This document shows positions 1-64,000 of a stretch of 64,000 nucleotides of DNA, piece by piece. The translations under genes and the position numbers were made by a program. Location: positions 2,818 to 66,817 of the forward strand of contig JBDRIT010000251.1 of assembly GCA_043815665.1 (NCBI GenBank), written 5' to 3'. How positions within the stretch are numbered: position 1 is the stretch's first letter; every line of letters begins with the position of its first letter. The notes under the pieces are model-generated. The model was not told the DNA's origin and ran no database searches. It saw nothing but the letters and a program-made list of their open reading frames with translations. This DNA is from Pseudomonadota bacterium. Lineage in GTDB: Bacteria > Myxococcota_A > UBA9042 > CAIXZC01.

Positions 1-1
1 C

Positions 2-3000
2 GTGGACGACGACTGCAACGGCGAGATCGACGACATCGCGCCCGAGCCCTGCGACATTGAGAACGAATGGGGCACCTGCCCGGGCGAGAGCGGCTGCGAA
101 GACGGGGAGTGGGTGTGCCTCGGCGAGGCGCCCCTCCTGGACTTTTGCAACGGCAAGGATGACGACTGCGACGGGGAGACCGACGAAGAGTCCCCGGACA
201 CGGACGGGGACGGGATCAAGGACTGCGTGGACCCGGACGATGACAACGACGGAGTCTTGGACGAACTGGACAACTGCCCCCTGCTCCCCAACCCCTTCCA
301 GGAGGACGAGAGCGACCATGACAACATCGGCGAGGTCTGCGACGCGGACGATGACAACGACACCGCGCCGGACGAAGGACCCGACGATGTAGTGGACTGT
401 GGACCGTTCGATGACACGATATATCCGGGTGCGGACGAATCATGCAACGGCATCGACGACGACTGCGACGGGGAGACCGATGAGGAATTCCCGGACACAG
501 ACGGGGACGAAATCAAGGATTGTCTGGACCCGGACGATGACGGTGACGGCGTCCTGGACCTGGACGATAACTGCCCCCTCGTCGCCAACCCGGGTCAGGA
601 GAACAACGATCTGGTCGATCAGGGCGACGCGTGCGACCCGGACGACGACAACGATCTGATCGGGGACGAGCAGGACAACTGCCCGTTCGTGGAAAACGGA
701 ACCCAGAGCGACCTGGACAGCGACGGCCTCGGGGACGCCTGCGACCCGGACCAGGACGGCGACGGTGTGGCGAACGGGTTGGACAACTGTGCCTCGCTGT
801 GGAACCCGGAGCAGCTCGACACCGATGGGGACGGGGACGGGGACGCGTGTGACACGGACCAGGACGGCGACGGGATCCAGGACGCGGTGGACAACTGCCC
901 GCTGGTTGTGAACCCGAACCAGTTGGACCTGGACGAGGACGGCCTCGGGGACAAATGCGATGACGACATGGACGGGGACGGTGTCGTGAACACAGAGGAC
1001 AACTGCCGCATGGAGCCCAACGGGGCGAACCAGCTGGCCCCGGACGGTAACCAGGCAGACTCGGACGGCGACTGCGAGGACGAGGGACCGCCTCCGTACG
1101 GAACGGATCCAACGTGCGGGAACGCGTGCGATGACGATGACGACAACGACGGGCTGCTCGACATGGTGGACAACTGCCCCTGGATCTCCAATCCGGACCA
1201 GCTCAACTCCGACACGGATGGGAACGGGGACGCGTGCGACGACGACGACGACGAGGACGGTGTTCTCGATCCGGACGACAACTGCCCCCTCGTCCCCAAC
1301 CCAACGCAGAAGGACACCAACGGGAACGGCGTAGGGGACGCGTGCGACTGGGATAACGACGGGGACGGGATCCTCGATGAGGACGACAACTGTCCCACGG
1401 TGGCCAACGGCCCGAACGAGCCCCCGCCGGAGGGGAACCAGGCCGATTTCCCGGACGGGGACGGGCTGGGCAACGCGTGCGACCTGGACGACGACGGGGA
1501 TGGTGTCAAAGACGTGTCAGACAACTGTCCGTGGACCCAGAACCCTTCTCAGGAGGACACCGACCAGGACGGGCTGGGCGACGTGTGCGACCTGGATGAC
1601 GACGACGATGAGATCCTCGACGTCGAGGACAACTGCCCCGTCACGTTCAATACGGACCAGGTGGACACCGACGGGGACGACTGGGGCGACGCGTGCGACC
1701 CGGACGACGACGACGACAACATCCCTGACACCACGGACAACTGCCCCCTCGATGTCAATCCGAACCAGGCGGACGCGCCGGACGGGGACGGCCTGGGCGA
1801 CGTGTGCGACATGGACGACGACGACGACGGCGTCCAGGACGGAGACGACAACTGCCCCAAGGTAGAGAACTTCTGGCAGGCAGACCTGGACGGCGACGGT
1901 CTGGGGGACGCGTGCGACGACGACATTGAGAATGACGGAAAGAAGAACGACTTCGACAACTGTCCCTTCGTGTACAACCCGAACCAGGACAACCTCGACG
2001 GGGATGGCCTGGGCGACGTGTGCGACCCGGACGACGACGGGGACCAGGTATCGGACGATCAGGACAACTGCCCCGTGATCCCGAATACAGACCAGGCCGA
2101 CACGGACGGGGACGGCCTGGGGAATATCTGCGATGCCGATGACGACGACGATGGGATCCCCGACGACGGGAACCAGAACGGGCTCACCACCGACGCACCC
2201 TGCGCGACAGGCCAGACCGTGGGCTGCGACGACAACTGCACCCTCACCCCGAACCCGGACCAGACCGACAGCAACGGGAACGGCAAAGGCGATGCATGCG
2301 AGTGCGACCCGGACAACGACGGCGTCGCGTCCCCGGCGGAGAACTGCGATCCGGAGACGCCTGACAACTGCCCCTTCATCTGGAACCCGGGCCAGATCGA
2401 TACCGATGGCGACGGTGCGGGCAACGCGTGCGATCCTGACGACGACGGGGACGGGGTGCTGGACGACGGCGACTGGAGCGGCGTCGCCGGAGACGCTCCC
2501 TGCGTGACCGGGGAGACCATCGGGTGCGACGACAACTGCGTCCTCGTTCCCAACCCCGACCAGACCGACCAGGACGGCGACGGCCTCGGGGACGCGTGCG
2601 ACGGAGACCTGGATGGCGACGGGATCGCCAACGCGCTGGACAACTGTCCTGCGACCCCGAACTCCGGGCAGGCGAATAACGACGGGGACGGCCTGGGCGA
2701 CGCATGCGATCCCGACGACGACGACGACGGCGTCCCGGATGCGGCAGATAACTGTCCCATTGTTCCCAACCCTGGTCAGGTGGACACCGACGGGGACGAA
2801 GAGGGCGACGCGTGCGACTCTGACTGGGACGGCGACGGCATCGCCAACGGCGTGGACAACTGCCCCCTCGCCTTCAACCCAAACCAGGGCAACCAGGACG
2901 GTGACGCGGCCGGGGACGCGTGCGATCCGGACGACGACAACGACGGCGTCCAGGACGGGGAGGACAACTGTCCCTTCCTGCCGAATCCGGCCCAAACCAA

Positions 3001-5311
3001 TGCCGACGGAGACCCCTGGGGCGACGCTTGCGACGAGGACGACGACGGCGACGGGATCCTCGACCTGGTGGACAACTGCAAGCTCATTCCGAACCCGAGC
3101 CAGTCAGACAACGATGGCGACGGTGCTGGCGACGCGTGCGATCCCGATGACGACAACGACGGCGTCCCGGACACGAACGACAACTGCCCCTTCGAGCCGA
3201 ACTCGTCCCAGGCGGACTTCGACGGAGACGGCTGGGGTAACGCCTGCGACGAGGACGACGATGGCGACGGGATCCCCGACGCCGAGGACAAGTGTCCGCT
3301 GCTCCCCTGCCAGGGGGACATCTCGGTCTGCCAGCTCGACACGGACGGCGACGGGGCCGCGAATCCCTGCGACCCGGACGACGACAACGACGGCGTTGCA
3401 GATGGGCCAGACAACTGTCCCCTGATCTGGAACCCGGAGCAGGGGGACTTCAGCGGCAACGGCGTCGGAGACGCGTGCGACTTCGACTGGGACGGCGACG
3501 GGGATCCGAACTCCACGGATTGCGGGCCCTGGGACCCGGACCGGTACACCGGTGCGGTCGAGATCTGCGACGGCAAGGACAACGACTGCAATGGGATCAT
3601 TGATGATGCGGGCAGCGGGGGCTGCACGACCTGGTACCAGGACGGTGACGGAGATGGCGTGGGCACCGCGTCTCAGAAGTGCCTCTGCACGTCCTCCTAC
3701 CCCTATCTCGCCCAGGAGACCGGGGATTGCAACGACGCGGATCCCGCCGTGGCCCCGGGAAAGACCGAGTACTGCGACGGCAAGGACAACGACTGCGACG
3801 GCCAGGTGGACGAGGACGGAGTCAACGGCTCGCCCTACTACCTGGACGCGGACGGGGACCAGTGGGGCGTAGCGGGGGACTCGGTGACCTCCTGCGAGCC
3901 CGTCGGCGCGTACACGGCCGTCCTCGTGGGAGACTGCGACGACTCGGACCTCTCGGTCTATCCCGGCGCGGTGGAGCAATGCGGCGACGGGAAGGACAAC
4001 GACTGCGACGGTGCGACCGACGAGCCGGGTGCGGCCGGCTGCGTCCCGGTCTACCAGGACTCCGATGGTGACGGCTGGGGCAACCATGCGGTGGTGAACT
4101 GCCGATGCCTGACCGGCATGGGGACCGCACCCGCAGGCTGGGCCCTGAAGCCCGGCGACTGCGCGATCGTCGATCCCGCTGTGAACCCGGACGCGGACGA
4201 GGCCTGCGACGGAAAGGACAACGACTGCGACGGAGCGATCGACGAGCCGGCCGCCGAGACGGACGTCTGTCCCGGGACCTACACGAAGTACTACCGGGAC
4301 ATGGACGGGGACGATGCCCCGGCCCAGGCCTACACCAAGTGCCTCTGCGGACCGGCAGGACAGTTCGACATCCCAGCTTCCGTCGCGGAGGTCGGAGACA
4401 TCTGGGACTGCAACGACAACAATGGCTCGATCAGCCCCTTCGCAGCCGAGAAATGCAACGGGATCGACGACGACTGCGACGACGATGTGGACGAGGCGAA
4501 GGACCCCGTGGGTGGGGGCTGCGCGAACGGCTACCTGATCCACCATGTGGACAACGATGAGGACAACTACGGCTGGGACGGCGTGCACCCGGACTATACC
4601 GCGCAGTTCGGAGTTTCCGTCAAACCCACCCTCTGCCTCTGCGGGCCAAAGGACATCGCGTACGGGATGGGCAGCGCGCATTATGAACCGACCAGCGCCC
4701 TGCCGGACTGCAACGACGAGGACGAGAACATCAACCCCGGTGCCCTGGAGGACTGCTCGACCGGGTCGATCGACGAGAACTGCAACAACATCTATAACGA
4801 GGAGAACGGGGTCGCGTGCCACTGGTACACTGTTGATGGCGACAGCGACCTGTACGGCTGGAACGGCCTCCATCCCCCGCGGGACGAGGCGCTCCTCGAG
4901 CGGTGCTTCTGTGGCCCTTCGGGGTACTACAAGACCCAGACCTCGGACATCATCCCCGGCGACGACGATTGCTATGACGAGAACGCGGATGTGTTCCCTG
5001 GAAACGTAGCGTGGTTCACAGAACCCATCTTCGGAATGGGCGGTTGGGACTACGACTGTGATGGCGGGGTCTCCTACGAGCTTCCCAGGGGGACCGGCAA
5101 CTGCGTCATATATTGTTCGGTGTGGCCATACTGCTGTCCCTGCTGCAAGTGGGAGGGTGGACCCTGGAGCGATGACTGCGGGTTCGGCAATGCGGATTGC
5201 GGCGTGTGGGGCAAATGGCCGACCGGCTGCGCATGTTGTGTGAACTCCTGCGGGCAGTCGGGGCTCTGCGCAGATATGGGTCTCGTAGACAAGCAGCAGA
5301 AGTGTCACTAG
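2..5311 (+). CDS. Giant secreted calcium-binding repeat protein, 5'-truncated by the window edge. It has ~30 thrombospondin type-3 repeats (DNCPxxxNPxQxDxDGDGxGDACD), then MopE-like motifs (DCNDxDPxxxPGAxExCDGKDNDCDG), then a Cys/Trp-rich C-terminal module.
   Basis: Single uninterrupted 1769-codon frame running off the 5' edge. Regular 36-39 aa TSP3 periodicity is visible in the translation, as are the MopE-like motifs. The C-terminal module (CCPCCKWEGGPWSDDCGFGNADCGVWGKWPTGCACC) is paralogous to the C-terminus of 5570..11095. Confidence 0.85.
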   Translation: MDDDCNGEIDDIAPEPCDIENEWGTCPGESGCEDGEWVCLGEAPLLDFCNGKDDDCDGETDEESPDTDGDGIKDCVDPDDDNDGVLDELDNCPLLPNPFQEDESDHDNIGEVCDADDDNDTAPDEGPDDVVDCGPFDDTIYPGADESCNGIDDDCDGETDEEFPDTDGDEIKDCLDPDDDGDGVLDLDDNCPLVANPGQENNDLVDQGDACDPDDDNDLIGDEQDNCPFVENGTQSDLDSDGLGDACDPDQDGDGVANGLDNCASLWNPEQLDTDGDGDGDACDTDQDGDGIQDAVDNCPLVVNPNQLDLDEDGLGDKCDDDMDGDGVVNTEDNCRMEPNGANQLAPDGNQADSDGDCEDEGPPPYGTDPTCGNACDDDDDNDGLLDMVDNCPWISNPDQLNSDTDGNGDACDDDDDEDGVLDPDDNCPLVPNPTQKDTNGNGVGDACDWDNDGDGILDEDDNCPTVANGPNEPPPEGNQADFPDGDGLGNACDLDDDGDGVKDVSDNCPWTQNPSQEDTDQDGLGDVCDLDDDDDEILDVEDNCPVTFNTDQVDTDGDDWGDACDPDDDDDNIPDTTDNCPLDVNPNQADAPDGDGLGDVCDMDDDDDGVQDGDDNCPKVENFWQADLDGDGLGDACDDDIENDGKKNDFDNCPFVYNPNQDNLDGDGLGDVCDPDDDGDQVSDDQDNCPVIPNTDQADTDGDGLGNICDADDDDDGIPDDGNQNGLTTDAPCATGQTVGCDDNCTLTPNPDQTDSNGNGKGDACECDPDNDGVASPAENCDPETPDNCPFIWNPGQIDTDGDGAGNACDPDDDGDGVLDDGDWSGVAGDAPCVTGETIGCDDNCVLVPNPDQTDQDGDGLGDACDGDLDGDGIANALDNCPATPNSGQANNDGDGLGDACDPDDDDDGVPDAADNCPIVPNPGQVDTDGDEEGDACDSDWDGDGIANGVDNCPLAFNPNQGNQDGDAAGDACDPDDDNDGVQDGEDNCPFLPNPAQTNADGDPWGDACDEDDDGDGILDLVDNCKLIPNPSQSDNDGDGAGDACDPDDDNDGVPDTNDNCPFEPNSSQADFDGDGWGNACDEDDDGDGIPDAEDKCPLLPCQGDISVCQLDTDGDGAANPCDPDDDNDGVADGPDNCPLIWNPEQGDFSGNGVGDACDFDWDGDGDPNSTDCGPWDPDRYTGAVEICDGKDNDCNGIIDDAGSGGCTTWYQDGDGDGVGTASQKCLCTSSYPYLAQETGDCNDADPAVAPGKTEYCDGKDNDCDGQVDEDGVNGSPYYLDADGDQWGVAGDSVTSCEPVGAYTAVLVGDCDDSDLSVYPGAVEQCGDGKDNDCDGATDEPGAAGCVPVYQDSDGDGWGNHAVVNCRCLTGMGTAPAGWALKPGDCAIVDPAVNPDADEACDGKDNDCDGAIDEPAAETDVCPGTYTKYYRDMDGDDAPAQAYTKCLCGPAGQFDIPASVAEVGDIWDCNDNNGSISPFAAEKCNGIDDDCDDDVDEAKDPVGGGCANGYLIHHVDNDEDNYGWDGVHPDYTAQFGVSVKPTLCLCGPKDIAYGMGSAHYEPTSALPDCNDEDENINPGALEDCSTGSIDENCNNIYNEENGVACHWYTVDGDSDLYGWNGLHPPRDEALLERCFCGPSGYYKTQTSDIIPGDDDCYDENADVFPGNVAWFTEPIFGMGGWDYDCDGGVSYELPRGTGNCVIYCSVWPYCCPCCKWEGGPWSDDCGFGNADCGVWGKWPTGCACCVNSCGQSGLCADMGLVDKQQKCH
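240..3500 (+). repeat. Intragenic array of thrombospondin type-3 calcium-binding repeats (~108-117 nt units) in the first giant gene.
   Basis: Periodic DNCPxxxNPxQxDxDGDGxGDxCD units in the translation. GAC/GGC-rich DNA periodicity. Confidence 0.8.
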
Positions 5312-5490
5312 GCCCAAAACAAGCGAAGATGCCGTAGCGAGGCGGTCGAGATGGCGATGCTGACAAGGATAGCGAACGAAGGCGATGCCGAGTATCGGCG
5401 AGTTCGAGTGAGCATGGCGAACGGTCTATCCGCTGTTCAGCACTGGCAGATCGGCTGCCACAGCAGGTAGATGCGCTTGTTTTTGGACTA
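5305..5490. other. Imperfect ~17-bp inverted repeat (ctaggcccaaaacaagcg … cgcttgtttttggactag) bracketing ~145 bp of intergenic DNA between the first two giant genes.
   Basis: Direct reading of 5305-5325 against 5470-5490. The interior carries small reiterations (gatgccg, ggcgatgc). Confidence 0.4.
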
Positions 5491-5569
5491 GGGGCGGCCG
5501 CCATCCATTGGTGGCGTGCTGCCTGAGATGAACCGAGCGTGACTGGCTGCCCGCAACTGAGGTGTCGCC

Positions 5570-8500
5570 ATGATGAGATTCGGATACCGGCAAGGAGTTG
5601 CGGCCCTGGTCCTCCTCTGCGTGTTCGCCTCGTGCAGCCCTGACAAGGCCGACCGGGACCCTGGGACGGACGCGGATCGTGGGGATCTGCCGGGAGTCTT
5701 CGAGGTGGTCATCGGTGGCGACGGCGTTCCTGATCATGGGAGTTCGGACACCGGCGTAGTTCCTGGAATGGACACGCCGGGCTGGCCGGACGTTGCACCG
5801 GACTGCCAGGCCGGGGTTGGCGGCTTCGGGTGTCCGTGTGACACGGACGACGAGTGCATCCACGGCTTCTGCTTCGAGACGCCGGAGGGTGAGGTCTGCA
5901 GCCAGACCTGTCTGACCGAGTGCCCGGACGGGTGGACCTGTGAGCTGGTTTGTGCGGGGGAGAGCTGCCAGTACGTCTGTGTGCCGCGGTTCCCCAGGCT
6001 CTGCCGGCCCTGCGCGTCCCATGAGGACTGCCAGGACGTCCTCGGAGGGGGGGACGACCTCTGTGTCTCTGCCGGATCGATGGACGCCGGCTCGTTCTGC
6101 GGTGGGGGATGCGACGGCGATGGGGGCTGCCCGGCCGGGTTCGTCTGCGTCCCGATCGGTGTGGATGCGGCGACTGGACAGTGCATCCTGGAGGCGGGGG
6201 AGTGCGGATGCACGGACTGGTACGCGGAGCAGGAGATCTGGACCCCATGCTCGAAGGAGAACGAGTGGGGAACCTGTGACGGTGTGCGGACCTGCGGCCC
6301 GGAGGGCCTGACCCCCTGTGACGCGCCCGCGCCGGTCGCGGAGGTGTGCAACCTGACGGACGACGACTGCAACGGCGCTGTGGACGACATTGCGGCGCAG
6401 ACCTGTGTGCTCGAGAACGAGTACGGCGGCACCGAGGGGCAGCTCGTCTGCATCGACGGCGAGGCGGTCTGCCTGCCGGACGAGGTCCCGGCCGCAGAGG
6501 TTTGCGACGGCCTGGACAACGACCTGGACGGAGCGACGGACGAGGGCTTCCCGGACACGGACGGCGACGAGGACGCGGACTGCGTGGACGGGGATGACGA
6601 CGACGACGGGATCACTGACGGGGAGGACGTCTGTCCCCTCCTGTCGAATCCTGACCAGGCGGACAACGACCTGGATACCTGGGGCGACGCGTGCGATCCG
6701 GACGACGACAACGACGGCATCGAAGACGGCGAGGACTGCGCACCGTTTCTCCCCTGGATCTACCCAGGCGCGATCGAGGTCTGCGACGGGTGGGACAACG
6801 ACTGCGACGACAAGATCGACGAGGGCTTCTCCGACGCGGACGACGACGGAACCCCGGACTGCCTGGAGACCGACGATGACGACGACGGGGTTCCGGACGA
6901 TGTCGATAATTGCCCGATCGTGGCCAACCCCGGCCAGGAGAACCTGGACGGGGACCAGACCGGGGACGCATGTGATCCGGACGTGGACGGAGACGGCGTG
7001 ATCAACGAAGCGGACCTGTGTCCCACGCTGCCGAATCCGGACCAGGCGGACTTCCCGGACTCCGACGGGATCGGAAACGCATGTGATGACGATGACGACG
7101 GTGATGGCGTGACGGACGACGAGGACAACTGTCCCCTGGAGAGCAACCCCGGCCAGGGGGACATGGACGGGGACGGCCTCGGGGATGCCTGCGAGGCTGA
7201 CATGGACGGGGACGGGATCGCGGACGGCGCGGACAACTGCCCGGAGGTCCCGAACCCGACCCAGGTGGACGCGGATGGGGACTGGATCGGGGACGCGTGC
7301 GACGCGGACGCGGACAACGACGGGATCCCGGACGATGGGGACAACTGTCCCCTGGTGTTCAACCCTGGCCAGCTCAACAACGACACGGACCCCTGGGGGG
7401 ATGCTTGCGACGACGACGACGACGATGACGGCTACCCGGATCCCTTCGACAACTGCCCCCTGACGGACAACCCCCTCCAGACCAATATGGACAACGACGC
7501 CTGGGGCAACGCGTGTGACGATGACGACGACAACGACGGGGTGCCGGACGGGGAAGACAACTGTCCGTGGATCCCGAACCCGAACCAGGCGGACGCGAAC
7601 AACGACGGCACCGGGGACGCCTGCTCGGGAGACATGGACGGCGACGGCGTGCCCGACGGGCAGGACAACTGCTCGGACGTCCCGAACCCTGACCAGGCCG
7701 ATGCGGACGGCGATGTCCTCGGGGATGCGTGCGACAAGGACGACGACGACGATGGCGTCCCCGACACCGAAGACAACTGTCAGCTGGTCCCGAACGGGCC
7801 CGGCATCGCCCCCCCGCAGGGGGACCAGGGCGACACGGACGGGGACGGCCAGGGGGACGCGTGCGACGCGGATGACGACAACGACGGCGTCCTGGACGAG
7901 GTGGACAATTGCCCATTCGACGCCAACCCGGACCAGACCGATCTCGACGATGACCTGCTCGGAAACGCGTGCGACAAAGACGACGACAACGACGGGCTCA
8001 AGGACGGCGTAGACAACTGCCCCTTCGTGCCGAACCCCGGCCAGGAAGACGAGGACGGGGACGGCATCGGCGACGCGTGCGACGGGGACGCGGACGGCGA
8101 CGGGGTGCCGGACGAGTCTGACAACTGCTTGTGGGTCCCGAACCCCACCCAGGACAACAACGACGGTGACGGTGCCGGGGACGCGTGCGATGACGACGAC
8201 GACAACGACGGCGTCATCGCCGACGCGGACAACTGCCCCTTCGGGCCGAATCCCGGCCAGGAGAACTCGGACACGGACGGGATCGGCGACGCGTGCGACG
8301 ACGACCTGGACAACGACGGCGTGCCGGATGCCTCCGACAACTGCCCGTGGGTCGCGAATCCGCTCCAGGCTGACACGGACGGGGACGGCCTGGGGAACAC
8401 CTGCGACGATGACGACGATGGCGACCTGATCCCGGACGTGGTGGACAACTGCGTCCTCACCTTTAACCCATACCAGGAGGACGCGGACGGGGACGGAATC

Positions 8501-11095
8501 GGCGACGCGTGCGAGTGGGACCCGGACGGGGACGGGGTCGGCGTCGGCGACAACTGCCCGCTGCACGCGAACCCATCACAGGCCGACGCAGACGAGGACG
8601 GCGCAGGGGATGCGTGCGACGGGGATGACGACAACGACGGTCTCCCCGACGATTCTGACAATTGCACCACCACACCGAACCCGGACCAGGCCGATCTGGA
8701 CGGTGACGGCCAGGGGGACGCGTGCGACGGCGACGACGACGGTGACGGCGTCCCGGATGGTTCAGACAACTGCCCGGCGGTCGCGAACAGTGTCACACCC
8801 GGCGAGGCCCAGCCCGACACGGACGGCGACGGACAAGGGAACGCGTGCGACACGGACGACGACGGGGACAGCGTCCCTGACGGTGCGGATCACTGCCCCC
8901 TCGTCCACGATCCCCTGAACATCGACACAGACGGGGACGGCCTGGGGGACGCGTGCGACGGCGACGACGACGACGACGGGCTCCAGGACGTGGCGGATAG
9001 CTGCCCCGCTGTATACAACCCGGACCAGGAGGACGCGGACGGGGACGGCATCGGCGACGCGTGCGATGGTGACGACGACGGGGACGGAGTCCCGGATGGT
9101 GCGGACAACTGCCCGTCCGCAGCGAACCTGGGCCAGTTGGACACGGACGGGGACGGTGCGGGCGACGTATGCGATTCTGACGATGACAATGACACGATCC
9201 TCGACCCCATGGACAACTGCCCCCTCGCCGCGAACCCGGACCAGATGGACGCGGACGGTGATGGGGTCGGCGATGCATGTGCCGCAGACGACGACGGCGA
9301 CGGGGTCGCTGACTCAGTGGACAACTGCCCCCTGGTTGCGAACCCGTCCCAATCGAACGTGGATGGAGACGTCGCGGGCGACGCGTGCGACGACGACGAC
9401 GACGGCGACGGCGACCCGGACGGGACCGACTGCGCACCTCTCGATTCCTCGATGCACCACGGCGCGGCAGAGGCCTGCAACGGAGAAGACGACAACTGCG
9501 ACGGCGTCACCGATCCCCAGGACGCGTCCGGCTGCGTGGACTACTACCGGGACTTCGACGACGACGGCTGGGGCGTCGTGGGGGACACCCTCTGCCTCTG
9601 CGGAGTCTTCGACCCGTACACCACGACGAAGTCCGGAGACTGCCACGACGCGAACCCGGCGGTGCACCCGGAGGCGGGAGAGAACTGCGACACGGTCTAC
9701 GACGACGACTGCGACGGCGCCACCAACGAGGACGGCGCGGCGAACTGTAACCTGTACTACCTGGATGCGGACGGGGACGGTTACGGGCACCTGACGGACA
9801 AGATGTGTCTCTGTGCGCCGAGCGGATTCTACTGCGAGCAGAACAACATGGATTGCGACGACGGAAACGGCCTGGTGCACCCGGGGGTGCCGGAGCAATG
9901 TCCGGCCTCCATCGACTATGATTGCGACGGGAACGGCAACGAGGAGAACGCGCTGGGCTGCGGCTGGTATTACTACGACGGAGACGAGGACGGCCACGGC
10001 CATCCGTCGAATCGAAAGTGCTTTTGCGCGCCGGTCCCAGCGATCAAGTACGACACGACCACCAATGACGACTGCAACGACGGAAACGGACAGATCTATC
10101 CCGGGGCGACCGAGAAATGCCCCGCCTCGGTGGACTACGACTGCGACGGGAACGGGAACGAGGAAGGCGCGACCAACTGCAGTTGGTTCTACTTCGACGG
10201 CGATGAAGACGGTCACGGGCACCCCACGAACAAGAAGTGCTTCTGCGCCGCGGTGCCGGCAATCAAGTACGACGTGACCATCAACGACGACTGCAATGAC
10301 GGGAACGGGCAGATCTATCCCGGGGCGACCGAGAAATGTCCTGCCTCCGTGGACTACGACTGCGACGGGAACGGGAACGAGGAAGGTGCGACCGGCTGCA
10401 CCTGGTTCTACTACGACGGCGACGGCGACGACTACGGTCATCCGACCAATAAAAAGTGCTACTGCGCACCCAGCGGGCTCTACAACGAGACAGACAACCT
10501 CGACTGCAACGACACCTGCTCCACCATGCACCCCGGCCTGCCCGAGACCTGCGCCACGCCGTACGACGACAACTGCGACGGCAAAACCGGCATGTTCGAG
10601 CAGGCCATCGGCTGCCAGAACTACTACCAGGACAAGGACGGGGACGGATGGGGCGGGGGTCCCCCCCGTTGCCTGTGCCCGAACTCGCCGGACACGAAGA
10701 AGGCACTGGGCGGGAAGTGGACCGTCACAAAGGGCGGGGACTGCTGCGACATATCGGGAGCGGCTCACGTCTACCCCGGGGCCGGGTTCTCCACGTCCGA
10801 CAACCCGTGTGTGCCCAATGATACCTGGGTGGAGCGTTGGGACCTGAACTGCGATGGAGTTGTCGAGAAGCAGTATTCGAGCATGTGGGGCTGTTCTCAT
10901 GAGGCAGGCTGTTGCTGCTATCTTATCAAATGTGAAGCATGGTCGGGATGGGCTGGGAGCGGAATTCCGGAATGCGGAGTCACCGATACTTGGGGCGAGT
11001 GGTATAACGGATCATGCAGTTATTGGTGGAATTTCGGGTGTATTTCCTCATGCTGGCTGGCAACCCCGACACAGAACCAACAAAGATGCCGGTGA
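5570..11095 (+). CDS. Giant lipoprotein (1841 aa). Order of parts: lipoprotein signal, conserved N-terminal Cys-rich module, ~70 TSP3 repeats, ~9 MopE-like repeats, Cys/Trp-rich C-terminal module.
   Basis: N-terminus MMRFGYRQGVAALVLLCVFASC has a hydrophobic core plus a lipobox-like Cys. The N-terminal module (FGCPCDTDDECIHGFC...PRFPRLCRPC...NEWGTCDG...DDDCNG) recurs in four genes of this window. TSP3 and MopE-like motifs are read directly from the translation. Confidence 0.85.
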   Translation: MMRFGYRQGVAALVLLCVFASCSPDKADRDPGTDADRGDLPGVFEVVIGGDGVPDHGSSDTGVVPGMDTPGWPDVAPDCQAGVGGFGCPCDTDDECIHGFCFETPEGEVCSQTCLTECPDGWTCELVCAGESCQYVCVPRFPRLCRPCASHEDCQDVLGGGDDLCVSAGSMDAGSFCGGGCDGDGGCPAGFVCVPIGVDAATGQCILEAGECGCTDWYAEQEIWTPCSKENEWGTCDGVRTCGPEGLTPCDAPAPVAEVCNLTDDDCNGAVDDIAAQTCVLENEYGGTEGQLVCIDGEAVCLPDEVPAAEVCDGLDNDLDGATDEGFPDTDGDEDADCVDGDDDDDGITDGEDVCPLLSNPDQADNDLDTWGDACDPDDDNDGIEDGEDCAPFLPWIYPGAIEVCDGWDNDCDDKIDEGFSDADDDGTPDCLETDDDDDGVPDDVDNCPIVANPGQENLDGDQTGDACDPDVDGDGVINEADLCPTLPNPDQADFPDSDGIGNACDDDDDGDGVTDDEDNCPLESNPGQGDMDGDGLGDACEADMDGDGIADGADNCPEVPNPTQVDADGDWIGDACDADADNDGIPDDGDNCPLVFNPGQLNNDTDPWGDACDDDDDDDGYPDPFDNCPLTDNPLQTNMDNDAWGNACDDDDDNDGVPDGEDNCPWIPNPNQADANNDGTGDACSGDMDGDGVPDGQDNCSDVPNPDQADADGDVLGDACDKDDDDDGVPDTEDNCQLVPNGPGIAPPQGDQGDTDGDGQGDACDADDDNDGVLDEVDNCPFDANPDQTDLDDDLLGNACDKDDDNDGLKDGVDNCPFVPNPGQEDEDGDGIGDACDGDADGDGVPDESDNCLWVPNPTQDNNDGDGAGDACDDDDDNDGVIADADNCPFGPNPGQENSDTDGIGDACDDDLDNDGVPDASDNCPWVANPLQADTDGDGLGNTCDDDDDGDLIPDVVDNCVLTFNPYQEDADGDGIGDACEWDPDGDGVGVGDNCPLHANPSQADADEDGAGDACDGDDDNDGLPDDSDNCTTTPNPDQADLDGDGQGDACDGDDDGDGVPDGSDNCPAVANSVTPGEAQPDTDGDGQGNACDTDDDGDSVPDGADHCPLVHDPLNIDTDGDGLGDACDGDDDDDGLQDVADSCPAVYNPDQEDADGDGIGDACDGDDDGDGVPDGADNCPSAANLGQLDTDGDGAGDVCDSDDDNDTILDPMDNCPLAANPDQMDADGDGVGDACAADDDGDGVADSVDNCPLVANPSQSNVDGDVAGDACDDDDDGDGDPDGTDCAPLDSSMHHGAAEACNGEDDNCDGVTDPQDASGCVDYYRDFDDDGWGVVGDTLCLCGVFDPYTTTKSGDCHDANPAVHPEAGENCDTVYDDDCDGATNEDGAANCNLYYLDADGDGYGHLTDKMCLCAPSGFYCEQNNMDCDDGNGLVHPGVPEQCPASIDYDCDGNGNEENALGCGWYYYDGDEDGHGHPSNRKCFCAPVPAIKYDTTTNDDCNDGNGQIYPGATEKCPASVDYDCDGNGNEEGATNCSWFYFDGDEDGHGHPTNKKCFCAAVPAIKYDVTINDDCNDGNGQIYPGATEKCPASVDYDCDGNGNEEGATGCTWFYYDGDGDDYGHPTNKKCYCAPSGLYNETDNLDCNDTCSTMHPGLPETCATPYDDNCDGKTGMFEQAIGCQNYYQDKDGDGWGGGPPRCLCPNSPDTKKALGGKWTVTKGGDCCDISGAAHVYPGAGFSTSDNPCVPNDTWVERWDLNCDGVVEKQYSSMWGCSHEAGCCCYLIKCEAWSGWAGSGIPECGVTDTWGEWYNGSCSYWWNFGCISSCWLATPTQNQQRCR
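6560..9410 (+). repeat. Intragenic TSP3 repeat array (~70 units) in gene 5570..11095.
   Basis: Same motif periodicity. Approximate boundaries estimated from the translation. Confidence 0.75.
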
Positions 11096-14000
11096 GTAAT
11101 ATAATACAAAAGACGCAGGGCGGCTCCGTCCAACGGTCGGTCTCCCGCGGGCTCGACCCCAAGTCGGCATCGCCCTGGCCTGGACAGCGACTCTTCGTTG
11201 CTTTGATGCTGCTGTCATGGGTTGGATGCATGAGGCCGATATCACCGGACAATGAGATCACCTCGGATTCAATTGGATTCGACACCATCCTTGAGGCTGG
11301 TATACCGGATTTCGCCATGCTTGATTGCGGGATTCCGGATGCCTATTCGGAGATGGAATTCCCAATCGATGCCCTGTCCGAGCACAACGAGGGACAGGAT
11401 TTCTTTGCAGCCGACGGTTTGCCTCTCGAGTGCCCGGGCGGCTTTCGCTGCCCCTGTGACGTCAATGATGAGTGCGACAGTGGATACTGTGTGGAAACAC
11501 CGGACGGGAAGCGCTGTACCCGGATCTGCATGGAGGGCTGTCCCCCGGCCCACCTCTGCATGACCGTGGAAGAAACCTGCCCGGACTGCGTGCAGATCTG
11601 TGTGCCCGCGTTTCCGGAGCTCTGCCGGCCCTGCTCCAATGACGCGGAGTGCGGGTCCATGATCCAGGACCTGGACAACCGGTGCCTCCCCCTCGGCGGG
11701 CCGGAACAGGGGAGCTTCTGCGGCGGGGACTGCTCCGGTGCAGCGACCTGCCCTGATGGCCACTCCTGCGTCGAGGTGGAGGCGCTGGCGGGGAACCTGG
11801 TGCAGCAATGCGTTCCTGACGATGCCACTTGCGAATGTACCGGAAAGTACATCGAGGAGGGCGCCTCGACCTCCTGCCAGCAGGTGAACGAGCACGGGGC
11901 CTGCCCGGGGCAGAGGGTGTGTGTAGCGGACGGCCTGAGCCCCTGCGACGCGCCCGCTGCCGAGGCCGAGATCTGCGACGCGTTCGACAACGACTGTTCG
12001 GGCGTCGTGGACGACGTCTCGCCGAAGGTGTGCGTCCTCGATAACGTCTACGGCGCCTGCGAAGGACACACCGAGTGCACCGGCGGTCAGGAGATCTGCG
12101 TCGGCAAGGTCCCGACCGGCGAAGCCTGCGATCTTCTGGACAACGACTGCGACGGCGAGACCGACGAGGTCTGCGCGGACCTGGACGGGGACGGCACGCC
12201 GGATCTCCTGGATCCGGATGACGACGGCGACGGGATCCCGGAGGACGGTGGCGGGAGCGGGATCGACGGTGACGCCCCCTGCGACGACGGCCAGACGGCA
12301 GGCTGCGACGACAACTGCCCCGTCACTCCGAACGACGGGCAGGTGGACACGGACGGGGACGGGTTCGGGAACGCGTGTGACGGCGACGACGACAACGACG
12401 GGGATCCGGACGAGAGCGATTGTGCCTCCTTGGTTTCGAGCATCAGCGTGAACGGCTTCGAGGTCTGTAACGGGATCGACGACGACTGTGACGGGAAGGC
12501 GGATGAGGGCTTCGTCGATACGGACGTGGACGGCGTCGCGGACTGTGTGGACGAGGATACGGACGGGGACGACGTCCTCGACGGCATGGACAACTGCGCG
12601 GCGGTGTCGAACAAGGGTCAGGAGGACTTCGACGGGGATGGGGAGGGGGACGCTTGCGACCCGGACGCGGACGGGGACTTCGTGCTTGATACCATTGACA
12701 ACTGCCTGTTCTTTCTCGCCAACGCGCAGACCGACACCGACGACGACGGCCAGGGCGATCCCTGCGATCCGGACGACGACGGGGACGATGTCATGGATGT
12801 CGAGGACAACTGTCCCCTTGAGGAGAACCCCGAACAGGCGGACGAGGACCTGGACGGGTACGGCGATGTCTGCGACTTCGATCTGGATGGCGATAACATC
12901 GTCAACGCGGCAGACAACTGTCCCGGGGATACCAATTGGGATCAGGCGGACTTCGACGAGGACGGCCTCGGGGATCCCTGCGACCCGGACGCGGACGGCG
13001 ACGGCGCGCTGGACGGAACGGACAACTGCCCGATGCTGCCGAACCCGGGCCAGGAGGACTTCGAAGGGGACGGCCTCGGTGACCCCTGCGACTCGGACGA
13101 CGACAATGACCTGATCCCGGACGTGGTGGACAACTGCGTCTACCAGATCAACCCAAAGCAGGTGGACTCGGACTTCGACAACGAGGGGGACGAGTGCGAC
13201 GCCGATGACGACAACGACGGCGTGCTTGACGGGTCGGACAACTGCCCGACGGTCCCGAACCCGGACCAGGCGAATGCGAACGGGACCGGCCCCGGGGATG
13301 CGTGCGAGGGGGACGCAGACGGGGACGGGCTCCCCTTCGAGGATGACAACTGCCCACTGGTCTTCAATCCGGGCCAGGAGGACCTGGACGGGGACTCGTC
13401 GGGAGACGCATGCGACCCGGACGATGACGGGGACGAGGTGGCGGACGTCCTCGACAACTGCCCCCATACGCCCAACGGCTATGGCTGGGGCGGGGACGGG
13501 CAGACCGACACGGACGGGGATGGGGACGGGGATGCGTGCGACGACGACGACGACGACGACGGCGTGTCCGATGAAGAGGACAACTGTCCCGCGGTCAAGA
13601 ACTCCGATCAGGAGGACAATGAAGGAGACGGCCTGGGGGACGCATGCGATCCCGACGACGACGATGACGGCGTCAAGGACAACGCGGACAATTGTCCGGT
13701 GACCGGGAACCCGAACCAGGAGGACGTCGACGGGGACGGCCTCGGAGACGCGTGTGAGGATGATCCGGATGGGGATGGCATCCCGAATGAGATGGACAAC
13801 TGTCCGGAGACCTGGAACCCGGACCAGACCAACACTGATCTCATCTGGGAGAACCAACCGGGGAGTGGTGTGGTGGCCGACGCCCTGGGGGACGCGTGCG
13901 ACCCGGACGATGACAACGACGGCTGGGGCGATTTCCAGGACAACTGCCCTGTGGTCCCGAACCCGGCTCAGCAGAACCAGGACCAGGACGGCCTGGGGGA

Positions 14001-15438
14001 CGCGTGCGACCCGGATGATGACAACGACGGGATCCCGGACGTGTCGGACGTCTGCGTATGGATCCCGGACCCGGAGCAGCAGGATCTCGACGGGGACGGT
14101 CTGGGGGATGCATGTGATCCGGACGACGACGACGACGGCTGGGGCGACCTCCAGGACAACTGCCCGTTCACGTGGAACCCGGAGCAGATTGACCTGGACG
14201 GCGATGGTACTGGCGATGCCTGCGAGTGGGATCCGGACAACGACGGTGTCGGCGGTGACGTGGACAACTGCCCCTTGACTCCGAACTCGGGGCAGAAGGA
14301 CACTGACGGCGACGGTGTTGGTGATGCCTGCCAGGAGGACGACGACGCGGACGGCCTCGCGGACGACGTTGACAACTGCCCCTTGGCCGAAAACCCGGAG
14401 CAGGACGATCTGGATGGCGACGGGCTCGGCGATCTCTGCGACATCGATCGCGACGGGGACGGCCTCTCGAATGATTTCGACAACTGTCCGGATCTCATCA
14501 ACGGGGAGCAGGCAGATACCGATAGCGACGGCTTCGGAAACATGTGTGACGCGGACGACGACGACGACGGGGTCGAGGATGCCGTGGACAATTGCCCTCT
14601 CGTGAAAAACTCCGACCAGGAGAACCTGGACGGCGATGCATTGGGGGATGCCTGCGATCCGGATGACGACGGGGACTCGATCCCGAGTTTGCTGGACAAC
14701 TGCCCCGACACCACGAACCCCGACCAGATGGACCTCGACGGCGATGGAGCAGGGGACCTCTGCGACGACGATGATGATGGAGATGGTTCAGAGGACGTAT
14801 CCGACAATTGCCCGACCACCCCGAACCCCGGGCAGGAGGACCTGGACGACGACGGGGCGGGGAACCACTGCGACGATGACGACGACGGGGACGGGGTCTC
14901 GGATCTCGTGGACAACTGTCCCTGGACGCCAGGCGCCGACCAGTCGGACCTGGACGGCGACGGGCTGGGAGATGCGTGCGACGCGGACGATGACAATGAC
15001 GGGTTCCCGGACGTTGAAGACAACTGCCCGGAGACGGCGAACTGGAGCCAGGGGGACCTGGACGGCGACGGAATGGGCGACGGATGCGATCCGGATGACG
15101 ACGGGGACGGTGACCCGGATGTGACAGACTGCATGCCGCAGGAGCCGACGGTCCATCACGACGCGGCCGAGGTGTGCAATGGGCAGGACGACGACTGCGA
15201 CCAGTTCATTGATGAGGCAGGAGCAGGCGGCTGCACGACTTGGTGGAAAGATATCGACGCGGATGGATATGGAGTTTCGGGTGACACGATGTGCCGCTGT
15301 TCCAAGTTCTTTCCCTACACAGCGACCCAAGACGGGGACTGCGACGACTTCGACCCCTGGATGCATCCGGGTGCACCTGAAGTCTGTGGCAACTTCAAAG
15401 ACGATGATTGTGACCAGTCCGCAGACGAGGGGTGTTGA
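11086..15438 (+). CDS. Giant lipoprotein paralog (~1450 aa): signal with lipobox, N-terminal Cys-rich module, TSP3 repeat array, MopE-like repeats.
   Basis: Start chosen at ATG 11086 (MPVSNIIQKTQ...RLFVALMLLSWVGC). This gives a charged n-region plus a hydrophobic core ending in Cys. It overlaps the stop of the previous gene by 10 nt, which suggests translational coupling. The long ORF technically opens at 11014. Alternative starts are GTG 11092 or ATG 11206. Same conserved N-module (GFRCPCDVNDECDSGYC...AFPELCRPC...). Confidence 0.75.
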   Translation: MPVSNIIQKTQGGSVQRSVSRGLDPKSASPWPGQRLFVALMLLSWVGCMRPISPDNEITSDSIGFDTILEAGIPDFAMLDCGIPDAYSEMEFPIDALSEHNEGQDFFAADGLPLECPGGFRCPCDVNDECDSGYCVETPDGKRCTRICMEGCPPAHLCMTVEETCPDCVQICVPAFPELCRPCSNDAECGSMIQDLDNRCLPLGGPEQGSFCGGDCSGAATCPDGHSCVEVEALAGNLVQQCVPDDATCECTGKYIEEGASTSCQQVNEHGACPGQRVCVADGLSPCDAPAAEAEICDAFDNDCSGVVDDVSPKVCVLDNVYGACEGHTECTGGQEICVGKVPTGEACDLLDNDCDGETDEVCADLDGDGTPDLLDPDDDGDGIPEDGGGSGIDGDAPCDDGQTAGCDDNCPVTPNDGQVDTDGDGFGNACDGDDDNDGDPDESDCASLVSSISVNGFEVCNGIDDDCDGKADEGFVDTDVDGVADCVDEDTDGDDVLDGMDNCAAVSNKGQEDFDGDGEGDACDPDADGDFVLDTIDNCLFFLANAQTDTDDDGQGDPCDPDDDGDDVMDVEDNCPLEENPEQADEDLDGYGDVCDFDLDGDNIVNAADNCPGDTNWDQADFDEDGLGDPCDPDADGDGALDGTDNCPMLPNPGQEDFEGDGLGDPCDSDDDNDLIPDVVDNCVYQINPKQVDSDFDNEGDECDADDDNDGVLDGSDNCPTVPNPDQANANGTGPGDACEGDADGDGLPFEDDNCPLVFNPGQEDLDGDSSGDACDPDDDGDEVADVLDNCPHTPNGYGWGGDGQTDTDGDGDGDACDDDDDDDGVSDEEDNCPAVKNSDQEDNEGDGLGDACDPDDDDDGVKDNADNCPVTGNPNQEDVDGDGLGDACEDDPDGDGIPNEMDNCPETWNPDQTNTDLIWENQPGSGVVADALGDACDPDDDNDGWGDFQDNCPVVPNPAQQNQDQDGLGDACDPDDDNDGIPDVSDVCVWIPDPEQQDLDGDGLGDACDPDDDDDGWGDLQDNCPFTWNPEQIDLDGDGTGDACEWDPDNDGVGGDVDNCPLTPNSGQKDTDGDGVGDACQEDDDADGLADDVDNCPLAENPEQDDLDGDGLGDLCDIDRDGDGLSNDFDNCPDLINGEQADTDSDGFGNMCDADDDDDGVEDAVDNCPLVKNSDQENLDGDALGDACDPDDDGDSIPSLLDNCPDTTNPDQMDLDGDGAGDLCDDDDDGDGSEDVSDNCPTTPNPGQEDLDDDGAGNHCDDDDDGDGVSDLVDNCPWTPGADQSDLDGDGLGDACDADDDNDGFPDVEDNCPETANWSQGDLDGDGMGDGCDPDDDGDGDPDVTDCMPQEPTVHHDAAEVCNGQDDDCDQFIDEAGAGGCTTWWKDIDADGYGVSGDTMCRCSKFFPYTATQDGDCDDFDPWMHPGAPEVCGNFKDDDCDQSADEGC
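12180..15110 (+). repeat. Intragenic TSP3 repeat array in gene 11086..15438.
   Basis: Same motif periodicity. Approximate boundaries. Confidence 0.75.
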
Positions 15439-15459
15439 GGGAGGTAGCCAGGTTCAGGC

Positions 15460-17850
15460 TTACGGTAGAATCCGGCCGACGATGGAGCCGCCGTCGCCGT
15501 CCTGGTTGTCGGAGCGCCAGAGGATGGCGTACTCCGCGCCGGGGAGGGGGACGATCACGGGGCTGCTCTGATCGCCGGCGAAGTAGATGTTGCCCAGGAA
15601 GTCGTGGCCGTCCGTCGTGAAGTTGGCGTTGTAGTGCTGGAACTTCACCGAGGAGGCGGCCTCGTCCTCGCCGATGGTCTTCCAGCCGGCGAGGAGGGTG
15701 TCGTCGCTGAGGTAGGCGAGGGCCGGAATGGACTGCTCGTTCGCGGTGATCACGTTGATCTTGAACTCTCCCGCCACCGGGCCGCCCAGGTTGTCGAACC
15801 GCTGCGCGTAGATCCCGTAGTTGGACCCGTCCTGGTTCAGGGAGCGCCACGCCACGACGAAGTTGCCCTGGCTGTCCGCTGTGACCGCGGGCTGGGACTG
15901 GACGTTGGCCGTGGTCGTGTTGACCTTGAAGGGCTGGCCCTGCTTGGTGCAGGTGGCGCTCAGTCGCTGCGCGTAGATGCCCCAGTTGTCCCCGTCCTCG
16001 TTCTTGGACTCCCATACCACGATGTATCGGGAGGGGCCCGCGGGCAGGGCGGCGACCGCGGGGCTCTGCTGATCACTGGCCGTCAGGGTGTTGACCACGA
16101 ACTCCGCCCCGAGGGGGTTGTCCGCGGCGCTGAAGCAGCGGGCGACCACGTCGTAGGTGGCGCCCGGGGTCTGCTCGAAGGAGGTCCAGACCAGCGCGAA
16201 CGCGCCGTCCGCGCCCTGGGTGCGGTCCACCGCGATGGACGGCTGGTACTGCTCGTAGTCGGTCACCTGGTTCGCCTGGGTCTCGTCCCCGTCGGGGGTG
16301 CCGTCCGCGGCGAAGCGGCGGAAGAAGACCCCCTCCACGTCACCGTCCTGGCCGAAGGACTCCCAGGCCACCACAAAGCCGCCGCCGCTGTCCGAGGCGA
16401 TCACGGGAGCGTTCTGCCAGCCCTCGAGGGTCTCGTTCATGGTGAACTCGCTCCCGATGGGCTCCCCGGCGGTGTCGAAGCGGCGGCCCTTGATGTCGAT
16501 GTCCGTGGCGCTGACCGCGCTCTCCCAGGTCACCACGTAGCCGTCGTCGGCCTGGTTCGTTGCCGCGGGCTCCGACTGGTCGTTCTCGGTCCCGGAGTTC
16601 TGGATGCGCTCCTCGCTGTCGGTCAGGGCCTCCCCGTTCGCGTCGTACTTGCGGGCATAGACGTGGGCGTCGCTGCCGCGCCACCCGAGGACGGCCTCCT
16701 CGCTCTCGAGGACCTTGACCTTCACGTCGGTCTGGTTTCCGCTGGTGTTGACGTTGACCAGCTTCTCGTTGCCGATGGGCACCGCGTTCTTGGTGAAGAA
16801 CTGGGCGAAGATGCCCCGTCCCGAGGGATCCGCGCCTTCCCAGGCGACCACGAAGGAGCCCGCCAGGTCATACGCGCCCACGTCGGGGAGGGTCTCATTG
16901 CCGGAGTCGGAGGTGTTCACCGCTACCTCCACCGGAGAGACGGGGTTCCCGTCCTTCTTGAAGATCCGGGCCACGATGTCCTGGTCGCCGCCCGCGCTGG
17001 TCTCCCAGGCCACCACGAACCGTCCGTTGATGTAGGTGTCCACCGTGGGCCAGGTCTGGTTGCCTGCGGCGTTGGAGATGGTGATCTGGCTGCCGTCGGG
17101 GTCTCCGGTGGGGGTGTAGAGCTGGCCGAAGAGATCCGCGCCGTTGGACCAGATGATGATGATGCTGTCGTCGTTGTGCGCAGCCACGTCGAAGCCCTGC
17201 CAGTTGGAGCCCAGGGTCCCCCAGTCCTTGATCTTCGTCCCCGCGGCGTTGTAGATGTGGCCCATGATCGCCGCGCCCACCTGCCAGAGGATGACCGTGT
17301 TCCCGCCCGGTGTGGCCGCGACCGCGACGCGGCCGAAGGGGTTGGTGTAGGTGTACTGTGCCTGGGACGAGCATTGATAGGACCAGGAGGCGCTGTCGTT
17401 GTCCTCGTAGACGGTGACCTGCTTGGTCATCGAATCCAGGGTGTTGAACCAGCGCAGGTAGATCCGCTCCTCCCGGAGCTTCGAGCCCGAGTACTTGGTG
17501 AAGCTGTGGTGGTTGGAACTCGAGTAGGGATAGCAGTTCCCGCTCTGGCAGGCGCTGCTGCTGTTGTGGCAGGTCGCGCTGGTCTGGCTGAACGCGATCT
17601 TCCGGTGGACGAAACCGGCCACGTACGCTCCGGCGGTGAGCCCGTCCGCGTCCACCTCGAGATCGTCGATCCCGCCATCGTAGGACGTGTACTCGGTCCA
17701 CTCCTTGGACCAGGTGTCGGTGTAGCTGCGGGCGTAGTACCGGTCCTGGCTGCTGTCGTTCCAGAGGAGTGCGTAGCGTCCGTCGCCGTGGTCCGCGATG
17801 GCCGGCTTGAAGTTGTCCGCGGTGGTGTGGAAGGTCGAGACCTTGAATTC
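15460..17850 (-). repeat. About 13 tandem ~55-aa repeats of unknown type forming the C-terminal 800 aa of gene 15460..21493. Consensus roughly QxxPxVAxxxxGxFVVAWxSxxQDGxxxGIFAQRFxxxGxPxGxEFxVNTxT.
   Basis: Repeated segments such as QSQPAVTADSQGNFVVAWRSLNQDGSNYGIYAQRFDNLGGPVAGEFKINVIT, QQSPAVAALPAGPSRYIVVWESKNEDGDNWGIYAQRL and GRFVVAWETSAGGDQDIVARIF are read directly from the translation. Confidence 0.7.
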
Positions 17851-20800
17851 GCCGCAGACGTTGTCCGTTCCGGTGCAGACGCCGTTCTGGCAGGTGTCGC
17901 CCATGGTGCAGGAGTCCCCGTCGTTGCAGGTCGTCCCGTTGACCTTGGGCTGGGGGATGCAGGCGTCCGCGTCGTCGTTGCAGAGGCCGTTGTTGCATGC
18001 GTCGACGACGCCGGTGCAGGGGTTCGCCCCCCCGCCGGTGCACCAGCCGCCGCCGTCGCAGGTGTCGTTCACGGAGCAGAACTGCCCGTCCTCGCAGGTG
18101 GTGCCCGCGGGCTTGAACTCGGAGTCGCAGGAGAACCCGTCGGGGTTGGACGCGCCCTCGGGGACGCAGATCCCGATGATGCACGCGGAGGAGAGCCACG
18201 AGCAGTCCGCCGGCTCCCCCGGCTCGCAGGACCCGTCGGTGCACTGGTCGCCGAAGGTGCAGCCGTTGTCGTCCGCGTTGCAGGGGGTGCCGTTGGCCAC
18301 GGGGTCCCCCTCGCACTGGTCGGTGGCCTCGTTGCAGACCCCCTCGATGCAGCCGCCGGAGACCTCCTGGCAGTCGATGGGGGCACCCCCGACGCAGGTG
18401 CCGCTGCTGTTGCAGGTGTCCCCGCCGGTGCAGAACTGGCCGTCCTGGCACGGGGTCCCCGCCTGGAGGGGCACCAGATCGCACTTGTAGGACTGGACGC
18501 CGGTGGAGGTGCAGACCGCGGAGTTGCAGTCATTGCCCTGGCCCGCGCAGTTGACCGGGATCCCGGCCACGCAGGCCCCGCCGACGCACTGATCACCTGT
18601 GGTGCAGCCGTTGTTGTCCGCGTTGCACGCGAAGCCGTTGTTCGCTGGCGTGGAGGAGCACTGGCCCGTCTGCAGGTTGCAGATGTCCTGGGTGCACTGG
18701 TTCCCGTCGTCGCAGTCCTCGTTGGAGAGGCAGCAGTTGGGGTTGCCCGAGCCCTCGCAGGTGCCGTCGACGCACGTGTCGTTCACGGTGCACTCGTTCC
18801 CGTCGTTGCAGGTGATCCCGTTGAGCGCGGTGTTGGCGCACTGGCCACCTGTGCAGGCGTCCGCGGTGCAGGGGTTGTCGTCGTCGCAGTCCGGCGCAGG
18901 GCCCGCCTGACAGGCCCCCGCGACGCAGGTGTCCCCGATGGTGCAGGGGTCGTCGTCGGTGCAGGGGCCGCCGACCGGGCTCCAGAGGCAGCCGGTGGCG
19001 GGAGCGCAGGTGTCCGAGGTGCAGGGGTTGCCATCGTTGCAGCTCTTCGGGCTTCCGGAGCAGGCCCCCGCTGTGCACGCGTCACCGTCCGTACAGGCGT
19101 TGCCGTCGTCGCAGGGGTTGGAGTTCAGCACGAACTTGCACCCGCTCAGCGGGTCGCAGGAGTCCGTGGTGCAGGGGTTGTAGTCGGTGCAGGTGAGCTG
19201 CCCCGTGCCTGCGCAGGAGCCCCCCTGACAGACGTCGCCGGTGGTGCAGGCATTGCCGTCGTTGCAGGGGGCCTGGTTGTAGGTGTACTTGCAGCCGTCA
19301 TTTTCATTGCAGAAGTCATTGGTGCAGGCGTTGAGGTCGTCGCACTCCAGGGTGCCCGTGCCCGCGCAGACACCGCTTGCGCAGTGGTCGCCGGTGGTGC
19401 AGGCGTTGCCGTCGTTGCAGGGGTTCTCGTTGTTGGTGAACTGACAGCCGACCGCGGGATCGCAGGAGTCGCTGGTGCAGGGGTTGTTGTCGTTGCAGGG
19501 CAAGGCCTGGCCGCCGACGCAGGCGCCGCCGTTGCAGGAGTCGCCGATGGTGCAGGCGTTGCCGTCGTCGCAGGGGTTGGCGTTGTAGTTGTGCTGGCAC
19601 TCGAGGGCGGGGTTGCAGACGTCGTCGGTGCAGGGGTTGCCGTCGGTGCAGTCCTTGCCCTGGCCGACGCATGCGCCGTCGACGCAGACGTCGTTCACCG
19701 TGCAGAGGTCCTCGTCGTCGCAGATCTCGCCCCCGTTCTTGGGCGCGACGCCGCAGGCTCCGGTGTCGGGGGTTGCAGGTGGCCTGCGCGCAGGTGGGGT
19801 CCGCATCCGGGGGCAGGTCGCAGTCGATGACCGACGCGGGATCCACCATGCACTTGTAGGGCAGGGAGATCTTGGAGCAGTAGAGGCTCCCGTTGCAGAC
19901 ATTGCCGTCGTCCAGGAGGAGGCAGTCCGTGTCCGCGTTGCAGTCACACGCGATGGCCTCGCCGCCGCAGACGCCGTTCCCACCGCAGATGTCGTTGATC
20001 GTGCAGGGGTTCCCGTCGTCGCAGGCCCCGGCGCCGTACGTGAAGGTGCAGCCCACCAGGGGATCACAGGAGTTGATGGTGCAGGGGTTCGCATCCTCGC
20101 AGTCGATGAACTCCCCGGTACACGCCCCGAACGCGCAGTGGTCGTTGGTCGTGCAGGGGTTGGCGTCGCTGCAGGGGGCGGCGTTGAAGACGTTCTGGCA
20201 GCCGAGGGCCGGATCGCAGACGTCATCGGTGCAGTAGTTGCCGTCGTCGCAGGAGCCCTCGTCCGTGGGGCCGTCGCAGTCGTTGTCCTTGCCGTCGCAG
20301 ATCTCCGCCGCGCCGGGGTGGATCGCTGCATCCAGGGGGGCGCAGTCCGCTGCATCGCCCACGCCGTCGTTGTCGTCATCGGGGTCGCACGCGTTGCCCT
20401 GGCCGTCCAGATCGGTGTCCAGGGTGTCCGGGTTGGCCATGAGGGGGCAGTTGTCCATGGCGTCGGGGATCCCGTCACCATCGTCGTCGTCGTCGATGCA
20501 GTCCCGCTGCCCGTCGTCGTCGGTGTCCGTGTAGCCCTCGTCGGTGAACCCGTTGCAGTTGTTGTCCTTGCCGTCGCAGATCTCGGGCTCCGGCGAGGCC
20601 CCCTGGCAGATCTCATCGCCGAGGGAGCAGGCCTTGGTGCCGGGGCAGGTCCCATACTCGCTGGTGACCAGGCACTCCGCTGCGGTGATGTCGTCGATCG
20701 CGCCGTTGCAGTCATCGTCCAGGCTGTTGCAGGTCTCTGTGGCCGGGCTCGGCGCGTCGCAGGCGGTGAGGCCCGTGGGGCCGCAGTAGCGCTCTCCGGC

Positions 20801-21493
20801 GCAGGTGCCGGCGTCGTTGGACTCCGCGCACTCCGTGGTGAGCTGCAGGAACTTGGAGAGCGCGGTGCACTGGCAGGCGCCCTCGGTCAGCCGGCACTGC
20901 TTGACGCTGGTGCCGTCCGGGGCCTCCGCGGTGACGCAGCCGTAGCCCGCGGGGCAGGTGTCGTCGCTGCAGTCGGCGCCGCAGAAGCTCCCGGCGTCTC
21001 CATAATCCAGGCAGAGGTCTACGCTCCCGCCCAGGATCGGCTGACACTCCGCGTGGTCCACGCAGGGCTGGCAGACCTTGTCGAACCGCGGCAGGCAGAG
21101 GTAGGTCACGTCCGGGGGCGTGGTGCTGACCGGCGCGCAGACGAAGTCGGCCGGGCACTCCTCCACGCAGGTCATGGTGCAGATCTTCTTCTCGCCGGTG
21201 AGGATGCAGTACCCGGAGTCACAGTCCTCCGGGTCGTCGCAGGGCCACCCGAATGCGCCGGGCTGGGGACCGCTGTCCCCGGCTCCGTCCGCGTACTGGT
21301 CCGGCTGGGCGTCGCCGGCGGGAGCGTCCGGCTCGCCGGCGTCATTGCCGATGATCGTGTCGCCGGTCGTGTCCTCCGGAGTCTCCGGGGTGTCCGTGGA
21401 GACCTTGCCCGCGCCGGTGCCGCACGCGGCCACGAGCAGGGCCGCCGCGGCCAGGGCGATGACGAGGGCGATGCGATTGAGATTCCGCAGCAT
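15460..21493 (-). CDS. Giant lipoprotein paralog (~2010 aa if read through) interrupted by a 1-nt frameshift near 19768..19772. Order of parts: lipoprotein signal, conserved N-module, a few TSP3 repeats, MopE-like motif, ~40 CxxCxxDxC-type Cys-rich repeats, then ~13 tandem ~55-aa repeats of unknown function.
   Basis: Two overlapping minus-strand ORFs (19316..21493 and 15460..20715) each contain sensible protein on one side and R/T/P-rich nonsense on the other. The sense portions join exactly at the G5 homopolymer (plus strand 19768-19772; C5 on the coding strand). Removing one base gives ...DPTCAQATCNPDTGACGVAPKNGGEICDDEDLC..., which is in register with the repeat motif. N-terminus MLRNLNRIALVIALAAAALLVAACG is a lipoprotein signal. 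Confidence 0.75.
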
Positions 21494-21530
21494 GGAGTCC
21501 TCCCGACAGGTGTCCGGTTTCTCGAGGCTG

Positions 21531-21570
21531 GTTGATTATAGAGAGATGGAACCTCTGGTTCCAGCGAAAC
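21531..21570 (-). promoter_or_regulatory. Candidate promoter/operator upstream of the frameshifted giant gene: perfect TATAAT (minus strand) and a 6-3-6 palindrome GGAACCtctGGTTCC immediately upstream.
   Basis: Minus-strand reading …cTGGAACcagagGTTCCatctctcTATAATcaacc… About 45 nt before the ATG, with GGGAGGA as SD. The -35 match is weak. Confidence 0.3.
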
Positions 21571-21616
21571 CCGGGCTCGTGCTCGGGCTCGGACATTCTG
21601 GGGTGTACCGGAGCCC

Positions 21617-23521
21617 TCAATCGAGGAGCATCTCGAGCTTCTGCAGAGTCCTGGCGAAGAGCTCGTAGGTCTCCTCCATGGTCTCCGGGTCGGTGATGTC
21701 GACGCCGGCCTCCTTGAGGAGCGTGACGGGGTAGTCCTTGCCGCCGGCTTTGAGGAACTCGATGAACCGGTCCCGGGTCTCTTCGTCGCCGGCGAGGATC
21801 TTGTTGGAGAAGGCGAAGGCAGCCATGAGGCCCGTGGCGTACTTGTAGACGTAGAAGTTGTAGTAGAAGTGCGGGATATAGGCCCACTCGTACTGGTCGT
21901 GCTCGTCGAAGGTGAAGTCGGGGCCGAAGTAGCGCTTGACCAGGTCCGCGTAGAGCTCGGAGAACCGGGTCGCGGTGAGCGCGCCGCCCTTCTCGGCCTC
22001 CGCGTGGATCAGCATCTCGTACTCGGCGAACATCACCTGGCGGATCACCGTCAGGCGGATGTTCTCGAGCTGCTTCACCAGCAGGGCCATGGTCTTCTCC
22101 TTCTCCTTGCTGCCCTTGATCAGGTGATCCATGAGCATGGCCTCCTGGAAGGTGGAGGGGATCTCCGCCAGGAGGATCGGCGCGTCGGACTTCGGGTAGG
22201 GCTGGGTCTTCTGGCTGTACCAGAAGTGCATCGCGTGGCCGAACTCGTGGGCCGTGGTGAAGACATCGTCCAGCTCGTCCATGTAGTTGAGGAACACGTA
22301 GGGGTGCAGGCCCCAGTGGCCGGTGCAGTAGGCCCCGGATTTCTTTCCCTCGTTGGGGTAGACGTCGCTCCAGCGGGCCGCGGGGTCGAGGCCCTTGGCC
22401 AGGATCCCGGCGTACTCCTCGCCCATGGGCTGCATCGCCGCGAGGCAGAGCTTCACGCCCTCGTCGTAGGCGTGGGACTCCTTCACGTCCGGGAAGAGGG
22501 GCGTGTACATGTCCGCGTAGTGGATCTCCTCGAGGCCGAGGAGCTTCTTCTTGACCTTCACGTACCGGTGGAGGGTCCGCGGCAGGTTCTTGTGGGTCAC
22601 CTCGAGGAGGGTGTCGTAGAGCTCCTTTGTCACCGCGTCGGAGTCCAGGGACGCCTCCAGCGCGGAGGCGTACCCGAGGGCCTGGGCGATGTAGACGTCG
22701 GCCTTGACCTTCGCCGCCAGGGAGGCCGCGTAGGACTTGGAGAAGGCCTCGAGGCTGCCGAAGAAGGCCTCCACTGCGGCCATCCGGACCTTGCGGTCGG
22801 TGTGGCTCCGGTACTTGGGGAAGTTCGCGAAGCCCAGCTGGACCTCCTCGCCCTTCTCGTCCTTGATCTTCGGGAAGGGCGTCTCGGCCTGGAGGCTGTT
22901 GAGGATCGTGTAGGGCGTCCCGGCCAGGGCCCGGGTCAGGGCCAGCACCGCCTCGCCGGATTTGTCCAGGACGTGGGCCTTGCGGCGGGCGAGGTCGTCG
23001 ATGTAGTGGTCGTAGTCGGCGAGGGAGGCGTCCCCCTTCAAGGCAGCGAGCGCGGCCCCGTCCAGGGACAGGAGCTCGGGCTCGAGGAAGGACAGCGCCG
23101 AGGAGACCTTGGCGCCGATGTACTCCGACTTCTCGTAGAGCTCCTGGGCTTTGGGGTCCCGGCGGTCCGTGGACCAGAGCTGGAACGCATACTGACTCAG
23201 GCGATCCGCCCGCAGGGTGAGGCTCGTCGCGAGCTCCAGGCACTCCTTGACCTTTGCGGGGCCCTCGCCGAGGGTGCCACGGCAGGCCTCCAGGCCCGGC
23301 ACGTCCTTCTCCAGAGCGGCGAACGCGGTCATCCACTCGGCGTTCCCCGCGAAGAGGGGGCTCAGGTCCCATGTGGTCATCGACGGCACCTCCGTGCGTT
23401 CCGCAGCGGCCTTGGGGGTGTAGGGCTTCGGGGCGTCGTCCTCAGTCGCCACCGCGGAGCTGGACGCGACGGTGACGGCGAGGACCGTGGCCACGAGGGC
23501 TACTCGTATGGTTCGGCTCAT
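21617..23521 (-). CDS. pepF: Oligoendopeptidase F (M3 family metallopeptidase), secreted form with a signal peptide.
   Basis: HEFGH zinc motif and overall M3B/PepF-like sequence (…TAHEFGHAMHFWYSQKTQ…). The start is set at ATG 23521 (MSRTIRVALVATVLAVTVASSSAVA, a signal peptide). The upstream extension of the 1250-codon ORF is out-of-frame nonsense across the neighbouring gene. Confidence 0.9.
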   Translation of the reverse strand: MSRTIRVALVATVLAVTVASSSAVATEDDAPKPYTPKAAAERTEVPSMTTWDLSPLFAGNAEWMTAFAALEKDVPGLEACRGTLGEGPAKVKECLELATSLTLRADRLSQYAFQLWSTDRRDPKAQELYEKSEYIGAKVSSALSFLEPELLSLDGAALAALKGDASLADYDHYIDDLARRKAHVLDKSGEAVLALTRALAGTPYTILNSLQAETPFPKIKDEKGEEVQLGFANFPKYRSHTDRKVRMAAVEAFFGSLEAFSKSYAASLAAKVKADVYIAQALGYASALEASLDSDAVTKELYDTLLEVTHKNLPRTLHRYVKVKKKLLGLEEIHYADMYTPLFPDVKESHAYDEGVKLCLAAMQPMGEEYAGILAKGLDPAARWSDVYPNEGKKSGAYCTGHWGLHPYVFLNYMDELDDVFTTAHEFGHAMHFWYSQKTQPYPKSDAPILLAEIPSTFQEAMLMDHLIKGSKEKEKTMALLVKQLENIRLTVIRQVMFAEYEMLIHAEAEKGGALTATRFSELYADLVKRYFGPDFTFDEHDQYEWAYIPHFYYNFYVYKYATGLMAAFAFSNKILAGDEETRDRFIEFLKAGGKDYPVTLLKEAGVDITDPETMEETYELFARTLQKLEMLLD

Positions 23522-23550
23522 TTCATGCCTCCATGGGGTCGAGGGGGTGT

Positions 23551-24870
23551 CTACAGGTACTGCTTGATCTCCCAGTCCGTCACGTGCTGACGGAAGGAGG
23601 CCCACTCCTCCTTCTTGATGCCGACGTACTTGGCCACCAGCTCCTGGCCGAGGACCTCGCGCAGGAAGGACGACTCCTCCACCGCCAGGATCGCGGAATC
23701 CATGTCGTCGGGGAGGCAGCGATAGCCCTTGGCCTCGCGCTCCACGGGGGTGAGGAGGTCCGTGTTCTCCTTGAACTCCGGCGGGGCGACCAGGCCCCGC
23801 TCGATGCCGTCGAGCCCCGACGCGAGCTGGAGCCCCACCAGCAGGTAGGGGTTGGCCATGGGGTCCGCCGCCCGGTACTCGAAGCGGCAGCGATGGGGCT
23901 GGTCCGGGGCGAACGCGGGGACCCGGATCAGCGCCAGGCGGTTCTGGATTCCCCAGGTCAGGAACGCGGGGGCCTCGTGGCCCGGTACGAGGCGCTTGTA
24001 GGAGTTCACGGTCTGGTTCGTGAAGAGGGTGATCTCCTGCGCGTGATCCAGGAGCCCGGCGATGTACTGCATCCCGGTCTCCGAGATGAGGTTCCGCGTG
24101 GTGCGGCCGTAGTCGTAGAACGCGTTCTCGTCGCCCCTCCACAGGATCTGGTGGACGTGGAGGCCCGAGCCGATGAGGTCGCTCATGGGCTTGGGCATGA
24201 AGGACGCGTGCATGCCGTGCTTCTGGGCGACGGTATCCACGAGGACCTTGGACAGGAGGAGGTTGTCGCATTGCCGGAGGGCGTCCTCCAGGCGGAACTC
24301 GATCTCGTGCTGGCCGGGGCCGTTCTCGTGGTGGAAGACCCGGATCCCCATGCCCACGTCCTCGAGGAGCTCCGCGGTCTCCTGGAGGGCCCGGGTGCTC
24401 GGGTCGGCCCTTGGGGCCTCGAAGTAGCCGCCTTGATCGGTGGGATTCGGGGCCGTGCGATCCTTGAAGTAGTAGTACTCCAGCTCCGTGAGGATGTCGA
24501 AGCGGGTGAAGCCCATCCCGCGGGACGTCTCGACGGTGCGGCGCAGGAAGGACCGGGAGTCCAGCGCCTGGCCGGAGCCGTCGGGCCGATGCACGTCGCA
24601 GAACAGGATCGCCGCGGCTGGGATCCCGGCGCCCCCCTGGACGATCCGGAAGCTGTCCAGGTCGGGCATCGCAGCGAGGTCGGAGCGATCCACCCGGGAC
24701 ATGCCTGCGACGGAGGAGCCGTCCAGGGGCGCGCCGTTGTCCAGGACGCGGTCCAGGCCGGACGCGGGGACGTGGGTCACCCGCGGCCGCCCGAAGAGGT
24801 CGATGAGCCAGAACTGGATTGTCCGCAGCCCGTGATCCTTGATGGCTTTGGCGATGTCCTTGCGATCCAT
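23551..24870 (-). CDS. Glutamine synthetase family protein (type I-like gamma-glutamyl:amine ligase, 439 aa).
   Basis: N-terminal GS beta-grasp region (MDRKDIAKAIKDHGLRTIQFWLIDLFGRPR) and a GS catalytic domain are recognisable by eye. The size fits GlnA / GlnT / PuuA-like enzymes; the exact substrate cannot be assigned from sequence. Confidence 0.8.
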   Translation of the reverse strand: MDRKDIAKAIKDHGLRTIQFWLIDLFGRPRVTHVPASGLDRVLDNGAPLDGSSVAGMSRVDRSDLAAMPDLDSFRIVQGGAGIPAAAILFCDVHRPDGSGQALDSRSFLRRTVETSRGMGFTRFDILTELEYYYFKDRTAPNPTDQGGYFEAPRADPSTRALQETAELLEDVGMGIRVFHHENGPGQHEIEFRLEDALRQCDNLLLSKVLVDTVAQKHGMHASFMPKPMSDLIGSGLHVHQILWRGDENAFYDYGRTTRNLISETGMQYIAGLLDHAQEITLFTNQTVNSYKRLVPGHEAPAFLTWGIQNRLALIRVPAFAPDQPHRCRFEYRAADPMANPYLLVGLQLASGLDGIERGLVAPPEFKENTDLLTPVEREAKGYRCLPDDMDSAILAVEESSFLREVLGQELVAKYVGIKKEEWASFRQHVTDWEIKQYL

Positions 24871-25061
24871 GGTGCCTCCCGCCCCGCCCCGCCCGAGCCG
24901 GGTGGTGTCGGCCAGAGTGGATCGGGGGGGGGCGTGATGTCAAGCACGCGCGGGGGCGGACCGAGCGCAAACTCAGGGTGATGACGTGGGGCGAGCGCGA
25001 TGTGCACGGATGTCTCCGGCTCTGGTACAATCCCTGGGACTTGTCCTCGCAGAGGTGCCAC

Positions 25062-28046
25062 GTGAGAGATCTTGCTATACTCCTTCTCATCCTCTCCTTC
25101 GCTGCCTGCAACGATGCCGCCACCGACGGCGGCGACGCCTCCGGCGGGCTTGACCTTCCGAACGTCGAGGACACGGGCGGGGTGGACTTCACCTTCGTCG
25201 ATCTCACCTCCGACGGCGTCACGCCGGACCTGCCCCCTCCGGACGGGACCATCGACGACATCGTGTCGGTCTGCGAGCCCGGGGAGGGCTGCTTCCTCGA
25301 CCCCTGCGTCGAGAACGGGGAGTGCCAGTCCGGGTGGTGCGTGGACCACATGGGGGACGGGGTCTGCACGACCGCGTGCGCCGAGGAATGTCCCGCCGGC
25401 TGGTCCTGTCAGCAGGTCGCCGGCACGGATCCGGACGTGGTCTTCATCTGCGTGTCCCATATCGCCAACCTCTGCCGTCCCTGCGCGGACGCGGGGGACT
25501 GTCTGGCCACTGGTGGCGTGGAGGACGTCTGCGTCGACTACGCGGCCGAGGGCAGCTTCTGCGGGGCGCCCTGCGATCCCGACGACGTCAAGTCCACCTG
25601 CCCCTGGGGCTTCTCCTGCCAGGAGGCCCTCACCGTGGACGGCATCCCCACGACCCAGTGCGTGGCGGACGCGGGGATCTGCCCCTGCACGGCCAAGGCC
25701 GTCACCCTGGCCCTGTGGACCCCCTGCGCGGTGGAGAACGAGTGGGGCCAATGCGGAGGAAAGCGGGTCTGCACCGGGGAGGGCCTCACCCCCTGCGACG
25801 CGACGGACCCCGCTGCGGAGCTCTGCAACGCCCTCGATGACGACTGCGACGGGGAGGTGGACGAACCCAACGTGATCGACGGCGGGTACCAGGACCTCTG
25901 CGACGACGGCAACGGGTGCACCGAGGATGGCTGCGACGGCGCCGCTGGATGCACCCACGCGGCCCTCACCGGGGGGGAGTGCGTGGACGGCGACGTGTGC
26001 ACCGTCGGGGATCACTGCGAGGCGGGGATCTGCCTGGGCTCGCCGGTGGCCTGCGACGACGGCAACCCCTGCACCGATGACCAGTGCGACGGGCTCGGAG
26101 GCTGTGTCTTCCTGGCCAACGACGTGGCCTGCAACGACGGCGATTCCTGTACCGTCGCCGACCAGTGCGACGAGGCGGTCTGCGCCGGCGTCCCGGTGAG
26201 CTGCGATTGCCAGGCTGATGCGGACTGCGCCGGGCTCGAGGACGGAGATCTCTGCAACGGCACCCTGGTCTGCGACACCGGGGCGCTCCCCTTCCAGTGC
26301 GAGGTGGCTCCCGACACCGTGGTGACCTGCCCCGCTCCGCCCCCGGGGCCGGGGCAGACCTGCCTGGCGGCGGCCTGCGACCCGGAGGACGGGACCTGCG
26401 GGCTGGTCCCCGCCAGCGAGGGGTTCCTCTGTGACGACGGGGATCCCTGCACCGTGGGTGAGGCTTGCGTCGAGGGGGCCTGCGCCGACGGGGTGGCGCC
26501 CAACTGCAATGACGGCAACCCCTGCACCGACGACGGGTGCGCGGCCCCCGGGGGGTGCGTCCACGTCCCCAACGACCTGCCGTGCAGTGACGGCGACGTC
26601 TGCACCCTCGATGATCACTGCTCAGATGGACTGTGCGTCGGCGGGTCCATGTTGGGTTGCGACGACGGCGATCCGTGCACCGTGGACCTCTGCGATGTCG
26701 CGGTGGGGTGCCAGCACGAGCCCTCGGATGGCGACCTGTGCAACGACGGCAACGCCTGCACAATCGGGGATCACTGCGTCGCGGGAGCCTGCGTCTTCGG
26801 CCTCGTGGCGGTGTGCGACGACGGGAACCTCTGCACCACCGACAGCTGCAGTCCCCAGACGGGGTGCGTCTACACCTTGAACACCGCTCCCTGTGACGAC
26901 GGTGACCTCTGTACCGTCGGGGATCACTGTCATCTCGGCGGATGCATCGCGAGCGGTGCGCTGAGCTGTGATGACGGCAACGTCTGCACCGACGACGCCT
27001 GCCTCGCCGCGACGGGCTGTGCCTTCTCACCCAACGCTGCGGCCTGTGACGACGGCGATCCCTGCACCCAGGGGGACCACTGCGCCGGCGGCTGGTGCCT
27101 GTCCACCACCAAGGACTGCGACGACGACAACCCCTGCACCGACGACGCCTGCGGCTCCGCCGGATGCACCAACACCCCCAACGCGGACCCCTGCCCCGGC
27201 GGCCTCTGCGCGGGGGGCGTCTGTGTCTGCCAGCCGGCCTGCGCCGGGAAGGACTGCGGGGACGACGGCTGCGGCGGGTCCTGCGGCGTCTGCACGGGGC
27301 AGGATCTCTGCCTGGCGGGCCACTGCCAGTGCCAGCCGGCCTGCGACGGCAAGAACTGCGGAGGCGACGGCTGCGGCGGGTCCTGCGGCGTCTGCACGGG
27401 TCAGGACCTCTGCGTGGTGGGTCTCTGCCAGTGCCAGCCGGATTGCCTCGGGCTCGACTGCGGGGAGGACGGCTGCGGTGGCCTCTGCGGTACCTGCCAG
27501 GGCGGCGACACGTGCGTGGCCGGAGCCTGCGTCGGGGCCATCGGGAAGCGGGTCTTCGTGACGAGCACCCTGACCTCAGCGGGCCTGGGCGGGGTCTCAG
27601 GTGCGGACTCCTATTGCCAGTCACGGGCTGGCGCCGCGGGGCTCGGCGGCTCCTGGCGGGCCTGGGTGAGCCTCTCCGGAAGCCCGGTCACGAGCCGGTT
27701 CAACCACGCGTCCGTGCCCTACAAGCTCCTGGACGGCGCAGTGATCGCGAGCAACTGGGCCGACCTCACCGACGGGACCCTCCAGCACGCCATCGACCGG
27801 GACGAGAACGGCGGCGCCGTGGGCTCGGGATACATCTGGACCGCGACCAAGCCCAACGGATCCTACAACTCCGACAGCTGGGGCGGCTGCGGTGGCACCC
27901 TGTGCGGCGGCTGGACCATCGGCGGGACCTGCAACTCCGGGAGCGGCGGCTTCGGCGGTGACTCCGGTAAGGTCGACGCCCAGTGGACCGACACGGTGTG
28001 CGGCTGCTGCAACAACCAGTGGCGTCTCTACTGCTTCGAACAATAG
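25062..28046 (+). CDS. Cys-rich lipoprotein paralog (~995 aa). Order of parts: lipoprotein signal, conserved N-module, ~25 CxxCxxDxC-type repeats, three CxPxCxGKxCGxDGCGGxCGxC modules, C-terminal endostatin-like / DUF1554-like domain.
   Basis: GTG 25062 gives VRDLAILLLILSFAAC (lipobox), preceded by AGAGG. The long ORF's ATG at 24978 would add 28 non-signal residues. The C-terminus reads KRVFVTS...GADSYCQSRAGAAGLGGSWRAWVS...PYKLLDGAVIASNWADL...YCFEQ. This matches the endostatin (collagen XVIII NC1) signature [24 protein letters not shown]...IVNLKDELLFPSWEAL. Confidence 0.8.
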   Translation: MRDLAILLLILSFAACNDAATDGGDASGGLDLPNVEDTGGVDFTFVDLTSDGVTPDLPPPDGTIDDIVSVCEPGEGCFLDPCVENGECQSGWCVDHMGDGVCTTACAEECPAGWSCQQVAGTDPDVVFICVSHIANLCRPCADAGDCLATGGVEDVCVDYAAEGSFCGAPCDPDDVKSTCPWGFSCQEALTVDGIPTTQCVADAGICPCTAKAVTLALWTPCAVENEWGQCGGKRVCTGEGLTPCDATDPAAELCNALDDDCDGEVDEPNVIDGGYQDLCDDGNGCTEDGCDGAAGCTHAALTGGECVDGDVCTVGDHCEAGICLGSPVACDDGNPCTDDQCDGLGGCVFLANDVACNDGDSCTVADQCDEAVCAGVPVSCDCQADADCAGLEDGDLCNGTLVCDTGALPFQCEVAPDTVVTCPAPPPGPGQTCLAAACDPEDGTCGLVPASEGFLCDDGDPCTVGEACVEGACADGVAPNCNDGNPCTDDGCAAPGGCVHVPNDLPCSDGDVCTLDDHCSDGLCVGGSMLGCDDGDPCTVDLCDVAVGCQHEPSDGDLCNDGNACTIGDHCVAGACVFGLVAVCDDGNLCTTDSCSPQTGCVYTLNTAPCDDGDLCTVGDHCHLGGCIASGALSCDDGNVCTDDACLAATGCAFSPNAAACDDGDPCTQGDHCAGGWCLSTTKDCDDDNPCTDDACGSAGCTNTPNADPCPGGLCAGGVCVCQPACAGKDCGDDGCGGSCGVCTGQDLCLAGHCQCQPACDGKNCGGDGCGGSCGVCTGQDLCVVGLCQCQPDCLGLDCGEDGCGGLCGTCQGGDTCVAGACVGAIGKRVFVTSTLTSAGLGGVSGADSYCQSRAGAAGLGGSWRAWVSLSGSPVTSRFNHASVPYKLLDGAVIASNWADLTDGTLQHAIDRDENGGAVGSGYIWTATKPNGSYNSDSWGGCGGTLCGGWTIGGTCNSGSGGFGGDSGKVDAQWTDTVCGCCNNQWRLYCFEQ

Positions 28047-28140
28047 GCCCCGACCCCGACCCTGACCTTGACAACGCACCCACGCTGGACAAGGATCGCC
28101 GGGAGCGTTTTTCTAACGCCTCGCCGCACGGGAGCAGGGG

Positions 28141-29520
28141 ATGCCTACGGTCCGAGAGCTCAACGGAAAACGGGTCCACTTCCTCGGCATCGGGGGCATC
28201 GGGGTCAGCGCGCTCGCGCGGCTCCTCATGGCTCGTGGGGTCGCTGTGTCCGGGTCCGACGTTCGCCCCTCGAGCATCACCGAGGCCCTGACAGAAGAAG
28301 GCGCCCGGGTCTTCATCGGCCACCGCGTGGAGAACCTCGACGGCGCGGACATGGTGGTGCACTCCACCGCGATCCCTGCGGACAACCGGGAGCTGGCCGG
28401 CGCGCGGGCCCTGGGCCTGCCGGTCCTGCACCGCAGCGAGCTCCTCGGCGCGCTGGTGGGTGCGTTCACCAGCATCGGCGTCACGGGCACCAACGGCAAG
28501 GGCACCGTCTCGTCCATGATCACCTGGATCCTGGAGACAGCGGGCTGGGAGCCCTCCTTCTATATCGGCGCGCATTGCGAGAACCTGGGCACCAACGCCC
28601 GGCACGCGGGGGACCGATGGTTCGTTGCGGAGCTGGACGAGAGCGACGGGTCCCTGGTCAACACCGCGCCCATGTACGCGGTCCTCAACAACCTGGAGAT
28701 GGACCACCTCAACTACTACCGGGACTTCGACCATGTCGTAGAGGTCCTGGGGACCTTCTTCGCACAGCTCCCCGAGGGGGCGATGGGCTTCTTCAACGCG
28801 GACTGCGAGGGCGCCCGCATGGTGGCCCGGAACGCTTCACTGCGGCGGATCCTCTTCGGCGAGGCGGCGGACGCGGACGTGCGCCTGATGGACGCGGACG
28901 TCGGCCCCGAGGGCTCCGTGTTCTCCGTCGCGCTGGCCGACGGGCCCGTGGAGCGCTTCACCCTGTCCATCCCCGGACGCTACAACGTCGAGAACGCCGT
29001 CGGTGCGGTCGCCGTGACCCAGGCCCTGGGCGTCCCCATCGAGGCGATCCGGGAGGGCCTCTCCAGCTACCGGGGCATGGCCAACCGGTACACCGTCCTC
29101 CGGGCCGGCGCGCACCAGGTGATCAAGGACTACATCTCCCACCCGACGGGGATCCGCAAGGTGCTGGACACCGCGCGGCTCTCCGCGCAGGGGCGGGTCC
29201 GGGCGGTGTTCAAGCCGTACCGGTACACGATGATCAACTACCACGCGGAGAACTACCGTGATGCGTTCACCGCCGCGGACGAGGTGATCCTCACGGAGAT
29301 GTGGGAGGCCAACGAGGAGCCGATCCCCGGTGTCTCCACCCCCTGGCTCGCAGAGGTCCTGCGCGCCGGAGGTCAGGCGGTGGAGTACGTGCCGGAGATG
29401 GAGGGCATCGTCCCCTACCTGGAGCGCAGCCTCGGCCCCGCGGAGACCGTGATCTTCTTCGGGGGCGACGACCTCTTCGCGCTCGCCGACGACTTCGCCG
29501 GGAGAATCACCGAACGATGA
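28141..29520 (+). CDS. murC: UDP-N-acetylmuramate--L-alanine ligase (Mur ligase family; an Mpl-type paralog is not excluded).
   Basis: N-terminal Rossmann motif HFLGIGGIGVSALA, P-loop GVTGTNGKGT, and overall MurC architecture (459 aa). Confidence 0.85.
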   Translation: MPTVRELNGKRVHFLGIGGIGVSALARLLMARGVAVSGSDVRPSSITEALTEEGARVFIGHRVENLDGADMVVHSTAIPADNRELAGARALGLPVLHRSELLGALVGAFTSIGVTGTNGKGTVSSMITWILETAGWEPSFYIGAHCENLGTNARHAGDRWFVAELDESDGSLVNTAPMYAVLNNLEMDHLNYYRDFDHVVEVLGTFFAQLPEGAMGFFNADCEGARMVARNASLRRILFGEAADADVRLMDADVGPEGSVFSVALADGPVERFTLSIPGRYNVENAVGAVAVTQALGVPIEAIREGLSSYRGMANRYTVLRAGAHQVIKDYISHPTGIRKVLDTARLSAQGRVRAVFKPYRYTMINYHAENYRDAFTAADEVILTEMWEANEEPIPGVSTPWLAEVLRAGGQAVEYVPEMEGIVPYLERSLGPAETVIFFGGDDLFALADDFAGRITER

Positions 29521-30866
29521 ACCGACACGAACTGAAGGGCGCCCGGATCTCGGTCCTGGGCATCGCCCGTAGCGGCCTCGCCGCGGCCAATTGGCTCGCT
29601 GCGGCGGGTGCGGATGTGCTGGCCTCGGATCTGCGCCCCTCGGAGAAGTGGCCCGAAGGCCTCGACCCCCGGGTCGCCGTGGCGGACGGCCGCAACGAGG
29701 TCCGCGAGGGGGATCTCGTCATCATCAGCCCGGGGATCCGCCCCGGGAGCCCGACCTTCGACCTGGCCCACGCCCGGGGGCGGGAGGTCTGGAGCGACAT
29801 CGAGCTCTTCGGCCGCTTCTGCCCCGCCCCGGTGGTTGTGATCACCGGCACCGACGGCAAGAGCACGACGACGGCGATGATCGAGGCGGTCTTCAGGGCC
29901 TGCGGTCGTCCCCCCGTGGTCGGCGGCAACATCGGAATCGGCGCGATGGGGATCCTGGACGCCGTCGACCCGGACGGGGTCGCGATCCTGGAGGTGAGCT
30001 GCTTCCAGCTCGTCCACACCCTGACCCTCCGTCCCCGGGTTGCGGTCCTCACCAACATCGCCGAAGACCACGTGGACTACCACGGCAGCTTCGACGCCTA
30101 CGTGGCCGCGAAGCGCAGGGTGCTCCAGTCCATGGGGGACGGCGACGCGGTGGTGCTCAACCGGGAGGATCCGATCCTGTCGACCTGGGACCTGCCTGCG
30201 GGGATCCGCCGGATGACCTTCGGCTTCGCCCGCCCCGGGACCACCCGGGACGCCGCCTGGGTCGAGGACGGGAGCATCTTCTGCGACCTCGGGGACGGCC
30301 CCGAGGCCTTGATGCGCACGAGAGACCTCCGGGTGGTGGGGGGACACAACGTCCTCAACGCGATGGCCGCGACCCTCACCGGCGCGGCCATGGGAGTCGA
30401 ACGCCGCCGGGCGACGGAGGCCCTCGCGAGCTTCCCCGGTCTCGAGCACCGCATGGAGTTCGTGGACGAGGTGAACTCCGTGCGGTGGTTCAACGACACC
30501 AAGGCCACGAACCCCCACGCGGCCGGTGCGGTCCTCGAGGCCCTGGACGGCCCCGTGGTCCTTATTGCGGGGGGCTCCGAGAAGGACAGCGACTTCGCGG
30601 AGCTCGGCCGCCTCATCGCGGCGCGTACTCGCGCGGTGGTGCTCAACGGGGAGACCCGGCACCGCATGGCCGCGGCGATCCCGCCGGGTCACCCCGTGGT
30701 GGTGGTGGGGGGGTTGGAGGAGGCGGTCCGCAGGGCCGCGGACCTCGCGGAGGCCGGAGACATGGTCGTCCTCGCCCCCGCATGCGCCAGCTTCGATCAG
30801 TTCAGCGATTTCGAGCACCGCGGGCGCGAGTTCAAGCGGATGGTCCGTGCGCTCCGGGGCGGTTGA
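29517..30866 (+). CDS. murD: UDP-N-acetylmuramoylalanine--D-glutamate ligase.
   Basis: MNRHELKGARISVLGIARSGLAAANWL... plus ITGTDGKSTTT P-loop and a MurD-like C-terminus. The start overlaps the murC stop in an ATGA arrangement. The first 72 codons of the reported ORF are upstream read-through. Confidence 0.85.
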   Translation: MNRHELKGARISVLGIARSGLAAANWLAAAGADVLASDLRPSEKWPEGLDPRVAVADGRNEVREGDLVIISPGIRPGSPTFDLAHARGREVWSDIELFGRFCPAPVVVITGTDGKSTTTAMIEAVFRACGRPPVVGGNIGIGAMGILDAVDPDGVAILEVSCFQLVHTLTLRPRVAVLTNIAEDHVDYHGSFDAYVAAKRRVLQSMGDGDAVVLNREDPILSTWDLPAGIRRMTFGFARPGTTRDAAWVEDGSIFCDLGDGPEALMRTRDLRVVGGHNVLNAMAATLTGAAMGVERRRATEALASFPGLEHRMEFVDEVNSVRWFNDTKATNPHAAGAVLEALDGPVVLIAGGSEKDSDFAELGRLIAARTRAVVLNGETRHRMAAAIPPGHPVVVVGGLEEAVRRAADLAEAGDMVVLAPACASFDQFSDFEHRGREFKRMVRALRGG

Positions 30867-30878
30867 GGAGGAATCGAG

Positions 30879-31913
30879 ATGCTCGAGCGAATCCAGGAGC
30901 TCGCGGGGCAGGCCCGTGAGGACATCGCAGCGATCGAGACCGAGGATGCCCTGAAGGAGACCCAGGTGCGGCTCCTCGGCAAGAAGGGCGAGGTCACCGC
31001 GCTCCTCAAGGGCATGGGCGCCGTCTCCGCTGAGGAGCGCCCTGTGGTCGGGGCGCGGGTGAACGAGCTGAAGCAGGAGCTCTCCGCGCTGCTGGAGGCC
31101 CGCCGGGCCGAGGTCCAGGCCCTGGCCATCCGACGGCGGATGGAGGCGACGCCCTTCGATCCGACCCTCCCGGGGATCCCGCACGGCACCGGTGCGATCC
31201 ATCCCCTGAGCTTCATCCAGGAGGAGCTCGAGGACATCTTCCTCTCCATGGGCTTCATCATCCCCGACTACCACGAGGCCGAGTCGGAGTTCTTCAACTT
31301 CGAGGCCCTGAACATCCCCGAGGACCACCCGGCCCGGGACATGCAGGACACCTTCTGGCTGGACATGCCCGGGCGGAACCTCCTGCGCACCCACACCTCC
31401 CCGGGGCAGATCCGTGCCATGCGGGAGTATGCGCCCCCCTTCAAGGCGATCTTCCCGGGCAAGGTCTATCGCTACGAGGCCGTGGACGCCAGCCACGAGC
31501 ACACCTTCCACCAGGTGGAGGGGCTCCTCATCGATCGCGACGTCTCCGTAGCGAACCTGATCCACTCCATGAAGGTCCTCCTCTCGGAGATCTTCGGGCG
31601 GGAGATGGTGATCCGGCTCCGCCCGGGCTACTTCCCCTTCGTCGAGCCCGGCTTCGAGCTGGACTTCCGGTGTACCGTCTGCGGCGGGGACGGCTGCCCG
31701 GTGTGCAAGCAGAGCGGCTGGGTGGAGCTGCTCCCCTGCGGTCTCGTGCACCCCAACGTGATCCGCTTCGGCGGCCTGGACCCCGAGGAGTGGTCCGGCT
31801 GGGCCTTCGGTCTGGGCCTCTCCCGTCTGGTGATGATGAAGTACGGCATCGACGACATCCGCCTCCTCATGGGTGGAGATGCCCGCTTCGTCGAGCAGTT
31901 CGGAAAGGTCTAG
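30879..31913 (+). CDS. pheS: Phenylalanine--tRNA ligase alpha subunit.
   Basis: Class II aaRS motifs and PheS-specific regions (…HPARDMQDTFW…, …FPFVEPGFE…GWVE…GCG…). The size of 344 aa is canonical. Confidence 0.95.
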   Translation: MLERIQELAGQAREDIAAIETEDALKETQVRLLGKKGEVTALLKGMGAVSAEERPVVGARVNELKQELSALLEARRAEVQALAIRRRMEATPFDPTLPGIPHGTGAIHPLSFIQEELEDIFLSMGFIIPDYHEAESEFFNFEALNIPEDHPARDMQDTFWLDMPGRNLLRTHTSPGQIRAMREYAPPFKAIFPGKVYRYEAVDASHEHTFHQVEGLLIDRDVSVANLIHSMKVLLSEIFGREMVIRLRPGYFPFVEPGFELDFRCTVCGGDGCPVCKQSGWVELLPCGLVHPNVIRFGGLDPEEWSGWAFGLGLSRLVMMKYGIDDIRLLMGGDARFVEQFGKV

Positions 31914-31922
31914 GGGGAGGGT

Positions 31923-34322
31923 ATGAAGATTTCCTGGCATTGGCTCGGTCGTCACGTCGATCTCTCCGGTCTGGATCCCAGGGAGCTCGCCAACCGGTTC
32001 ACCCTGTCCGTCGCGGAGCTCGAGGGCATCGAGGAGGTCGGCGCCGGCATGGAGTCGGTGATCGCCGGCAGGATCGCTGCGGTGCGGCCCCATCCCGAGG
32101 CGGACAAGCTGAGGCTGGTGGACGTGGACCTGGGTGATCGCAGCGTGACCCTCGTCTCCGGCGCACCCAACTGTGTTCCGGGCATGGTGACTGCCGTCGC
32201 GCTCCCCGGCGCCCGGCTCCCGGGCGGGGAGGTGAAGACCACGGAGATCCGGGGCGTGGAGAGCCGCGGGATGACCTGCTCCGAGGCGGATCTCGGCCTC
32301 TCCGACGACAACACGGGCATCCTGGCGCTTCCGGCGGACACCCCCCCCGGGACACCCTTGTCGGACCTGGCTCCTGTTCACGACTGGGTCATCGAGATCG
32401 ACAACAAGTCCCTCACCCACCGGCCCGACTGCTGGAGCCACCGGGGCATCGCGCGGGAGATCGCCTCCCTCACGGGGCGTCCGCTGAAGGCCCTGGAGCT
32501 CGACCTGGAGTTCACCCGTGACGAGCCCGTGCAGATCCGCGTGGAGGACCAGGACCTCTGCCCGCGGTTCACCGCGGTCTGCTACGCTGGCATCACCGTC
32601 GCGGCGAGTCCCCTCTGGCTGAAGACCCTGCTCCACCGGGTGGAGGTCCGAGGGATCAGCAACGTCGTGGACCTCACCAACTTCGTCATGCTCGACGTGG
32701 GGAACCCCGTCCACGCATACGACGCCCGGTTCATCCGGGACGGGGAGATCGTCGTGCGCCGGGGGGAGGACGGTGAGGTGCTCACCACCCTCGACGACCA
32801 GGAGCGCCGGGTCGAGTCGTCGGACGTGATCATTGCGGACGGGGCACGGGGCGTGGGTCTGGGCGGCATCATGGGCGGCCTGAACTCAGAGATCGTCGCC
32901 GATACCACCGAGGTGGTCCTCGAGTCCGCGTCCTTCCAGGCCTCCGCGATCCGGAGGACCTCGTCCCGCCTGGCCCTACGCACCGAGGCCTCAGCGCGCT
33001 TCGAGAAGGCCCTGGATCCTGCCTTCGCCGAGCACTCCTCCCGCCTCTTCGGGCGGATGCTGCTGGACCTGGATCCCGGTGCGCGGGTGACCTCTGCGTT
33101 CATCGACGTGGCTGCGCCCCTGCCGGCCCCGACGGTGATCCGGACCTCGTGCTCCTTCATCCGCCGGAAGCTCGGGGACGACGTCCCCGATGATCGGATC
33201 GTCGGGATCCTCGAGGGCCTCGAGTTCCAGGTGGCGGCCGACGGCGATGCCCTGCGGGTCACGGTGCCGACCTTCCGCGCCACCAAGGACATCGGCATCC
33301 CTGAGGATCTCGTCGAGGAGGTCGGGCGGATGGTCGGCTATGACAACATCACGCCCACGCCGCCCCTGGCTCCGGTGCAGCCTCCGCCCCGTCCCCAGAG
33401 CCGGCTGGTGGAGCGGCGCCTCCGTCACTTCATGGTGACCGGCGGCGGCGTCGAGGTGATGCAGTACTCCTTCGACTCCGCGCCCTGGGCGGAGACCATC
33501 GGGTACTCCCTCGAGGGTGCGGTCCGCCTGGCCAATCCCATCAGCGCGGACATGCCGGTGATGCGGCGGTCCCTGATCCCCAACCTCCTCTCCGCGCTGC
33601 GGAAGAACCAGACCCACCGGGACGAGGTCCTGCTCTTCGAGCTCGGACGGGTCTTCCACCACCCCGAGAGCGAGGGGGCCGTCCCGGACCAGGAGCGGCA
33701 TCTCGGCGCGGTGTTCTCGACCACCGACGCGGATCGCCCCGAACTGGCCTTCCGCCGGGTCAAGTGGGTCATGGAGCAGCTCCTGGCGATCAACGAGCGC
33801 GGGGACTACCGCCTGGAGATCGCGACGGAGAGCCCGGACGTCCCGTGGATCACCGAGGGGCGCCTCCTCGCGATCCGTGATCGGGTCGCCGGCGACGTGG
33901 TGGGTTGGATGGGGCAGGTGAACCCCGTGCTCTGCGCGAAGGCCCGGCTGCGCGGCGGCGTGGGCTTCTTCGAGATCGACCTGGAGCCCATGATCGCGAG
34001 TCCCCGCAAGGAGCTGACCTACCGCCCCCTGCCGCGGTTCCCCAGGATCACCAATGACCTGAGCTTCATCGTCGCCCAAGGCGTGAACCATCAGACCGTG
34101 GTGGACGGGATCCTGGCAGTGGGCGGCGAGTTCCTGGTGGACACGGAGCTCGTCGCTGTGTTTAGGGGCGCGCCGATCCCCGAGGGGCACAAGAGCCTCT
34201 CCTATCGCCTGACCTTCGGCTCGGATGTGCGCACCCTCCGGGACGAGGAGGTCAGGCCCGCGGTGGACGCAGTGACCGCGCGGGTCGGCCGGGACACCGG
34301 CGGCTACCTTCGCGAGGCGTGA
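31923..34322 (+). CDS. pheT: Phenylalanine--tRNA ligase beta subunit.
   Basis: 799-aa protein directly downstream of pheS. N-terminal tRNA-binding domain (MKISWHWLGRHVDLSG…), B3/B4, B5 and C-terminal FDX-ACB regions are recognisable. Confidence 0.95.
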   Translation: MKISWHWLGRHVDLSGLDPRELANRFTLSVAELEGIEEVGAGMESVIAGRIAAVRPHPEADKLRLVDVDLGDRSVTLVSGAPNCVPGMVTAVALPGARLPGGEVKTTEIRGVESRGMTCSEADLGLSDDNTGILALPADTPPGTPLSDLAPVHDWVIEIDNKSLTHRPDCWSHRGIAREIASLTGRPLKALELDLEFTRDEPVQIRVEDQDLCPRFTAVCYAGITVAASPLWLKTLLHRVEVRGISNVVDLTNFVMLDVGNPVHAYDARFIRDGEIVVRRGEDGEVLTTLDDQERRVESSDVIIADGARGVGLGGIMGGLNSEIVADTTEVVLESASFQASAIRRTSSRLALRTEASARFEKALDPAFAEHSSRLFGRMLLDLDPGARVTSAFIDVAAPLPAPTVIRTSCSFIRRKLGDDVPDDRIVGILEGLEFQVAADGDALRVTVPTFRATKDIGIPEDLVEEVGRMVGYDNITPTPPLAPVQPPPRPQSRLVERRLRHFMVTGGGVEVMQYSFDSAPWAETIGYSLEGAVRLANPISADMPVMRRSLIPNLLSALRKNQTHRDEVLLFELGRVFHHPESEGAVPDQERHLGAVFSTTDADRPELAFRRVKWVMEQLLAINERGDYRLEIATESPDVPWITEGRLLAIRDRVAGDVVGWMGQVNPVLCAKARLRGGVGFFEIDLEPMIASPRKELTYRPLPRFPRITNDLSFIVAQGVNHQTVVDGILAVGGEFLVDTELVAVFRGAPIPEGHKSLSYRLTFGSDVRTLRDEEVRPAVDAVTARVGRDTGGYLREA

Positions 34323-34331
34323 GGAGCGGAC

Positions 34332-35447
34332 ATGGCGCGTGTCCTCATGGTCTCCAAGCCCCTCCAGCCACCCTGGGACGACAGCGCGAAGAACCTCGCG
34401 AGGGACCTGGTCCGCTTCTCGGAGCGCCACGAGTACCGCGTCATGGGGCTGCGCGGCGCCGACGCGCCCAGCCCCCGGGCGGTGGTGGAGCCCGTGTACA
34501 AGGGCACTGGGACCTACACCCCGAGCCTCGGGCAGAACCTCCGGGTCCTGAGGCGCCTGTTCCGGCCCGACGATTGTGACATCTATCACTTCTTCTTCGC
34601 GCCCAACCCCGCCACCTCCCGGGCCGCCCGCCTGGTTCGAGGGCTGAAGAAGCGCAAGCGTCTGGTCCACACCATCTGCAGCGCGCCGGCGACCTACGAG
34701 GACATCCAGCGGCACATGTTCGCCCACCGCGTCGTGGCGCTGAGCGAGAACACCCGCCAGGCCCTCCTGGAGAACGGCGTGCCTGACGTGATCCGGATCC
34801 CGCCGGCCATCGACGGCTCCACGAAGGTCGGTCCCGAGGAGAAGCGCGCCGTCCGGGAGGAGCTGGGCCTGCCGCCGGACCTGCCCCTGGTGCTCTACGC
34901 CGGGGACTACCAGTTCTCCAGCGCAGCGGACACCTGCGCCCGCGCGCTCCCGGAGCTCCTCGCGGGATCCGACGCGCACTTCGTCTTCGCATGCCGGAAG
35001 AAGCAGGAGCTGTCCCGCCTCGAGGAGAAGAGGATCCAGACCTGGGTCCAGGAGCACGGCCTCGCGGATCGGGTCCACTTCTTCAACGAGCTGGAGCGGA
35101 TCCACCATCTGGTCGCTGCGGCCGCGGTGCAGGTGCTCCCGGCGGAGTCCCTGTACGCCAAGATGGACATCCCCCTGGTCCTCCTGGAGTCCCTGCGGGA
35201 GGAGGTGCCCGTGGTCATCGCGGACATCCTGCCCCTGGCGGAGCTGCTGGAGCGTCCCGTGGGCCTGGCGATCCCGCCTGAGGCACCGAGGCAGCTCGCC
35301 GAGGCCGTCCTCGAGCTGTTGGGTTCTCCGGACCGGCGCCGGGACATGGGGCGGGAGGGCCGGGCCCTGGTGCGCCGGGTCTATGACGCACCCGTGGTGG
35401 CCGCGGCCTACGAGCGGCTCTACGACGAGCTTCTGATGGAGGGTTAG
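34332..35447 (+). CDS. Glycosyltransferase family 4 (GT-B, group 1).
   Basis: C-terminal GT1/GT4 motif region (…VLLESLREEVPVVIADILPLAELL…). It lies 9 nt after pheT. The size of 371 aa fits. Confidence 0.8.
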   Translation: MARVLMVSKPLQPPWDDSAKNLARDLVRFSERHEYRVMGLRGADAPSPRAVVEPVYKGTGTYTPSLGQNLRVLRRLFRPDDCDIYHFFFAPNPATSRAARLVRGLKKRKRLVHTICSAPATYEDIQRHMFAHRVVALSENTRQALLENGVPDVIRIPPAIDGSTKVGPEEKRAVREELGLPPDLPLVLYAGDYQFSSAADTCARALPELLAGSDAHFVFACRKKQELSRLEEKRIQTWVQEHGLADRVHFFNELERIHHLVAAAAVQVLPAESLYAKMDIPLVLLESLREEVPVVIADILPLAELLERPVGLAIPPEAPRQLAEAVLELLGSPDRRRDMGREGRALVRRVYDAPVVAAAYERLYDELLMEG

Positions 35448-35449
35448 GG

Positions 35450-36166
35450 GTGGGAAGGAAGGACGCGGAGAGCTACTACGACGAGTTCGCCTCCTGGTAC
35501 GAGCGGGAGCGGGGACGCGGGTACCACGCGTTCCTGGATCGCATGGAGATCGAGACGGCGGCGCCGCACATCCGGGATCGAGAGATCCTGGAAGCGGGCT
35601 GCGGCACGGGCCTCGTCCTGGAGGGCCTGGCCCGCCTGGCGAGGCGCGCCGTCGGCGTGGACGTCTCGGGGGGGATGCTCGAGAAGGCCCGCGATCGTGG
35701 CCTCGAGGTGGTGAAAGGGTCGGTCACGGACCTGCCCTTCGAGGACGACAGCTTCGACGCCGTGGTGTCGTTCAAGGTCCTGGCCCACGTCCCGGATCTC
35801 CGCCGGGCCCTGGCGGAGTGCGCCCGGGTGACCCGCCCCGGCGGGACCCTGGTCCTCGAGTTCTACAACCGCAACTCGATCCGCTACCTCGTGAAGCAGC
35901 TCAAGCCCGCCCACAAGGTGGCGGAGTCCACCTTCGACACCCAGGTCCACACCGCATACCACAGCTGGGAGGACATCCTGAACCTCCTCCCGGCCAACGT
36001 CTCCCCCATCGGGAGGGCCGGCATCCGCGTCGTGGCCCCCACCTACCATTTCTACAGACTCCCCGGCCTCGGCCGCGTCACCGAGCGCCTCGAAGAGCTG
36101 GCCTCGGCCTCCTCCCTCCGTCGGTACGGCGGCTTCATGATCGGCATCTTCCGCGTCAACGAATAG
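35450..36166 (+). CDS. Class I SAM-dependent methyltransferase (Methyltransf_11-like).
   Basis: Motif I ILEAGCGTGLVLEGL. Motif post-I and motif II (…DAVVSF…) are present. It starts 2 nt after the glycosyltransferase stop. Confidence 0.85.
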   Translation: MGRKDAESYYDEFASWYERERGRGYHAFLDRMEIETAAPHIRDREILEAGCGTGLVLEGLARLARRAVGVDVSGGMLEKARDRGLEVVKGSVTDLPFEDDSFDAVVSFKVLAHVPDLRRALAECARVTRPGGTLVLEFYNRNSIRYLVKQLKPAHKVAESTFDTQVHTAYHSWEDILNLLPANVSPIGRAGIRVVAPTYHFYRLPGLGRVTERLEELASASSLRRYGGFMIGIFRVNE

Positions 36167-36986
36167 TCCGGGCCGCCGACTCCACCCTCAGATCCATGTG
36201 GAATCGTGCGCCGAGGTCGGGCCGGCTCTCGAAGCAGAGGTGTCCCCCGTGCTCCCTGATGATTCCCCGACTGATCGCGAGGCCCAGCCCGGTTCCCTGG
36301 TCCGCGGGTTTCGTCGTGAAGAACGGCTCGAACAGCCGATGGGAGAGCTCCCGCTGGATCCCGATCCCGTTGTCCTCCACCGTGAGGCGGATCCACGGCT
36401 CTCCTGCCCGCTTCAAGGAGCTCGCCGTGACTCGAATCACCTTCTCCGGTGAGGCGCCGGGGAACCGGGCGTTCGACGCATCCCGGGCGTTGGTCAGCAG
36501 GTTCATCAGGACCTGCTGGATCTGCAGGCTGCGGCATTGGATCTGCGGCAACTCCTCCGGGACCCGGATGATGACCTCGATCCGATCCTTCTGGAGGGTC
36601 GATCCCAGGAGCCCGAGGGTCCTGTCGACGAGGTCCTTGATGTTCACAGGGCGGGCGGTCTCGGTGCCATGACGGGAGAAGCTCAGCAGCTCTCGAATGA
36701 TGGCCGCCATGCGCTGGCTCTCGGCGGCGATGATGGCTGCGAACCCCTGCGCCTTCTCGGTGGCGTTGTCGTCGTCCATGATGAGGTGCGCGAGGCTCAT
36801 CACGATGCCGAGGGGGCTGTTGAGCTCGTGGGCCACGCCGCTGGCCAGAATGCCGATGGACTCGAGACGTTGCGCGTGGGCCTTCTGCGTCTCGATCTTG
36901 GGGGTGAGGACGCGCAGCTCCTTGCGGGCGTGCACGAGCTCACCGTCGCAGGGCGCTGCTGTCGTCGGCGTGAACGTGCTCTCCAT
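36156..36986 (-). CDS. Sensor-less histidine kinase (HisKA + HATPase_c only, 276 aa).
   Basis: H-box SGVAHELNSPL. N, G1 (DNGIGI) and G2 (GTGLGLAISR) boxes are present. Only ~35 coiled-coil residues precede the DHp domain. No TM segment and no adjacent response regulator. Confidence 0.85.
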   Translation of the reverse strand: MESTFTPTTAAPCDGELVHARKELRVLTPKIETQKAHAQRLESIGILASGVAHELNSPLGIVMSLAHLIMDDDNATEKAQGFAAIIAAESQRMAAIIRELLSFSRHGTETARPVNIKDLVDRTLGLLGSTLQKDRIEVIIRVPEELPQIQCRSLQIQQVLMNLLTNARDASNARFPGASPEKVIRVTASSLKRAGEPWIRLTVEDNGIGIQRELSHRLFEPFFTTKPADQGTGLGLAISRGIIREHGGHLCFESRPDLGARFHMDLRVESAARTIR

Positions 36987-37096
36987 GCGGTCCCTCAGCG
37001 ATGTGGTCGCACAGCGTCGTGTGCGAGCAGGCGGTTCAGATCATTGATGCAGCAGGACGCCGTTTTGGGCGCGGGGGGGCGAAGAAAGTTTGAAAA

Positions 37097-37858
37097 TCAG
37101 TCCCAGTGGACCTGGAAGCAGCCGGTCTCGTCGCTGCCTACACAGTTGGTGCCGTCCGTGTCGCAGAGGCTCACCCGCAGGATGTAGTAGTACCAGGCGT
37201 CCGTGGCGGAGCCCGGGTGGAGCAGGAGCAGATCCGGCAGGTGGCAGCCCACGGGATCCGTCATGACGCCCTCGCAGTCGGACCGGCCGTCCCCGATGGC
37301 CTCCTGCCAGGATCGACGGTTCACCTCGGTGGTGCAGGTGGCCGTCGTGTCGCCGCCCTTGTAGGTGCGGCTGCCCGTGCAGCTCGCCCCCGAGTCCTGG
37401 TAGATCCAGATCTGGAACTTGGCCTGACCGCCGTCGGAGGTCGAGCTGTCGAAGACCGTCGCGCCGGGCCAGAAGAGCACGAGATCGTCGTCGCCGGCGA
37501 TTGCCCCCGCGTACGCGCCCCAGCCGCAGTAGCCCGAGTCGAAGTTCGCGTCCAGCGACCTGGTGCGGCTCTCGCCGTAGGTGCCGGTGCCCACCCCCAG
37601 GGGCAGGCGGTACGCGTCCGCGCAGGAATCATAGGACGCCCAGCACGCATGATCCCGACACATCTCCACCGTGTCGCCCACGCCCAGGAGCAGCAGCTCG
37701 CCCCCCAGGGGCACCTCGGCGCCTGCCTCGTAGACGTCGGTCACGATGCAGTCCTCGGAATCACATTCGCCCTTCGGCGCGGCCGCGGCGGCCGCGCTCC
37801 CGGCAAAGATCAGGAAAACCCCGGACACTCTTGCGACCCATTCCCTACTGAAAGTCAT
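37097..37858 (-). CDS. Secreted hypothetical protein (signal peptide; 12 Cys), last gene of the ECF-sigma operon.
   Basis: MTFSREWVARVSGVFLIFAGSAAAAAAP is a signal peptide. Long ORF in the typical high-GC codon pattern. No recognisable domain. Confidence 0.6.
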   Translation of the reverse strand: MTFSREWVARVSGVFLIFAGSAAAAAAPKGECDSEDCIVTDVYEAGAEVPLGGELLLLGVGDTVEMCRDHACWASYDSCADAYRLPLGVGTGTYGESRTRSLDANFDSGYCGWGAYAGAIAGDDDLVLFWPGATVFDSSTSDGGQAKFQIWIYQDSGASCTGSRTYKGGDTTATCTTEVNRRSWQEAIGDGRSDCEGVMTDPVGCHLPDLLLLHPGSATDAWYYYILRVSLCDTDGTNCVGSDETGCFQVHWD

Positions 37859-37876
37859 CTCTCTCCTCCTTGCGGT

Positions 37877-39322
37877 TTACTGCGGGCAAATGGTCCCGCA
37901 GAGTTGGCACTCCATGACGCAGAGATCGTCCCACCGCTCCAGGCAGCAGTGGGGGTCGGTGGCGCAGACGCATTCCTGGCACGGGCAGTTCCAGCAGTTC
38001 GGGGTGCCGGTCACTTGGCAGCCGTCGCAGGGGGTCACGGCGGGGTGGCAGGTCATCAGTTCATCGCATGTGTCGGAAACGGCGTCGCAGAGGAACACGC
38101 AGAACGGCGACCAGGCCTCCAGGCAGCACGCGGGCTCCGCCGCGCAGACCGCCTCCTCGCACGCACAGCCAGCGCAGCCCGGGGCCTCCCAGCTCACCGC
38201 GCAGGGGTCCGTGGTGGACGGGGCGCAGGTCCCCTCGGGGGTGCAGGCCTCCCCTGCGGGGCAGGTCCCGCAGGTCCCGCCGCAGCCGTCGGGTCCGCAG
38301 GTGGTGACCTGCTCCGGGCCCGGCGAGGCGGTGCAGGCCGGGAAGCAGATCTCCTGGGGCCTGCAGAGGCCCCGCCAGGGATCGGGCAGGAGCGCGCCGT
38401 CGCAGGTCCAGCCCTCGGGGCAGTGGCCCGCGTTGGTGCAGGTGAGGGTGCAGATTCCCCCGTCGTCCTGGGGCAGGCAAACGCCCCCCAGGCAGTCCCC
38501 GTCAGCGCCGCAGGGGAGCCCCGCGTCCGCTGCGCCGGGCAGGCAGGTGGCCCCCGCGTGGCAGCGCTCCCCGGGTCCGCAGGCGCCGCAGGGGCGGTCG
38601 TACTGGTCGGGGCCGCACTCGGGGCGAACACCGTAGGATTGCTCCCCGGCGCCGTAGCTGTTCCCATGGCAGGAAGAATCGGGCTCACAGCCGCTGGCGC
38701 AGTCCGTCGAAAGGATGACACAATTTAAACTCCAGCTCTCCTGGCAACAGGCGGGCCAGAGGGCACAGACACAGGCCTCCACCCCCTCCGGACAACCGGG
38801 GCAGCCCGGCGCGCCGACGGGCGACGGCATGCAGAAGTGGCCCTCCGGGTACCGGCAGAGCCCGTCGGGGGTGCAGGCCGCGTCGGTGGGGCAGGCCCCG
38901 CAGGTGCCGCCGCAGCCGTCGTCGCCGCACATGCGCGTCTTGCAGGCGGGCACGCAGACCGTGACGCAGGCGCCGTCCTCACAGGCCTCCCCCGCGCCGC
39001 AGACGCCGCAGAGGGCCCCGCAGCCGCTCTCGCCGCACTCCCGCTCGCCGCAGAGGGCCTCCTGATCGCAGGCCTCGCACTGCCCTGCGTCGTCGTCGCA
39101 GAGGCTGTAGGCCCCGCAGCTCCCGCAGGAGAGCCCGCACTCCGGGTCCGGGCCGCACTCCCTCCCGGCGCAGTCGGGGACGCAGCCCGGTGCTCCGACG
39201 CAGAGGGCCTGGGGTTGGAAGTCGCACCGGCTGAGGGGGACCTCGGTGCAGGCCGCGATCAGCCCGAAGAGCGCGACGAGGGTCGTCGCAAGGAGCCCGG
39301 ACATCCTTCGGTGAACTCTCAT
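37877..39322 (-). CDS. Cys-rich lipoprotein (481 aa, ~17% Cys) made of CxxCGxDGCGGxCGxC-type modules.
   Basis: MRVHRRMSGLLATTLVALFGLIAAC is a lipoprotein signal. Repeated motifs ECGESGCGALCGVCG and CGDDGCGGTCGACP. The start overlaps the stop of the upstream gene (39324) by a few nt. Confidence 0.75.
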   Translation of the reverse strand: MRVHRRMSGLLATTLVALFGLIAACTEVPLSRCDFQPQALCVGAPGCVPDCAGRECGPDPECGLSCGSCGAYSLCDDDAGQCEACDQEALCGERECGESGCGALCGVCGAGEACEDGACVTVCVPACKTRMCGDDGCGGTCGACPTDAACTPDGLCRYPEGHFCMPSPVGAPGCPGCPEGVEACVCALWPACCQESWSLNCVILSTDCASGCEPDSSCHGNSYGAGEQSYGVRPECGPDQYDRPCGACGPGERCHAGATCLPGAADAGLPCGADGDCLGGVCLPQDDGGICTLTCTNAGHCPEGWTCDGALLPDPWRGLCRPQEICFPACTASPGPEQVTTCGPDGCGGTCGTCPAGEACTPEGTCAPSTTDPCAVSWEAPGCAGCACEEAVCAAEPACCLEAWSPFCVFLCDAVSDTCDELMTCHPAVTPCDGCQVTGTPNCWNCPCQECVCATDPHCCLERWDDLCVMECQLCGTICPQ

Positions 39323-39323
39323 C

Positions 39324-41057
39324 TCAGAACCTCCATAGGATCGCAGCGTCCCCGAAGCCGCCGGCCTCGACGTCTTCGCTCCCGTCCAGGGTGATCACCT
39401 GCGCCGATGCGCCGCCGGAGAACTCCAGGGAGAGGCCCCCCCAGGGCAGGAGCACCGACAGGCCGGCGCGCAGGGCGCCCCGCCAGGAGAGAGGATCTCC
39501 CTTCACGGACGCCCCGGCCTGCCGGACGAGCCACTGGTGGCCCAGCTCCAGCTCGGCGAAGGGTTCCAGGTAGCGGCCGAAGCCCCTCGGCCACCGCACA
39601 CCGGCGAGCGCACCGACGAAGTAGCCGTCCAGGTGGAACCGCTCCAGGTCCACGCGGTGGGAGGAGCGGGAGTAGGCGAAGGAGAGCCCCATCCAGGCCC
39701 AGCGTCCCAGGGTTCGGGCCAGGCCGAGGCGCGCCCCGTGGGACACCCCGTCGAGGCCCAGTGGCACCGAGCCGACGCGGTACCCTGCGGCCAGGCTCCA
39801 GTTCCGGACCGTCGCGGACCGGGCGAGGACCGCCGCTGCGGGGCGCTGCCGCCCCTCCAGGTAGCCGAGCTGGTAGCCCTGACTCATGGGCACGAGGAAG
39901 AGGCCCCGCCGGAGCTGTTCTCCCTCTGCGGAGCGCTCCGCGATCCGGTTGTCGACGAACTCGAGGGTGGAGACCCGGGCGGTCTCTCCGGAAGGCACCA
40001 GCGCGTCGGCGCCCTGCCGGACCACGTGGTAGCTCCGGCCGCCGGGCAGGCGCAGGCGAACGGGCGCATCGGAGGCCGGGTGAGCGTCCGCGACGCGCAC
40101 TGCGCGGTCGTCCTTGATCCAAATCCGCCCCGGGACGTCGACCTCGAGCCAGGTCGCGTCGCTCCCGACCGAGAGATCCAGGAGGACCCGCTCGTCGTCC
40201 CCGGAGGGTCCCTCGATGAAGTGGTCCGGTCGGGAGTGCGGAGACTCGACGCCGCTCACCGCGGCGGACACGAACGCGACCACCTCTCCGTAGGTGATGC
40301 GCGCGTCCCGGTCCAGATCCGCGCCCCCAGCGAGGGCGCTGCGCACCAGGTAGGAGAAGACGCCGCTGCCCAGGAGGCTGAACTCGAAGGCGCGCACCCC
40401 CTCCGAGGAGGCCAGCAGGAAGCCCGTGTTCGGGAAGCGTCGCGCCGCCCCCTCCTGCTGCAGGGCCTCGGCGAGGGCCTCGGTCACCGGCACCGGGACG
40501 GTGTCGGGACGCCACTTCCCCTCACCTCGGGGGCGGACCAGGTCCCAGGCGTTGCAGGTGTCCACGATCAGGTGGACCGTCACGCCCTGGAGGCGCTCCA
40601 GCATCTTCAGGAGGTCGTCCCGTGTCAGGCGCCCGTCGGGGAGGACGAAGTAGCCGTCCCCCATTGCGTCCACCCCGCCGTGGCCGACGAGGATCAGGAA
40701 CATCTCCTGCGGCGCGTCGGAGCCCTGGATCTCCTCGACCATCTCGTTGAAGCCGCGGAGGATGTCGCTGCGCTGGGGGGCGAGGACCTGCTTCGCCAGC
40801 CCGGGCCAGGTTTCACGGGTCTCGTTGTCGAGGATCGCATGGACATGGGTCCGGGTCGCACGGAACCCGAGGAGCTCCATGTAAGCGAGCGCGTCGTCGT
40901 CCGTGTAGCGCAGGGTGGGGAACTCCTCGTCGCCGACGCCGGGGGAGGAGATGATGAAGAGGTTCACCTCTGACGGCCCCGGCCGGGCGTCTGACGCGGT
41001 CGCCGGAGCGGCGACCACGATGATGACCATCGTGATGGCCAGGGTCATCCATCTCAT
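39324..41057 (-). CDS. Secreted caspase-like (clan CD cysteine peptidase) domain protein with a C-terminal putative outer-membrane beta-barrel.
   Basis: Signal peptide MRWMTLAITMVIIVVAAPATASD. His-Gly and Cys motifs of clan CD (FLILVGHGG … HLIVDTCNAW). The C-terminal ~250 aa have alternating hydrophobic pattern, G/R/Y-rich loops and a terminal ...ILWRF aromatic residue typical of beta-barrel OMPs. Confidence 0.65.
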   Translation of the reverse strand: MRWMTLAITMVIIVVAAPATASDARPGPSEVNLFIISSPGVGDEEFPTLRYTDDDALAYMELLGFRATRTHVHAILDNETRETWPGLAKQVLAPQRSDILRGFNEMVEEIQGSDAPQEMFLILVGHGGVDAMGDGYFVLPDGRLTRDDLLKMLERLQGVTVHLIVDTCNAWDLVRPRGEGKWRPDTVPVPVTEALAEALQQEGAARRFPNTGFLLASSEGVRAFEFSLLGSGVFSYLVRSALAGGADLDRDARITYGEVVAFVSAAVSGVESPHSRPDHFIEGPSGDDERVLLDLSVGSDATWLEVDVPGRIWIKDDRAVRVADAHPASDAPVRLRLPGGRSYHVVRQGADALVPSGETARVSTLEFVDNRIAERSAEGEQLRRGLFLVPMSQGYQLGYLEGRQRPAAAVLARSATVRNWSLAAGYRVGSVPLGLDGVSHGARLGLARTLGRWAWMGLSFAYSRSSHRVDLERFHLDGYFVGALAGVRWPRGFGRYLEPFAELELGHQWLVRQAGASVKGDPLSWRGALRAGLSVLLPWGGLSLEFSGGASAQVITLDGSEDVEAGGFGDAAILWRF

Positions 41058-41920
41058 GGCACGACCTCCCGAACGACGAGGATCCAGGACCCGGACTCGC
41101 AGTCTCGTCGCGTGTCCAGGAGGTCGTCGATGCCCTCCTGTCCACCCGCGGCTGCGTCAGCCCAGTCCGTCCAGGGGATCGGATCGTCGCAGGCGGCCCA
41201 CACCACCTGGTAGGGGCCGGTTGGGTAGTTTATGGAGAGATCCAGGGTCGGCCAGGCCTCCGTCGGGCGGTCAGCAGGCGCGACCCAGCCGGGATCCACG
41301 TGGACCGGGTTGGGCACGATCCAGACGGGCTCGTCCCCGCCGTAGGGCAACGCCACGGCGTGGAGCCAGGCGCCGACGTCCGTGCGCAGCACGTAGGTGA
41401 GGAGCAGGTACTGGTCTGCACCGCAGACGGCGAGACCTTGCGACGCGATCGCCCCCTCGACGACGTGGCTCTCGGAATCCATGCAGTAGGGGCGCAGGTA
41501 GGCTGCGCCGTCCCCGCGGGCGGTCCAGATCCCGGGCTGCTCCACGCCGGGGCGATCCGGCTCCATGCCGGTGGGCAGGAGCACGGCCAGGAGCACCGCC
41601 GCTGCCGCCAGGGCCCAGCGGGCTGCGCGCCGGGCGAACCGTGCGGGCGGATCCCCGGCTCCTGCGAGCGCGGGAGAATAGAAGCGAGTCAGGGATTCGA
41701 AGCTGGAGGCGATCCGAGCCTCCATGGGGCCCAGCACGGCGAACGCATCGGCTCTCTGCGCCAGGGCGAGATCCACCCCGGCGAGGCGATCGTAGCGTCG
41801 GCGTGCCGTCTCGTCCCGCCGCAGGGCAGCGCCGAGGCCCTCCAGGTCCTGGGGAGCCAGGGACAGGAAGGCCGCCTCGAGGCGCTGTTCACAGGTCCCT
41901 TGCTGTTCCATCCGGGGCAC
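41054..41920 (-). CDS. Anti-sigma-factor-like membrane protein: cytoplasmic N-domain, one TM helix, periplasmic C-domain.
   Basis: It sits immediately downstream of the ECF sigma gene with a 3-nt gap. Single hydrophobic helix WALAAAAVLLAVLLP in the middle. The start overlaps the downstream gene by 4 nt. Confidence 0.6.
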   Translation of the reverse strand: MPRMEQQGTCEQRLEAAFLSLAPQDLEGLGAALRRDETARRRYDRLAGVDLALAQRADAFAVLGPMEARIASSFESLTRFYSPALAGAGDPPARFARRAARWALAAAAVLLAVLLPTGMEPDRPGVEQPGIWTARGDGAAYLRPYCMDSESHVVEGAIASQGLAVCGADQYLLLTYVLRTDVGAWLHAVALPYGGDEPVWIVPNPVHVDPGWVAPADRPTEAWPTLDLSINYPTGPYQVVWAACDDPIPWTDWADAAAGGQEGIDDLLDTRRDCESGSWILVVREVVP

Positions 41921-41923
41921 CTC

Positions 41924-42475
41924 TCAATCCTCCACGTCGGTCCCGCCCTCTCGCCGGGTCAGCTGCGCGAGGCGAGACCTCGCTCGTTGCACTGCGCGCT
42001 TGACCCAGTTCCGGTCCACGCCCAGGTGCCGCGCGGTGCTCTCCTGGGTTCGGCGATCGAGCAGGGTCATCAGCACCGCGCTGCGTTCCCGTTCACTCAA
42101 CGATTCGAGCACCTTCTCCACGAGCTCCGCCGCCTCCAGCTGCATCTCCGGCCCCTGCGTGGCGGCCTCCGGTGCGTCGCCGGAGTGCATTCGCGCCGTC
42201 TGCCGCAGGCTCGTCCGGGTCACGTTCCTCGCGATCGCCACGAGATACGTGAAGTACTTGACGGACCCGCTGTAGGCGTCGCGCTGCCGTGGGCTGAACG
42301 CCAGGCAGAACGTCTCCGAGAGCACGTCCATCAGATCAAATCGGCTCAACCGATACCGTGCGACCAGGAACCGCACCAGGTCGTCACGGTAGGTCGAGAA
42401 GACGAGCTCGAGCACCTCCTTGTCCCCTGATCTGAATCGAGACAGCAGATCAGGTCGTTCCCGGAACAGGGACAT
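41924..42475 (-). CDS. ECF-type RNA polymerase sigma-70 family factor.
   Basis: Region 2 (…VLSETFCLAFSPRQRD…YLVAIARNVTRT) and region 4 HTH (…ERERSAVLMTLLDRRTQESTARHLGVDRNWVKRAVQRARSRL). 183 aa. Confidence 0.9.
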   Translation of the reverse strand: MSLFRERPDLLSRFRSGDKEVLELVFSTYRDDLVRFLVARYRLSRFDLMDVLSETFCLAFSPRQRDAYSGSVKYFTYLVAIARNVTRTSLRQTARMHSGDAPEAATQGPEMQLEAAELVEKVLESLSERERSAVLMTLLDRRTQESTARHLGVDRNWVKRAVQRARSRLAQLTRREGGTDVED

Positions 42476-42704
42476 GCTCGCCTTCCATCCTCATGTTGTT
42501 GATGCACGGGGCGACGGTTTTGGTCACGGGATCTGCAGATCCCTTGTTTTTTTTTGATGGTACGGCGGGGCAGGGGACCCCACAAAAATCGAAGATCATT
42601 CCAATCACTTGCGATCAGGCAGGGATCTTGTTCCATCGCCATGGATCTCTGCTACCCTCTCGTGACAGGGCGTGAGGGGACTCGCCATCAGCCGGGGGCG
42701 CAAC

Positions 42705-43043
42705 ATGAAGACCTGTCCGTACTGCGCAGAGGAGATCCAGGACGGCGCCATCAAGTGCCGATACTGCGGGGAGTTCCTCGACGGATCCCGCAGACCGCAG
42801 GGCCCGCAGGGGAAGTGGTATTTCTCCAACACGGTGGTGGTCCTCGCCCTCCTGAGCGTCGGGCCCTTCGCGCTCCCCCTGATCTGGCTGAATCCCCGTT
42901 ACGGCATGGCGGGTCGGATCGTGGTGACCATCGCCGTCCTGGTGCTCTCCTACTTTGTCTGGATGTTCTTCCAGGATCTTCTGGCGGACCTTGGGGAAAT
43001 TGGGGACCAGGTGGAGCTGCTGCAGGAGCTGGGCGGGGGATGA
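42705..43043 (+). CDS. Small zinc-ribbon membrane protein (CPYC…CRYC ribbon followed by two TM helices).
   Basis: [27 protein letters not shown], then hydrophobic stretches [19 protein letters not shown] and [21 protein letters not shown] at 42705 is preceded by a G-rich SD-like stretch. Divergent from the ECF sigma gene. Confidence 0.55.
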
Positions 43044-43061
43044 GGCGTCCGGGCGCCCCCG

Positions 43062-43736
43062 TCAGGGATTCGTCGCGACCCAGATCGTGTGGCGGCGTCC
43101 CTTGGACTTTCCGGAGTCGCGGAGGCGGACCTCCCGGGCCTTGAAGCCGGCCTTCCAGAGACGATCGGTGAAGCCGCGGAGGGGGGCGACGGACCAGATG
43201 GTCAGCACCCCGCCGGGACGCAGGGCCTTGCGGGTCACGGCGAGGCCTTCGGGATCGTAGAGCCAGCGGTTCCCCGGGAGGATGATGCCGTCCGGGCCGT
43301 TGTCCACGTCGTTCATGATCGCGTCGTACCTGTTTGGCGAGGTCCGGAGGACGGCGGCGATGTCCTCCACACGGACCGTCGTTCGCGGGTCGTCCAGCGG
43401 GCGCCCGGCCAGATGTGCGAGGGGGCCGCGGTTCCATTCGACGACGCCGGGGACCAGCTCGACGATCTCCACCCGCGCATCGGGCCCCAGCCGGGCCAGG
43501 GTCGCCCCCAGGGTGAACCCCATGCCCAGGCCGCCCACCAGCACCACGGGACGGGGCCGGCGGGCGATGGGGTCGCAGGCGAGCTCGGCCAGAGACTCCT
43601 CGGAGCCATGGACCCGGCTGGTCATGAGCTCCAGGCCGTCCACCCGGATCGAGAAGTCCTCTCCGCGACGGTGCAGCTGCAGCTCGGTCTTGCTGCCGGG
43701 AACCGCAGCTCGGCCCAGGCTCTCCCAAGGGATCAT
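43062..43736 (-). CDS. Spermidine/spermine synthase family (PABS-like) class I methyltransferase-fold protein.
   Basis: MIPWESLG…ELQLHRRGEDFSIRVDGLELMTS…VLVGGLGMGFTL…IVELVPGVVEW… follows the polyamine aminopropyltransferase pattern. The start at ATG 43736 has a GGAGG SD 4 nt upstream. The longer ORF to 43874 adds Pro/Gly-rich junk. Confidence 0.7.
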   Translation of the reverse strand: MIPWESLGRAAVPGSKTELQLHRRGEDFSIRVDGLELMTSRVHGSEESLAELACDPIARRPRPVVLVGGLGMGFTLGATLARLGPDARVEIVELVPGVVEWNRGPLAHLAGRPLDDPRTTVRVEDIAAVLRTSPNRYDAIMNDVDNGPDGIILPGNRWLYDPEGLAVTRKALRPGGVLTIWSVAPLRGFTDRLWKAGFKAREVRLRDSGKSKGRRHTIWVATNP

Positions 43737-43870
43737 TCGTCCTCCATGCGTCCGAGAGGTCGCAGACGGGACCGATACCACGCCCCCGGCGTTCCCGTCC
43801 AGCCAAGAGTTCCGGCTTGCGCAGCGTGGAGCATGTGGGCCTGGAGGGCCTCCCGCAGGGGAGGGAGAGA

Positions 43871-44515
43871 TCATTGTTCGAGGATGGACAGGAGGGCCTG
43901 GATGTCCGTGGGCTCCTTGGCGTCGTAGAGGAGGAGCGCCTGGAGGGTCCCGTCAGGCGCGATGACGACATCGCCGCGGTGAAGATAGTGGCCGCCGTCG
44001 TCCTCGAGGCCGAACATCTCTCCGACCAGGCCGCCCTCATCGCTGAGGAGGAGGAGGCTCAGGAGGCCGAGGTCATCGGCCCAGTGAGCCAGCACGAGGG
44101 GGTCCTCCATGGAGACACCGAAGGGGAACGCGCCGAGGGCGCGGATCTCGCCGTAGCGTGCCTCGAGCTTCTCGACCTGCTGTTGGCTCAGTCCCTGGGC
44201 TGCGGTGGGGAAGAAGCTCAGGACCATGGTCTTCCCGATGGAATCGGACAGCGAGATCTCGGCGCCGCTGTGGGCCGGGAGGCTGAAGTCGGGGACCGTG
44301 TCCCCGGGCACGAGGGGGTAGGTGACGGTTGTGTCCTCCCCGGGGATCAGGGGGGTGTCCTCGCCGGGGGCGGCATCGGCGGGCGGCTCTGCGGAGTCCA
44401 AGGTCCCCCACCCCCAATCCGGGATCACGCCCGAGACATCGGCGTTGCCCCCTTCCTTTCCCCCTGCACAGGCGGCGAACAGCACCAGCAAGAGCCCAGA
44501 GACGGTGACGCGCAT
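43871..44515 (-). CDS. Thioredoxin-fold (AhpC/TSA-like redoxin) lipoprotein that lacks any Cys in the mature domain.
   Basis: MRVTVSGLLLVLFAACAGG is a lipoprotein signal. DFSLPAHSGAEISLSDSIGKTMVLSFFP resembles the peroxiredoxin N-terminal strand, but the FTxVCP cysteine is replaced (SFFPTAAQG). The start at 44515 is supported by the signal peptide. Confidence 0.65.
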   Translation of the reverse strand: MRVTVSGLLLVLFAACAGGKEGGNADVSGVIPDWGWGTLDSAEPPADAAPGEDTPLIPGEDTTVTYPLVPGDTVPDFSLPAHSGAEISLSDSIGKTMVLSFFPTAAQGLSQQQVEKLEARYGEIRALGAFPFGVSMEDPLVLAHWADDLGLLSLLLLSDEGGLVGEMFGLEDDGGHYLHRGDVVIAPDGTLQALLLYDAKEPTDIQALLSILEQ

Positions 44516-44639
44516 CCGATCCTCCCCGACCAGCGACTCCAGGCTGATCCTATGTGATGGGTCGCGGCATTTCAATGTCTGTTGAATCCTTGCACCATCA
44601 TCGGTCGGCTGTGTATAGTGGCGCACGAGGCAAAGGACG

Positions 44640-46037
44640 ATGATGGATACAACAGTCGTCAAGGTGGGCCGCCCGGTGGCCAAAGGCTCCGGGCGGGATC
44701 TGAACTTCGTCTGCGTGTTCAGCGGGTTGAACGTCGTGGACGCCCGGCCCGTCCTGGTCCGGGACGAGATCACGATGGGTCGGACGATCCTCCCGAACCT
44801 CGGCCTCACCACGCCGGATTCCACCATGAGTCGCCATCACTTCAGACTCCAGCGCAGCGGCGCCGGGGTCGTCATCGAAGATCTCGGGTCGAGCAACGGG
44901 ACCTTCGTGAACCGGCAGGAGATTCACGGCACGTCAAATCTCCACCCCGGGGACGTGATCCGCGCGGGGGAGACCTTGTTCCTCCTCCTGGAGACCCCCC
45001 CGTCTCCTCCTGAAACCCCCCGGGACGACGATTTCGTCACGTGCAACGCCGGCCTGCAGCGCATCCTCGGACAGATCGCACGCGTCGCCGGGTCGGACAT
45101 CAGCGTTCTCCTCCTGGGAGAGACCGGCACGGGGAAGGATGTCCTGGCGCAGCACCTGCATCGCCTGAGCGCGCGGAATGGGCGCTTCGTCCCGGTGAAC
45201 TGTTCGGCGATCCCAGCCACCCTCCTGGAGGCCTCCCTGTTCGGCCATGAGCGAGGGGCCTTCACTGGCGCGGATCGGGCGTCCATCGGGATGTTCCGGA
45301 CCGCCGATCGGGGGACCCTGTTCCTGGACGAGATCGGAGAGATGGAGCCCGGACTTCAGGCCAAGCTCCTCCGAAGCCTCGAGACGCGATCGGTCATCCC
45401 GGTCGGTGCGGCGCGGGAGATCCGGGTCAACGTGCGGATCGTCGCCGCAACGAGCCGGAGTCGTCTGGAGCTGGAGTCCGGTCGCATCCGGGAGGACCTG
45501 CTGGGGCGCCTGGAAGACCTGGTGGTCCAGCTGTCCCCCCTCCGAGAGCGCCGGGAGGACATTCTCTTCTTCGCCGCCAGGGAGATGGGGATCGAGCCGG
45601 GCCAGGCCTTCGGGACCGCGGACGTGGCGGAGGCCCTGCTGCTCTACCCGTGGCCACGGAACGTACGGGAGCTGGTCCGCTCCGTACGCGCCGCGCTCCT
45701 CTTGCACGACGGGTCACCGCCGTTGCGCTGGGAAGACCTGAAGGAGGGGATCCGTCATTTCGGCGGGCTGGCGACGCCGATGCCCGGGGGACGCGCCGGC
45801 GAGTTGCATGCTCCGGTTGACTCGAAGCACCCCTTTGCAACTCCTTTTCGCCGCGATGGAATGGACGAGCTGCGAACAACCACGAAACCCACGGCGCAGC
45901 AGCCGGCCCCATCCCGAGAGACCCTCGAGGCCTTGATTGCCAAATGTGGTGGCAACGTCTCGGCCCTGGCCCGTCAGCTGGGCAAGGATCGGAAGCAGAT
46001 CTACCGCTGGCTCGAGCGCTACGGCCTGAAGGCCTGA
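44640..46037 (+). CDS. Sigma-54-dependent transcriptional activator with N-terminal FHA domain (FHA - AAA+ sigma-54 interaction domain - Fis-type HTH).
   Basis: FHA signature ([10 protein letters not shown]…SRHHFRL…[12 protein letters not shown]). Walker [15 protein letters not shown] motif, ESELFGHE-like [13 protein letters not shown], and a C-terminal HTH (…[23 protein letters not shown]). Confidence 0.9.
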
Positions 46038-46397
46038 TCAACCCTGCAAGAGCGTGGTTTTTACCTTCCAGAGGACCGGCATCAACTTGGCGAGGACCCA
46101 GCCGAGGGCGCGCAGGGCCGGTCCGTCCAGGGGCAGGGAGCGCCCACGGCGGATCGCGTGCACCGCGACGCCGCGCACATCGGAGACCGGGACGGGCGGA
46201 TCTTCCGACGTGCAGCCGTCACCCCGGGTCGTCACGAACCCCTCGCTGACCCGGAGCACGCGGTGCAGGGCGACGTCATCTCCCCGGGGGACCAGGACGA
46301 TCTCGCCGACCCGCGGCAGGCGCCGGGGCAGGGGACGGATCATCACCGGGGTGCCGTCCGGGAGGAAGGGGCGCATGCTCCCACCGCGAGCGATCAT
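46038..46397 (-). CDS. Sec11/SipW-type (S26B, Ser-His) signal-peptidase-like protein, 119 aa. Last gene of the peptide-modification cassette.
   Basis: Box B GGSMRPFLPDG contains the catalytic Ser. Box D GEIVLV…DDVALHRVLRV has His where bacterial type-I signal peptidases have Lys, the same pattern as Sec11 (…PIVHRVLR). ATG 46397 follows immediately after the radical SAM stop. The first 86 codons of the 205-codon ORF are read-through. Confidence 0.65.
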   Translation of the reverse strand: MIARGGSMRPFLPDGTPVMIRPLPRRLPRVGEIVLVPRGDDVALHRVLRVSEGFVTTRGDGCTSEDPPVPVSDVRGVAVHAIRRGRSLPLDGPALRALGWVLAKLMPVLWKVKTTLLQG

Positions 46398-47422
46398 CGG
46401 TCGCCTTCCCCGGAGTCGGGGTCCAGGCGTCGCCAGAGGGCCGTGCGCTGGCAGATTGATGGCGCCGGCCTGGCGGGATCTCCGGTCTCCCGCAGGGACC
46501 GGGCCGGGCACGCGTAGCACCAGGGCCGGTCCGCGCACTCCATGCAGCCCGTGGACGTGCCCCAGGTGAGACTCCGGAGGGGTCGGAGCGACGGAGGGTC
46601 CCGCCACAGGTCGGCGAGGCGCTCGTCCCGCACGTTTCCGAGGGTCTCGGGCCACTCGAGGCAGGGGCGTACGTTGCCGTCGGGGCCGACGTAGAGGGAG
46701 AGCCGCCCGGCGAGGCAGACGGGCTCGTCGGCCCGCACCTCCCTGCGGGGTGGGCGGTCACCGAAGGCAGTCTCCCATTGCTCCTGCCTGGAGGACTCGC
46801 CGACCCAGAGCCCATCGAGGGGGTAGCCCTCGAAGCAGCCGATGTCCTTGAGTTCGTTGATCGCTACGGTGCGGATCCCCTGGGCGAGGAGCCCGCTGCG
46901 GACCGTCGAGAAGTCCTCCTCGAAACCCTGGAGCAGGGTCACCACGGCCTCCACCCGGACCCCCAGCGCCTGCAGACGCAGGATCGTGGCGAGGCTGCGG
47001 TCGAAGGAGCCGGGGAGGCGGGTCACCTCATCGTGGACCAACCGACGGTGGCTGTAGAGGCTCACATGGACCGTGCGCACCCCGAGCTTCGCCAGGGTGT
47101 CGCAGTCCTCGGGCCGGCACAGGGTCCCCGAGGTCTTCACCAGCACCATGAATCCCCGACGCCGGGCCTCCCCGACGATGTCGAGGAAGTCCGGACGGGT
47201 GAAGACCTCCCCGCCGCTGAACAGGAGACTCATCACCCCCATGTCGGCGAGCTGTTCGAGGACATCGACGAGGTCGGCGAGGGACAGCTCCTTGGGCGCG
47301 TCGCCGCCGAGGTAGCAGTGTCGGCACCGCAGGGGGCAGCGCCAGGTCGGGTCGATGTGTGCATGGAACAGACGCCCGTGACGAAGATATCGCTGGTAGA
47401 GCCAGGCTACGTGGTCGGACAC
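46394..47422 (-). CDS. Radical SAM / SPASM-domain peptide-modifying maturase.
   Basis: CxxxCxxC cluster WRCPLRCRHCY near the N-terminus. C-terminal auxiliary-cluster Cys pattern (…VCLAGR…GNVRPCLEW…GCMECADRPWCYACPA). 342 aa. Confidence 0.9.
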   Translation of the reverse strand: MSDHVAWLYQRYLRHGRLFHAHIDPTWRCPLRCRHCYLGGDAPKELSLADLVDVLEQLADMGVMSLLFSGGEVFTRPDFLDIVGEARRRGFMVLVKTSGTLCRPEDCDTLAKLGVRTVHVSLYSHRRLVHDEVTRLPGSFDRSLATILRLQALGVRVEAVVTLLQGFEEDFSTVRSGLLAQGIRTVAINELKDIGCFEGYPLDGLWVGESSRQEQWETAFGDRPPRREVRADEPVCLAGRLSLYVGPDGNVRPCLEWPETLGNVRDERLADLWRDPPSLRPLRSLTWGTSTGCMECADRPWCYACPARSLRETGDPARPAPSICQRTALWRRLDPDSGEGDR

Positions 47423-48222
47423 GTCAACCTCCGGAAGAGCGCCCGATCCAGATCCTTGAGGGAGACGTCCATCATCCGACAGGGGACCTCGGCGACGATC
47501 TTTATGAGGCGGTCCATCAGCAGGGCAGAGAGGGTGGGGGAGCCGGGGAAGAGGACGGCGTTGCGGATCGCCAGGCGGAGGGCTTCGGCGACGGGCAGGG
47601 CGGGTCCCAGGGTGGTCCTCCCGCCTCGACGGAGGAACAGGAGGCCACCCAGGGGGAGGGTCCCCGTCCCCGTAGCGTTGACCCCCCCGGCGCGCCAGAG
47701 GCCGTCGTCACCGGGCACCAGCGTGGTGAGGTCGTCCGTGATCTTCCTGTCGGGGTCGAGCCGGTTGACGACGGTGCTCTTTCCTGTCGCGTGGGGCGCA
47801 GGGAAGGTCCAGGCGCGGCCGCTCTGCGCCGATGTGGACGCGTGGAGGACCACGCCGAGACCCTCCTCCAGCAGGGCGGCGACCCCGGTCGCAGCCAGGG
47901 TCAGGGTCAGCTGGTCCATCATCTCGCCCGGCCGCAGCGAGGGATCCAGTGTCAGTCCACATCCTCCGGAGTCGATGTACGCGACGGCACCTCGCGCCTG
48001 GAACGACAATCGCCCCCGCTCCTCTACGAATCTCGGTTCGCTCGACGCGGGCTCCGAGGGACCGATCACCACGTCGAGGATGCGATGGACGCGGCGCGGC
48101 CACGGGTCGTATCGAAGCGTCTTGGGAGGCGCCGCCGCCCGGACGAGCTTGTCCAGCCGGATGGGATCCAATGCGGGATCGAAGTGGGCTTCGAAGCTGA
48201 CCGGGCCGAAGGCGAGGTTCAT
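47407..48222 (-). CDS. HPr kinase C-terminal-domain-related P-loop protein (HprK-related kinase of RiPP-type cassettes).
   Basis: GVVLHASTSAQSGRAWTFPAPHATGKSTVVNRL matches the HprK C-domain core (…LHAS…G…GxSGxGKST). The start is set at ATG 48222 (MNLAFGPVSFEAHF…). The upstream 53 codons of the long ORF overlap the precursor ORF in another frame. Confidence 0.65.
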   Translation of the reverse strand: MNLAFGPVSFEAHFDPALDPIRLDKLVRAAAPPKTLRYDPWPRRVHRILDVVIGPSEPASSEPRFVEERGRLSFQARGAVAYIDSGGCGLTLDPSLRPGEMMDQLTLTLAATGVAALLEEGLGVVLHASTSAQSGRAWTFPAPHATGKSTVVNRLDPDRKITDDLTTLVPGDDGLWRAGGVNATGTGTLPLGGLLFLRRGGRTTLGPALPVAEALRLAIRNAVLFPGSPTLSALLMDRLIKIVAEVPCRMMDVSLKDLDRALFRRLTCPTT

Positions 48223-48265
48223 CTGCGGAGGTGGCGGTTTGGGGCTGGCGGGATGGGTCCCCGGA

Positions 48266-48415
48266 TCAGCCAGTGGGGGTCTGCCAGCCGCAGCCCCCGC
48301 CGCTGAGCGCCTGGAACAAGCATCCCGACTGGAGGACGTTCTTCTCGAAGCCCTCGCGGACCTCGACCACCGGCTGCACATAGGCCTTCTTCATCTGCTT
48401 GGCGTCATTCATCAT
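48266..48415 (-). CDS. Putative RiPP precursor peptide (49 aa): MMNDAKQMKKAYVQPVVEVREGFEKNVLQSGCLFQALSGGGCGWQTPTG.
   Basis: A perfect AGGAGG lies 8 nt upstream of ATGATG (minus strand). The peptide has a charged leader-like N-half and a Gly/Cys/Ser/Thr-containing C-half. It sits directly upstream of the kinase-like, rSAM/SPASM and peptidase genes on the same strand, with a 43-nt spacer to the next gene. Confidence 0.55.
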   Translation of the reverse strand: MMNDAKQMKKAYVQPVVEVREGFEKNVLQSGCLFQALSGGGCGWQTPTG

Positions 48416-48471
48416 GGAGTGACCTCCTACGTGGGGACAGTGTATCGAACCATCCCCGGGTGTCAATCGAC

Positions 48472-51400
48472 TCAGCGGACCAGCACCAGGTAACCTGCCC
48501 CGTTGGTCCCGACCATCATGTCCGGGTGTCCGTCGCCGGTGAAGTCACTGAGCGGGGCGATACGGAGGCCGCCGAAGTCCAGGTTGCCGGGCTCGAAGGG
48601 ATCCTCGATGGTCAGATCCAGCTCCTGGAAGCTGCCCATACCGTGGATCCCCGGGAGGTTGTGCCGGACATAGACGGAGCCGAAGAAGGAGAACCCGTTG
48701 AAGTCGCCGTACACCAGGTCTCCCGAGCACTCGGGCTGGATCGGTGAGTCGTCGAAGTTTCCGAGGAGCCCGATGGACTGGAAGTTGCCCTGGATGATGG
48801 TCCCCGCAGAGCCGACCCAGGCGCTCCCCGCAGCCGTGACCGCGCCGATCGTCAAGGTGGTCCCGATGGCTCCGCCGATCGCGTCCCCGCGGAAGAGATA
48901 GATCGACAGGCCGTTGGAGAGGGCCGCCTGCAAGTGGGCGCCGATCACCTCGGGGATCCCGTCACAGTCCAGGTCCTCGCCGAGGATCTGTCCGAAGAAC
49001 CAGTCCGCCGCCGCCAGGCTGCCCTGGGGGCGCAGCCGCACCGCTGCGGCGTCCTCGCTCCCGCTCCCGTCCAGGGTCGACGAGAGAGAGATCGCAGCGG
49101 TGCTGACCATCGCCCGTCCCCGGACGACGAAGGCTGCGGATGGCCCCGTGTACTGGCTGATGACGATGTCGTCGTACTGGGTCCCCTCGCCGTCCCCGTC
49201 CGGGAGGACGTTGCCGACCCCGCTGGCGCTGATGCCGAACCAGTCGTTGGCGGTGCCGCCGACCTGGCTGATCTTGAGGATCAGGGAGGCCGCCTGGTCC
49301 CCGGCGTCCTCGAGGTCGATCTCCAGGGGCGCGACGCCCCAGTTGGCGTTGCCGGGCACGACGTAGACCGTGTTCTTCTGGGGCGCGGCGACGACGATGT
49401 CGTCGATGGGGATCTGACCGTTCAGATCGCCATTGAAGTTGCCGGCGCCGGCGATGGGGACGAAGTTGACCCAGAGGAGCCCGGTCGTCCCGAAGACCAG
49501 GGAGACCTCCGGCGAGGTGCTGAGCACCCCGGAGGCCTTTCCGAGGTAGATGCGCACCCGCGTCCTGTCGGTGCCGTCGGCGTCCTTGTAGGAGACCACG
49601 GCGACGTCGTCGTAGCCGTCGCCGTTCACGTCCCCCACACCCGCCAGATCCAGGCCGACCTGGCTCTGGACGCCGTCGAAGAGACATTGCGTGAGCGCAT
49701 CCTGCGAGAGATCGATGGACGCGGGCGGATCCTCCCGCCCCTGCATGAGGCAGAAGCCGTTCTCGCCGTAAGCGCCGAGGAGCAGGTCTTCGAGGTCGTC
49801 GCCGTTGATGTCACCGGCGCGCACCGGGGTTGCGTCCATGTTGCCGTCGGTGTAGGAGCCGCGGAGCACCTCGGTGTATTGGAGGCGCACGGCGTTGGTG
49901 GATTTGGAGTTCGCCGTGCTGAACGGGGAGACGTTGCCCACATCGTCGTAGGCCAGCACTCCGAAGTAGAACATCGACGAGGGATCGACGCCCGTGACGA
50001 ATCGGCACGGGTCCGCTGGCGCACGGTTGTCGGGACCGGCGACGACAAAGGCTTCGAGCGCCCCGGGGGTCGCCGGCGCCGGTGGCTCAGCGTTCTGGGT
50101 CAGACCCGAGAGGTCGCAGGCCTGGTCGAAGTTCACGGGGGTGATGGGCGCGGTGGAGAAACGGACCTCGTAGGAGGCCGCAGCACCTCCGGCGTTGCCG
50201 TCGTCGCCGACGGCTGACCACTTGAGGGTCACCGCGGGTCGCCGCGGGTTGACGTCCGCCGCGGGGTTGATGGTCTGGAGGACCACGCCGGCTGGCGGGG
50301 TCACGTCCACGTTGAGGGTCAGGGTCGTCGCTCCGTTGTTCCCGGCCGCATCGGTGGCGGTCGCGGTGAGGGTCCGCTGAGCGGCCTCCCCCAGGGTGAC
50401 GTCGGAGGGCCAGGAGTAGGCGAAGGGCGCTCCGGTCATGGACGTCTCGCCGAGGGTTGTCGGCGGGCCACCCGTGTCGGTGGTCAGAGTCACCTCGCCG
50501 CCAGTGAGGTTGTCGCCGGTGACGTTCACCGCGACGGTGAGCTGGCAGCCACCCGCACCGGGGTTCTTGTCGTTGGCCTGGTTGAGGATGCTCGTGGAGG
50601 GCGTCGGTGCAGTGAAGGCAACCACGGGGAGCGTGAGGTCCACGCTGTAGGACCAGTCACCCGTGGTGTCCCCGGTCTCTGCACCGCCGACGAGGAGTCG
50701 GGCCTCGAAGGCGACGCTGTCCCCGTCATCCAGGGTCAGCGGGAACGCCACGGAGCTGCCTGCGGTGACTGCGAGGGTGGCCTCCACCTGACCGTCCTTG
50801 TACAGCCGCACCTGATCCACCGCACCACAGCCCGTGGTGAAGGTCGCCGTGAGGTCGGTCGCGATGGTCGCACAGCTCTGGCCGGGCGGGTCGCAGTCGG
50901 CCGTGTTGTACCAGCCGGAGGCGGGCGCGTCGATGAAGCTCACCTGGCACGCGGTGAAGGTGAGGGTCAGGTTCGCCGAGAGGACGGAGGTGTTTCCGAC
51001 CCCGTCGACGATCACGACCTGCACCTGTCTGTACTCGATCTCCGCGTCGACCGTCCCGACGGTGATGAGCTCGCTGACGGTGACGAGGGACTCGTCGGGC
51101 AGGGTCCCCGTCTTGGCGGGGACGCCACCGGCGCACCCGGTGAAGGATGCGTCCGGGCATTTGGCCAGCTTGATCGTCCAGCCCGCTGCGCCGGACGCCT
51201 CGAACTCCGTCAGGAACTGGAAGCCCGGGATCGTCAGCGACGCGTCGTCGCCATCGGTGAAGCCGACCGCTGGTGCAGGCTGGTTGAGGGTCGCCGATGG
51301 CGGGCTGCGGTCCACGAAGATGTACTCGGGTGACGTGACGGCAAGCGCCTCGTTGTTCGCGTCGTCCCGGACCCAGCCGCGGAGCTGGTAGGCCCCGTCC

Positions 51401-54400
51401 TGGGCGAGGATGCCGCTGAAGGTGACCTGCCCCTGTGCGTTCGGTGCCCCGGAAGAGAGCTCGACCCAGGTGCCCCCCACGTTCCGCTCCAGGTGGACGT
51501 CGTTCCCGTCCGTGCCGCTGGCCACGAGGTGTGTGTCCGGCGAGGAGCCCTGGATCAGGGGCGAGCTGGCCGGCGCTGTGAACGAGAGCACCGGCACCGC
51601 CGTGTCGACGAAGACCTCGATCCCGTATGGCGTGCTCACGTTGCCGACCTGGTCGATGGCCAGGATCTGGAGGGTGTTCAGCCCTTCGAAGAGTGCCAGC
51701 GCCAGATCCACCTGGGAGCCGGCCATGCTCACCTCCTCGATGAGGATCCCGTTGTCCCAGACCTTCATGGTGCCGGTCTCTGCGCTGGTGAGGGTGACCT
51801 CTGCGATGTACGTCGACGGCGCGGCGTCGACCTCCGCCTGGTTGAGGGTCCCGAGGGGCGGCAGGGTGTCGGATGGGAAGGCCACACCCGAGATCACCGG
51901 GGCGACGATGTCCAGCCAGTAGTGGCGGTCCTGCTTCGTGTAGTTCGGCGTGTTGGTGGAGAGGACCCAGGTCCCCGTGTTGGAGAGGGCCTCGGCGATC
52001 ATTCGATGGTACCCGGACGGGAGCGCCGCGACTTCGGCCGCCGTGAGCTGCACGAACACGCTGCCGCCGCCGTGGTTCACGGACTTGACCACCCGGAACT
52101 TCACCGGGCCGTCAGTGGTCTCACAGAGAGCTGCACCCTGGGCGGCGAGGGTCGGGTGCGCGGAGCAGATCCGCAGGGGCGCCGTCTCCGACGAGAAGAG
52201 TTCCGCCGGCTGGGACTTGGCGTCGACTTTATGGGCGCCGTTCTTCCAGGGGAACATGCACTTCTTCGACCCGTCGACCGGCTTGCAGATGCCCGTGGCG
52301 GAGCAGTCGCCGTTGTCCACGCAGAGATCGAAGGAGACGTAGTCGGAGCCCTCGAGCCTCACCTGAGTGGTCGTGAGGAAGAACTGGACTGCGAAGATCA
52401 AGCTGTCCGTGTTGCCCGCAGCGTCGGAGACCGACACCACGATCTGGTGCACACCCTCCCCGAAAGTCATCTGCGGGAACACGACCTCTCCGGTCTGCCC
52501 GTCGGGGATCCCCTCGCCAAGGATCACCGAGGTCGCCTCGGGAGCGCCGATCTCCGGCGTGATCAGCAGGTCCACAGACTGGCCCGCCTCGAGGCCCTGA
52601 ACCCCCACGATGAGGGTGTACTGGTAGCCCTCGGCAGCGGGGTCCTCATCGAGGCTGGCCGGCATCAACTCAAAGTCCGGCTGCATGAATCCGGTGATCA
52701 CCGGTGCCGTGCGGTCGACGATGACGGTCACGGCGGTCGAGTCTGCAGACTGTCCGGCGAGGTCCTCCACCGAAGCGCCGAGGGTGCACGTGGCGCCGTC
52801 CGCGAGCGCTACGCCTGGCCAGGACACCGCATCTCCAGCGACGGCTCCGGGGATCGTCGTCGGGGCGCCACAGTCCACCGTCAGCGACGCCGCGCTGCCG
52901 TTCTCTGCGTTGGTGGTCACCGCGGTGACCACCAGGCTGCAACCGGGGAGGCCGGCCGCACAGAGGTTCGAGGCCAGGTTGAGGATCGCACCATCCTCGG
53001 GCGCGGTCAGGGCGATGGTCGGGGTGCCGTCCTTGAGGAGCACCGAGCGGGTGCCGGAGTACCCGACCTCCGCGTGGGAGGGATGGATCGCAGAAGCCTG
53101 GATCTTCACGGGGACGCCAGGGGTGAGGCCGTCGAGGGAGAACTGGTAGAGGCCGCCCGGGCCCGCCGTCTGATTCCCGAACTCCGCACCGTCCACGAAG
53201 AGGGTGACCGTCGCGTCCTCGAGGGGGATCGCACCGTCGGAGGAGGTCACGGACAGGGTGACCGGGACCGGCTGGCTCGAGACCACGATGTTCTTGGTGG
53301 GGCTGGTGAAGACGACCTTGGGTGCGTCCACGGCGAAGGAGAAGGTTGTCTGGGCCGGCACCGTGACGTGCCCCGCGGCGTCCGTCACCGTGAGGTCGAT
53401 CGTGTTGGTGCCGGGGGTGATGGTGAGGCCGTCGAAGTTCACTTCACCCGTGTCGGCGTCCGGGAAGAGACAGAGCGCCGCCTCGCCGTTGAAGGAGAGG
53501 CAGACCTCAACGAGATCCGGGTGGGCCTCGCCGGTGACCATGGCGTTGACGGCCACCTGGTTGCCGAGCTGATCCGCGTCGGTGTCCGGACAACTCGTCG
53601 GATCACAGATCGCGCCGTCCTGGGGCGTCAGGACGAAGATCTGTGGCCACAAGGCGTCGAGCTCCAGGGACACCTCGGTGAGGCTGCCCGGGTTCGCCGA
53701 GGCGGCGTTGCCGAAGCCGTCCATCGCGGCCGCAGTGAGGGTGTAGATCCCTTCGTCGAGCAGGGAGAGGTCCTCCATGACGCTGAACCCGAGCAGGGTC
53801 GCCTGGACCTCCGTGGTCCACGCCTCGGCGCCGCCCTGGGTGAGGGACAGGGTCACGATCTGGCCTTTCAGGAAGAGAGTCGCCCCCACGACCGAGAAGG
53901 CCTCCGCCGGGACGATCTCGCCGTCTTCTGGGTTGGTGAGGATCAGGAGGGGCGCGGGGAGGCCCACCGTGAGGGAGATCTCGGGAGACACCACCGGCGG
54001 GGCGTTGTTGTCCCTGGCGCGGCAGATGACCTGGCTCCCCACCAGCGCGGTGTTGATCTGGACATCCATGGTGTACTGCCCGTCCGGGGCCGCCGCGGAC
54101 ACGGTGAACATCCCCCCGTCGCGCCAGAGGGACCCGGACTGGTTCTTCCGGTACTGGACCTGGAGGACCGTCCCTGCGTCGGCGAGGGGCGCGTACACCA
54201 GGAAGGAGGTGTCCATGACGGACAGGGTCCCCGGCACGGTGTCAGCCGCCGCCAGGAGGGTGGCGCCGGACAGGGGTGAGAGGATCATCACGTTGGCCGG
54301 GGCCAGGAGCGAAACGACGTTGACGGACGCGGTCGCCAGGGCTCCGCAGCACGCGTCGGATGCGGCGACGGCGATCTCGTGCAGACCATCCGAGGCCAGG

Positions 54401-55548
54401 GTGATGGTGTCGACGGTGAAGACGCCGCCAGGCGCGGAGGTCACTGCGACCTCCACCCCGTCGATGGTGACCGTGATCTCGTCATCCGGGCCGAGGCCGG
54501 TGGCCAGGCCGTCAAGGACGAGCTGGATGCCGTTCTCCGGAACACCGTCCAGATCGTCGCCCAGGTTGACCGTGGTCGGGGACGGGGACGTGATCTCCAG
54601 GGTCGGGGGCACCGTGTCCAGGGTGTAGTCGAGCGCCGTGGACTCCGTCCGGGACTCGTCGGCGCTGTCGGCGACGTAGGCCGTGACGTTGGTCGCCTGG
54701 CAGTCGAGGTCGTCCACGCTGGCGGCGACGGTGATCTGGAGCTCCGCTTCACCGCCGACCAGGTTCACCTGCTCCGAGGCGCCCGTGTCCGTCTCCAGCC
54801 ATGCCGTGTCGCAGTCGGTTCCGCCGTTGGTGACCGTGAAGGTCGCCTGGAACCCGTCCATGTCCGGATCCCCGTCGACTGACAGACAGCTCTGGTTGCT
54901 CGGGGCCAGGGTTACGCCGCAGCTCCCCGTGTCCACGCAGACGGTCTTCGTGACGGTGATCAGATCCTCGGCAGAGATCACCATCTCGTGGCAATCGGGG
55001 TCCGTCGCGTTGGTGAGATGGACCATCGAGAAGCTGAAGATGTCGCCGGGGAGGTCCTGGGTGGCCACGGTGTTGCCGTCGATGTCCAGGGAGATCGTCG
55101 TCCCTGCCGGGACGTTCAGGGTCGTCACCTGGATGTCGACTTCGAGGGCCGGGGTCAGCGGGTAGAGGTCGTCCGAGGTTTCTTCGTTCTTGACGAGGTC
55201 CACCTGGTCGACGTCGGTCCCGACGCAGCCCGCGACGGGGGTCATGAGGCAGAAGGACAGCTCCGCCGGTGGGGGAGGCGGGACGTCCACGTCTGGCTCC
55301 ACCTCGTCGGGGACATCGGGGACGTCGGGGACGTCAGGGACGTCGGGGACATCGGAGACGTCCGGGACGTCCCCGGTGAACTCGTCCAGGACGTCCGTGA
55401 GGTCGAAGTCCACGACATCAGCGTCCCCCTCGAGATCAACCGAACTGTCCGGGACGTCCGTGATCGGGAGGGGCGGTGAGCTGTCCGGGCAGCCGATGAC
55501 GAGGGTCAGCATCATCGCCAGAACCGCTGCGATCGTGACTCGATTCAT
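48472..55548 (-). CDS. Giant surface lipoprotein (2358 aa). Order of parts: lipoprotein signal, (DVP)n acidic linker, many Ig-like/beta-sandwich segments, C-terminal FG-GAP/VCBS-type beta-propeller repeats.
   Basis: MNRVTIAAVLAMMLTLVIGC is a lipoprotein signal with GGAGG 8 nt upstream. FG-GAP-like motifs GDINGDDLEDLLLGAY, GDVNGDGYDDVAVVSY and FTGDGHPDMMVG lie near the C-terminus. Continuous 7-kb ORF. Confidence 0.8.
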   Translation of the reverse strand: MNRVTIAAVLAMMLTLVIGCPDSSPPLPITDVPDSSVDLEGDADVVDFDLTDVLDEFTGDVPDVSDVPDVPDVPDVPDVPDEVEPDVDVPPPPPAELSFCLMTPVAGCVGTDVDQVDLVKNEETSDDLYPLTPALEVDIQVTTLNVPAGTTISLDIDGNTVATQDLPGDIFSFSMVHLTNATDPDCHEMVISAEDLITVTKTVCVDTGSCGVTLAPSNQSCLSVDGDPDMDGFQATFTVTNGGTDCDTAWLETDTGASEQVNLVGGEAELQITVAASVDDLDCQATNVTAYVADSADESRTESTALDYTLDTVPPTLEITSPSPTTVNLGDDLDGVPENGIQLVLDGLATGLGPDDEITVTIDGVEVAVTSAPGGVFTVDTITLASDGLHEIAVAASDACCGALATASVNVVSLLAPANVMILSPLSGATLLAAADTVPGTLSVMDTSFLVYAPLADAGTVLQVQYRKNQSGSLWRDGGMFTVSAAAPDGQYTMDVQINTALVGSQVICRARDNNAPPVVSPEISLTVGLPAPLLILTNPEDGEIVPAEAFSVVGATLFLKGQIVTLSLTQGGAEAWTTEVQATLLGFSVMEDLSLLDEGIYTLTAAAMDGFGNAASANPGSLTEVSLELDALWPQIFVLTPQDGAICDPTSCPDTDADQLGNQVAVNAMVTGEAHPDLVEVCLSFNGEAALCLFPDADTGEVNFDGLTITPGTNTIDLTVTDAAGHVTVPAQTTFSFAVDAPKVVFTSPTKNIVVSSQPVPVTLSVTSSDGAIPLEDATVTLFVDGAEFGNQTAGPGGLYQFSLDGLTPGVPVKIQASAIHPSHAEVGYSGTRSVLLKDGTPTIALTAPEDGAILNLASNLCAAGLPGCSLVVTAVTTNAENGSAASLTVDCGAPTTIPGAVAGDAVSWPGVALADGATCTLGASVEDLAGQSADSTAVTVIVDRTAPVITGFMQPDFELMPASLDEDPAAEGYQYTLIVGVQGLEAGQSVDLLITPEIGAPEATSVILGEGIPDGQTGEVVFPQMTFGEGVHQIVVSVSDAAGNTDSLIFAVQFFLTTTQVRLEGSDYVSFDLCVDNGDCSATGICKPVDGSKKCMFPWKNGAHKVDAKSQPAELFSSETAPLRICSAHPTLAAQGAALCETTDGPVKFRVVKSVNHGGGSVFVQLTAAEVAALPSGYHRMIAEALSNTGTWVLSTNTPNYTKQDRHYWLDIVAPVISGVAFPSDTLPPLGTLNQAEVDAAPSTYIAEVTLTSAETGTMKVWDNGILIEEVSMAGSQVDLALALFEGLNTLQILAIDQVGNVSTPYGIEVFVDTAVPVLSFTAPASSPLIQGSSPDTHLVASGTDGNDVHLERNVGGTWVELSSGAPNAQGQVTFSGILAQDGAYQLRGWVRDDANNEALAVTSPEYIFVDRSPPSATLNQPAPAVGFTDGDDASLTIPGFQFLTEFEASGAAGWTIKLAKCPDASFTGCAGGVPAKTGTLPDESLVTVSELITVGTVDAEIEYRQVQVVIVDGVGNTSVLSANLTLTFTACQVSFIDAPASGWYNTADCDPPGQSCATIATDLTATFTTGCGAVDQVRLYKDGQVEATLAVTAGSSVAFPLTLDDGDSVAFEARLLVGGAETGDTTGDWSYSVDLTLPVVAFTAPTPSTSILNQANDKNPGAGGCQLTVAVNVTGDNLTGGEVTLTTDTGGPPTTLGETSMTGAPFAYSWPSDVTLGEAAQRTLTATATDAAGNNGATTLTLNVDVTPPAGVVLQTINPAADVNPRRPAVTLKWSAVGDDGNAGGAAASYEVRFSTAPITPVNFDQACDLSGLTQNAEPPAPATPGALEAFVVAGPDNRAPADPCRFVTGVDPSSMFYFGVLAYDDVGNVSPFSTANSKSTNAVRLQYTEVLRGSYTDGNMDATPVRAGDINGDDLEDLLLGAYGENGFCLMQGREDPPASIDLSQDALTQCLFDGVQSQVGLDLAGVGDVNGDGYDDVAVVSYKDADGTDRTRVRIYLGKASGVLSTSPEVSLVFGTTGLLWVNFVPIAGAGNFNGDLNGQIPIDDIVVAAPQKNTVYVVPGNANWGVAPLEIDLEDAGDQAASLILKISQVGGTANDWFGISASGVGNVLPDGDGEGTQYDDIVISQYTGPSAAFVVRGRAMVSTAAISLSSTLDGSGSEDAAAVRLRPQGSLAAADWFFGQILGEDLDCDGIPEVIGAHLQAALSNGLSIYLFRGDAIGGAIGTTLTIGAVTAAGSAWVGSAGTIIQGNFQSIGLLGNFDDSPIQPECSGDLVYGDFNGFSFFGSVYVRHNLPGIHGMGSFQELDLTIEDPFEPGNLDFGGLRIAPLSDFTGDGHPDMMVGTNGAGYLVLVR
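55300..55380 (-). repeat. Short tandem 9-bp repeat (GGACGTCGG / GGACATCGG on the plus strand) encoding a (DVP)n / DVSDVPDVPDVPDVPDVPDE acidic linker.
   Basis: Direct reading: gacatcggg gacgtcggg gacgtcagg gacgtcggg gacatcgga gacgtccgg gacgtcc. Confidence 0.8.
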
Positions 55549-55647
55549 GGTGGTACCTCCGAATGGGCGGGCTTTCCCGGGTGGTAGAGACCTCGACCGC
55601 CTTTGCGCCCTGTCAGGTCGGGTTGTCTGCATCACAAGTCTAAGCGT

Positions 55648-55926
55648 TCATTTGACATTCGCCAAGAGGACTCCGCGCGCAGTCAGAGTTCCCAGGAAAT
55701 GATCGACATCCGAAGCGGCGCGTTCATGGGACACCTCGTAGCCCTCGTCGAGCCTGACCACGAGGTCGCGCGCCGTCTCGGCGCCGGCCTCCACGGCCTC
55801 CCAGAGAAAGACCGCCGTCTCGTTCCCAAGGACGATGAGGTCCCCCTCGGGCGCCAGGATGAAGATCTCTTCACCGACGCGTCGGACGCCGACGTTTTCG
55901 GCCTTATGGAATGTGGTCAATGGCAT
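55648..55926 (-). CDS. PqqD-family protein (RiPP recognition element / peptide chaperone), 92 aa.
   Basis: …VGEEIFILAPEGDLIVLGNETAVFLWEAVEAGAETARDLVVRLDEGYEVSHERAASDVDHFLGTLTARGVLL… matches the PqqD pattern (x-then-LN-ETAxxIWxLxDGxxTxxEIxxxLxEEYxV…DVxxFLxxLxxxGLL). Confidence 0.7.
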   Translation of the reverse strand: MPLTTFHKAENVGVRRVGEEIFILAPEGDLIVLGNETAVFLWEAVEAGAETARDLVVRLDEGYEVSHERAASDVDHFLGTLTARGVLLANVK

Positions 55927-55950
55927 CCGGCTCCTCCTGCTCCCCGGGCG

Positions 55951-58900
55951 TCAGTCGAGGTTCACGGACAGATCGTACAGGGTACCGACGGAGCTGTTGT
56001 AGCCCGTCACCCGGATCAGGTAGGTGGACAGGGTGGTCGACGAGTAGCTGAACTCCTCGTCGTCGGAGCTCGACGACGAGCTTGCCACGTAGCCGACGCA
56101 GTTGCCCTGCTTGTAGAGGTAGATGTCCAGGTCCCCGTCCGCGTGGGCGAACTCGATCTTCGTCGTGAGCGTCTGGCCGGCACCGAGCAGCACCGCGTAC
56201 CAGTCCTCGTCACCCCCGAGGCAGATCGCCAGGTCTTTCTTGACGCCCGTGCCGATGGAGACTGCGGTGGTGCAGGTGTTGTTGGGCTCCATCCCTTCGT
56301 CGGTCTTGCAACCGCACTGGAAGTCGGTGCAGTCCTCGTAGACCGCACAGCTCCCGCAGAGCCCGACGCAGCCGTCGGCGCCGCAGACCTTTCCCTCGCA
56401 GGCGGGCTGACAGACGCACAGCCCCTGGACGCAGAGGTCCTGCAGGCCGGCGCATACGCCACAGTCGGCGCCGCAGCCGTCGTCGCCACAGACCTTTCCC
56501 TCGCAGGCGGGCTGGCACACACACAGCCCGTCGACGCAGAGGTCCTGTGGGCCGCCGCATTGTCCGCAGACTCCGTCGCAGCCGTCGGCGCCGCACTCCA
56601 GCCCGTCACAGGCCGGCTGGCAGATGCACTGGCCCTCCACGCAGGCGTCCTGGGGTCCGGTGCATTCTCCGCAGGACCCGCCGCAGCCGTCACCGCCGCA
56701 GGAGATCCCCTCGCAGGCGGGCTGACAGAGACAGGCACCGTCCACGCAGAGATCCTGTGGCCCGAAGCACTCACCGCAGGTGCCGCCGCACCCGTCGTCG
56801 CCGCACTCCGTGCCGGCGCAGGTGCCGATACAGACGCACTGGTCGTCGATGCAGAGGTCCTGGGGGTTCTCACAGTTGCCGCAGGAGAGTCCGCAGCCGT
56901 CGTCACCGCAGGCCTTTTCCTCGCACTGGGGCAGGCAGCAATCCAGGGTCAGGAAGTAGGATCCGAAGTCCTCCTCGGTGAGGCCCTCCACCACCACGTA
57001 GTAGGGTATGCCGGGCAGGGCCTTGAAGGTCACGGCGACGGGCCCGCCAGGGACGCCGGAGTCCCCGAAGCCCACGCACGCCCACTCCGACGCGCAGAAC
57101 TCCTCGAGGGCCGCGAGGCCGCCGTGGAAGACGTGCCCGGAGAGGATCGCCGTGACCACGGTCACCTGGGTCACGGAGACGGCGTACTTGTCGTCCGGAC
57201 CTTCCCACGGCGTCCCGGTGCACCGGTCGTAGCTCTCGAGGGTGCTGGGCTTGTCCGTGGAGTTGCCGCTGATCCCGTCGTAGCACCCCAGCTCCCAGAG
57301 GGTCTCACAGGGGGGCGGGACCTGGACGCACTGGTAGAAGCCGCAGATCTGTCCCGGCGCGCAGTCGCTGTCGTCCACGCAGTCGGGCTCCACAATGAGG
57401 ACCTGGAGGGAGTAGGCGCTCTCTCCACCGGCCTGGGTGGACACCCGGAGCCGATACACGCCTGGGGAGAGGGCCGTCCACGAGAGCGCCATCGTCCCCT
57501 CGCTGCCCACGGCCGAGACGAGGGGATCCCCGCATGAAGGGGGGACCAGGACAAGGGCGAGGCCGGTCTCATCGTCGGCCTGGGTGAGGGTGACCGAGAC
57601 GAGCTGGCCCTCGGTCAACGCGATGGAATACCAGTCCTCGTCCGTGTCGGGGCAGAGCAGGAGTCCCGCATGGTTCCCGAGGCCGATCGGGGAGGCGTCG
57701 AGGCAGGTCTCGTTTGGCTCCCCGCCGGGGTCCTCGGCGCACACCTCGCAGAGCCCCTCGGTGCAGAGCTCGCCGTCGGCGCACGTCCCGCAGATTCCAC
57801 CACAGCCATCATCTCCGCAGGCGGGCCCCTCGGCGCATTGGAGGACGCAGCACCCGATCTCGAGGCTGAACTGGCCGGCCCCGTCCACGGCGGCGCCGTC
57901 CACGACGATGTGGTAGTCGGTGCCCGCGGTCGCGTCGAAGGTCAGCACCTCGTCCACCTCGATGGCCGGTTGATCGACCAGCCCGGCGCAGGCCTGCTCC
58001 GGGGAGCACCAGGTGTCCAGGACCGCGAGCGCTGCGTCGTAGGTCTGGTCGCCCAGGGTCAGGGTGACCCGGGTATCCTTGGGGAGGGTCAGCTTGTAGG
58101 TCTTCTCGGGGCCCTCGTAGAGCACGTCCGTGCAGCTGTCGTAGGCCGTCCAGGCCGTGGACGTGCCCAGGGTACTCCCCATGAGCTGCACCCCGCAGCC
58201 GATGGATGCGGCGAGGGGGCAGGCCGGCTTGAGCACACACTCGCTCTCCTGGCACCAGTAGCCCCCGGCGCAGCCGCCGTGATCCTGGCAGGAGACCGCG
58301 CAGATCCCTCCGGCCTCCTCGCAGCCGTAGGGGTGGCAGGCGAGGAAGGCCCCCGCATCGCAGACGCCGATCCCGTCGCAGACCGCCGCCTCGGTGGCGA
58401 TGCCGTTCTCACAGGTCGGCACGCCGCAGATGACCTCAGCGCCCCACCACGCGCAGGCACCGACCCCGTCACAGACCCCGGTGAGGCCGCAGGTCTCGGG
58501 GGCCTCCTCCTCGCAGTCGTCCTGCGGATCGAGGCCGGCCGCGATGGGACGGCAGCCGCCGGCACCGTCGCAGGTCTGGCACCCGCCGCAATCGCTCTCC
58601 GGGTCGACTCCGTCCACCTGGGGGATGCATCCTCCGTCGCCGTCACAGGTTTCGCAGACGCCGCACCAGGCCTGGGGATCCTCCCCCGCCGGGAGCGGCG
58701 CGCAGGCGCCCTCACCGTTGCAGAGTGAGCAGACGCCGCAGTCTCCGGCGGAGTCCGTCCCCTCGGCCACGGACGTGCACGTTCCGACGAACTCCACGAG
58801 GACACAGGACTCGCAGACGCCGTCACAGGCCGTATCGCAGCAGACGCCGTCCACGCAGAGGCCCGAGAGGCACTGGCCGCTGTCTCCGCAGATCTGGCCA

Positions 58901-60303
58901 TCCTCCAGGCACGCATCGAGGCAGGGCGCGCCGCAGCCGTCGTCCTCCTGGCAGGCCTTGCCGTCGCAGTCCGGCGGGCAGACGCCGTCGTCGCACAGGC
59001 CCAACCAGCTGGACAGGCCGAAGGTCTTCGAGCACTGGCTCCATTCGTACTTGCAGAACCCGTCGACGGTGGTGAAGCAGGGGGCGCCGTTGTCTGGATC
59101 GACGCAGAAGCCCGCCGACCAGCCCCCGTCAGGCGCAGGCTGACCCTCGGGGGTCACCTGCAGGGTCCGGCAGACGGTCCCCGAGTCGCACTCCTCGTCG
59201 GTGGAGCAGGGGGTCGAGCAATAGGGGTTGACCTTGTCCGGCCACTGATGGAAGAGGCAGAGGGGGCCGAAGCAATCCGAGGCGTCGTCGCAGTCCTCGC
59301 CCACGCCGCCGCCGAAGGGGTTGTCGGAGTCGAGGCAGGCCCGCGCCGGGGCGTCGGTCCCGGGGGGGAAGAGATAGCCGCAGTACTCCTTGCCCACGAC
59401 ACAGTCCAGGTCGGTCAGGCAGGCGTCGCCGGAGCCCGCCGTTGGCACGCAGAGCCCCGCGTAGCCGCCGATCTGGCCCGGCAGGACGGGGTCCGGGATC
59501 CCCCAGAGGGTGCAGACCGTGTTGCCGGGGCACTGGTCCCCTGACTCGCACCAGGCGCTGCACATGCCCGGTCCCGTGGGGCCGGCCCCGGCGAGGGGGA
59601 GACAGAACAGAGAGGCGCACTGGTGGCCGGAGTTGATCCCCTGGCAGGATTTTCCGGCGATCTTGCGGTCCAGGATCGGGAGACACAGGCCGGTGGTGTC
59701 GCCCCCCTCAGCGAAGGCTCCCGCGCACACCGTCGCCTGGAGGCCCTGGGCAGTGCAGTCCGCGTCGAGGGAGCACTTCACCGCCGCACCGGCCACGGCC
59801 CCGGGGACGCAGACGTCCAGGTCCAGGGGGCACGCGAAGACCTGCCCCCAGGCGGAGGCAGCGGAAGGGTTGGCGCATGCGCCGGCGATCTCCTGGTCCC
59901 CGGTCCGGCAGAGGACCGTACAGAAGCCGAGGAGGCAGCCCGCGTTGGTGTCACAGTCCGCGTCGGTGGTGCAGGGCTTCCCGACGTCCGTCTCCGGGAG
60001 CTCCACCGCGTCTGGCGGGAGGTCCGGCTGGACGTCGGCGAGATCCGAAGGCAGCTCGAGTTGGACATCCGCGATGTCCGGGGGCAGGTCCGGGGCGACA
60101 TCGGGCGGGACCGTGTCTCCCGCGTCCATGGTGTCCGGCGGGCCATCGACGTCGACGCCATCGGGCGCGCCGCCGTCACCGATCGTGTCTGCGTCCCCCG
60201 GGAGGCCCGTGTCCGCTCCACCGCCATCGCCGCCCGTACAGCCGCCGAGGAGGGCGATGAGCCCGCCCAGAACCAGGAGCCGGACCAACAAACCTTGCCG
60301 CAT
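55951..60303 (-). CDS. Giant Cys-rich lipoprotein (1450 aa) with two pre-peptidase C-terminal (PPC)-like domains and six tandem CxPxCxGKxCGxDGCGGxCGxC modules.
   Basis: MRQGLLVRLLVLGGLIALLGGC is a lipoprotein signal, followed by a proline/acidic linker. PPC-like motifs (…DEDWYSIALTEGQLVSVTL… and …DEDWYAVLLGAGQTLTTKIEFAHADGDLDIYLY…). About 9% Cys. Confidence 0.8.
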   Translation of the reverse strand: MRQGLLVRLLVLGGLIALLGGCTGGDGGGADTGLPGDADTIGDGGAPDGVDVDGPPDTMDAGDTVPPDVAPDLPPDIADVQLELPSDLADVQPDLPPDAVELPETDVGKPCTTDADCDTNAGCLLGFCTVLCRTGDQEIAGACANPSAASAWGQVFACPLDLDVCVPGAVAGAAVKCSLDADCTAQGLQATVCAGAFAEGGDTTGLCLPILDRKIAGKSCQGINSGHQCASLFCLPLAGAGPTGPGMCSAWCESGDQCPGNTVCTLWGIPDPVLPGQIGGYAGLCVPTAGSGDACLTDLDCVVGKEYCGYLFPPGTDAPARACLDSDNPFGGGVGEDCDDASDCFGPLCLFHQWPDKVNPYCSTPCSTDEECDSGTVCRTLQVTPEGQPAPDGGWSAGFCVDPDNGAPCFTTVDGFCKYEWSQCSKTFGLSSWLGLCDDGVCPPDCDGKACQEDDGCGAPCLDACLEDGQICGDSGQCLSGLCVDGVCCDTACDGVCESCVLVEFVGTCTSVAEGTDSAGDCGVCSLCNGEGACAPLPAGEDPQAWCGVCETCDGDGGCIPQVDGVDPESDCGGCQTCDGAGGCRPIAAGLDPQDDCEEEAPETCGLTGVCDGVGACAWWGAEVICGVPTCENGIATEAAVCDGIGVCDAGAFLACHPYGCEEAGGICAVSCQDHGGCAGGYWCQESECVLKPACPLAASIGCGVQLMGSTLGTSTAWTAYDSCTDVLYEGPEKTYKLTLPKDTRVTLTLGDQTYDAALAVLDTWCSPEQACAGLVDQPAIEVDEVLTFDATAGTDYHIVVDGAAVDGAGQFSLEIGCCVLQCAEGPACGDDGCGGICGTCADGELCTEGLCEVCAEDPGGEPNETCLDASPIGLGNHAGLLLCPDTDEDWYSIALTEGQLVSVTLTQADDETGLALVLVPPSCGDPLVSAVGSEGTMALSWTALSPGVYRLRVSTQAGGESAYSLQVLIVEPDCVDDSDCAPGQICGFYQCVQVPPPCETLWELGCYDGISGNSTDKPSTLESYDRCTGTPWEGPDDKYAVSVTQVTVVTAILSGHVFHGGLAALEEFCASEWACVGFGDSGVPGGPVAVTFKALPGIPYYVVVEGLTEEDFGSYFLTLDCCLPQCEEKACGDDGCGLSCGNCENPQDLCIDDQCVCIGTCAGTECGDDGCGGTCGECFGPQDLCVDGACLCQPACEGISCGGDGCGGSCGECTGPQDACVEGQCICQPACDGLECGADGCDGVCGQCGGPQDLCVDGLCVCQPACEGKVCGDDGCGADCGVCAGLQDLCVQGLCVCQPACEGKVCGADGCVGLCGSCAVYEDCTDFQCGCKTDEGMEPNNTCTTAVSIGTGVKKDLAICLGGDEDWYAVLLGAGQTLTTKIEFAHADGDLDIYLYKQGNCVGYVASSSSSSDDEEFSYSSTTLSTYLIRVTGYNSSVGTLYDLSVNLD

Positions 60304-60419
60304 TCTTCCTCCTCGACGGGTCGAACCGTTCAGGACACGATTGGTTCAGAGATGAACCGAGCTCCAGGCATTATATCGCGCGCGTGGAGTGAATCAATTC
60401 CCGAGGGGATTCGGGGGCC

Positions 60420-61274
60420 CTAGAAGACGACCGAGGCGTATCCGACGAAGTCCTGGGGCTCTCCCTCGGGTATGACGTCCCAGCTGGTCGTGTGGGAGAG
60501 GAGCTCGCCATACTCGGACCCGTTCAGCCGGGCGGCGGTCACCGCGGCGGCAGCGGAGCCGGGGCAGCAGGCGCTCTGACTCGACAGCCCCTCGTCGATG
60601 CAGCCGAGGGGGTTGAGCTCAAGGAGGTTGCCGATGAACCGGCTGTCGTTCTCGTCCTTCGCCCAGCGGAGCGCCGCATGGCCCGTGCCGTTCATGACCT
60701 TTCCGTACCGTGGGCCGTAGTGCGTGAGGTCCGTGGAGCCGACGAAGATCGCGTTCCGCTCGCGGTAGCGCAGGATCTCGGCGAGCTGATCCACCACGTC
60801 CAGGATCACGTCCCGTGGCGGCATGAGCAGGACCACGAGCCTCGCATCCGGCATGAGCTGCTGGATGATCGGGAGGTGGACCTCGATGGTGTTGTCCGGG
60901 GTCCAGAGGATCTCGCTCAGCTCCTTGAAGCGGAAGGCCGAGGCGAGGCTGCGGACGATCTCCTGGTCCAGCTCCAGGATCCCGAGGGGGGTCTCGAAGC
61001 CCTCCCCGATCAGGATCATGGGCCGCTGGTGTGACTGGAGGTGGCCGCCGAAGAGGATCACCGTGTCGGGCTGACTCGATGCGAGGGTTCTCCAGACCTC
61101 ATAGGCGACCGCGCCGCTGTAGATCCAACCGGCGTGGGGAACCACACCCGCAGTGGGTCGCTTCCGCAACTTCTGCGTCGCGGTGGCGTGCACCTCGAAC
61201 TCTGCGAGCTGCGCTTCGATCTTCGATTTGGTTCCAGGGTACCAGGTGCCTGCGAAGGGGGAGTTCCGGAGCAT
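60420..61274 (-). CDS. MEMO1-family protein (AmmeMemoRadiSam system protein B).
   Basis: N-terminal FAGTWYPG signature. His-rich metal-site motifs (…VVPHAGWIYSG…, …LTHYG…). 284 aa. Confidence 0.85.
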   Translation of the reverse strand: MLRNSPFAGTWYPGTKSKIEAQLAEFEVHATATQKLRKRPTAGVVPHAGWIYSGAVAYEVWRTLASSQPDTVILFGGHLQSHQRPMILIGEGFETPLGILELDQEIVRSLASAFRFKELSEILWTPDNTIEVHLPIIQQLMPDARLVVLLMPPRDVILDVVDQLAEILRYRERNAIFVGSTDLTHYGPRYGKVMNGTGHAALRWAKDENDSRFIGNLLELNPLGCIDEGLSSQSACCPGSAAAAVTAARLNGSEYGELLSHTTSWDVIPEGEPQDFVGYASVVF

Positions 61275-61341
61275 CGATTCCTCCCGGCGGGGCCAGTCCG
61301 CCTGCTCTGCGGCAGGAAGTATATTCGCAAGGTGTGAAAAA

Positions 61342-63351
61342 TCAATCGGAAAGTGACTTCAACAAGCTCCCCAGTGCGTCCACAAACTCCTCCTCGCCGA
61401 GCTTCTCCTGGGCCTTGCTGGTGGATCGCTCCAGGAGGCCCGGGGGCAGCTCCTCGAGGAAGCGTGACGGGATGCAGTGGATCGTATCCCGCAGGCGCTT
61501 TCGTGTCCCGTAGTGGCTCAGGGCGAGGTGGCTCCTGGCCCGCGTGATCCCGACGTAGAGGAGCCGTCGCTCCTCCTCCAGGTCGACGTCCCGGTCCATG
61601 GAGCGGGCATGGGGGAGGAGGCCCTCCACGAGGCCGGCGATGTAGACGTGGGGGAACTCCAGGCCCTTGGCTGAATGGAGGGTGATGAGACTGGCGAGGC
61701 CGCCGAGATCCTTGCCGTCCCCCCCCTTCTCCTTCTCCCGGGCCTCCAGCGCGACGATCTCGAGGAAGCCTCCGAGGCTCGTCACCTTGCCCTGCTCCAC
61801 CGCCCGCTGCAGCATGCGCAGGAGGCTCTCCACCGCCTGCCATCCGGCGGGCTTCTCCCGGGAGAGGTGGTCCCGGTAGCCGCTCTCCGCAAGGAGAATC
61901 GAGGCATGGGCATGGAGGGTCTCGGGGTTTGCATCCGCCAGGCCTTCCACGGCGGCACCGACCACGCGACGGAACCGGCTGAGCTCCCGGGCGCTCCGGG
62001 CCGGCACCCCTTCCGGCGTCTCGAGGAGGGCTTCCAGGGCCTCCCAGAGGGAGCCCTCCTTCACGGCCTTCAGCTCCGTGAGGCGCTCCAGGGTGCGGGT
62101 CCCCACCCCCCGGGCCGGGGTGTTGACGATCCGAAGGAACGAGGTGTCGTCGAAGGGGTTTACCGCGAGCTTCCAGTAGGCCAGCGCGTCGCGCACTTCC
62201 CGACGACGGAAGAAATCGAAGGACCCGACGACCCGATAGGGGATGTCATAGAGGGTGAAGTACTCCTCGAAGAGCCGCGCCTGGCCCCGGGTGCGGTACA
62301 GCACCGCGATGTCCTTGGGGGCGGCGCCCTCCCCGATGCGTCGGAGAACATCTCCCGCGATGTGCTCGGCCTCCTTCTCCTGGCTGGGGACGTGGACCAG
62401 GTCGACTTTGAGGCGGCCGACGCGATCCGTCCACAGCTCCTTGTCGTGTCGCTTGAGGTTGTGCCGGATCAGGCCGTTTGCGAGATCCAGGATCTCCCGG
62501 GTGGAGCGGTAGTTCCGGGTGAGCTTGATCACCGTGGTGCCCGGGAAGCGGTCCCCGAACTCCAGGATGTTCTCCACCCGGGCACCGCGCCAGCGGTAGA
62601 TCGACTGGTCGTCGTCCCCCACGACGCAGAGGTTGCCCCAGCGCGACGCCAGCTGGGCGAGGAGGTCGACCTGGAGCACGTTGGTGTCCTGGTATTCGTC
62701 CACCATGATGTACCGGAACCGCTCCGCCCAGCGTGACCGGACCTCTGGGACCTCTTTGAGCAGCCGCAGGGGGAGGAGGAGCAGATCGTCGAAGTCCCAG
62801 GAGCGCTGCATCTTGAGCCGCGCCTGGTAGTCCCGGAACACCCGCAGCAGGAGCTTCCCCCGGACCGGGCCTGCGTCCCGGGCGACCTCCATGCTCGGGC
62901 GGCCGCCGCCCTTGACGTCCTGGAGGAACGCATGGAACGCATCCCGCAGGTCCGCCTCGACGTGGCCCGTGTGCTCCTGCATGACCTGCCGGATCACCTG
63001 GGCACGATCCTCTTCGTCCAGGATCGTGGATCGCGGGGAGAACCCGAGCGCGTTCGCGTCCCGGCGCAGGAGCCCGAGGCCGAAGGAGTGGAACGTGGAG
63101 ATCCACAGCTCGTCCATCCCGGCGCCGCCGAGGAGGCGCTTGACCCGCTCCCTCATCTCCGCCGCCGCCTTGTTCGTGAAGGTCACGGCGAGGATCTCGC
63201 CGGGCAGGGCTCCCTGCTCCAGGAGGTGCGCGATCCGGTGCGTGATGACCCGGGTCTTGCCGCTCCCCGCTCCAGCGAGCACGAGCACCGGGCCGCGGGT
63301 GGTGGTCACCGCGTGGCGCTGTTCGTCGTTGAGGTCGGTGAGCGGCTTCAT
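61342..63351 (-). CDS. ATP-dependent DNA helicase, UvrD/PcrA/Rep family.
   Basis: Motif I LVLAGAGSGKTRV, motif Ia, motif II (…MVDEYQDTN…), and motifs III-VI (…VGDDDQSIYRWRGA…, …NYRST…, …TLHSAKGLEF…VGITRAR). 669 aa. Confidence 0.9.
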   Translation of the reverse strand: MKPLTDLNDEQRHAVTTTRGPVLVLAGAGSGKTRVITHRIAHLLEQGALPGEILAVTFTNKAAAEMRERVKRLLGGAGMDELWISTFHSFGLGLLRRDANALGFSPRSTILDEEDRAQVIRQVMQEHTGHVEADLRDAFHAFLQDVKGGGRPSMEVARDAGPVRGKLLLRVFRDYQARLKMQRSWDFDDLLLLPLRLLKEVPEVRSRWAERFRYIMVDEYQDTNVLQVDLLAQLASRWGNLCVVGDDDQSIYRWRGARVENILEFGDRFPGTTVIKLTRNYRSTREILDLANGLIRHNLKRHDKELWTDRVGRLKVDLVHVPSQEKEAEHIAGDVLRRIGEGAAPKDIAVLYRTRGQARLFEEYFTLYDIPYRVVGSFDFFRRREVRDALAYWKLAVNPFDDTSFLRIVNTPARGVGTRTLERLTELKAVKEGSLWEALEALLETPEGVPARSARELSRFRRVVGAAVEGLADANPETLHAHASILLAESGYRDHLSREKPAGWQAVESLLRMLQRAVEQGKVTSLGGFLEIVALEAREKEKGGDGKDLGGLASLITLHSAKGLEFPHVYIAGLVEGLLPHARSMDRDVDLEEERRLLYVGITRARSHLALSHYGTRKRLRDTIHCIPSRFLEELPPGLLERSTSKAQEKLGEEEFVDALGSLLKSLSD

Positions 63352-63375
63352 TGGATCGAGGGCCGTGTCGCGGGA

Positions 63376-64000
63376 TCAGTGGGGGCAGGACGCGGGGCCG
63401 CCGAAGTCGTACGGGAACTGCCGCTCCTCGACGACGATCCCCTCGACCTCCGACTGCTGGCCCCAGCCACGACAGAACCATCCGTCCAGGAAGTCCACGA
63501 GATCGACCCCGACTTCGCCGCGGTCGGTGAACTGGTCCGAGGGCAGGTAGTTGAAGATCGCGTCGAAGACCGCAAGGCGGTTCGAGACCACCTCGGCGTC
63601 CTCGCCGGCGGGGTCCAGGAGGTCCCACAGGGTCGCAGAGACCAGCCAGTCCGAGACCTTCCCGCCCATGTTGCCGTTGCCCGTGCCGTAGGCGAAGGGG
63701 GAGCCCAGGGCCTCGAGGCCCGACACGCTGTACACGCCGAAGGGCAGGCTGTTGACGAACCACTGCGTGCCCAGCACCGCGGAGGCGTAGAAGGTGGAGA
63801 CGCCCTCGGTCCACGCGAGGTTCGGATCCGTCCGGGCGCCGAAGGCCTTCTCGCCGGTGCCGTCGTCGTTGCTCACGCGGTTCAGGACGAGCTTGAAGAA
63901 CTCCTTCAGGATCACCATGTCGTCGTACTCGTCCCGATCGGTGTCCTTCCCCTGGATGTTGAGCCCGCCCAGCTCCTGGCAGATCCCGCCGTTGTAGAGG
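63376..64000 (-). CDS. Hypothetical protein, C-terminal part only (the gene continues beyond the window edge).
   Basis: The minus-strand frame stays open from 64000 down to the stop at 63376. The annotated ATG 63918 is internal. No recognisable domain. Confidence 0.5.
   Translation of the reverse strand, partial: LYNGGICQELGGLNIQGKDTDRDEYDDMVILKEFFKLVLNRVSNDDGTGEKAFGARTDPNLAWTEGVSTFYASAVLGTQWFVNSLPFGVYSVSGLEALGSPFAYGTGNGNMGGKVSDWLVSATLWDLLDPAGEDAEVVSNRLAVFDAIFNYLPSDQFTDRGEVGVDLVDFLDGWFCRGWGQQSEVEGIVVEERQFPYDFGGPASCPH

What the first reader, a model, noticed from the sequence alone, without database searches (positions are those of the whole stretch)
5798..6420. Conserved ~200-aa N-terminal Cys-rich module shared by four giant lipoproteins
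Four genes (5570, 11086, 21493 minus, 25062) begin with a lipoprotein signal and an acidic linker. They then share the same module: …CPCDxxDECxSGxCxETPxGxxCxxxCxxxCPxGWxCxxVxxxDPDVxxxCVPxFPxLCRPCxxxxxCxxxxGxxDxCxxxGxxGSFCGGxCxxxxxCPxGxxC…CxCTxxxxxxxTxCxxxNEWGxCxGxRxCxxxGLxPCDAxxPxxExCNxxDDDCNGxxDD. The fifth giant paralog (2..5311) is truncated at the window edge, so its N-terminus cannot be seen. The downstream repeat content is reshuffled between paralogs (TSP3 arrays, CxxCxxDxC repeats, MopE-like units, different C-terminal modules). This indicates a locally expanded, modular family with a common anchoring/targeting head. The module copies are at about 5798-6420, 11440-12000, 20500-21300 and 25230-25860.
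Basis: seen in the sequence. Interest (0 to 1): 0.6.

Follow-up and report, generated by a model that had tools for sequence, protein, structure and literature searches.

The report
Conserved cysteine-rich head of giant lipoproteins
Four (probably five) neighbouring giant lipoprotein genes share a real, unannotated ~190-residue disulfide-rich domain just after their lipid-anchor signal; the same domain starts at least a hundred distinct giant proteins of uncultured Myxococcota, matches no solved structure, and has an unknown function.

Summary
Exactly four full copies of a ~190-aa module lie at 5819-6388, 11437-12015, 20690-21259(-) and 25287-25865. They are 45-49% identical, with 23-25 conserved Cys. 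With every Cys masked, pairwise E is still 4e-12 to 1e-23. Each copy follows a lipobox signal and a 54-69 aa acidic tether that is predicted disordered. The edge-truncated fifth gene keeps the module's last 10 residues.

The module is composite. It has two homologous 8-Cys units (A, B; hhalign 96.7%), a third hairpin unit (C), and a MopE-type acidic motif at its end. Pfam and NCBIfam recognise only that final motif. AlphaFold models are confident (pLDDT 93, pTM 0.85), and Foldseek finds no PDB neighbour.

The profile finds 109 proteins with a full head among the best 150 cluster representatives. There is always one head per protein. All but one start by residue 129, and nearly all follow a lipobox. 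Named relatives come from Myxococcota MAGs.

The paralogs are old: g4's head is 60-68% identical to heads in other MAGs. No conserved partner gene was found.

Best reading (inferred): a constant membrane-proximal, disulfide-locked base carrying variable Ca-binding stalks and distal domains. A targeting role is untested. It is a new domain family of moderate interest.

The parts
5570..11095 (+). g1: 1841-aa lipoprotein. Order: signal, acidic tether, head, extra hairpin/MopE unit, ~24 TSP3 repeats, MopE-type units, Trp/Cys-rich C-terminus.
   Evidence: Translation; Pfam TSP_3 625 bits and Cu-binding_MopE 88 bits; GC3 0.84
5570..5635 (+). g1 signal peptide with lipobox (…LLCVFAS|C, Cys22)
5636..5818 (+). 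g1 acidic tether, 61 aa (13 D+E, 3 K+R, 19 P+G)
5819..6388 (+). g1 head module (190 aa, 28 Cys). Unit A 5828-5989, unit B 5999-6190, unit C plus MopE-type acidic motif 6191-6388.
   Evidence: Profile hit of 196 bits over hmm 2-190; sub-unit HMM hits; AF2 pLDDT 93.3, pTM 0.85
6395..6544 (+). g1 extra copy of the hairpin + MopE-type unit (repeat of the unit C tail)
   Evidence: hmm 141-190, iE 2e-6
11086..15438 (+). g2: 1450-aa lipoprotein with head and ~23 TSP3 repeats. Its start overlaps the g1 stop by 10 nt. Atypical signal: 35-aa n-region, WVG|C lipobox at Cys48.
11437..12015 (+). g2 head module (193 aa, 28 Cys). Unit A 11449-11607, unit B 11617-11820. An extra hairpin/MopE unit follows at 12028-12168.
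15460..21493 (-). g3: one ~2010-aa lipoprotein gene read in two frames because of a 1-nt frame break in a C5 run. Order: head, hairpin/MopE unit, 2 TSP3, Dicty-type Cys repeats, repeat-rich C-terminal region.
20690..21259 (-). g3 head module (190 aa, 25 Cys). Unit A 21089-21250, unit B 20888-21076. An extra hairpin/MopE unit lies at 20537-20680. Signal 21422-21493 (LVAA|C, Cys24); tether 21260-21421 (54 aa).
25062..28046 (+). g4: 994-aa lipoprotein (NCBI MFH1533223.1, 'hypothetical protein'). Order: head, Dicty-type Cys repeats, three CGxDGCGGxCGxC units, endostatin-like C-terminal domain.
25287..25865 (+). g4 head module (193 aa, 26 Cys). Unit A 25299-25457, unit B 25467-25667. Signal 25062-25109 (SFAA|C, Cys16). 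Tether 25110-25286 (59 aa, pLDDT 52-64).
   Evidence: second AF2 model: residues 71-300 pLDDT 89-97, residues 21-70 pLDDT 52-60
2..187 (+). g0 (2-5311, cut by the window edge): last 10 residues of a head (VDDDCNGEIDD, 2-34), then the extra hairpin/MopE unit (38-187)
   Evidence: g0 aligns with g1 at 41% identity over 1848 columns
38393..38518 (-). Stand-alone A-type 8-Cys unit inside a different Cys-rich lipoprotein (ORF 37877-39322, lipobox LIAA|C)
   Evidence: Unit-A HMM iE 1.4e-9, 32.7 bits; translation

Best explanation
The module is a previously unannotated, compact, disulfide-locked extracytoplasmic domain of about 190 aa with about 13 disulfides. It forms the constant membrane-proximal base of a polymorphic family of giant lipid-anchored surface or matrix proteins of Myxococcota.

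Proposed sequence of events:
1. The precursor is exported by Sec and lipidated at the lipobox Cys. (The signal is shown. Lipidation is inferred.)
2. A 45-120 aa acidic Gly/Asp/Ala/Pro-rich tether stays disordered. (Predicted.)
3. The head, the first folded part to emerge, is oxidised into a rigid block. It consists of two tandem homologous 8-Cys hairpin units (A, B), a third hairpin unit (C), and an acidic E-x-C-N-x-x-D-D-D-C-N-G-x-x-D-D loop that probably binds Ca2+. (The architecture is shown. Oxidation and Ca binding are inferred.)
4. This block caps and starts the long Ca-binding stalk (TSP3, MopE-type or Dicty-type repeats). The stalk carries the variable distal domains that do the specific job. 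In g4 that is an endostatin-like C-type-lectin-fold domain. In g3 it is a repeat-rich region. In g0 and g1 it is a Trp/Cys-rich domain.

On this reading the head is conserved because it is the structural and folding start of the molecule next to the anchor. It is not itself the anchor.
For: - Four full copies, plus the tail of a fifth, each directly after lipobox and tether.
- AF2 models of two different paralogs are confident over the head (pLDDT 93.3 with pTM 0.85; 89-97 over residues 71-300) and low over the tether (52-64). The high pTM argues for one packed unit rather than beads on a string.
- Units A and B are homologous, with all 8 Cys in register (hhalign 96.7%, E 3.9e-10; cross-hits of the A and B HMMs).
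- The 23 Cys that are invariant in 27 diverse heads, plus two more that are nearly invariant, point to structural disulfides.
- Across the family, 109 of the best 150 cluster representatives carry exactly one full head. The median start is residue 81. At least 88 have a regex lipobox. The linker median is 60 aa, rich in G, D, A and P.
- 70 of the 109 repeat the partial unit (hmm ~25-190) 1-15 times internally. The building blocks therefore behave as generic structural repeats, and only the first ~25 residues are specific to the head.
- The tails differ between paralogs: TSP_3, Dicty_CTDC, and an endostatin-like domain (E 5.8e-6).
- The terminal acidic motif matches PF11617 in 25 of 27 heads. 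A MopE-like motif in the teneurin C-rich domain (PMC3278476) binds three Ca2+, two of them with TSP3-like coordination, in the crystal structure (PMC9058538).
- No conserved partner gene lies within +/-6 kb in 68 loci.
Against: - Nothing here measures localisation, lipidation, disulfides or Ca binding.
- A purely structural role does not by itself explain why the full A-B-C arrangement is restricted so strictly to one copy at the N-terminus.
- Non-Cys residues such as NLCRPC, GSFCG and NExGxCxGxR are strongly conserved, which could mark an interaction surface.
- The top-150 list is ranked by score, so it over-represents proteins with many internal repeats.
- No coordinates could be inspected, so packing and disulfide pairing rest on summary confidence values only.
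Confidence: 0.45

Rival explanations
1. Export or retention determinant. The head is recognised by, or acts as a folded stopper for, an outer-membrane route that puts these lipoproteins on the cell surface. The acidic tether crosses the membrane and the head sits outside. Loose analogies are the RcsF linker threaded through OMPs, Slam-dependent surface lipoproteins, the Bacteroidota lipoprotein export signal, and the LapA retention module.
For: - Strict position: one head per protein, always just after lipobox and tether, in 108 of 109 representatives.
- The head is kept while the tails are swapped. That is the pattern of polymorphic secreted proteins, whose constant end serves delivery.
- The tether is long enough (median 60 aa) and acidic.
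Against: - No conserved neighbouring gene for a translocon or partner in 68 loci.
- No conserved short motif after the lipid Cys. The +2 residue is simply G or S (A7 consensus).
- Most of the head (units B and C) also occurs as internal repeats far from any N-terminus.
- None of the named analogies was tested.
Confidence: 0.2
2. Binding or oligomerisation module. The head binds a common ligand (own exopolysaccharide, LPS, peptidoglycan or a partner protein), or it brings several chains together. The N-terminal oligomerisation region of thrombospondins and COMP does the latter upstream of their TSP3 repeats.
For: - Conserved non-Cys motifs (NLCRPC, GSFCG, NExGxCxGxR) across 27 diverse heads.
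- A very acidic surface: 33-36 D+E against 5-8 K+R.
- The overall layout, Cys-rich region then TSP3 array then lectin-like end, resembles thrombospondins (plus textbook knowledge).
Against: - No similarity to any known binding or oligomerisation domain by Pfam, NCBIfam, PDB sequence search or Foldseek.
- Being next to the anchor is a poor position for reaching external ligands.
Confidence: 0.2
3. No special role. The head is simply the first, slightly diverged copy of the generic A'-B-C structural repeat of 'MopE-related' giant proteins. It is retained by descent together with the signal peptide, while recombination swaps the 3' parts of the genes.
For: - Internal repeats cover hmm ~25-190 in 70 of 109 relatives (sequence of P0084).
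- A and B are duplicates.
- An A-type unit occurs elsewhere on its own.
Against: - The window proteins have lost all internal A'-B-C repeats yet keep the head at 45-49% identity over long divergence. g4-type heads are 60-68% identical between MAGs. This indicates selection on the head itself.
- The first ~25 residues are never found in internal copies.
Confidence: 0.15

Closest known systems
'MopE-related proteins' / Pfam PF11617 (Cu-binding_MopE, putative metal-binding motif)
   Same: The last ~20-30 residues of the head (ExCNxxDDDCNGxxDD) are this motif. 25 of 27 heads match it. NCBI names two full-length relatives 'MopE-related protein [Myxococcota bacterium]'. The motif recurs downstream in g0, g1 and g3.
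   Different: PF11617 covers only 30 residues. The preceding ~165 residues (units A and B and the hairpin of C) match no model. MopE's copper site was not examined. The acidic motif looks like a Ca2+ loop rather than a Cu site.
Thrombospondin / COMP family (animal extracellular matrix)
   Same: The order of parts is similar: a Cys-rich disulfide module, then a long array of Ca-binding TSP type 3 repeats (23-24 in g0-g2), then a globular C-terminal domain. g4 ends in an endostatin-like domain, another animal-matrix module.
   Different: The head is not an EGF-like domain (no Pfam hit; best hEGF E 0.27) and no TSP_C domain was found. The proteins are lipid-anchored at the N-terminus. There is no evidence of oligomerisation. 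The likeness is in layout, not in membership.
Myxococcus xanthus TraA/TraB and MtsC surface proteins
   Same: These are myxobacterial cell-surface proteins built from Cys-rich stalk repeats (TraA) or TSP3 repeats (TraB, MtsC) (PMC6372800, PMC12475490). The NCBIfam MtsC model scores 706-939 bits on g0-g2.
   Different: The MtsC score comes only from the TSP3 arrays (7-11 stretches, whose best stretches cover profile 89-266 of 428). The defining MYXO-CTERM tag is absent. The window proteins are anchored by an N-terminal lipobox instead. The head has no counterpart in those proteins as far as the profile libraries show.
Small invertebrate and fungal Cys-rich repeats (Lustrin_cystein PF14625, DUF7107 PF23416, EB module PF01683, Dickkopf_N PF04706)
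   Same: Unit B gives faint sub-threshold matches: 9, 8, 5 and 3 of 25 members, with best E 0.027, 0.0069, 0.84 and 0.043. This reflects a shared 'PC-x5-DC…C' start.
   Different: All matches are below the gathering scores, and Foldseek gives no support. Treat this as a lead only.
Teneurin C-rich domain
   Same: It shares the MopE-like D-N-D-x-D-G acidic Cys motif (PMC3278476). In teneurin-4 this motif binds three Ca2+, two of them in TSP3-like geometry, and stabilises the ectodomain (PMC9058538).
   Different: Only the ~20-residue motif is shared. The teneurin domain has 38 residues and 6 Cys, and it is not N-terminal.

Membership tests
Bacterial lipoproteins (Lgt / signal peptidase II substrates) | N-terminal signal peptide ending in a lipobox [LVI][ASTVI][GAS]-C | tested here: met
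   g1 …VFAS|C, g3 …LVAA|C and g4 …SFAA|C. g2 …SWVG|C is atypical, with a 35-aa n-region. The lipobox Cys is at least 90% conserved in a 46-sequence alignment. At least 88 of 109 relatives pass a regex.
Bacterial lipoproteins (Lgt / signal peptidase II substrates) | Actual lipidation and outer-membrane or surface location | not testable with these tools
   Needs experiment.
Pfam PF11617 Cu-binding_MopE (applies to the last ~30 residues of the head) | Profile match to the 30-residue motif | tested here: inconclusive
   25 of 27 isolated heads match at E<=5 (best 5.6e-6), but g1's own head gives no hit. Whole proteins g0, g1 and g3 pass the gathering score through downstream copies.
Pfam PF02412 TSP_3 | Profile match within the head | tested here: not met
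   No TSP_3 hit on any of 27 heads. The TSP_3 arrays lie downstream.
NCBIfam NF047638 MtsC (cell-cell cohesion MYXO-CTERM protein, equivalog) | Full-length match including the MYXO-CTERM sorting tag | tested here: not met
   Scores are above cutoff but come from 7-11 separate stretches (best stretches within profile 89-266 of 428), i.e. TSP3 repeats only. C-termini end …QNQQRCR, …QSADEGC and …DKQQKCH, with no hydrophobic-basic tag.
Any curated domain family covering units A, B and the hairpin of C (EGF-like, laminin EGF, Lustrin, EB, Dickkopf, DUF7107, myxobacterial Cys repeats) | Profile match at the family's threshold | tested here: not met
   Pfam-A and NCBIfam give nothing at E<=0.01 on the whole proteins outside TSP_3, MopE and Dicty_CTDC. 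The sub-unit scans give only sub-threshold hits.
Any solved protein fold | Sequence or structural similarity to a PDB chain | tested here: not met

The most novel reading that the evidence does not exclude
The head, together with the acidic tether, is the recognition or stopper element of an undescribed surface-display route for giant lipoproteins in Myxococcota. The tether crosses the outer membrane and the disulfide-locked head locks the protein on the outside. This would make the head a new kind of lipoprotein surface-export signal domain with a new fold.
Probability: 0.12. Interest if true: 0.7.

Novelty: new variant of a known kind. Interest (0 to 1): 0.4.

Why it matters
Giant Cys- and Asp-rich surface proteins are a large, almost unannotated part of the proteomes of uncultured aquatic Myxococcota. 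These bacteria are predatory or social, and their cell-surface biology is poorly known.

Defining this head gives three things:
- A clean family marker: one copy per protein, at the N-terminus, following a lipobox in nearly all relatives checked.
- A confident structural model that no solved structure in the PDB resembles.
- A handle for asking how proteins of 1000-4000 residues are anchored and displayed.

The combination with modules typical of animal extracellular matrix (TSP3, endostatin-like) is also of comparative interest. It does not by itself resolve an open question, and the function remains inferred.

Tried and rejected
- Known-family assignment. Pfam and NCBIfam scans of the whole proteins, of 27 isolated heads and of sub-units A and B found only the terminal MopE motif and sub-threshold noise.
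- PDB sequence search with the profile: one spurious hit at E 0.28.
- Conserved neighbours. All-against-all BLAST of ORFs in 68 related loci found no family shared across loci except the head proteins themselves and antisense artefacts.
- Synteny. tblastn of the window's pepF, Mur ligases, pheS, pheT and the C-terminal domains of g1, g3 and g4 against those loci returned no hit at all. No positive control was run, so I do not lean on this.
- MYXO-CTERM-like tails: only 3 weak regex matches in 109 relatives, none convincing.
- Literature searches for MtsC/MYXO-CTERM, for Myxococcota Cys-rich TSP3 proteins and for MopE/PF11617 found nothing describing this head.
- The search for related loci with the 27-sequence alignment failed because no conserved stretch was available. 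It was repeated with the 4-sequence alignment.
- The first six-frame HMM scan missed g1 because of a filter artefact on very long pseudo-sequences. It was redone on ORFs with --max.
Full report
**What is in the window.**
The window is 64-74% G+C. It comes from an NCBI MAG contig of 69,359 bp labelled 'Pseudomonadota bacterium' (locus tags ABIK09_). g4 is MFH1533223.1, 'hypothetical protein'.

Positions 2-28046 hold five very large genes:

| Gene | Coordinates | Size |
|---|---|---|
| g0 | 2-5311 (+) | cut by the window edge |
| g1 | 5570-11095 (+) | 1841 aa |
| g2 | 11086-15438 (+) | 1450 aa |
| g3 | 21493-15460 (-) | ~2010 aa |
| g4 | 25062-28046 (+) | 994 aa |

An M3 oligopeptidase gene lies between g3 and g4. 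Housekeeping genes (Mur ligases, pheS, pheT) follow g4.

g3 appears as two overlapping ORFs. The break is a single extra base in a C5 run at 19769-19773. Removing one C joins '…AQATCNP' to 'DTGACGV…'.

**Checking the observation.**
A profile of the module finds exactly four full-length copies, at 5822-6388, 11440-12015, 20690-21256(-) and 25287-25865, scoring 196-234 bits.
- They are 45-49% identical, with 54 invariant columns, 29 of which are not Cys.
- BLASTP of g1 against g4 gives 2e-44.
- With all Cys masked the six pairs still give E 4e-12 to 1e-23, and identity at non-Cys positions is 35-42%.

The similarity is therefore real homology and not just Cys spacing. LCRPC, GSFCG and N-[ED]-x-G-x-C-x-G hold in all four copies. 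'PRFP', 'NEWG' and 'CPC' hold only in some.

Each gene starts with a signal peptide ending in a lipobox Cys (g2's is atypical). An acidic linker of 54-69 aa follows, with 12-16 D+E against 0-3 K+R.

g0 begins with 'VDDDCNGEIDD', the last ten residues of the module. It then has the same extra hairpin/MopE unit that follows the head in g1-g3. So it was almost certainly a fifth member.

**Anatomy of the module.**
The head is composite.
- Residues 4-57 (unit A) and 60-125 (unit B) are homologous 8-Cys units. Profile-profile comparison gives 96.7% probability and E 3.9e-10, with all eight Cys in register. Each unit's HMM weakly hits the other's position.
- Residues 126-190 (unit C) are a CxC…TxC…NxxGxCxGxRxC…GLxxC hairpin. 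It ends in ExCNxxDDDCNGxxDD, which is the MopE-type motif PF11617 (25 of 27 heads).
- The hairpin-plus-motif part repeats once more directly after the head in g0-g3.
- An A-type unit also stands alone in another Cys-rich lipoprotein of the window, at 38393-38518(-), iE 1.4e-9.
- In 27 diverse heads, 23 Cys are invariant and two more nearly so.
- The heads are very acidic: 33-36 D+E against 5-8 K+R.

**Structure.**
AlphaFold2 with a 76-sequence alignment gives the g1 head pLDDT 93.3 and pTM 0.85. It is nearly all beta-hairpins. A second, independent model covers g4 residues 1-313:
- a signal helix at residues 3-11;
- a low-confidence tether (pLDDT 52-64 over residues 11-70);
- pLDDT 89-97 over residues 71-300, with the same order of secondary-structure elements.

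**Family and distribution.**
Pfam-A and NCBIfam recognise only TSP_3, Cu-binding_MopE and Dicty_CTDC in these proteins, and nothing over units A, B and most of C.

The word-indexed search returned 83 relatives. All are short fragments of 338 aa or less from MAGs. Those that carry a source name are labelled Myxococcota or 'Deltaproteobacteria'. All nine that I read in full, except two N-terminally truncated fragments, start with lipobox, tether and head.

The exhaustive search of 1.84 billion cluster representatives gave 9562 hits at E<=1e-3 and 2005 at E<=1e-30. Many of these come only from the repeated hairpin/MopE tail. Among the best 150:
- 109 carry a full head, never more than one;
- the head starts at residue 17-129 (median 81) in 108 of them;
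- at least 88 have a regex lipobox, and most of the twelve misses that were printed show lipobox variants by eye;
- the linker has a median of 60 aa and is rich in G, D, A and P;
- median protein length is 1562 aa, and the largest is 4398 aa.

Seventy of the 109 repeat a partial unit (profile ~25-190) 1-15 times internally (P0084). Only the first ~25 residues are therefore specific to the head.

The names given by sources are 'hypothetical protein' or 'MopE-related protein [Myxococcota bacterium]'.

In GTDB representative genomes, 68 loci were confirmed. Nearly all are from uncultured Myxococcota or 'Deltaproteobacteria' MAGs, and several of those MAGs are from lake, marine or groundwater samples. 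The best identity to the window is 47%.

**Age of the paralogs and genomic context.**
g4's head is 60-68% identical to heads in other MAGs but only 46-47% to g1 and g3. At least one of those relatives also continues into Dicty-type repeats (P0001). The paralogs are therefore old subfamilies and not a recent local burst. Clusters of two or three head genes recur in other MAGs (L002, L009, L020, L030, L031, L051, L056). No other gene family is conserved next to them.

**How it most likely works.**
Shown:
- The signal and lipobox.
- The acidic tether, predicted to be disordered.
- A compact, conserved, Cys-rich head made of duplicated units.
- A strict position of one copy at the N-terminus.
- Variable tails made of Ca-binding repeat arrays and different end domains. 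g4's last 167 residues match endostatin at E 5.8e-6.

Inferred:
- The protein is lipid-anchored and extracytoplasmic.
- The head is oxidised into a block of about 13 disulfides.
- Its terminal acidic loop binds Ca2+. By comparison, a MopE-like motif in the teneurin C-rich domain (PMC3278476) binds three Ca2+, two of them with TSP3-like geometry (PMC9058538).
- The head serves as the rigid, membrane-proximal start or cap of the stalk that displays the variable distal domains.

I give this 0.45. The rivals are an export or retention determinant (0.2), a binding or oligomerisation module (0.2), and a first repeat retained only by descent (0.15). None can be excluded with sequence tools. The strict N-terminal position and the conserved non-Cys motifs keep the first two alive.

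**Comparison with known systems.**
The proteins work like modular matrix or adhesin proteins. They recall thrombospondins in layout, and myxobacterial TraA, TraB and MtsC in their building blocks (PMC6372800, PMC12475490). They are not members of those families:
- The MtsC model is matched only through TSP3 repeats, and the MYXO-CTERM tag is missing.
- The head is not EGF-like by any profile.
- No solved fold matches.

The only curated element inside the head is the 30-residue PF11617 motif.

**Verdict.**
This is a real, well-delimited, widespread and so far unannotated domain. It is a good candidate for a new family entry and a structure determination. It is an undescribed variant within a known kind, namely Cys-rich modules of giant myxobacterial surface proteins. 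Its function is unproven. Interest is moderate (0.4).

Noticed in passing
window 19769-19773 (- strand), inside g3: g3 is split into two overlapping ORFs by one extra C in a run of five. Removing it restores a single ~2010-aa reading frame. This could be an assembly error, a recent pseudogene or slippage.
   Followed up: partly
window 27543-28043 (+), C-terminus of g4: The last 167 residues match endostatin (collagen XVIII NC1; PDB 1KOE and 1DY0) at E 5.8e-6 over residues 8-80. Pfam gave no hit there. An animal-matrix-type lectin-fold domain at the distal end of a bacterial lipoprotein.
   Followed up: partly
window 37877-39322 (-): Another Cys-rich lipoprotein (lipobox LIAA|C) with no Pfam hit. 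It contains a stand-alone A-type 8-Cys unit (38393-38518) and CGxDGCGGxCGxC units like those of g4 (about 27200-27510).
   Followed up: partly
window 15463-18003 (- strand), C-terminal third of g3: About 850 residues of a recurring motif (…FVVAWxS…QDG…GIYAQRF…) with no Pfam match. It looks like a large beta-propeller-type repeat domain.
   Followed up: no
window 11086-11095: The ATG assigned to g2 overlaps the end of g1 by 10 nt, which suggests co-transcription or coupling. With this start g2 has an unusually long 35-aa n-region and a WVGC lipobox, so the true start is uncertain.
   Followed up: partly
window 48472-55635 (-) and 55951-60303 (-): Two further giant ORFs (2387 and 1450 aa) with Big_13/FG-GAP and PPC domains respectively. 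They have no head module. The region is generally rich in huge surface-protein genes.
   Followed up: no
window 10500-11095 and 4700-5311 (C-termini of g1 and g0): A shared Trp/Cys-rich C-terminal domain (…CCCYLIKCEAWSGW… / …CCPCCKWEGGPW…) with no family match.
   Followed up: no
P0002, P0005, P0064, P0193, P0207 (public homologues): Many public homologues end in out-of-frame junk or are fragments of 338 aa or less. This family appears to be hard to assemble or to call correctly in metagenomes, so its true size is probably underestimated.
   Followed up: no
whole window: NCBI labels the source MAG 'Pseudomonadota bacterium', but every relative of the head genes that carries a meaningful name comes from Myxococcota or 'Deltaproteobacteria' MAGs. 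The label is probably too coarse or wrong.
   Followed up: no

What the first reader, a model, noticed from the sequence alone, without database searches (positions are those of the whole stretch)
19755..19785. Single-base frameshift in a G5/C5 homopolymer splits a ~2010-aa lipoprotein gene
Two large overlapping minus-strand ORFs carry the N- and C-terminal parts of one paralog. Deleting one base of the ggggg run at 19768..19772 restores …CAQATCNPDTGACGVAPKNGGEICDDEDLC…, perfectly in register with the surrounding Cys-rich repeat. Three explanations are possible: a sequencing/assembly error in a homopolymer, a genuine pseudogenisation, or a slippage-prone contingency site. The third is the most interesting. 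A surface lipoprotein with a homopolymeric tract would be a classic phase-variation arrangement.
Basis: seen in the sequence. Interest (0 to 1): 0.6.

Follow-up and report, generated by a model that had tools for sequence, protein, structure and literature searches.

The report
One-base frameshift in giant lipoprotein gene
One extra C in a short run of Cs breaks an otherwise intact 2010-residue surface lipoprotein gene; it looks like an ordinary recent mutation or an assembly error, not a phase-variation switch.

Summary
A G5 run at 19768-19772 (C5 on the coding minus strand) separates two overlapping minus-strand ORFs. Removing one base gives a single 2010-aa ORF (21493->15460) with a lipoprotein signal. 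Its junction, CAQATCNP|DTGACGV, aligns without a gap to 13 intact homologues of about 2000 aa.

The closest homologue has C4 at this site and an intact frame, so the lesion is a +1 C insertion.

The contingency-locus reading is not supported:
- The tract is 5 bases (4 when the gene is intact). [quoted passage not shown]
- G5 matches in the window are fewer than chance predicts (296 against 482 expected).
- The gene has 22 other runs of exactly 5 and three longer ones, all in frame. Housekeeping genes have the same density.
- Four more distant orthologues have no run at this site.

Nothing else in the window is frameshifted. The part downstream of the shift shows no decay: dN/dS is 0.37 there and 0.43 upstream.

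The lesion is therefore either a very young null allele of one member of a redundant paralogue family (about 0.48) or a consensus error (about 0.40). Only reads can decide, and no sequence from the same species could be found. Interest is low.

The parts
19768..19772 (-). C5 run on the coding strand (G5 on +). It holds one base more than the frame allows. It comprises the third base of AAC (N574), CCC (P575) and one extra C.
   Evidence: The closest orthologue, L081/P0001, reads gaC CCC Gac (C4) with an intact frame.
19769..21493 (-). 5' part of the gene, codons 1-575. It contains a signal peptide with lipobox (residues 1-24, 21493-21422), a conserved N-terminal module shared with paralogues, thrombospondin type-3 Ca-binding repeats (residues about 309-391), and the first Cys-rich CTDC-like repeats.
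   Evidence: Collinear with P0001-P0012.
15460..19767 (-). 3' part of the gene, codons 576-2010 plus the stop. It lies in the +1 frame relative to the 5' part. It holds Cys-rich repeats to about residue 1240, then a repeat-rich domain of about 770 aa with no Pfam or PDB sequence match.
   Evidence: GC3 > 0.9 and no stop over 1435 codons. dN/dS 0.37 against P0001.
19316..19768 (-). Out-of-frame tail that the sequence as written adds to the truncated product. It is 150 Arg-rich residues (RHRSLRRRAQERG...) followed by a stop at 19318-19316.
21499..21540 (-). Intact expression signals upstream of ATG 21493. TATAAT sits at 21540-21535. GGGAGG sits at 21504-21499, 5 nt before the start codon.
   Evidence: read by eye. 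No experimental support.

Best explanation
A single C was inserted into an ordinary C4 run (aaC-CCC-Gac, coding for Asn-Pro-Asp) of a conserved 2010-aa Cys-rich surface lipoprotein gene. The result is a plain, unprogrammed frameshift. I take it to be a genuine and very recent loss-of-function allele, a young pseudogene, of one member of a large redundant paralogue family. As written, the gene would yield a 725-aa lipoprotein fragment: 575 native residues plus a 150-residue nonsense tail. The remaining 1435 codons have no signal peptide and would not be exported. Shown: the lesion, its exact position, the intact ancestral state and the absence of any other damage. Inferred: that the extra base exists in the cells and not only in the assembly, and that losing this gene is tolerated because paralogues remain.
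For: - **Ancestral state.** Thirteen homologues of 1977-2202 aa are intact and align across the junction with no gap; all keep the spacing C-x-[P/S]-x-T-G-x-C.
- **Direction of the change.** The closest homologue (77% aa identity in global alignment) has C4 at this site, so the change is C4 -> C5.
- **Clean assembly elsewhere.** The Pfam domains that hit in pepF, glnA, two Mur ligases, pheS, pheT, a GT4 glycosyltransferase, a methyltransferase, a histidine kinase, a sigma-54 activator and a radical-SAM gene are nearly all matched end to end within a single ORF, so none of these genes looks split.
- **Large genes intact.** The six other giant genes are each one ORF in one GC3 phase.
- **Longer runs spared.** All 38 G/C runs of >=6 (up to C8) that lie inside ORFs are in frame. 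A technology whose errors grow with homopolymer length would be expected to fail there first.
- **Redundancy.** At least four paralogues in the window share the N-terminal module of about 416 aa, so loss of one copy is plausible.
Against: Nothing in the sequence separates a real extra base from a consensus error. There is no second lesion. dN/dS downstream of the shift (0.37) is no higher than upstream (0.43). The promoter-like box, the Shine-Dalgarno sequence and the start codon are intact. The relatives are all metagenome-derived assemblies, so the source may be a MAG with modest coverage. No reads and no sequence from the same species were available. Real indels also favour longer runs, so the argument that a short run was hit while long runs were spared is weak.
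Confidence: 0.48

Rival explanations
1. Sequencing or assembly artefact. The organism has C4 and an intact 2010-aa gene, and the fifth base is a consensus indel error in a GC-rich homopolymer.
For: - The gene looks fully functional apart from this one base: perfect collinearity with intact homologues, GC3 > 0.9 on both sides, no decay downstream and intact expression signals.
- The gene makes up about 10% of the coding sequence in the window. The giant Cys-rich genes together make up about 60%. A random error would therefore often land in one of them.
- Gene-fragmenting homopolymer indels are a recognised error class in long-read assemblies (PMC12007338, abstract seen).
- All relatives found are MAG or metagenome contigs.
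Against: It would be the only such error in 64 kb. It would fall in a run of true length 4, while 38 runs of 6-8 inside ORFs are all read in frame. The housekeeping genes show no split domains. The technology and the coverage are unknown.
Confidence: 0.4
2. Contingency locus. The tract is a slippage-prone switch that turns this surface lipoprotein ON (G4) and OFF (G5) reversibly at high frequency.
For: The tract is a G/C homopolymer inside the ORF of a predicted surface lipoprotein, and the gene belongs to a multi-paralogue family. That is the general architecture of translational phase variation. The present state is OFF, and one slippage step would restore it.
Against: - **Length.** 4/5 bases is below every working cut-off: >=7 G/C in PhasomeIt for Campylobacter, which the authors say may already include tracts too stable for switching (PMC6321876), and >=9 for Neisseria (PMC5953494).
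- **Frequency.** GGGGG matches in the window number 296 against 482 +/- 29 expected.
- **Same gene.** It contains 22 other runs of exactly 5, two of 6 and one of 7, all in frame. The intact orthologue L081 has 27 runs of 5.
- **Density.** Runs of >=5 occur at 3.5-4.4 per kb in this gene and at 1-8 per kb in housekeeping genes.
- **Conservation.** The homologous codons in other orthologues are ctG CCG Gct, aaT CCG Agt, aaC AGT Gag and agC CCG Ctc, so the run is not conserved.
Confidence: 0.04
3. Translational recoding. The ribosome shifts +1 on CCC-C (tRNA-Pro re-pairs one base downstream, helped by the minor codon CGA in the A site), so some or all full-length protein is still made from the G5 sequence.
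For: In the zero frame the site reads AAC CCC CGA. CCC-N is an established +1 slippery proline codon (PMC7577736). CGA is a minor Arg codon here, at 7.8% of Arg codons. A +1 shift at exactly this codon would restore the native sequence ...CNP-DTGAC...
Against: No orthologue has the frameshift; all 13 are encoded in a single frame. A dedicated recoding signal should be conserved. No Shine-Dalgarno-like stimulator is seen in the bases just upstream. CGA is uncommon but not rare. At most this predicts a low level of leaky suppression. It is not a designed mechanism.
Confidence: 0.03
4. Gene fission. The two ORFs are now two separately expressed functional genes.
For: Both ORFs are long and have strong coding statistics.
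Against: The ATG of the downstream ORF (20715) lies 950 nt inside out-of-frame sequence that translates to low-complexity Ala/Thr/Arg/Pro-rich text. The native part starts only at 19767, without a signal peptide, yet it consists of Cys-rich repeats that match only an extracellular-type repeat family, PF00526. All homologues are single proteins.
Confidence: 0.02

Closest known systems
Frameshifted young pseudogenes, and gene-fragmenting indel errors, at short homopolymers
   Same: A single-base indel in a mononucleotide run splits an otherwise intact ORF into two overlapping ORFs. Orthologues are intact and there are no secondary lesions.
   Different: Nothing distinguishes this case from that class. 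Only the size and family of the gene are unusual.
Phase-variable (contingency) genes driven by simple sequence repeats, for example poly-G/C tracts in Campylobacter jejuni and Neisseria surface-structure genes
   Same: An intragenic G/C homopolymer in a gene for a predicted surface protein, where a change of one base in length toggles the reading frame.
   Different: The tract is 4/5 bases instead of >=7-9. It is not conserved in orthologues. It is not over-represented and is no different from about 235 similar runs in the window, including those in housekeeping genes. No length variation was observed, and none could be tested.
+1 ribosomal frameshifting at CCC-N proline codons, and programmed +1 sites such as prfB
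   Same: The zero-frame sequence CCC-CGA is a slippery proline codon followed by a minor codon. A +1 shift there would restore the native protein.
   Different: The shift is not conserved in any orthologue and no upstream stimulator is seen. The site was created by the lesion itself, so at most incidental leakiness is expected.
Cys-rich repeat lipoproteins of uncultured Myxococcota (Pfam PF00526 Dicty_CTDC repeats with thrombospondin type-3 repeats)
   Same: The repaired protein matches PF00526 (E 2.5e-20, 7 stretches) and the TSP type-3 repeats of COMP and thrombospondin (E 1.5e-24). Full-length homologues of about 2000 aa exist in metagenomes, and more distant relatives lie in Myxococcales MAGs.
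   Different: This copy is interrupted. The function of the family is unknown, and the C-terminal domain of about 770 aa has no Pfam or PDB sequence match.

Membership tests
SSR-mediated phase-variable (contingency) locus | Repeat tract long enough to be hypermutable (poly-G/C >=7 in Campylobacter analyses, >=9 in Neisseria analyses) | tested here: not met
   The tract is G5, or G4 in the intact state. Cut-offs come from PMC6321876 and PMC5953494.
SSR-mediated phase-variable (contingency) locus | Tract length varies among reads, isolates or strains of the same species | not testable with these tools
   No reads were available. No sequence from the same species was found: exact-protein look-ups gave nothing, the metagenome pattern scan gave 0 hits, and the best related loci had 39-59% identity.
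SSR-mediated phase-variable (contingency) locus | Tract conserved at the site in orthologues, or over-represented relative to background | tested here: not met
   Orthologue codons at the site are C4 in L081 but CCG-type with no run in L161, L162, L163 and L082. GGGGG matches number 296 against 482 expected. Run density equals that of housekeeping genes.
SSR-mediated phase-variable (contingency) locus | The gene encodes a surface-exposed or surface-modifying product | tested here: met
   The N-terminal signal has the lipobox VAAC, judged by pattern only. Extracellular-type Cys-rich and TSP3 repeats are present.
Programmed +1 ribosomal frameshift | The frameshift is conserved among orthologues | tested here: not met
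   All 13 close homologues are single-frame ORFs. DNA was read in five of them.
Programmed +1 ribosomal frameshift | A slippery P-site codon with a slow A-site codon and a stimulatory element | tested here: inconclusive
   CCC-CGA is present. CCC-N is known to be slippery (PMC7577736). CGA makes up 7.8% of Arg codons. No Shine-Dalgarno-like stimulator is seen upstream.
Frameshifted pseudogene | The ORF is disrupted relative to intact orthologues by an indel | tested here: met
Frameshifted pseudogene | The lesion is present in the organism's DNA, not only in the assembly | not testable with these tools
   Requires reads or resequencing.
Frameshifted pseudogene | Signs of relaxed selection or further decay | tested here: not met
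   No further stops or shifts occur in 1435 codons. dN/dS is 0.37 downstream and 0.43 upstream. If the lesion is real, it is very young.
Dicty_CTDC (PF00526) Cys-rich repeat protein | Score above the Pfam gathering threshold | tested here: met
   72.4 bits against a cut-off of 27, in 7 stretches.

The most novel reading that the evidence does not exclude
The C4/C5 run is a low-rate but biologically used ON/OFF site. The population would carry a stable mixture of intact and broken alleles of this gene, and perhaps of its paralogues. Many short G/C runs in a family of giant surface lipoproteins would then give Myxococcota a diffuse form of surface variation without dedicated long tracts. Incidental +1 slippage at CCC-C would keep the OFF allele slightly leaky.
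Probability: 0.04. Interest if true: 0.5.

Novelty: already known. Interest (0 to 1): 0.1.

Why it matters
It matters little beyond annotation. If the base is an error, the gene should be annotated as one intact 2010-aa lipoprotein. If the base is real, it is one young pseudogene in a redundant family. The practical lesson concerns the scan. In a 68% GC genome, G5/C5 runs occur about every 270 bases and are even depleted relative to chance. A frameshift in such a run is therefore not evidence of phase variation. Tract length, conservation and enrichment must be checked first.

Tried and rejected
- **Search for the source genome or a sequence from the same species, to compare tract length.** All attempts failed.
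  - Exact-protein look-ups of the N-terminal ORF, glnA and pheS found nothing on record.
  - A degenerate DNA pattern for CAQATCNP-DTGACGV, allowing 0-2 extra bases, gave 0 hits in metagenome contigs.
  - The search for related loci in genome contigs gave at best 39-55% identity over long matches.
  - The search for related loci in metagenome contigs gave one true orthologue at 59%.
- **Search for other frameshifts in the window, as a sign of an error-prone assembly.**
  - GC3 phase scans flagged 21617-25408/23551-24939, 28117-29520/29262-30866, 37097-39394, 41054-42490, 43062-44836 and 46038-48390.
  - The Pfam domains found there are matched essentially end to end, and the stop-codon map is consistent with ordinary adjacent genes. 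None of these is a frameshift.
- **Test of relaxed selection downstream of the shift.** dN/dS against P0001 showed none. Power is low, because most of the divergence predates the lesion.
- **Significance of the G9 tract at 24924-24932.** One occurrence against 4.9 expected, so it is not significant.
- **PDB sequence search of the C-terminal 776 aa.** No match.
- **Not attempted.** Structure prediction, the representative-protein search and a taxonomic search with housekeeping proteins were left out as irrelevant to the question.

Full report
**1. The observation**

The + strand at 19760-19779 reads ccggtgtcGGGGGttgcagg, so the G5 run lies exactly at 19768-19772. Two minus-strand ORFs overlap here: 19316..21493 (725 aa) and 15460..20715 (1751 aa).

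The first ORF starts MLRNLNRIALVIALAAAALLVAAC..., a signal peptide with a lipobox-like VAAC. It reads native sequence up to ...DPTCAQATCNP and then turns into an Arg-rich nonsense tail. The second ORF is nonsense until ...ATP and then reads DTGACGVAPKNGGEICDDEDLC... to the end.

Deleting one G gives a single 2010-aa ORF with no internal stop. In coding orientation the site is TGC AAC CCC C GAC ACC GGA. N574 occupies 19774-19772, P575 occupies 19771-19769, there is one surplus C, and D576 begins at 19767.

Two independent checks agree. The codon position with >0.9 GC switches phase at this point, with strong coding signal on both sides. tblastn of the repaired protein against the window yields exactly two collinear segments in adjacent frames.

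**2. The gene and its ancestral state**

The repaired protein matches only Pfam PF00526 (Dicty_CTDC Cys-rich repeat; 72 bits, seven stretches). The N-terminal part contains thrombospondin type-3 calcium-binding repeats (COMP 3fby, E 1.5e-24) and a MopE-like motif. The last 776 residues match nothing in the PDB by sequence.

A search of the large protein collection returned intact homologues. P0002-P0012 are 1977-2025 aa, 57-62% identical, and cover 97-100% of the query. P0001 (2202 aa) is the closest, at 77% identity in a global alignment. It carries an internal duplication of one module.

All of them align across the junction without a gap and keep the spacing C-x-[P/S]-x-T-G-x-C. P0001, for example, reads CAEAICDPDTGLCSVAPKNGG. 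The single-ORF state is therefore ancestral and the norm.

DNA at the homologous site was read in five orthologues:

| Locus | Codons at the site | Run |
|---|---|---|
| L081 (P0001) | gaC CCC Gac | C4, intact frame |
| L161 | ctG CCG Gct | none |
| L162 | aaT CCG Agt | none |
| L163 | aaC AGT Gag | none |
| L082 | agC CCG Ctc | C3 |

The lesion is thus a +1 C insertion into an ordinary C4 run made by common codons. CCC is 48% of Pro codons here. The run itself is not a conserved feature of the family.

**3. The contingency-locus reading**

Four tests were possible, and all were negative.

- **Length.** The tract is 5 bases, or 4 when the gene is ON. Genome-wide surveys of phase variation use >=7 G/C for Campylobacter, and the authors note that even these may include tracts too stable for real switching (PMC6321876). 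They use >=9 for Neisseria, where G7 was judged too common to be informative (PMC5953494).
- **Frequency.** The window is 67.8% GC. It has 197 runs of exactly G5/C5 and 40 longer ones. GGGGG occurs 296 times on both strands against 482 +/- 29 in dinucleotide-preserving shuffles, so such runs are depleted.
- **Specificity.** The target gene contains 22 other runs of exactly 5, two of 6 and one of 7, all in frame. The intact orthologue L081 has 27 runs of 5. Run density is 3.5-4.4 per kb in the target and 1-8 per kb in pheS, pheT, Mur ligases, glnA and other housekeeping genes.
- **Conservation.** The run is absent in four of the five orthologues read.

The one defining property that could not be tested is length heterogeneity in reads or in strains of the same species.

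**4. Error or real mutation**

I looked for other frameshifts as a measure of assembly quality. GC3 phase scans flagged several same-strand ORF overlaps, but all resolved as ordinary adjacent genes.

- pepF (M3 peptidase), glnA, two Mur ligases, pheS, pheT, a GT4 glycosyltransferase, a methyltransferase, a histidine kinase, an ECF-type sigma factor, a sigma-54 activator and a radical-SAM/SPASM protein each keep their Pfam domains within a single ORF, and almost all of those domains are matched end to end.
- The region 37097-39394 is two ORFs in the same frame separated by one stop, with constant GC3 phase.
- The six other giant genes are each one ORF in one phase.
- All 38 G/C runs of >=6 that lie inside ORFs, up to C8, are in frame.

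The assembly is therefore clean at this scale, and its only frameshift sits in a run whose true length is 4. That argues mildly against a chemistry whose errors grow with homopolymer length.

On the other side, the gene carries no second lesion. Its TATAAT-like box, GGGAGG and ATG are intact. dN/dS against P0001 is 0.37 downstream of the shift and 0.43 upstream. It is thus indistinguishable from a working gene with one wrong base. All known relatives come from metagenome assemblies, where consensus errors are not rare. Gene-fragmenting indels are also a recognised artefact of long-read assemblies (PMC12007338).

Real spontaneous indels prefer homopolymers too, so the location does not discriminate. 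A real null allele is plausible because the gene is one of at least five paralogues in this window that share the N-terminal module of about 416 aa (2-5311, 5570-11095, 11014-15438 and 24978-28046, plus the target).

I put a genuine, very young frameshift allele at about 0.48 and an artefact at about 0.40. Only reads can separate the two.

**5. Minor alternatives**

- **Translational recoding.** In the zero frame the site reads CCC-CGA. CCC-N is a known +1 slippery proline codon (PMC7577736), and CGA is a minor Arg codon here at 7.8%. A +1 slip would restore the native protein, so the broken allele, if real, might be slightly leaky. No orthologue has the shift and no upstream stimulator is visible, so this is not programmed recoding (0.03).
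- **Gene fission.** This is implausible. The native part of the downstream ORF has no start codon or signal peptide of its own, and it consists of Cys-rich repeats of an extracellular type (0.02).

**6. Attempts to find independent copies**

- Exact-protein look-ups for the N-terminal ORF, glnA and pheS found nothing.
- A degenerate site-specific DNA pattern gave no hit in metagenome contigs.

The organism is therefore probably an uncultured member of Myxococcota that is not represented in these collections. This placement is inferred from the record titles of its relatives.

**7. Verdict**

The feature is an ordinary single-base frameshift of a kind already well known. Interest is low (0.1). 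The most novel reading still open is a low-rate, population-level ON/OFF polymorphism in a family of giant surface lipoproteins. I give it about 0.04.

Noticed in passing
window 24924-24932: A G9 run, the longest G/C homopolymer in the window. It lies in the intergenic region between glnA (23551-24870, -) and a paralogous Cys-rich lipoprotein gene (ORF 24978-28046 +, probable start GTG at 25062). By length it would pass the Neisseria poly-G cut-off, unlike the G5 of the finding. However, one G9 is fewer than the 4.9 expected from shuffles.
   Followed up: partly
window 2-5311 (+), 5570-11095 (+), 11014-15438 (+), 15460-21493 (-), 24978-28046 (+), 48472-55635 (-), 55951-60303 (-): Seven giant genes of 1000-2400 aa fill more than half of the 64 kb. 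Four of them share the N-terminal module of about 416 aa with the target gene (36-52% identity) but have different C-terminal parts. This looks like a modular paralogue family of unknown function in an uncultured Myxococcota-like genome.
   Followed up: partly
window 37097-39394 (-): Two minus-strand ORFs (37877-39394 and 37097-37876) lie in the same frame, separated by a single TGA at 37877-37879, and GC3 phase is constant across the boundary. They may be two abutting genes or one gene with an in-frame stop. Neither has a Pfam hit.
   Followed up: partly
window 15463-17790 (-): The C-terminal region of about 770 aa in the target protein is built of recurring ...FVVAW.S..QDG...G[IV][FY]AQR[FY]... 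units. It has no Pfam hit and no PDB sequence match, yet it is conserved in all full-length homologues. It is probably a repeat or propeller-like domain that has not been described.
   Followed up: no
L081 (P0001), residues about 690-880: The closest orthologue carries a tandem duplication of about 190 aa. The duplicated module includes the segment homologous to the frameshift site (CADAVCNQDTGGCDV is the second copy). The repeat region therefore changes by duplication of whole modules between close relatives.
   Followed up: no
window 42547-42555: A T9 run in an intergenic region, the only long A/T homopolymer in a 68% GC window. It may be part of a terminator. It was not examined.
   Followed up: no

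What the first reader, a model, noticed from the sequence alone, without database searches (positions are those of the whole stretch)
37097..42475. ECF sigma / anti-sigma operon driving a caspase-like peptidase fused to a beta-barrel, a Cys-rich lipoprotein and a secreted protein
Five minus-strand genes with 0-20 nt spacing or overlapping stops and starts: sigma (41924..42475), anti-sigma-like one-TM protein (41054..41920), clan CD peptidase with C-terminal beta-barrel-like half (39324..41057), 17%-Cys lipoprotein (37877..39322), secreted 253-aa protein (37097..37858). Linking an outer-membrane-embedded caspase-type protease to envelope-stress-style regulation is unusual. The Cys-rich lipoprotein shares its CGxDGCGGxCGxC module with two other giant proteins in the window.
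Basis: partly seen in the sequence, partly recalled or inferred. Interest (0 to 1): 0.55.

Follow-up and report, generated by a model that had tools for sequence, protein, structure and literature searches.

The report
Sigma-factor operon with outer-membrane caspase-like protease
This is a real five-gene operon whose first three genes (an alternative sigma factor, its membrane-bound inhibitor and a caspase-like protease held in the space between the two membranes) form a module common in myxobacteria, first noticed in 2012 but never explained; here the protease is anchored in the outer membrane.

Summary
All five minus-strand ORFs sit at the stated coordinates, with 3-nt, 1-nt and 18-nt gaps and one ATGA overlap.

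- **Sigma factor:** it passes the curated ECF threshold.
- **288-aa protein:** a diverged one-TM member of a zinc-finger (ZAS) anti-sigma family that has lost HxxxCxxC.
- **577-aa protein:** signal peptide, caspase/metacaspase fold (His126 and Cys168 invariant in 163 relatives), beta-sandwich, helical linker, then a confidently modelled 8-stranded OmpA/OmpX/NspA-like barrel ending ILWRF. The protease domain should therefore lie in the periplasm.

The link is not rare. An exhaustive profile search finds over 1,100 sequence clusters. In 69 of 72 Myxococcota genome loci, an ECF sigma gene lies just upstream of the caspase-like gene. A 2012 survey already noted sigma–metacaspase operons in Myxococcus.

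The barrel anchor is a minority variant; most relatives have hydrophobic helices instead. The Cys-rich lipoprotein and the 253-aa protein occur only in close relatives.

My best reading, at moderate confidence, is that the protease is both sigma-induced and the signal-activated site-1 protease. It would cut the anti-sigma at a near-invariant juxtamembrane Ala-Arg-Gly. This is a split analogue of M. xanthus DdvA. I rate it a new variant of a known kind.

The parts
42476..42620 (-). Conserved upstream region of the operon (candidate promoter and 5' UTR). It includes the perfect 16-bp palindrome GGGATCTGCAGATCCC at 42528-42543 and the GGAAGG ribosome-binding site.
   Evidence: The alignment with L001, L002 and L003 is nearly invariant over the last ~75 nt before the ATG, although the gene upstream differs. 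The palindrome was reported. No sigma-70-type promoter was found, and no family ECF promoter motif.
41924..42475 (-). ECF (group 4) sigma-70 family sigma factor, 183 aa.
   Evidence: TIGR02937 at 1.4e-17, 63.8 bits, above the 42.9-bit cutoff. Pfam Sigma70_r4_2 at 4.9e-9. It is 31% identical to the sigma of L006 and 22% to that of L005.
41054..41920 (-). Single-pass anti-sigma factor homologue, 288 aa (probably 285 aa from the ATG at 41911). It has a cytoplasmic N-domain without the HxxxCxxC zinc motif, a TM helix, and a ~170-aa periplasmic domain.
   Evidence: No Pfam or NCBIfam hit of its own. A family profile built without it hits it at E=4e-6 over residues 27-242. In that family, 24 of 37 members match zf-HC2, best 9.3e-11. 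It groups with the non-ZAS 'RLDRLL' subtype.
41573..41626 (-). Transmembrane segment of the anti-sigma (residues 99-116, AARWALAAAAVLLAVLLP).
   Evidence: Read from the sequence. The position is conserved in alignments A2 and A6.
41513..41521 (-). Juxtamembrane periplasmic Ala134-Arg135-Gly136 motif, the candidate site-1 cleavage site.
   Evidence: Across 37 anti-sigma homologues: Arg in 36 (Lys in the other), Gly in 36, Ala in 32. It is the most conserved feature of the periplasmic part. Its role as a cleavage site is inference.
39324..41057 (-). Caspase-like (clan CD, C14-type) protein of 577 aa: signal peptide, protease domain, beta-sandwich, helical linker and a C-terminal 8-stranded barrel.
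   Evidence: AF2 model with the 27-sequence alignment has mean pLDDT 82.8. The protein has a single Cys, Cys168.
40203..40976 (-). Caspase/metacaspase-fold domain (residues 28-285). Catalytic His126 is at 40680-40682 and Cys168 at 40554-40556. Other conserved features are the YxDDD motif (residues 51-55, 40893-40907), Asp166, and an EF-hand-like loop D247-E258 (40284-40319).
   Evidence: pLDDT is about 90. Foldseek hits are MALT1 at 2.9e-6, with Yca1, AtMC9, TbMCA2 and caspases-3/7/8 following. H126, C168, D55, D166, D247 and E258 are invariant in 163 of 163 sequences, and D53 and D54 in 162 of 163. The loop matches the EhCaBP EF-hand loops. 4 of 12 relatives hit PF00656, best 2.6e-11.
39963..40190 (-). 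Beta-sandwich domain (residues 290-365) following the protease domain.
   Evidence: AF2 models strands at pLDDT 85-92. The top hits, MALT1 caspase-Ig3 constructs, have the same two-domain arrangement.
39327..39800 (-). C-terminal 8-stranded outer-membrane beta-barrel (residues 420-577), ending ...AAILWRF.
   Evidence: AF2 gives 8 long antiparallel strands at pLDDT 77-95. Foldseek hits are NspA at 4.4e-7 (TM 0.66), followed by the OmpA TM domain, Ail, OmpX, OprF-N, OmpW and PagL. Most strands alternate a hydrophobic and a polar face. The same domain is present in 31 of 163 family sequences.
37877..39322 (-). Cys-rich lipoprotein of 481 aa (83 Cys). It carries 2 CGxDGCGGxCGxC modules (38261-38299, 38891-38929) and 3 PxCCx3Wx3C modules.
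   Evidence: The lipobox is LIAAC25. Homologues occur only in the close relatives L001-L004 and in none of 80 Myxococcota loci. No Pfam, NCBIfam or PADLOC hit.
37097..37858 (-). Secreted 253-aa protein (signal peptide, 13 Cys) of unknown fold. It is the last gene of the operon.
   Evidence: ORF. N-terminus is MTFSREWVARVSGVFLIFAGSAAAAAAP. Homologues occur only in L001 and L003. No family hits.
37101..37117 (-). Weak terminator-like hairpin at the 3' end of the fifth gene.
   Evidence: 6-bp stem. Three such sites were found in the region against 1.4 expected, so this is only weak support.

Best explanation
The first three genes form a self-contained envelope signalling unit that is widespread in Myxococcota. 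It consists of an ECF sigma factor, its single-pass anti-sigma factor, and a membrane-anchored periplasmic caspase-like (metacaspase-type) endopeptidase.

**Shown**
- The three genes are co-inherited and translationally coupled.
- The protease has an intact His-Cys dyad and an EF-hand-like loop.
- In this lineage it carries an OmpA/OmpX-type 8-stranded barrel at its C-terminus. Both ends of such barrels face the periplasm, so the catalytic domain hangs into the periplasm from the outer membrane. That is the same compartment as the anti-sigma's sensor domain.
- In relatives, the sigma-type promoter precedes the sigma gene and, where the genes are divergent, the protease gene too.

**Inferred**
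- A signal (possibly Ca2+ or an envelope or outer-membrane perturbation) activates the protease.
- The protease then acts as the site-1 protease. It cuts the anti-sigma's periplasmic part, most plausibly after the near-invariant Arg of the juxtamembrane Ala-Arg-Gly motif.
- A site-2 protease of the RseP type removes the stub and frees the sigma factor.
- The freed sigma factor transcribes its own operon, including more protease (positive feedback). In this lineage the operon also includes the co-transcribed Cys-rich lipoprotein and the secreted protein.

On this reading the system is a split version of M. xanthus DdvA, whose caspase-like CHAT domain is fused to the anti-sigma.
For: - **Synteny.** Of 72 Myxococcota genome loci with enough upstream DNA, 67 have an ECF sigma gene upstream on the same strand and 2 have it divergent. 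An anti-sigma of the same family is detected in 54. The same triad occurs in metagenomic relatives only 29-37% identical over the matched N-terminal part.
- **Coupling.** There is an ATGA overlap here, and an equivalent start/stop overlap in L005, L006, L007 and L072.
- **Catalytic residues.** H126, C168, D55 and D166 are invariant in 163 of 163 sequences, so selection maintains an active protease rather than a pseudo-enzyme.
- **Fold.** Metacaspase/paracaspase fold.
- **Compartment.** Signal peptide plus a C-terminal barrel or, in most relatives, C-terminal hydrophobic helices. Either way the domain is periplasmic.
- **Candidate cleavage site.** In the anti-sigma family the most conserved periplasmic feature is A-R-G, 10-20 residues after the TM helix, with a basic residue in 37 of 37.
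- **S1 pocket.** The motifs LRYxDDDA and DxC correspond to the metacaspase LxGCxNDA and DxC motifs, whose Asp residues bind a P1 Arg or Lys. This rests on established knowledge of metacaspase and MALT1 structures, recalled from memory.
- **Sigma dependence in relatives.** The TCAAC-N15-GTGTTCT motif occurs in about 32 of 75 sigma upstream regions, against at most 5 in shuffles. Of 49 PWM hits in 1.78 Mb, 37 lie just upstream of the sigma gene. The divergent loci L042 and L055 carry a second copy facing the protease gene.
- **Precedents.** DdvA has a periplasmic TPR-CHAT domain proposed as its own site-1 protease, with RseP shown to act next (PMC11506125). That paper also cites craspases, in which a TPR-CHAT protease cleaves putative anti-sigma factors.
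Against: - No cleavage, binding or sigma activity has been measured, so the site-1 role is entirely inferential.
- The A-R-G motif could simply be a structural start of the periplasmic domain.
- An outer-membrane-tethered protease must span the periplasm to reach a site about 19 residues from the inner membrane. That is sterically demanding.
- The anchor can be swapped between the inner and outer membrane. This fits a general periplasmic effector at least as well as a dedicated partner of the anti-sigma.
- Being under control of the sigma factor is what one expects of a regulon output. Classical site-1 proteases such as DegS and Prc are not encoded in the sigma operon.
- The predicted Arg/Lys specificity rests on motif correspondence recalled from memory. 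Profile searches against PDB sequences gave no usable alignment to metacaspases.
- In this window the family promoter is absent, and the sigma and anti-sigma are divergent (22-31% and 22-24% identity to the relatives aligned). Properties of the family may therefore not transfer fully.
Confidence: 0.4

Rival explanations
1. Pure output model. The anti-sigma's own periplasmic domain senses the signal. The caspase-like protein is only the main product of the regulon: a sigma-induced periplasmic endopeptidase, tethered here to the outer membrane. It would degrade or process envelope or foreign proteins, for example during predation, defence, developmental lysis or envelope remodelling. In this lineage it would act alongside the co-expressed Cys-rich lipoprotein and the secreted protein.
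For: - The sigma-type promoter sits directly upstream of the protease gene in the divergent loci L042 and L055.
- Within the ~13-kb loci, PWM hits are almost confined to the operon itself, so the operon products look like the output.
- The membrane anchor varies between inner and outer membrane.
- The downstream genes vary but are often envelope-active: Peptidase_M23 in L005, L007 and L008, and an FG-GAP/fibronectin-type giant in L072.
- The sigma – anti-sigma – target operon layout is common among ECF groups (general knowledge).
Against: - It does not explain why this particular anti-sigma family, with its near-invariant juxtamembrane Arg, always travels with this protease.
- It does not explain why genomes keep several paralogous triads, each with its own sigma. 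Examples are L013/L026, L044/L046 and L052/L080 from the same MAGs, and four operons in M. xanthus (PMC3501461).
- Dedicated sigma/anti-sigma pairs for a single effector protease would be unusually costly.
Confidence: 0.3
2. Co-sensor or co-anti-sigma model. The caspase-like protein binds the anti-sigma's periplasmic domain non-proteolytically, as RseB binds RseA or as an outer-membrane transducer contacts FecR. It gates access by another site-1 protease. Its own proteolytic activity would be directed at itself (autoprocessing) or at a ligand.
For: - The same synteny evidence applies.
- An outer-membrane-anchored third component resembles the sigma / anti-sigma / outer-membrane-transducer triads of cell-surface signalling (general knowledge).
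- The disordered basic linker after Cys168 (residues 178-192, pLDDT below 50; R177 is Arg or Lys in 163 of 163) resembles caspase intersubunit linkers that are autoprocessed.
Against: The absolute conservation of the dyad and the acidic pocket residues argues that catalysis is central. No interaction data exist, and AF2-multimer could not be run.
Confidence: 0.12
3. Maturation-protease model for the lineage-specific cargo. The protease processes the adjacent Cys-rich lipoprotein and/or the 253-aa secreted protein at the outer membrane. The sigma/anti-sigma pair merely regulates this secretion and processing cassette.
For: Spacing of 1 nt and 18 nt places the protease and both cargo genes in one transcript. 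All three products are exported. The five-gene order is kept in close relatives.
Against: The two cargo genes are absent from all 80 Myxococcota loci and from the distant metagenomic relatives. The Cys-rich gene is split in L001 and L002. This therefore cannot be the conserved function of the protease.
Confidence: 0.08

Closest known systems
[quoted passage not shown]
   Same: Both come from Myxococcota. Both pair an ECF sigma with a single-pass anti-sigma and a periplasmic caspase-superfamily domain that has a His-Cys dyad. The DdvA CHAT domain is proposed, but not demonstrated, to be the site-1 protease that cuts the juxtamembrane linker before RseP acts.
   Different: Here the protease is a separate gene product of the C14/metacaspase type, not CHAT. 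It has no TPR region. It has its own membrane anchor (an outer-membrane barrel here, helices in most relatives) and an EF-hand-like loop. The window's anti-sigma lacks the zinc motif. No defence island is attached (PADLOC gave no hits).
Sigma-70/metacaspase operons of Myxococcus, Anaeromyxobacter, Haliangium and Sorangium, noted by Asplund-Samuelsson et al. 2012 (PMC3501461)
   Same: This is the same gene association: four of the five M. xanthus DK1622 metacaspases lie in operons with sigma factors. This window is very probably a divergent member of that set.
   Different: The 2012 survey only listed the co-occurrence. It did not describe the anti-sigma partner, the periplasmic location, the anchors, the promoter or any mechanism. 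The barrel-anchored form and the Cys-rich cargo genes are not mentioned.
Type III-E CRISPR craspase (the TPR-CHAT protease Csx29 cleaving Csx30, which controls an ECF sigma)
   Same: A caspase-superfamily protease cleaves an anti-sigma-like protein to control an ECF-type sigma factor. PMC11506125 cites this; the details are general knowledge.
   Different: That system is cytoplasmic, RNA-guided, of the CHAT type and a defence system. No CRISPR components are present here.
Regulated intramembrane proteolysis of RseA (DegS then RseP), and Prc/RseP processing of cell-surface-signalling anti-sigmas
   Same: The logic is the same: a periplasmic site-1 cut of a single-pass anti-sigma near the membrane, then a site-2 cut and sigma release. 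In cell-surface signalling, an outer-membrane protein is the third, sigma-regulated component.
   Different: The site-1 enzymes there are serine proteases that are not encoded in the sigma operon. The outer-membrane component there is a 22-stranded TonB-dependent transducer, not an enzyme on an 8-stranded barrel.
Small 8-stranded outer-membrane barrels (OmpA TM domain, OmpX, Ail, NspA, OmpW)
   Same: Same strand number and fold, with Foldseek E-values down to 4.4e-7 and target TM-scores of 0.53-0.67 for NspA, OmpA, Ail and OmpX. There is also a C-terminal aromatic residue.
   Different: No Pfam OMP family reaches threshold. The barrel is C-terminal to a large periplasmic enzyme, the reverse of OmpA's domain order. 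At 8 strands it is too small to be an autotransporter.
EACC1/EACC2-associated caspases of bacterial conflict systems (NF047832; PMC8195603)
   Same: These are caspase-fold proteins, sometimes with an ECF sigma gene nearby. Relatives of the window protein give weak hits to NF047832.
   Different: Scores are 16-23 bits against a cutoff of 140, and the window protein gives no hit. Those systems are cytoplasmic, with EACC and effector domains that are absent here.

Membership tests
ECF (group 4) sigma-70 factors | Small protein with only sigma-2 and sigma-4 regions, scoring above the curated TIGR02937 cutoff. | tested here: met
   63.8 bits against a cutoff of 42.9, covering residues 26-171 of 183. 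Sigma70_r4_2 at 4.9e-9; Sigma70_r2 only weak at 0.0044.
ZAS (zf-HC2) anti-sigma factors | N-terminal HxxxCxxC zinc-binding anti-sigma domain (PF13490). | tested here: not met
   The window protein has no Pfam hit at E<=1, and RRDETARRRY stands where relatives have HxxxCxxC. 24 of 37 relatives do hit zf-HC2.
ZAS (zf-HC2) anti-sigma factors | Homology to, and the same architecture as, bona fide members: a gene directly after the sigma gene, a single TM helix and a periplasmic C-domain. | tested here: met
ZAS (zf-HC2) anti-sigma factors | Binds and inhibits the cognate sigma factor. | not testable with these tools
   This needs a two-hybrid or pull-down assay, or a co-fold.
Peptidase C14 / clan CD (caspase-hemoglobinase fold) | Caspase-type alpha/beta fold. 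| tested here: met
   AF2 gives pLDDT of about 90 for residues 30-285. Foldseek hits include MALT1 at 2.9e-6, Yca1 at 6.4e-6, AtMC9, TbMCA2, caspases-3/7/8 and legumain.
Peptidase C14 / clan CD (caspase-hemoglobinase fold) | Catalytic His after one central strand (xGHG) and Cys after the next (DxC). | tested here: met
   H126 follows strand 117-125 and C168 follows strand 160-166. Both are invariant in 163 of 163 sequences. A residue-by-residue superposition on a solved caspase was not available.
Peptidase C14 / clan CD (caspase-hemoglobinase fold) | Scores above the Pfam PF00656 threshold. | tested here: not met
   The window protein gives no hit at E<=1. 4 of 12 relatives hit PF00656, best 2.6e-11. 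The window protein is therefore a divergent relative linked through intermediates.
Metacaspase/orthocaspase/paracaspase branch (P1 Arg/Lys specificity) | Acidic S1 pocket: an Asp two residues before the catalytic Cys, and an Asp in the motif after strand 1. | tested here: inconclusive
   D166 and D55 are invariant. Their positions match the metacaspase DxC and GCxND motifs as recalled from the literature. Profile searches against PDB sequences gave no usable alignment.
8-stranded outer-membrane beta-barrels (OmpA/OmpX/NspA type) | Eight antiparallel membrane-spanning strands forming a closed barrel, with structural similarity to solved members. | tested here: met
8 strands between residues 420 and 576 at pLDDT 77-95. 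NspA at 4.4e-7 (TM 0.66), followed by OmpA, Ail, OmpX, OprF-N and OmpW.
8-stranded outer-membrane beta-barrels (OmpA/OmpX/NspA type) | C-terminal beta-signal (terminal aromatic residue with alternating hydrophobic residues) and dyad-repeat hydrophobicity of the strands. | tested here: met
   The sequence ends ...A-A-I-L-W-R-F. Five of the eight strands have one clearly more hydrophobic face; in two the two faces barely differ.
8-stranded outer-membrane beta-barrels (OmpA/OmpX/NspA type) | Actual insertion in the outer membrane, with the N-terminal domain in the periplasm. | not testable with these tools
   The topology is inferred from the rule that both termini of even-stranded OMP barrels face the periplasm.
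DdvA-type anti-sigma (TPR-CHAT fused to a ZAS domain) | One polypeptide with a ZAS domain, a TM helix and a periplasmic TPR-CHAT domain. | tested here: not met
   The anti-sigma and the protease are separate ORFs. No CHAT or TPR hit was found. The protease is of the C14 type.
Autotransporters | 12-stranded C-terminal barrel with a passenger exported through it. | tested here: not met
   Only 8 strands. Autotransporter barrels are weaker, poorly superposed hits with TM 0.23. Pfam Autotransporter hits only 2 of 12 relatives, at E=0.024.
Bacterial lipoproteins (the 481-aa protein) | Signal peptide ending in a lipobox [LVI][ASTVI][GAS]C. | tested here: met
   MRVHRRMSGLLATTLVALFGLIAAC25. Acylation itself is not testable here.
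EACC1-associated caspases (NF047832) | Scores above the curated cutoff of 140 bits. | tested here: not met
   No hit for the window protein. Relatives score 16-23 bits.

The most novel reading that the evidence does not exclude
Myxococcota may possess a large, previously uncharacterised class of 'caspase-gated' ECF pathways. In these, a stand-alone periplasmic metacaspase-like enzyme would be the dedicated site-1 protease, cutting its cognate anti-sigma after a near-invariant juxtamembrane Arg. The enzyme has an EF-hand-like loop and so may be Ca2+-responsive. In the barrel-anchored variant seen here, the protease is embedded in the outer membrane. Events at the outer membrane or cell surface (contact, predation, envelope damage) could then be converted directly into a proteolytic, self-amplifying transcriptional switch.
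Probability: 0.3. Interest if true: 0.7.

Novelty: new variant of a known kind. Interest (0 to 1): 0.5.

Why it matters
Bacterial caspase homologues are abundant, yet almost none has a defined substrate or role. The only studied link between a periplasmic caspase-like domain and an ECF sigma factor (DdvA) still lacks proof of cleavage, because its signal is unknown.

This family offers a cleaner test:
- The protease and the anti-sigma are separate genes.
- The anti-sigma carries a near-invariant candidate cut site, A-R-G.
- The protease has an intact dyad and an acidic pocket.
- The sigma factor of most relatives has a recognisable promoter (TCAAC-N15-GTGTTCT) that could serve as a reporter.
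- Members exist in cultured myxobacteria (M. xanthus, Archangium violaceum, Cystobacter fuscus, Corallococcus, Minicystis).

If the site-1 model holds, caspase-family proteolysis would become a general input mechanism for ECF signalling. It would also give a first physiological substrate for a bacterial metacaspase.

If the model fails, the family is still a large set of sigma-induced periplasmic proteases whose targets are worth finding.

The finding is only moderately surprising. The gene association was already noted in 2012, and all the parts belong to known superfamilies.

Tried and rejected
- **Word-indexed protein searches.** These found only 13-14 relatives and suggested a rare family. 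The exhaustive profile search contradicted this with 1,121 clusters at E<=1e-30.
- **First AF2 model.** The 12-sequence alignment left residues 405-577 at pLDDT below 30, which was uninformative. It was superseded by the 27-sequence model.
- **Shared fold idea.** I tested whether the anti-sigma periplasmic domain and the protease's beta-sandwich share a fold; one anti-sigma relative hits DUF4384. hhalign gave probability 0.1%, so I rejected this.
- **PDB sequence searches.** Profile searches meant to give a residue-level alignment to metacaspases returned only EF-hand loop hits and a 0.036 hit to AtMC9. The catalytic-domain profile returned nothing.
- **Family promoter in this window.** The best PWM score was 14.7, below the shuffle maxima of 15-16 and the training minimum of 19.5. 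The motif is absent. No second bipartite motif emerged from the 39 loci that lack the first.
- **Conserved fourth gene.** Downstream genes in the 80 loci fall into clusters of 3 or fewer. The Cys-rich and 253-aa proteins have no homologues there.
- **Defence-system membership.** PADLOC gave no hits for any of the five proteins.
- **Curated family name.** NCBIfam gave only sub-threshold caspase_w_EACC1 hits.
- **ECF classification paper.** Its main text does not mention caspase or C14, and its supplements are not held. An existing ECF group number for this sigma factor therefore cannot be excluded.
- **Circular comparison.** One search compared the window protein with an alignment that contains it. 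I discarded that result and replaced it.

Full report
**1. The observation**

The five minus-strand ORFs are present exactly as described. Read from the sequence, the junctions are:
- sigma stop to the next start: 3 nt;
- that gene to the 577-aa gene: an ATGA overlap;
- 577-aa gene to the lipoprotein gene: 1 nt;
- lipoprotein gene to the last gene: 18 nt, containing AAGGAGG.

A weak hairpin with a T-run sits at the 3' end of the fifth gene. The lipoprotein has 83 Cys in 481 residues and a lipobox. Its CGxDGCGGxCGxC module occurs twice, and three times each in the ORFs 24978-28046(+) and 55951-60303(-). The window matches an NCBI MAG record labelled 'Pseudomonadota bacterium' (locus ABIK09_21110). 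Every identifiable relative is from Myxococcota.

**2. The individual proteins**

*Sigma factor.* It passes the curated ECF model: TIGR02937 at 63.8 bits against a cutoff of 42.9.

*The 288-aa protein.* It has no Pfam or NCBIfam hit of its own. The genes in the same position next to related protease genes form one family (A6, 37 sequences). Of these, 24 hit the anti-sigma zinc finger zf-HC2. A profile built without the window protein hits it at E=4e-6 across the TM helix and the periplasmic domain. The window protein belongs to a minority subtype that has lost HxxxCxxC. Relatives start at the ATG at 41911.

*The 577-aa protein.* It has no Pfam hit at E<=1, but 4 of 12 relatives hit Peptidase_C14, best 2.6e-11.
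- AF2 models residues 30-285 as a caspase-type domain and residues 290-365 as a beta-sandwich, at pLDDT of about 90.
- Foldseek returns MALT1 caspase-Ig3, yeast, Candida, Arabidopsis and trypanosome metacaspases, caspases-3/7/8 and legumain.
- His126 and Cys168 lie at the ends of consecutive central strands and are invariant in 163 of 163 family sequences. So are D55, D166, E225, D247 and E258; D53, D54 and D77 are each conserved in 162 of 163.
- Cys168 is the only cysteine in the protein.
- Residues 247-258 form an EF-hand-type loop, DxDxD...E, which matches the Entamoeba CaBP loops.

*The C-terminus.* With a 12-sequence alignment the C-terminus was unmodelled. I then found 22 further sequence clusters that share this ~190-aa C-terminal domain. 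A 27-sequence alignment gave eight long antiparallel strands between residues 420 and 576 at pLDDT 77-95. The top structural matches are NspA, the OmpA TM domain, Ail, OmpX, OprF-N, OmpW and PagL. Most strands alternate hydrophobic and polar faces, and the chain ends ...ILWRF.

Both termini of such barrels face the periplasm, so the protease domain is inferred to hang into the periplasm from the outer membrane. Eight strands are too few for an autotransporter.

**3. The family and its context**

The word-indexed searches badly underestimated the family, finding only 13-14 hits. The exhaustive profile search finds 1,121 clusters (at 50% identity) at E<=1e-30.

A scan of species-representative genomes found 185 relatives. 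The best 80 are all Myxococcota, including Cystobacter, Archangium, Corallococcus, Pyxidicoccus, Minicystis, Sorangium, Vitiosangium, Kofleriaceae, Anaeromyxobacteraceae and Bradymonadia.

Using HMMs of the three window proteins, I examined the 72 loci with enough upstream DNA:
- 67 have an ECF sigma gene upstream on the same strand;
- 2 have it divergent;
- 3 have none;
- 54 have a detectable anti-sigma of the same family in between.

Metagenomic relatives at 29-37% identity over the matched N-terminal part show the same triad with overlapping stop and start codons.

The genes after the protease are heterogeneous. The Cys-rich lipoprotein and the 253-aa protein occur only in the 78-83% identical relatives. 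The conserved unit is therefore a triad, and the last two genes are lineage-specific passengers.

The barrel anchor is a minority form: 31 of 163 sequences, and 3 of 80 genome loci. These include the cultured Archangium violaceum Cb vi76 and a Vitiosangium strain. Most members instead carry one to four hydrophobic segments of 19 or more residues at the C-terminus, which I infer are inner-membrane helices. Either anchor leaves the catalytic domain in the periplasm.

**4. Regulation**

Upstream of the sigma genes of about 32 of 75 loci lies a bipartite motif, TCAAC-N15-GTGTTCT. One variant occurs in 19 of 71 sequences, against at most 5 in shuffles. A PWM scan of all loci (1.78 Mb, both strands) gives 49 hits, 37 of them just upstream of the sigma gene.

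In the two loci where sigma/anti-sigma and the protease gene are divergent (L042 and L055), the intergenic region holds two back-to-back copies. One faces the sigma gene and one faces the protease gene. In the family, the protease gene is therefore preceded by the same candidate promoter as the sigma gene, which marks it as a likely target of the sigma factor.

The window itself has no such motif. Its sigma factor is divergent. Its upstream ~140 nt are conserved with close relatives despite a rearranged neighbour, and include a perfect 16-bp palindrome. In this lineage, 'sigma drives the operon' thus rests on operon structure alone.

**5. Mechanism**

The strongest conserved feature of the anti-sigma's periplasmic part is Ala-Arg-Gly, 10-20 residues beyond the TM helix. 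The position is basic in 37 of 37 sequences.

The protease's invariant D55 (in LRYxDDDA) and D166 (in DxC) occupy the positions of the acidic S1-pocket residues of metacaspases and MALT1, which cut after Arg or Lys. This step rests on my knowledge of those structures, not on a computed alignment (searches gave none).

Together with the DdvA precedent, this leads me to favour, at confidence 0.4, a model with three elements:
- the protease is the signal-activated site-1 protease of its anti-sigma;
- an RseP-type protease completes the release of the sigma factor;
- the sigma factor induces the protease in turn, giving positive feedback.

In DdvA, a periplasmic TPR-CHAT domain fused to a ZAS anti-sigma is proposed to self-cleave the juxtamembrane linker before RseP acts (PMC11506125).

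The main rival, at 0.3, is that the protease is simply the regulon's output. In its favour are the sigma control, the interchangeable anchors, and the distance an outer-membrane-tethered enzyme must span to reach a site near the inner membrane. Less likely are a non-proteolytic co-sensor role (0.12) and a cargo-maturation role for the lineage-specific genes (0.08).

**6. Comparison with what is known**

Asplund-Samuelsson et al. (2012) already noted that four of the five M. xanthus DK1622 metacaspases lie in operons with sigma-70-family genes. They saw the same in Anaeromyxobacter, Haliangium and Sorangium, and offered no mechanism (PMC3501461). I found no paper that characterises these operons. 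The ECF reclassification paper does not mention them in its main text, and its supplements are not held.

The system is not a DdvA-type protein: the genes are separate, the protease is C14 rather than CHAT, and there is no TPR region. It is not an EACC-caspase system (scores far below cutoff). It is not a known defence system.

**7. Verdict**

The association is common in Myxococcota and was previously noticed, so its unusualness was overstated.

New here are:
- the outer-membrane-barrel anchor;
- the zinc-less anti-sigma;
- the Cys-rich cargo genes;
- at the family level, a concrete and testable cleavage hypothesis and a candidate promoter.

I rate it a new variant of a known kind, with interest 0.5.

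Noticed in passing
window 46394-55635 (-): A giant 2387-aa protein (Big_13, FG-GAP) is followed by an ORF at 47407-48381 in the position of the ScmC-like gene of L001 (itself only a weak Pfam mark) and by a radical SAM/SPASM enzyme (46394-47422). In the relatives L001 and L003, a 49-aa ORF lies between the giant gene and the ScmC-like gene. This looks like a RiPP-type maturation cluster a few kb from the operon.
   Followed up: partly
window 24978-28046 (+) and 55951-60303 (-): These two large proteins share the CGxDGCGGxCGxC module. One is a 1022-aa protein with Dictyostelium-type Cys-rich repeats (Dicty_CTDC, 5.5e-38). The other is a 1450-aa protein with a C-terminal PPC domain. The module itself matches no Pfam or NCBIfam model.
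   Followed up: partly
window 42528-42543: A perfect 16-bp palindrome, GGGATCTGCAGATCCC, lies about 65 nt upstream of the sigma start codon. It sits inside a block conserved in L001-L003, where 6 of 8 positions per half-site are kept. It may be an operator. It cannot be a terminator for either neighbouring gene.
   Followed up: partly
window 42672-43874: In the relatives L001 and L003, the AhpC/TSA gene directly precedes the sigma gene. In the window, a spermine-synthase-like gene (43062-43874, -) and a zinc-ribbon/TM gene (42672-43043, +) are inserted between them. The ~140 nt upstream of the sigma gene are nevertheless retained.
   Followed up: no
L005, L007, L009, L012 and about 28 other loci, 80-150 nt upstream of the sigma genes: A family-wide bipartite motif, TCAAC-N15-GTGTTCT (variant GCGTTA), is the candidate promoter of this ECF group. 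The divergent loci L042 (5849-5911) and L055 (about 5730-5815) carry two back-to-back copies.
   Followed up: yes
P0012, P0013, P0018, P0027 and similar (helix-anchored family members): Members whose C-terminal region has hydrophobic helices instead of a barrel still end in a conserved ...RDPxL...GGxxxxLxGxF tail. 101 of 163 sequences end in Phe. The role of this tail is unexplained.
   Followed up: no
L001 9736-11149 and L002 4697-5828: The Cys-rich lipoprotein gene is split into two overlapping ORFs in these close relatives, but is intact in L003, L004 and the window. This could be a frameshift, a pseudogene or an assembly error.
   Followed up: no
L052 1859-3190: In an unrelated groundwater Deltaproteobacteria MAG, the gene directly downstream of the caspase-like gene also carries one CGxDGCGGxCGxC module. 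It clusters with the downstream genes of L044 and L060.
   Followed up: no
whole window: The source MAG is labelled 'Pseudomonadota bacterium'. The best 80 genome relatives of the protease are all Myxococcota. The gene content (FHA/sigma-54 activator, Dicty_CTDC and Cys-rich giants, 66-74% GC) also looks myxobacterial, so the label is probably imprecise.
   Followed up: no
window 39324-41057, residues 177-192: A disordered basic stretch (RPRGEGKWRPDTVPVP, pLDDT below 50) follows the catalytic Cys strand. It starts at R177, which is Arg or Lys in 163 of 163 sequences. It sits where caspase and metacaspase intersubunit linkers are autoprocessed.
   Followed up: no
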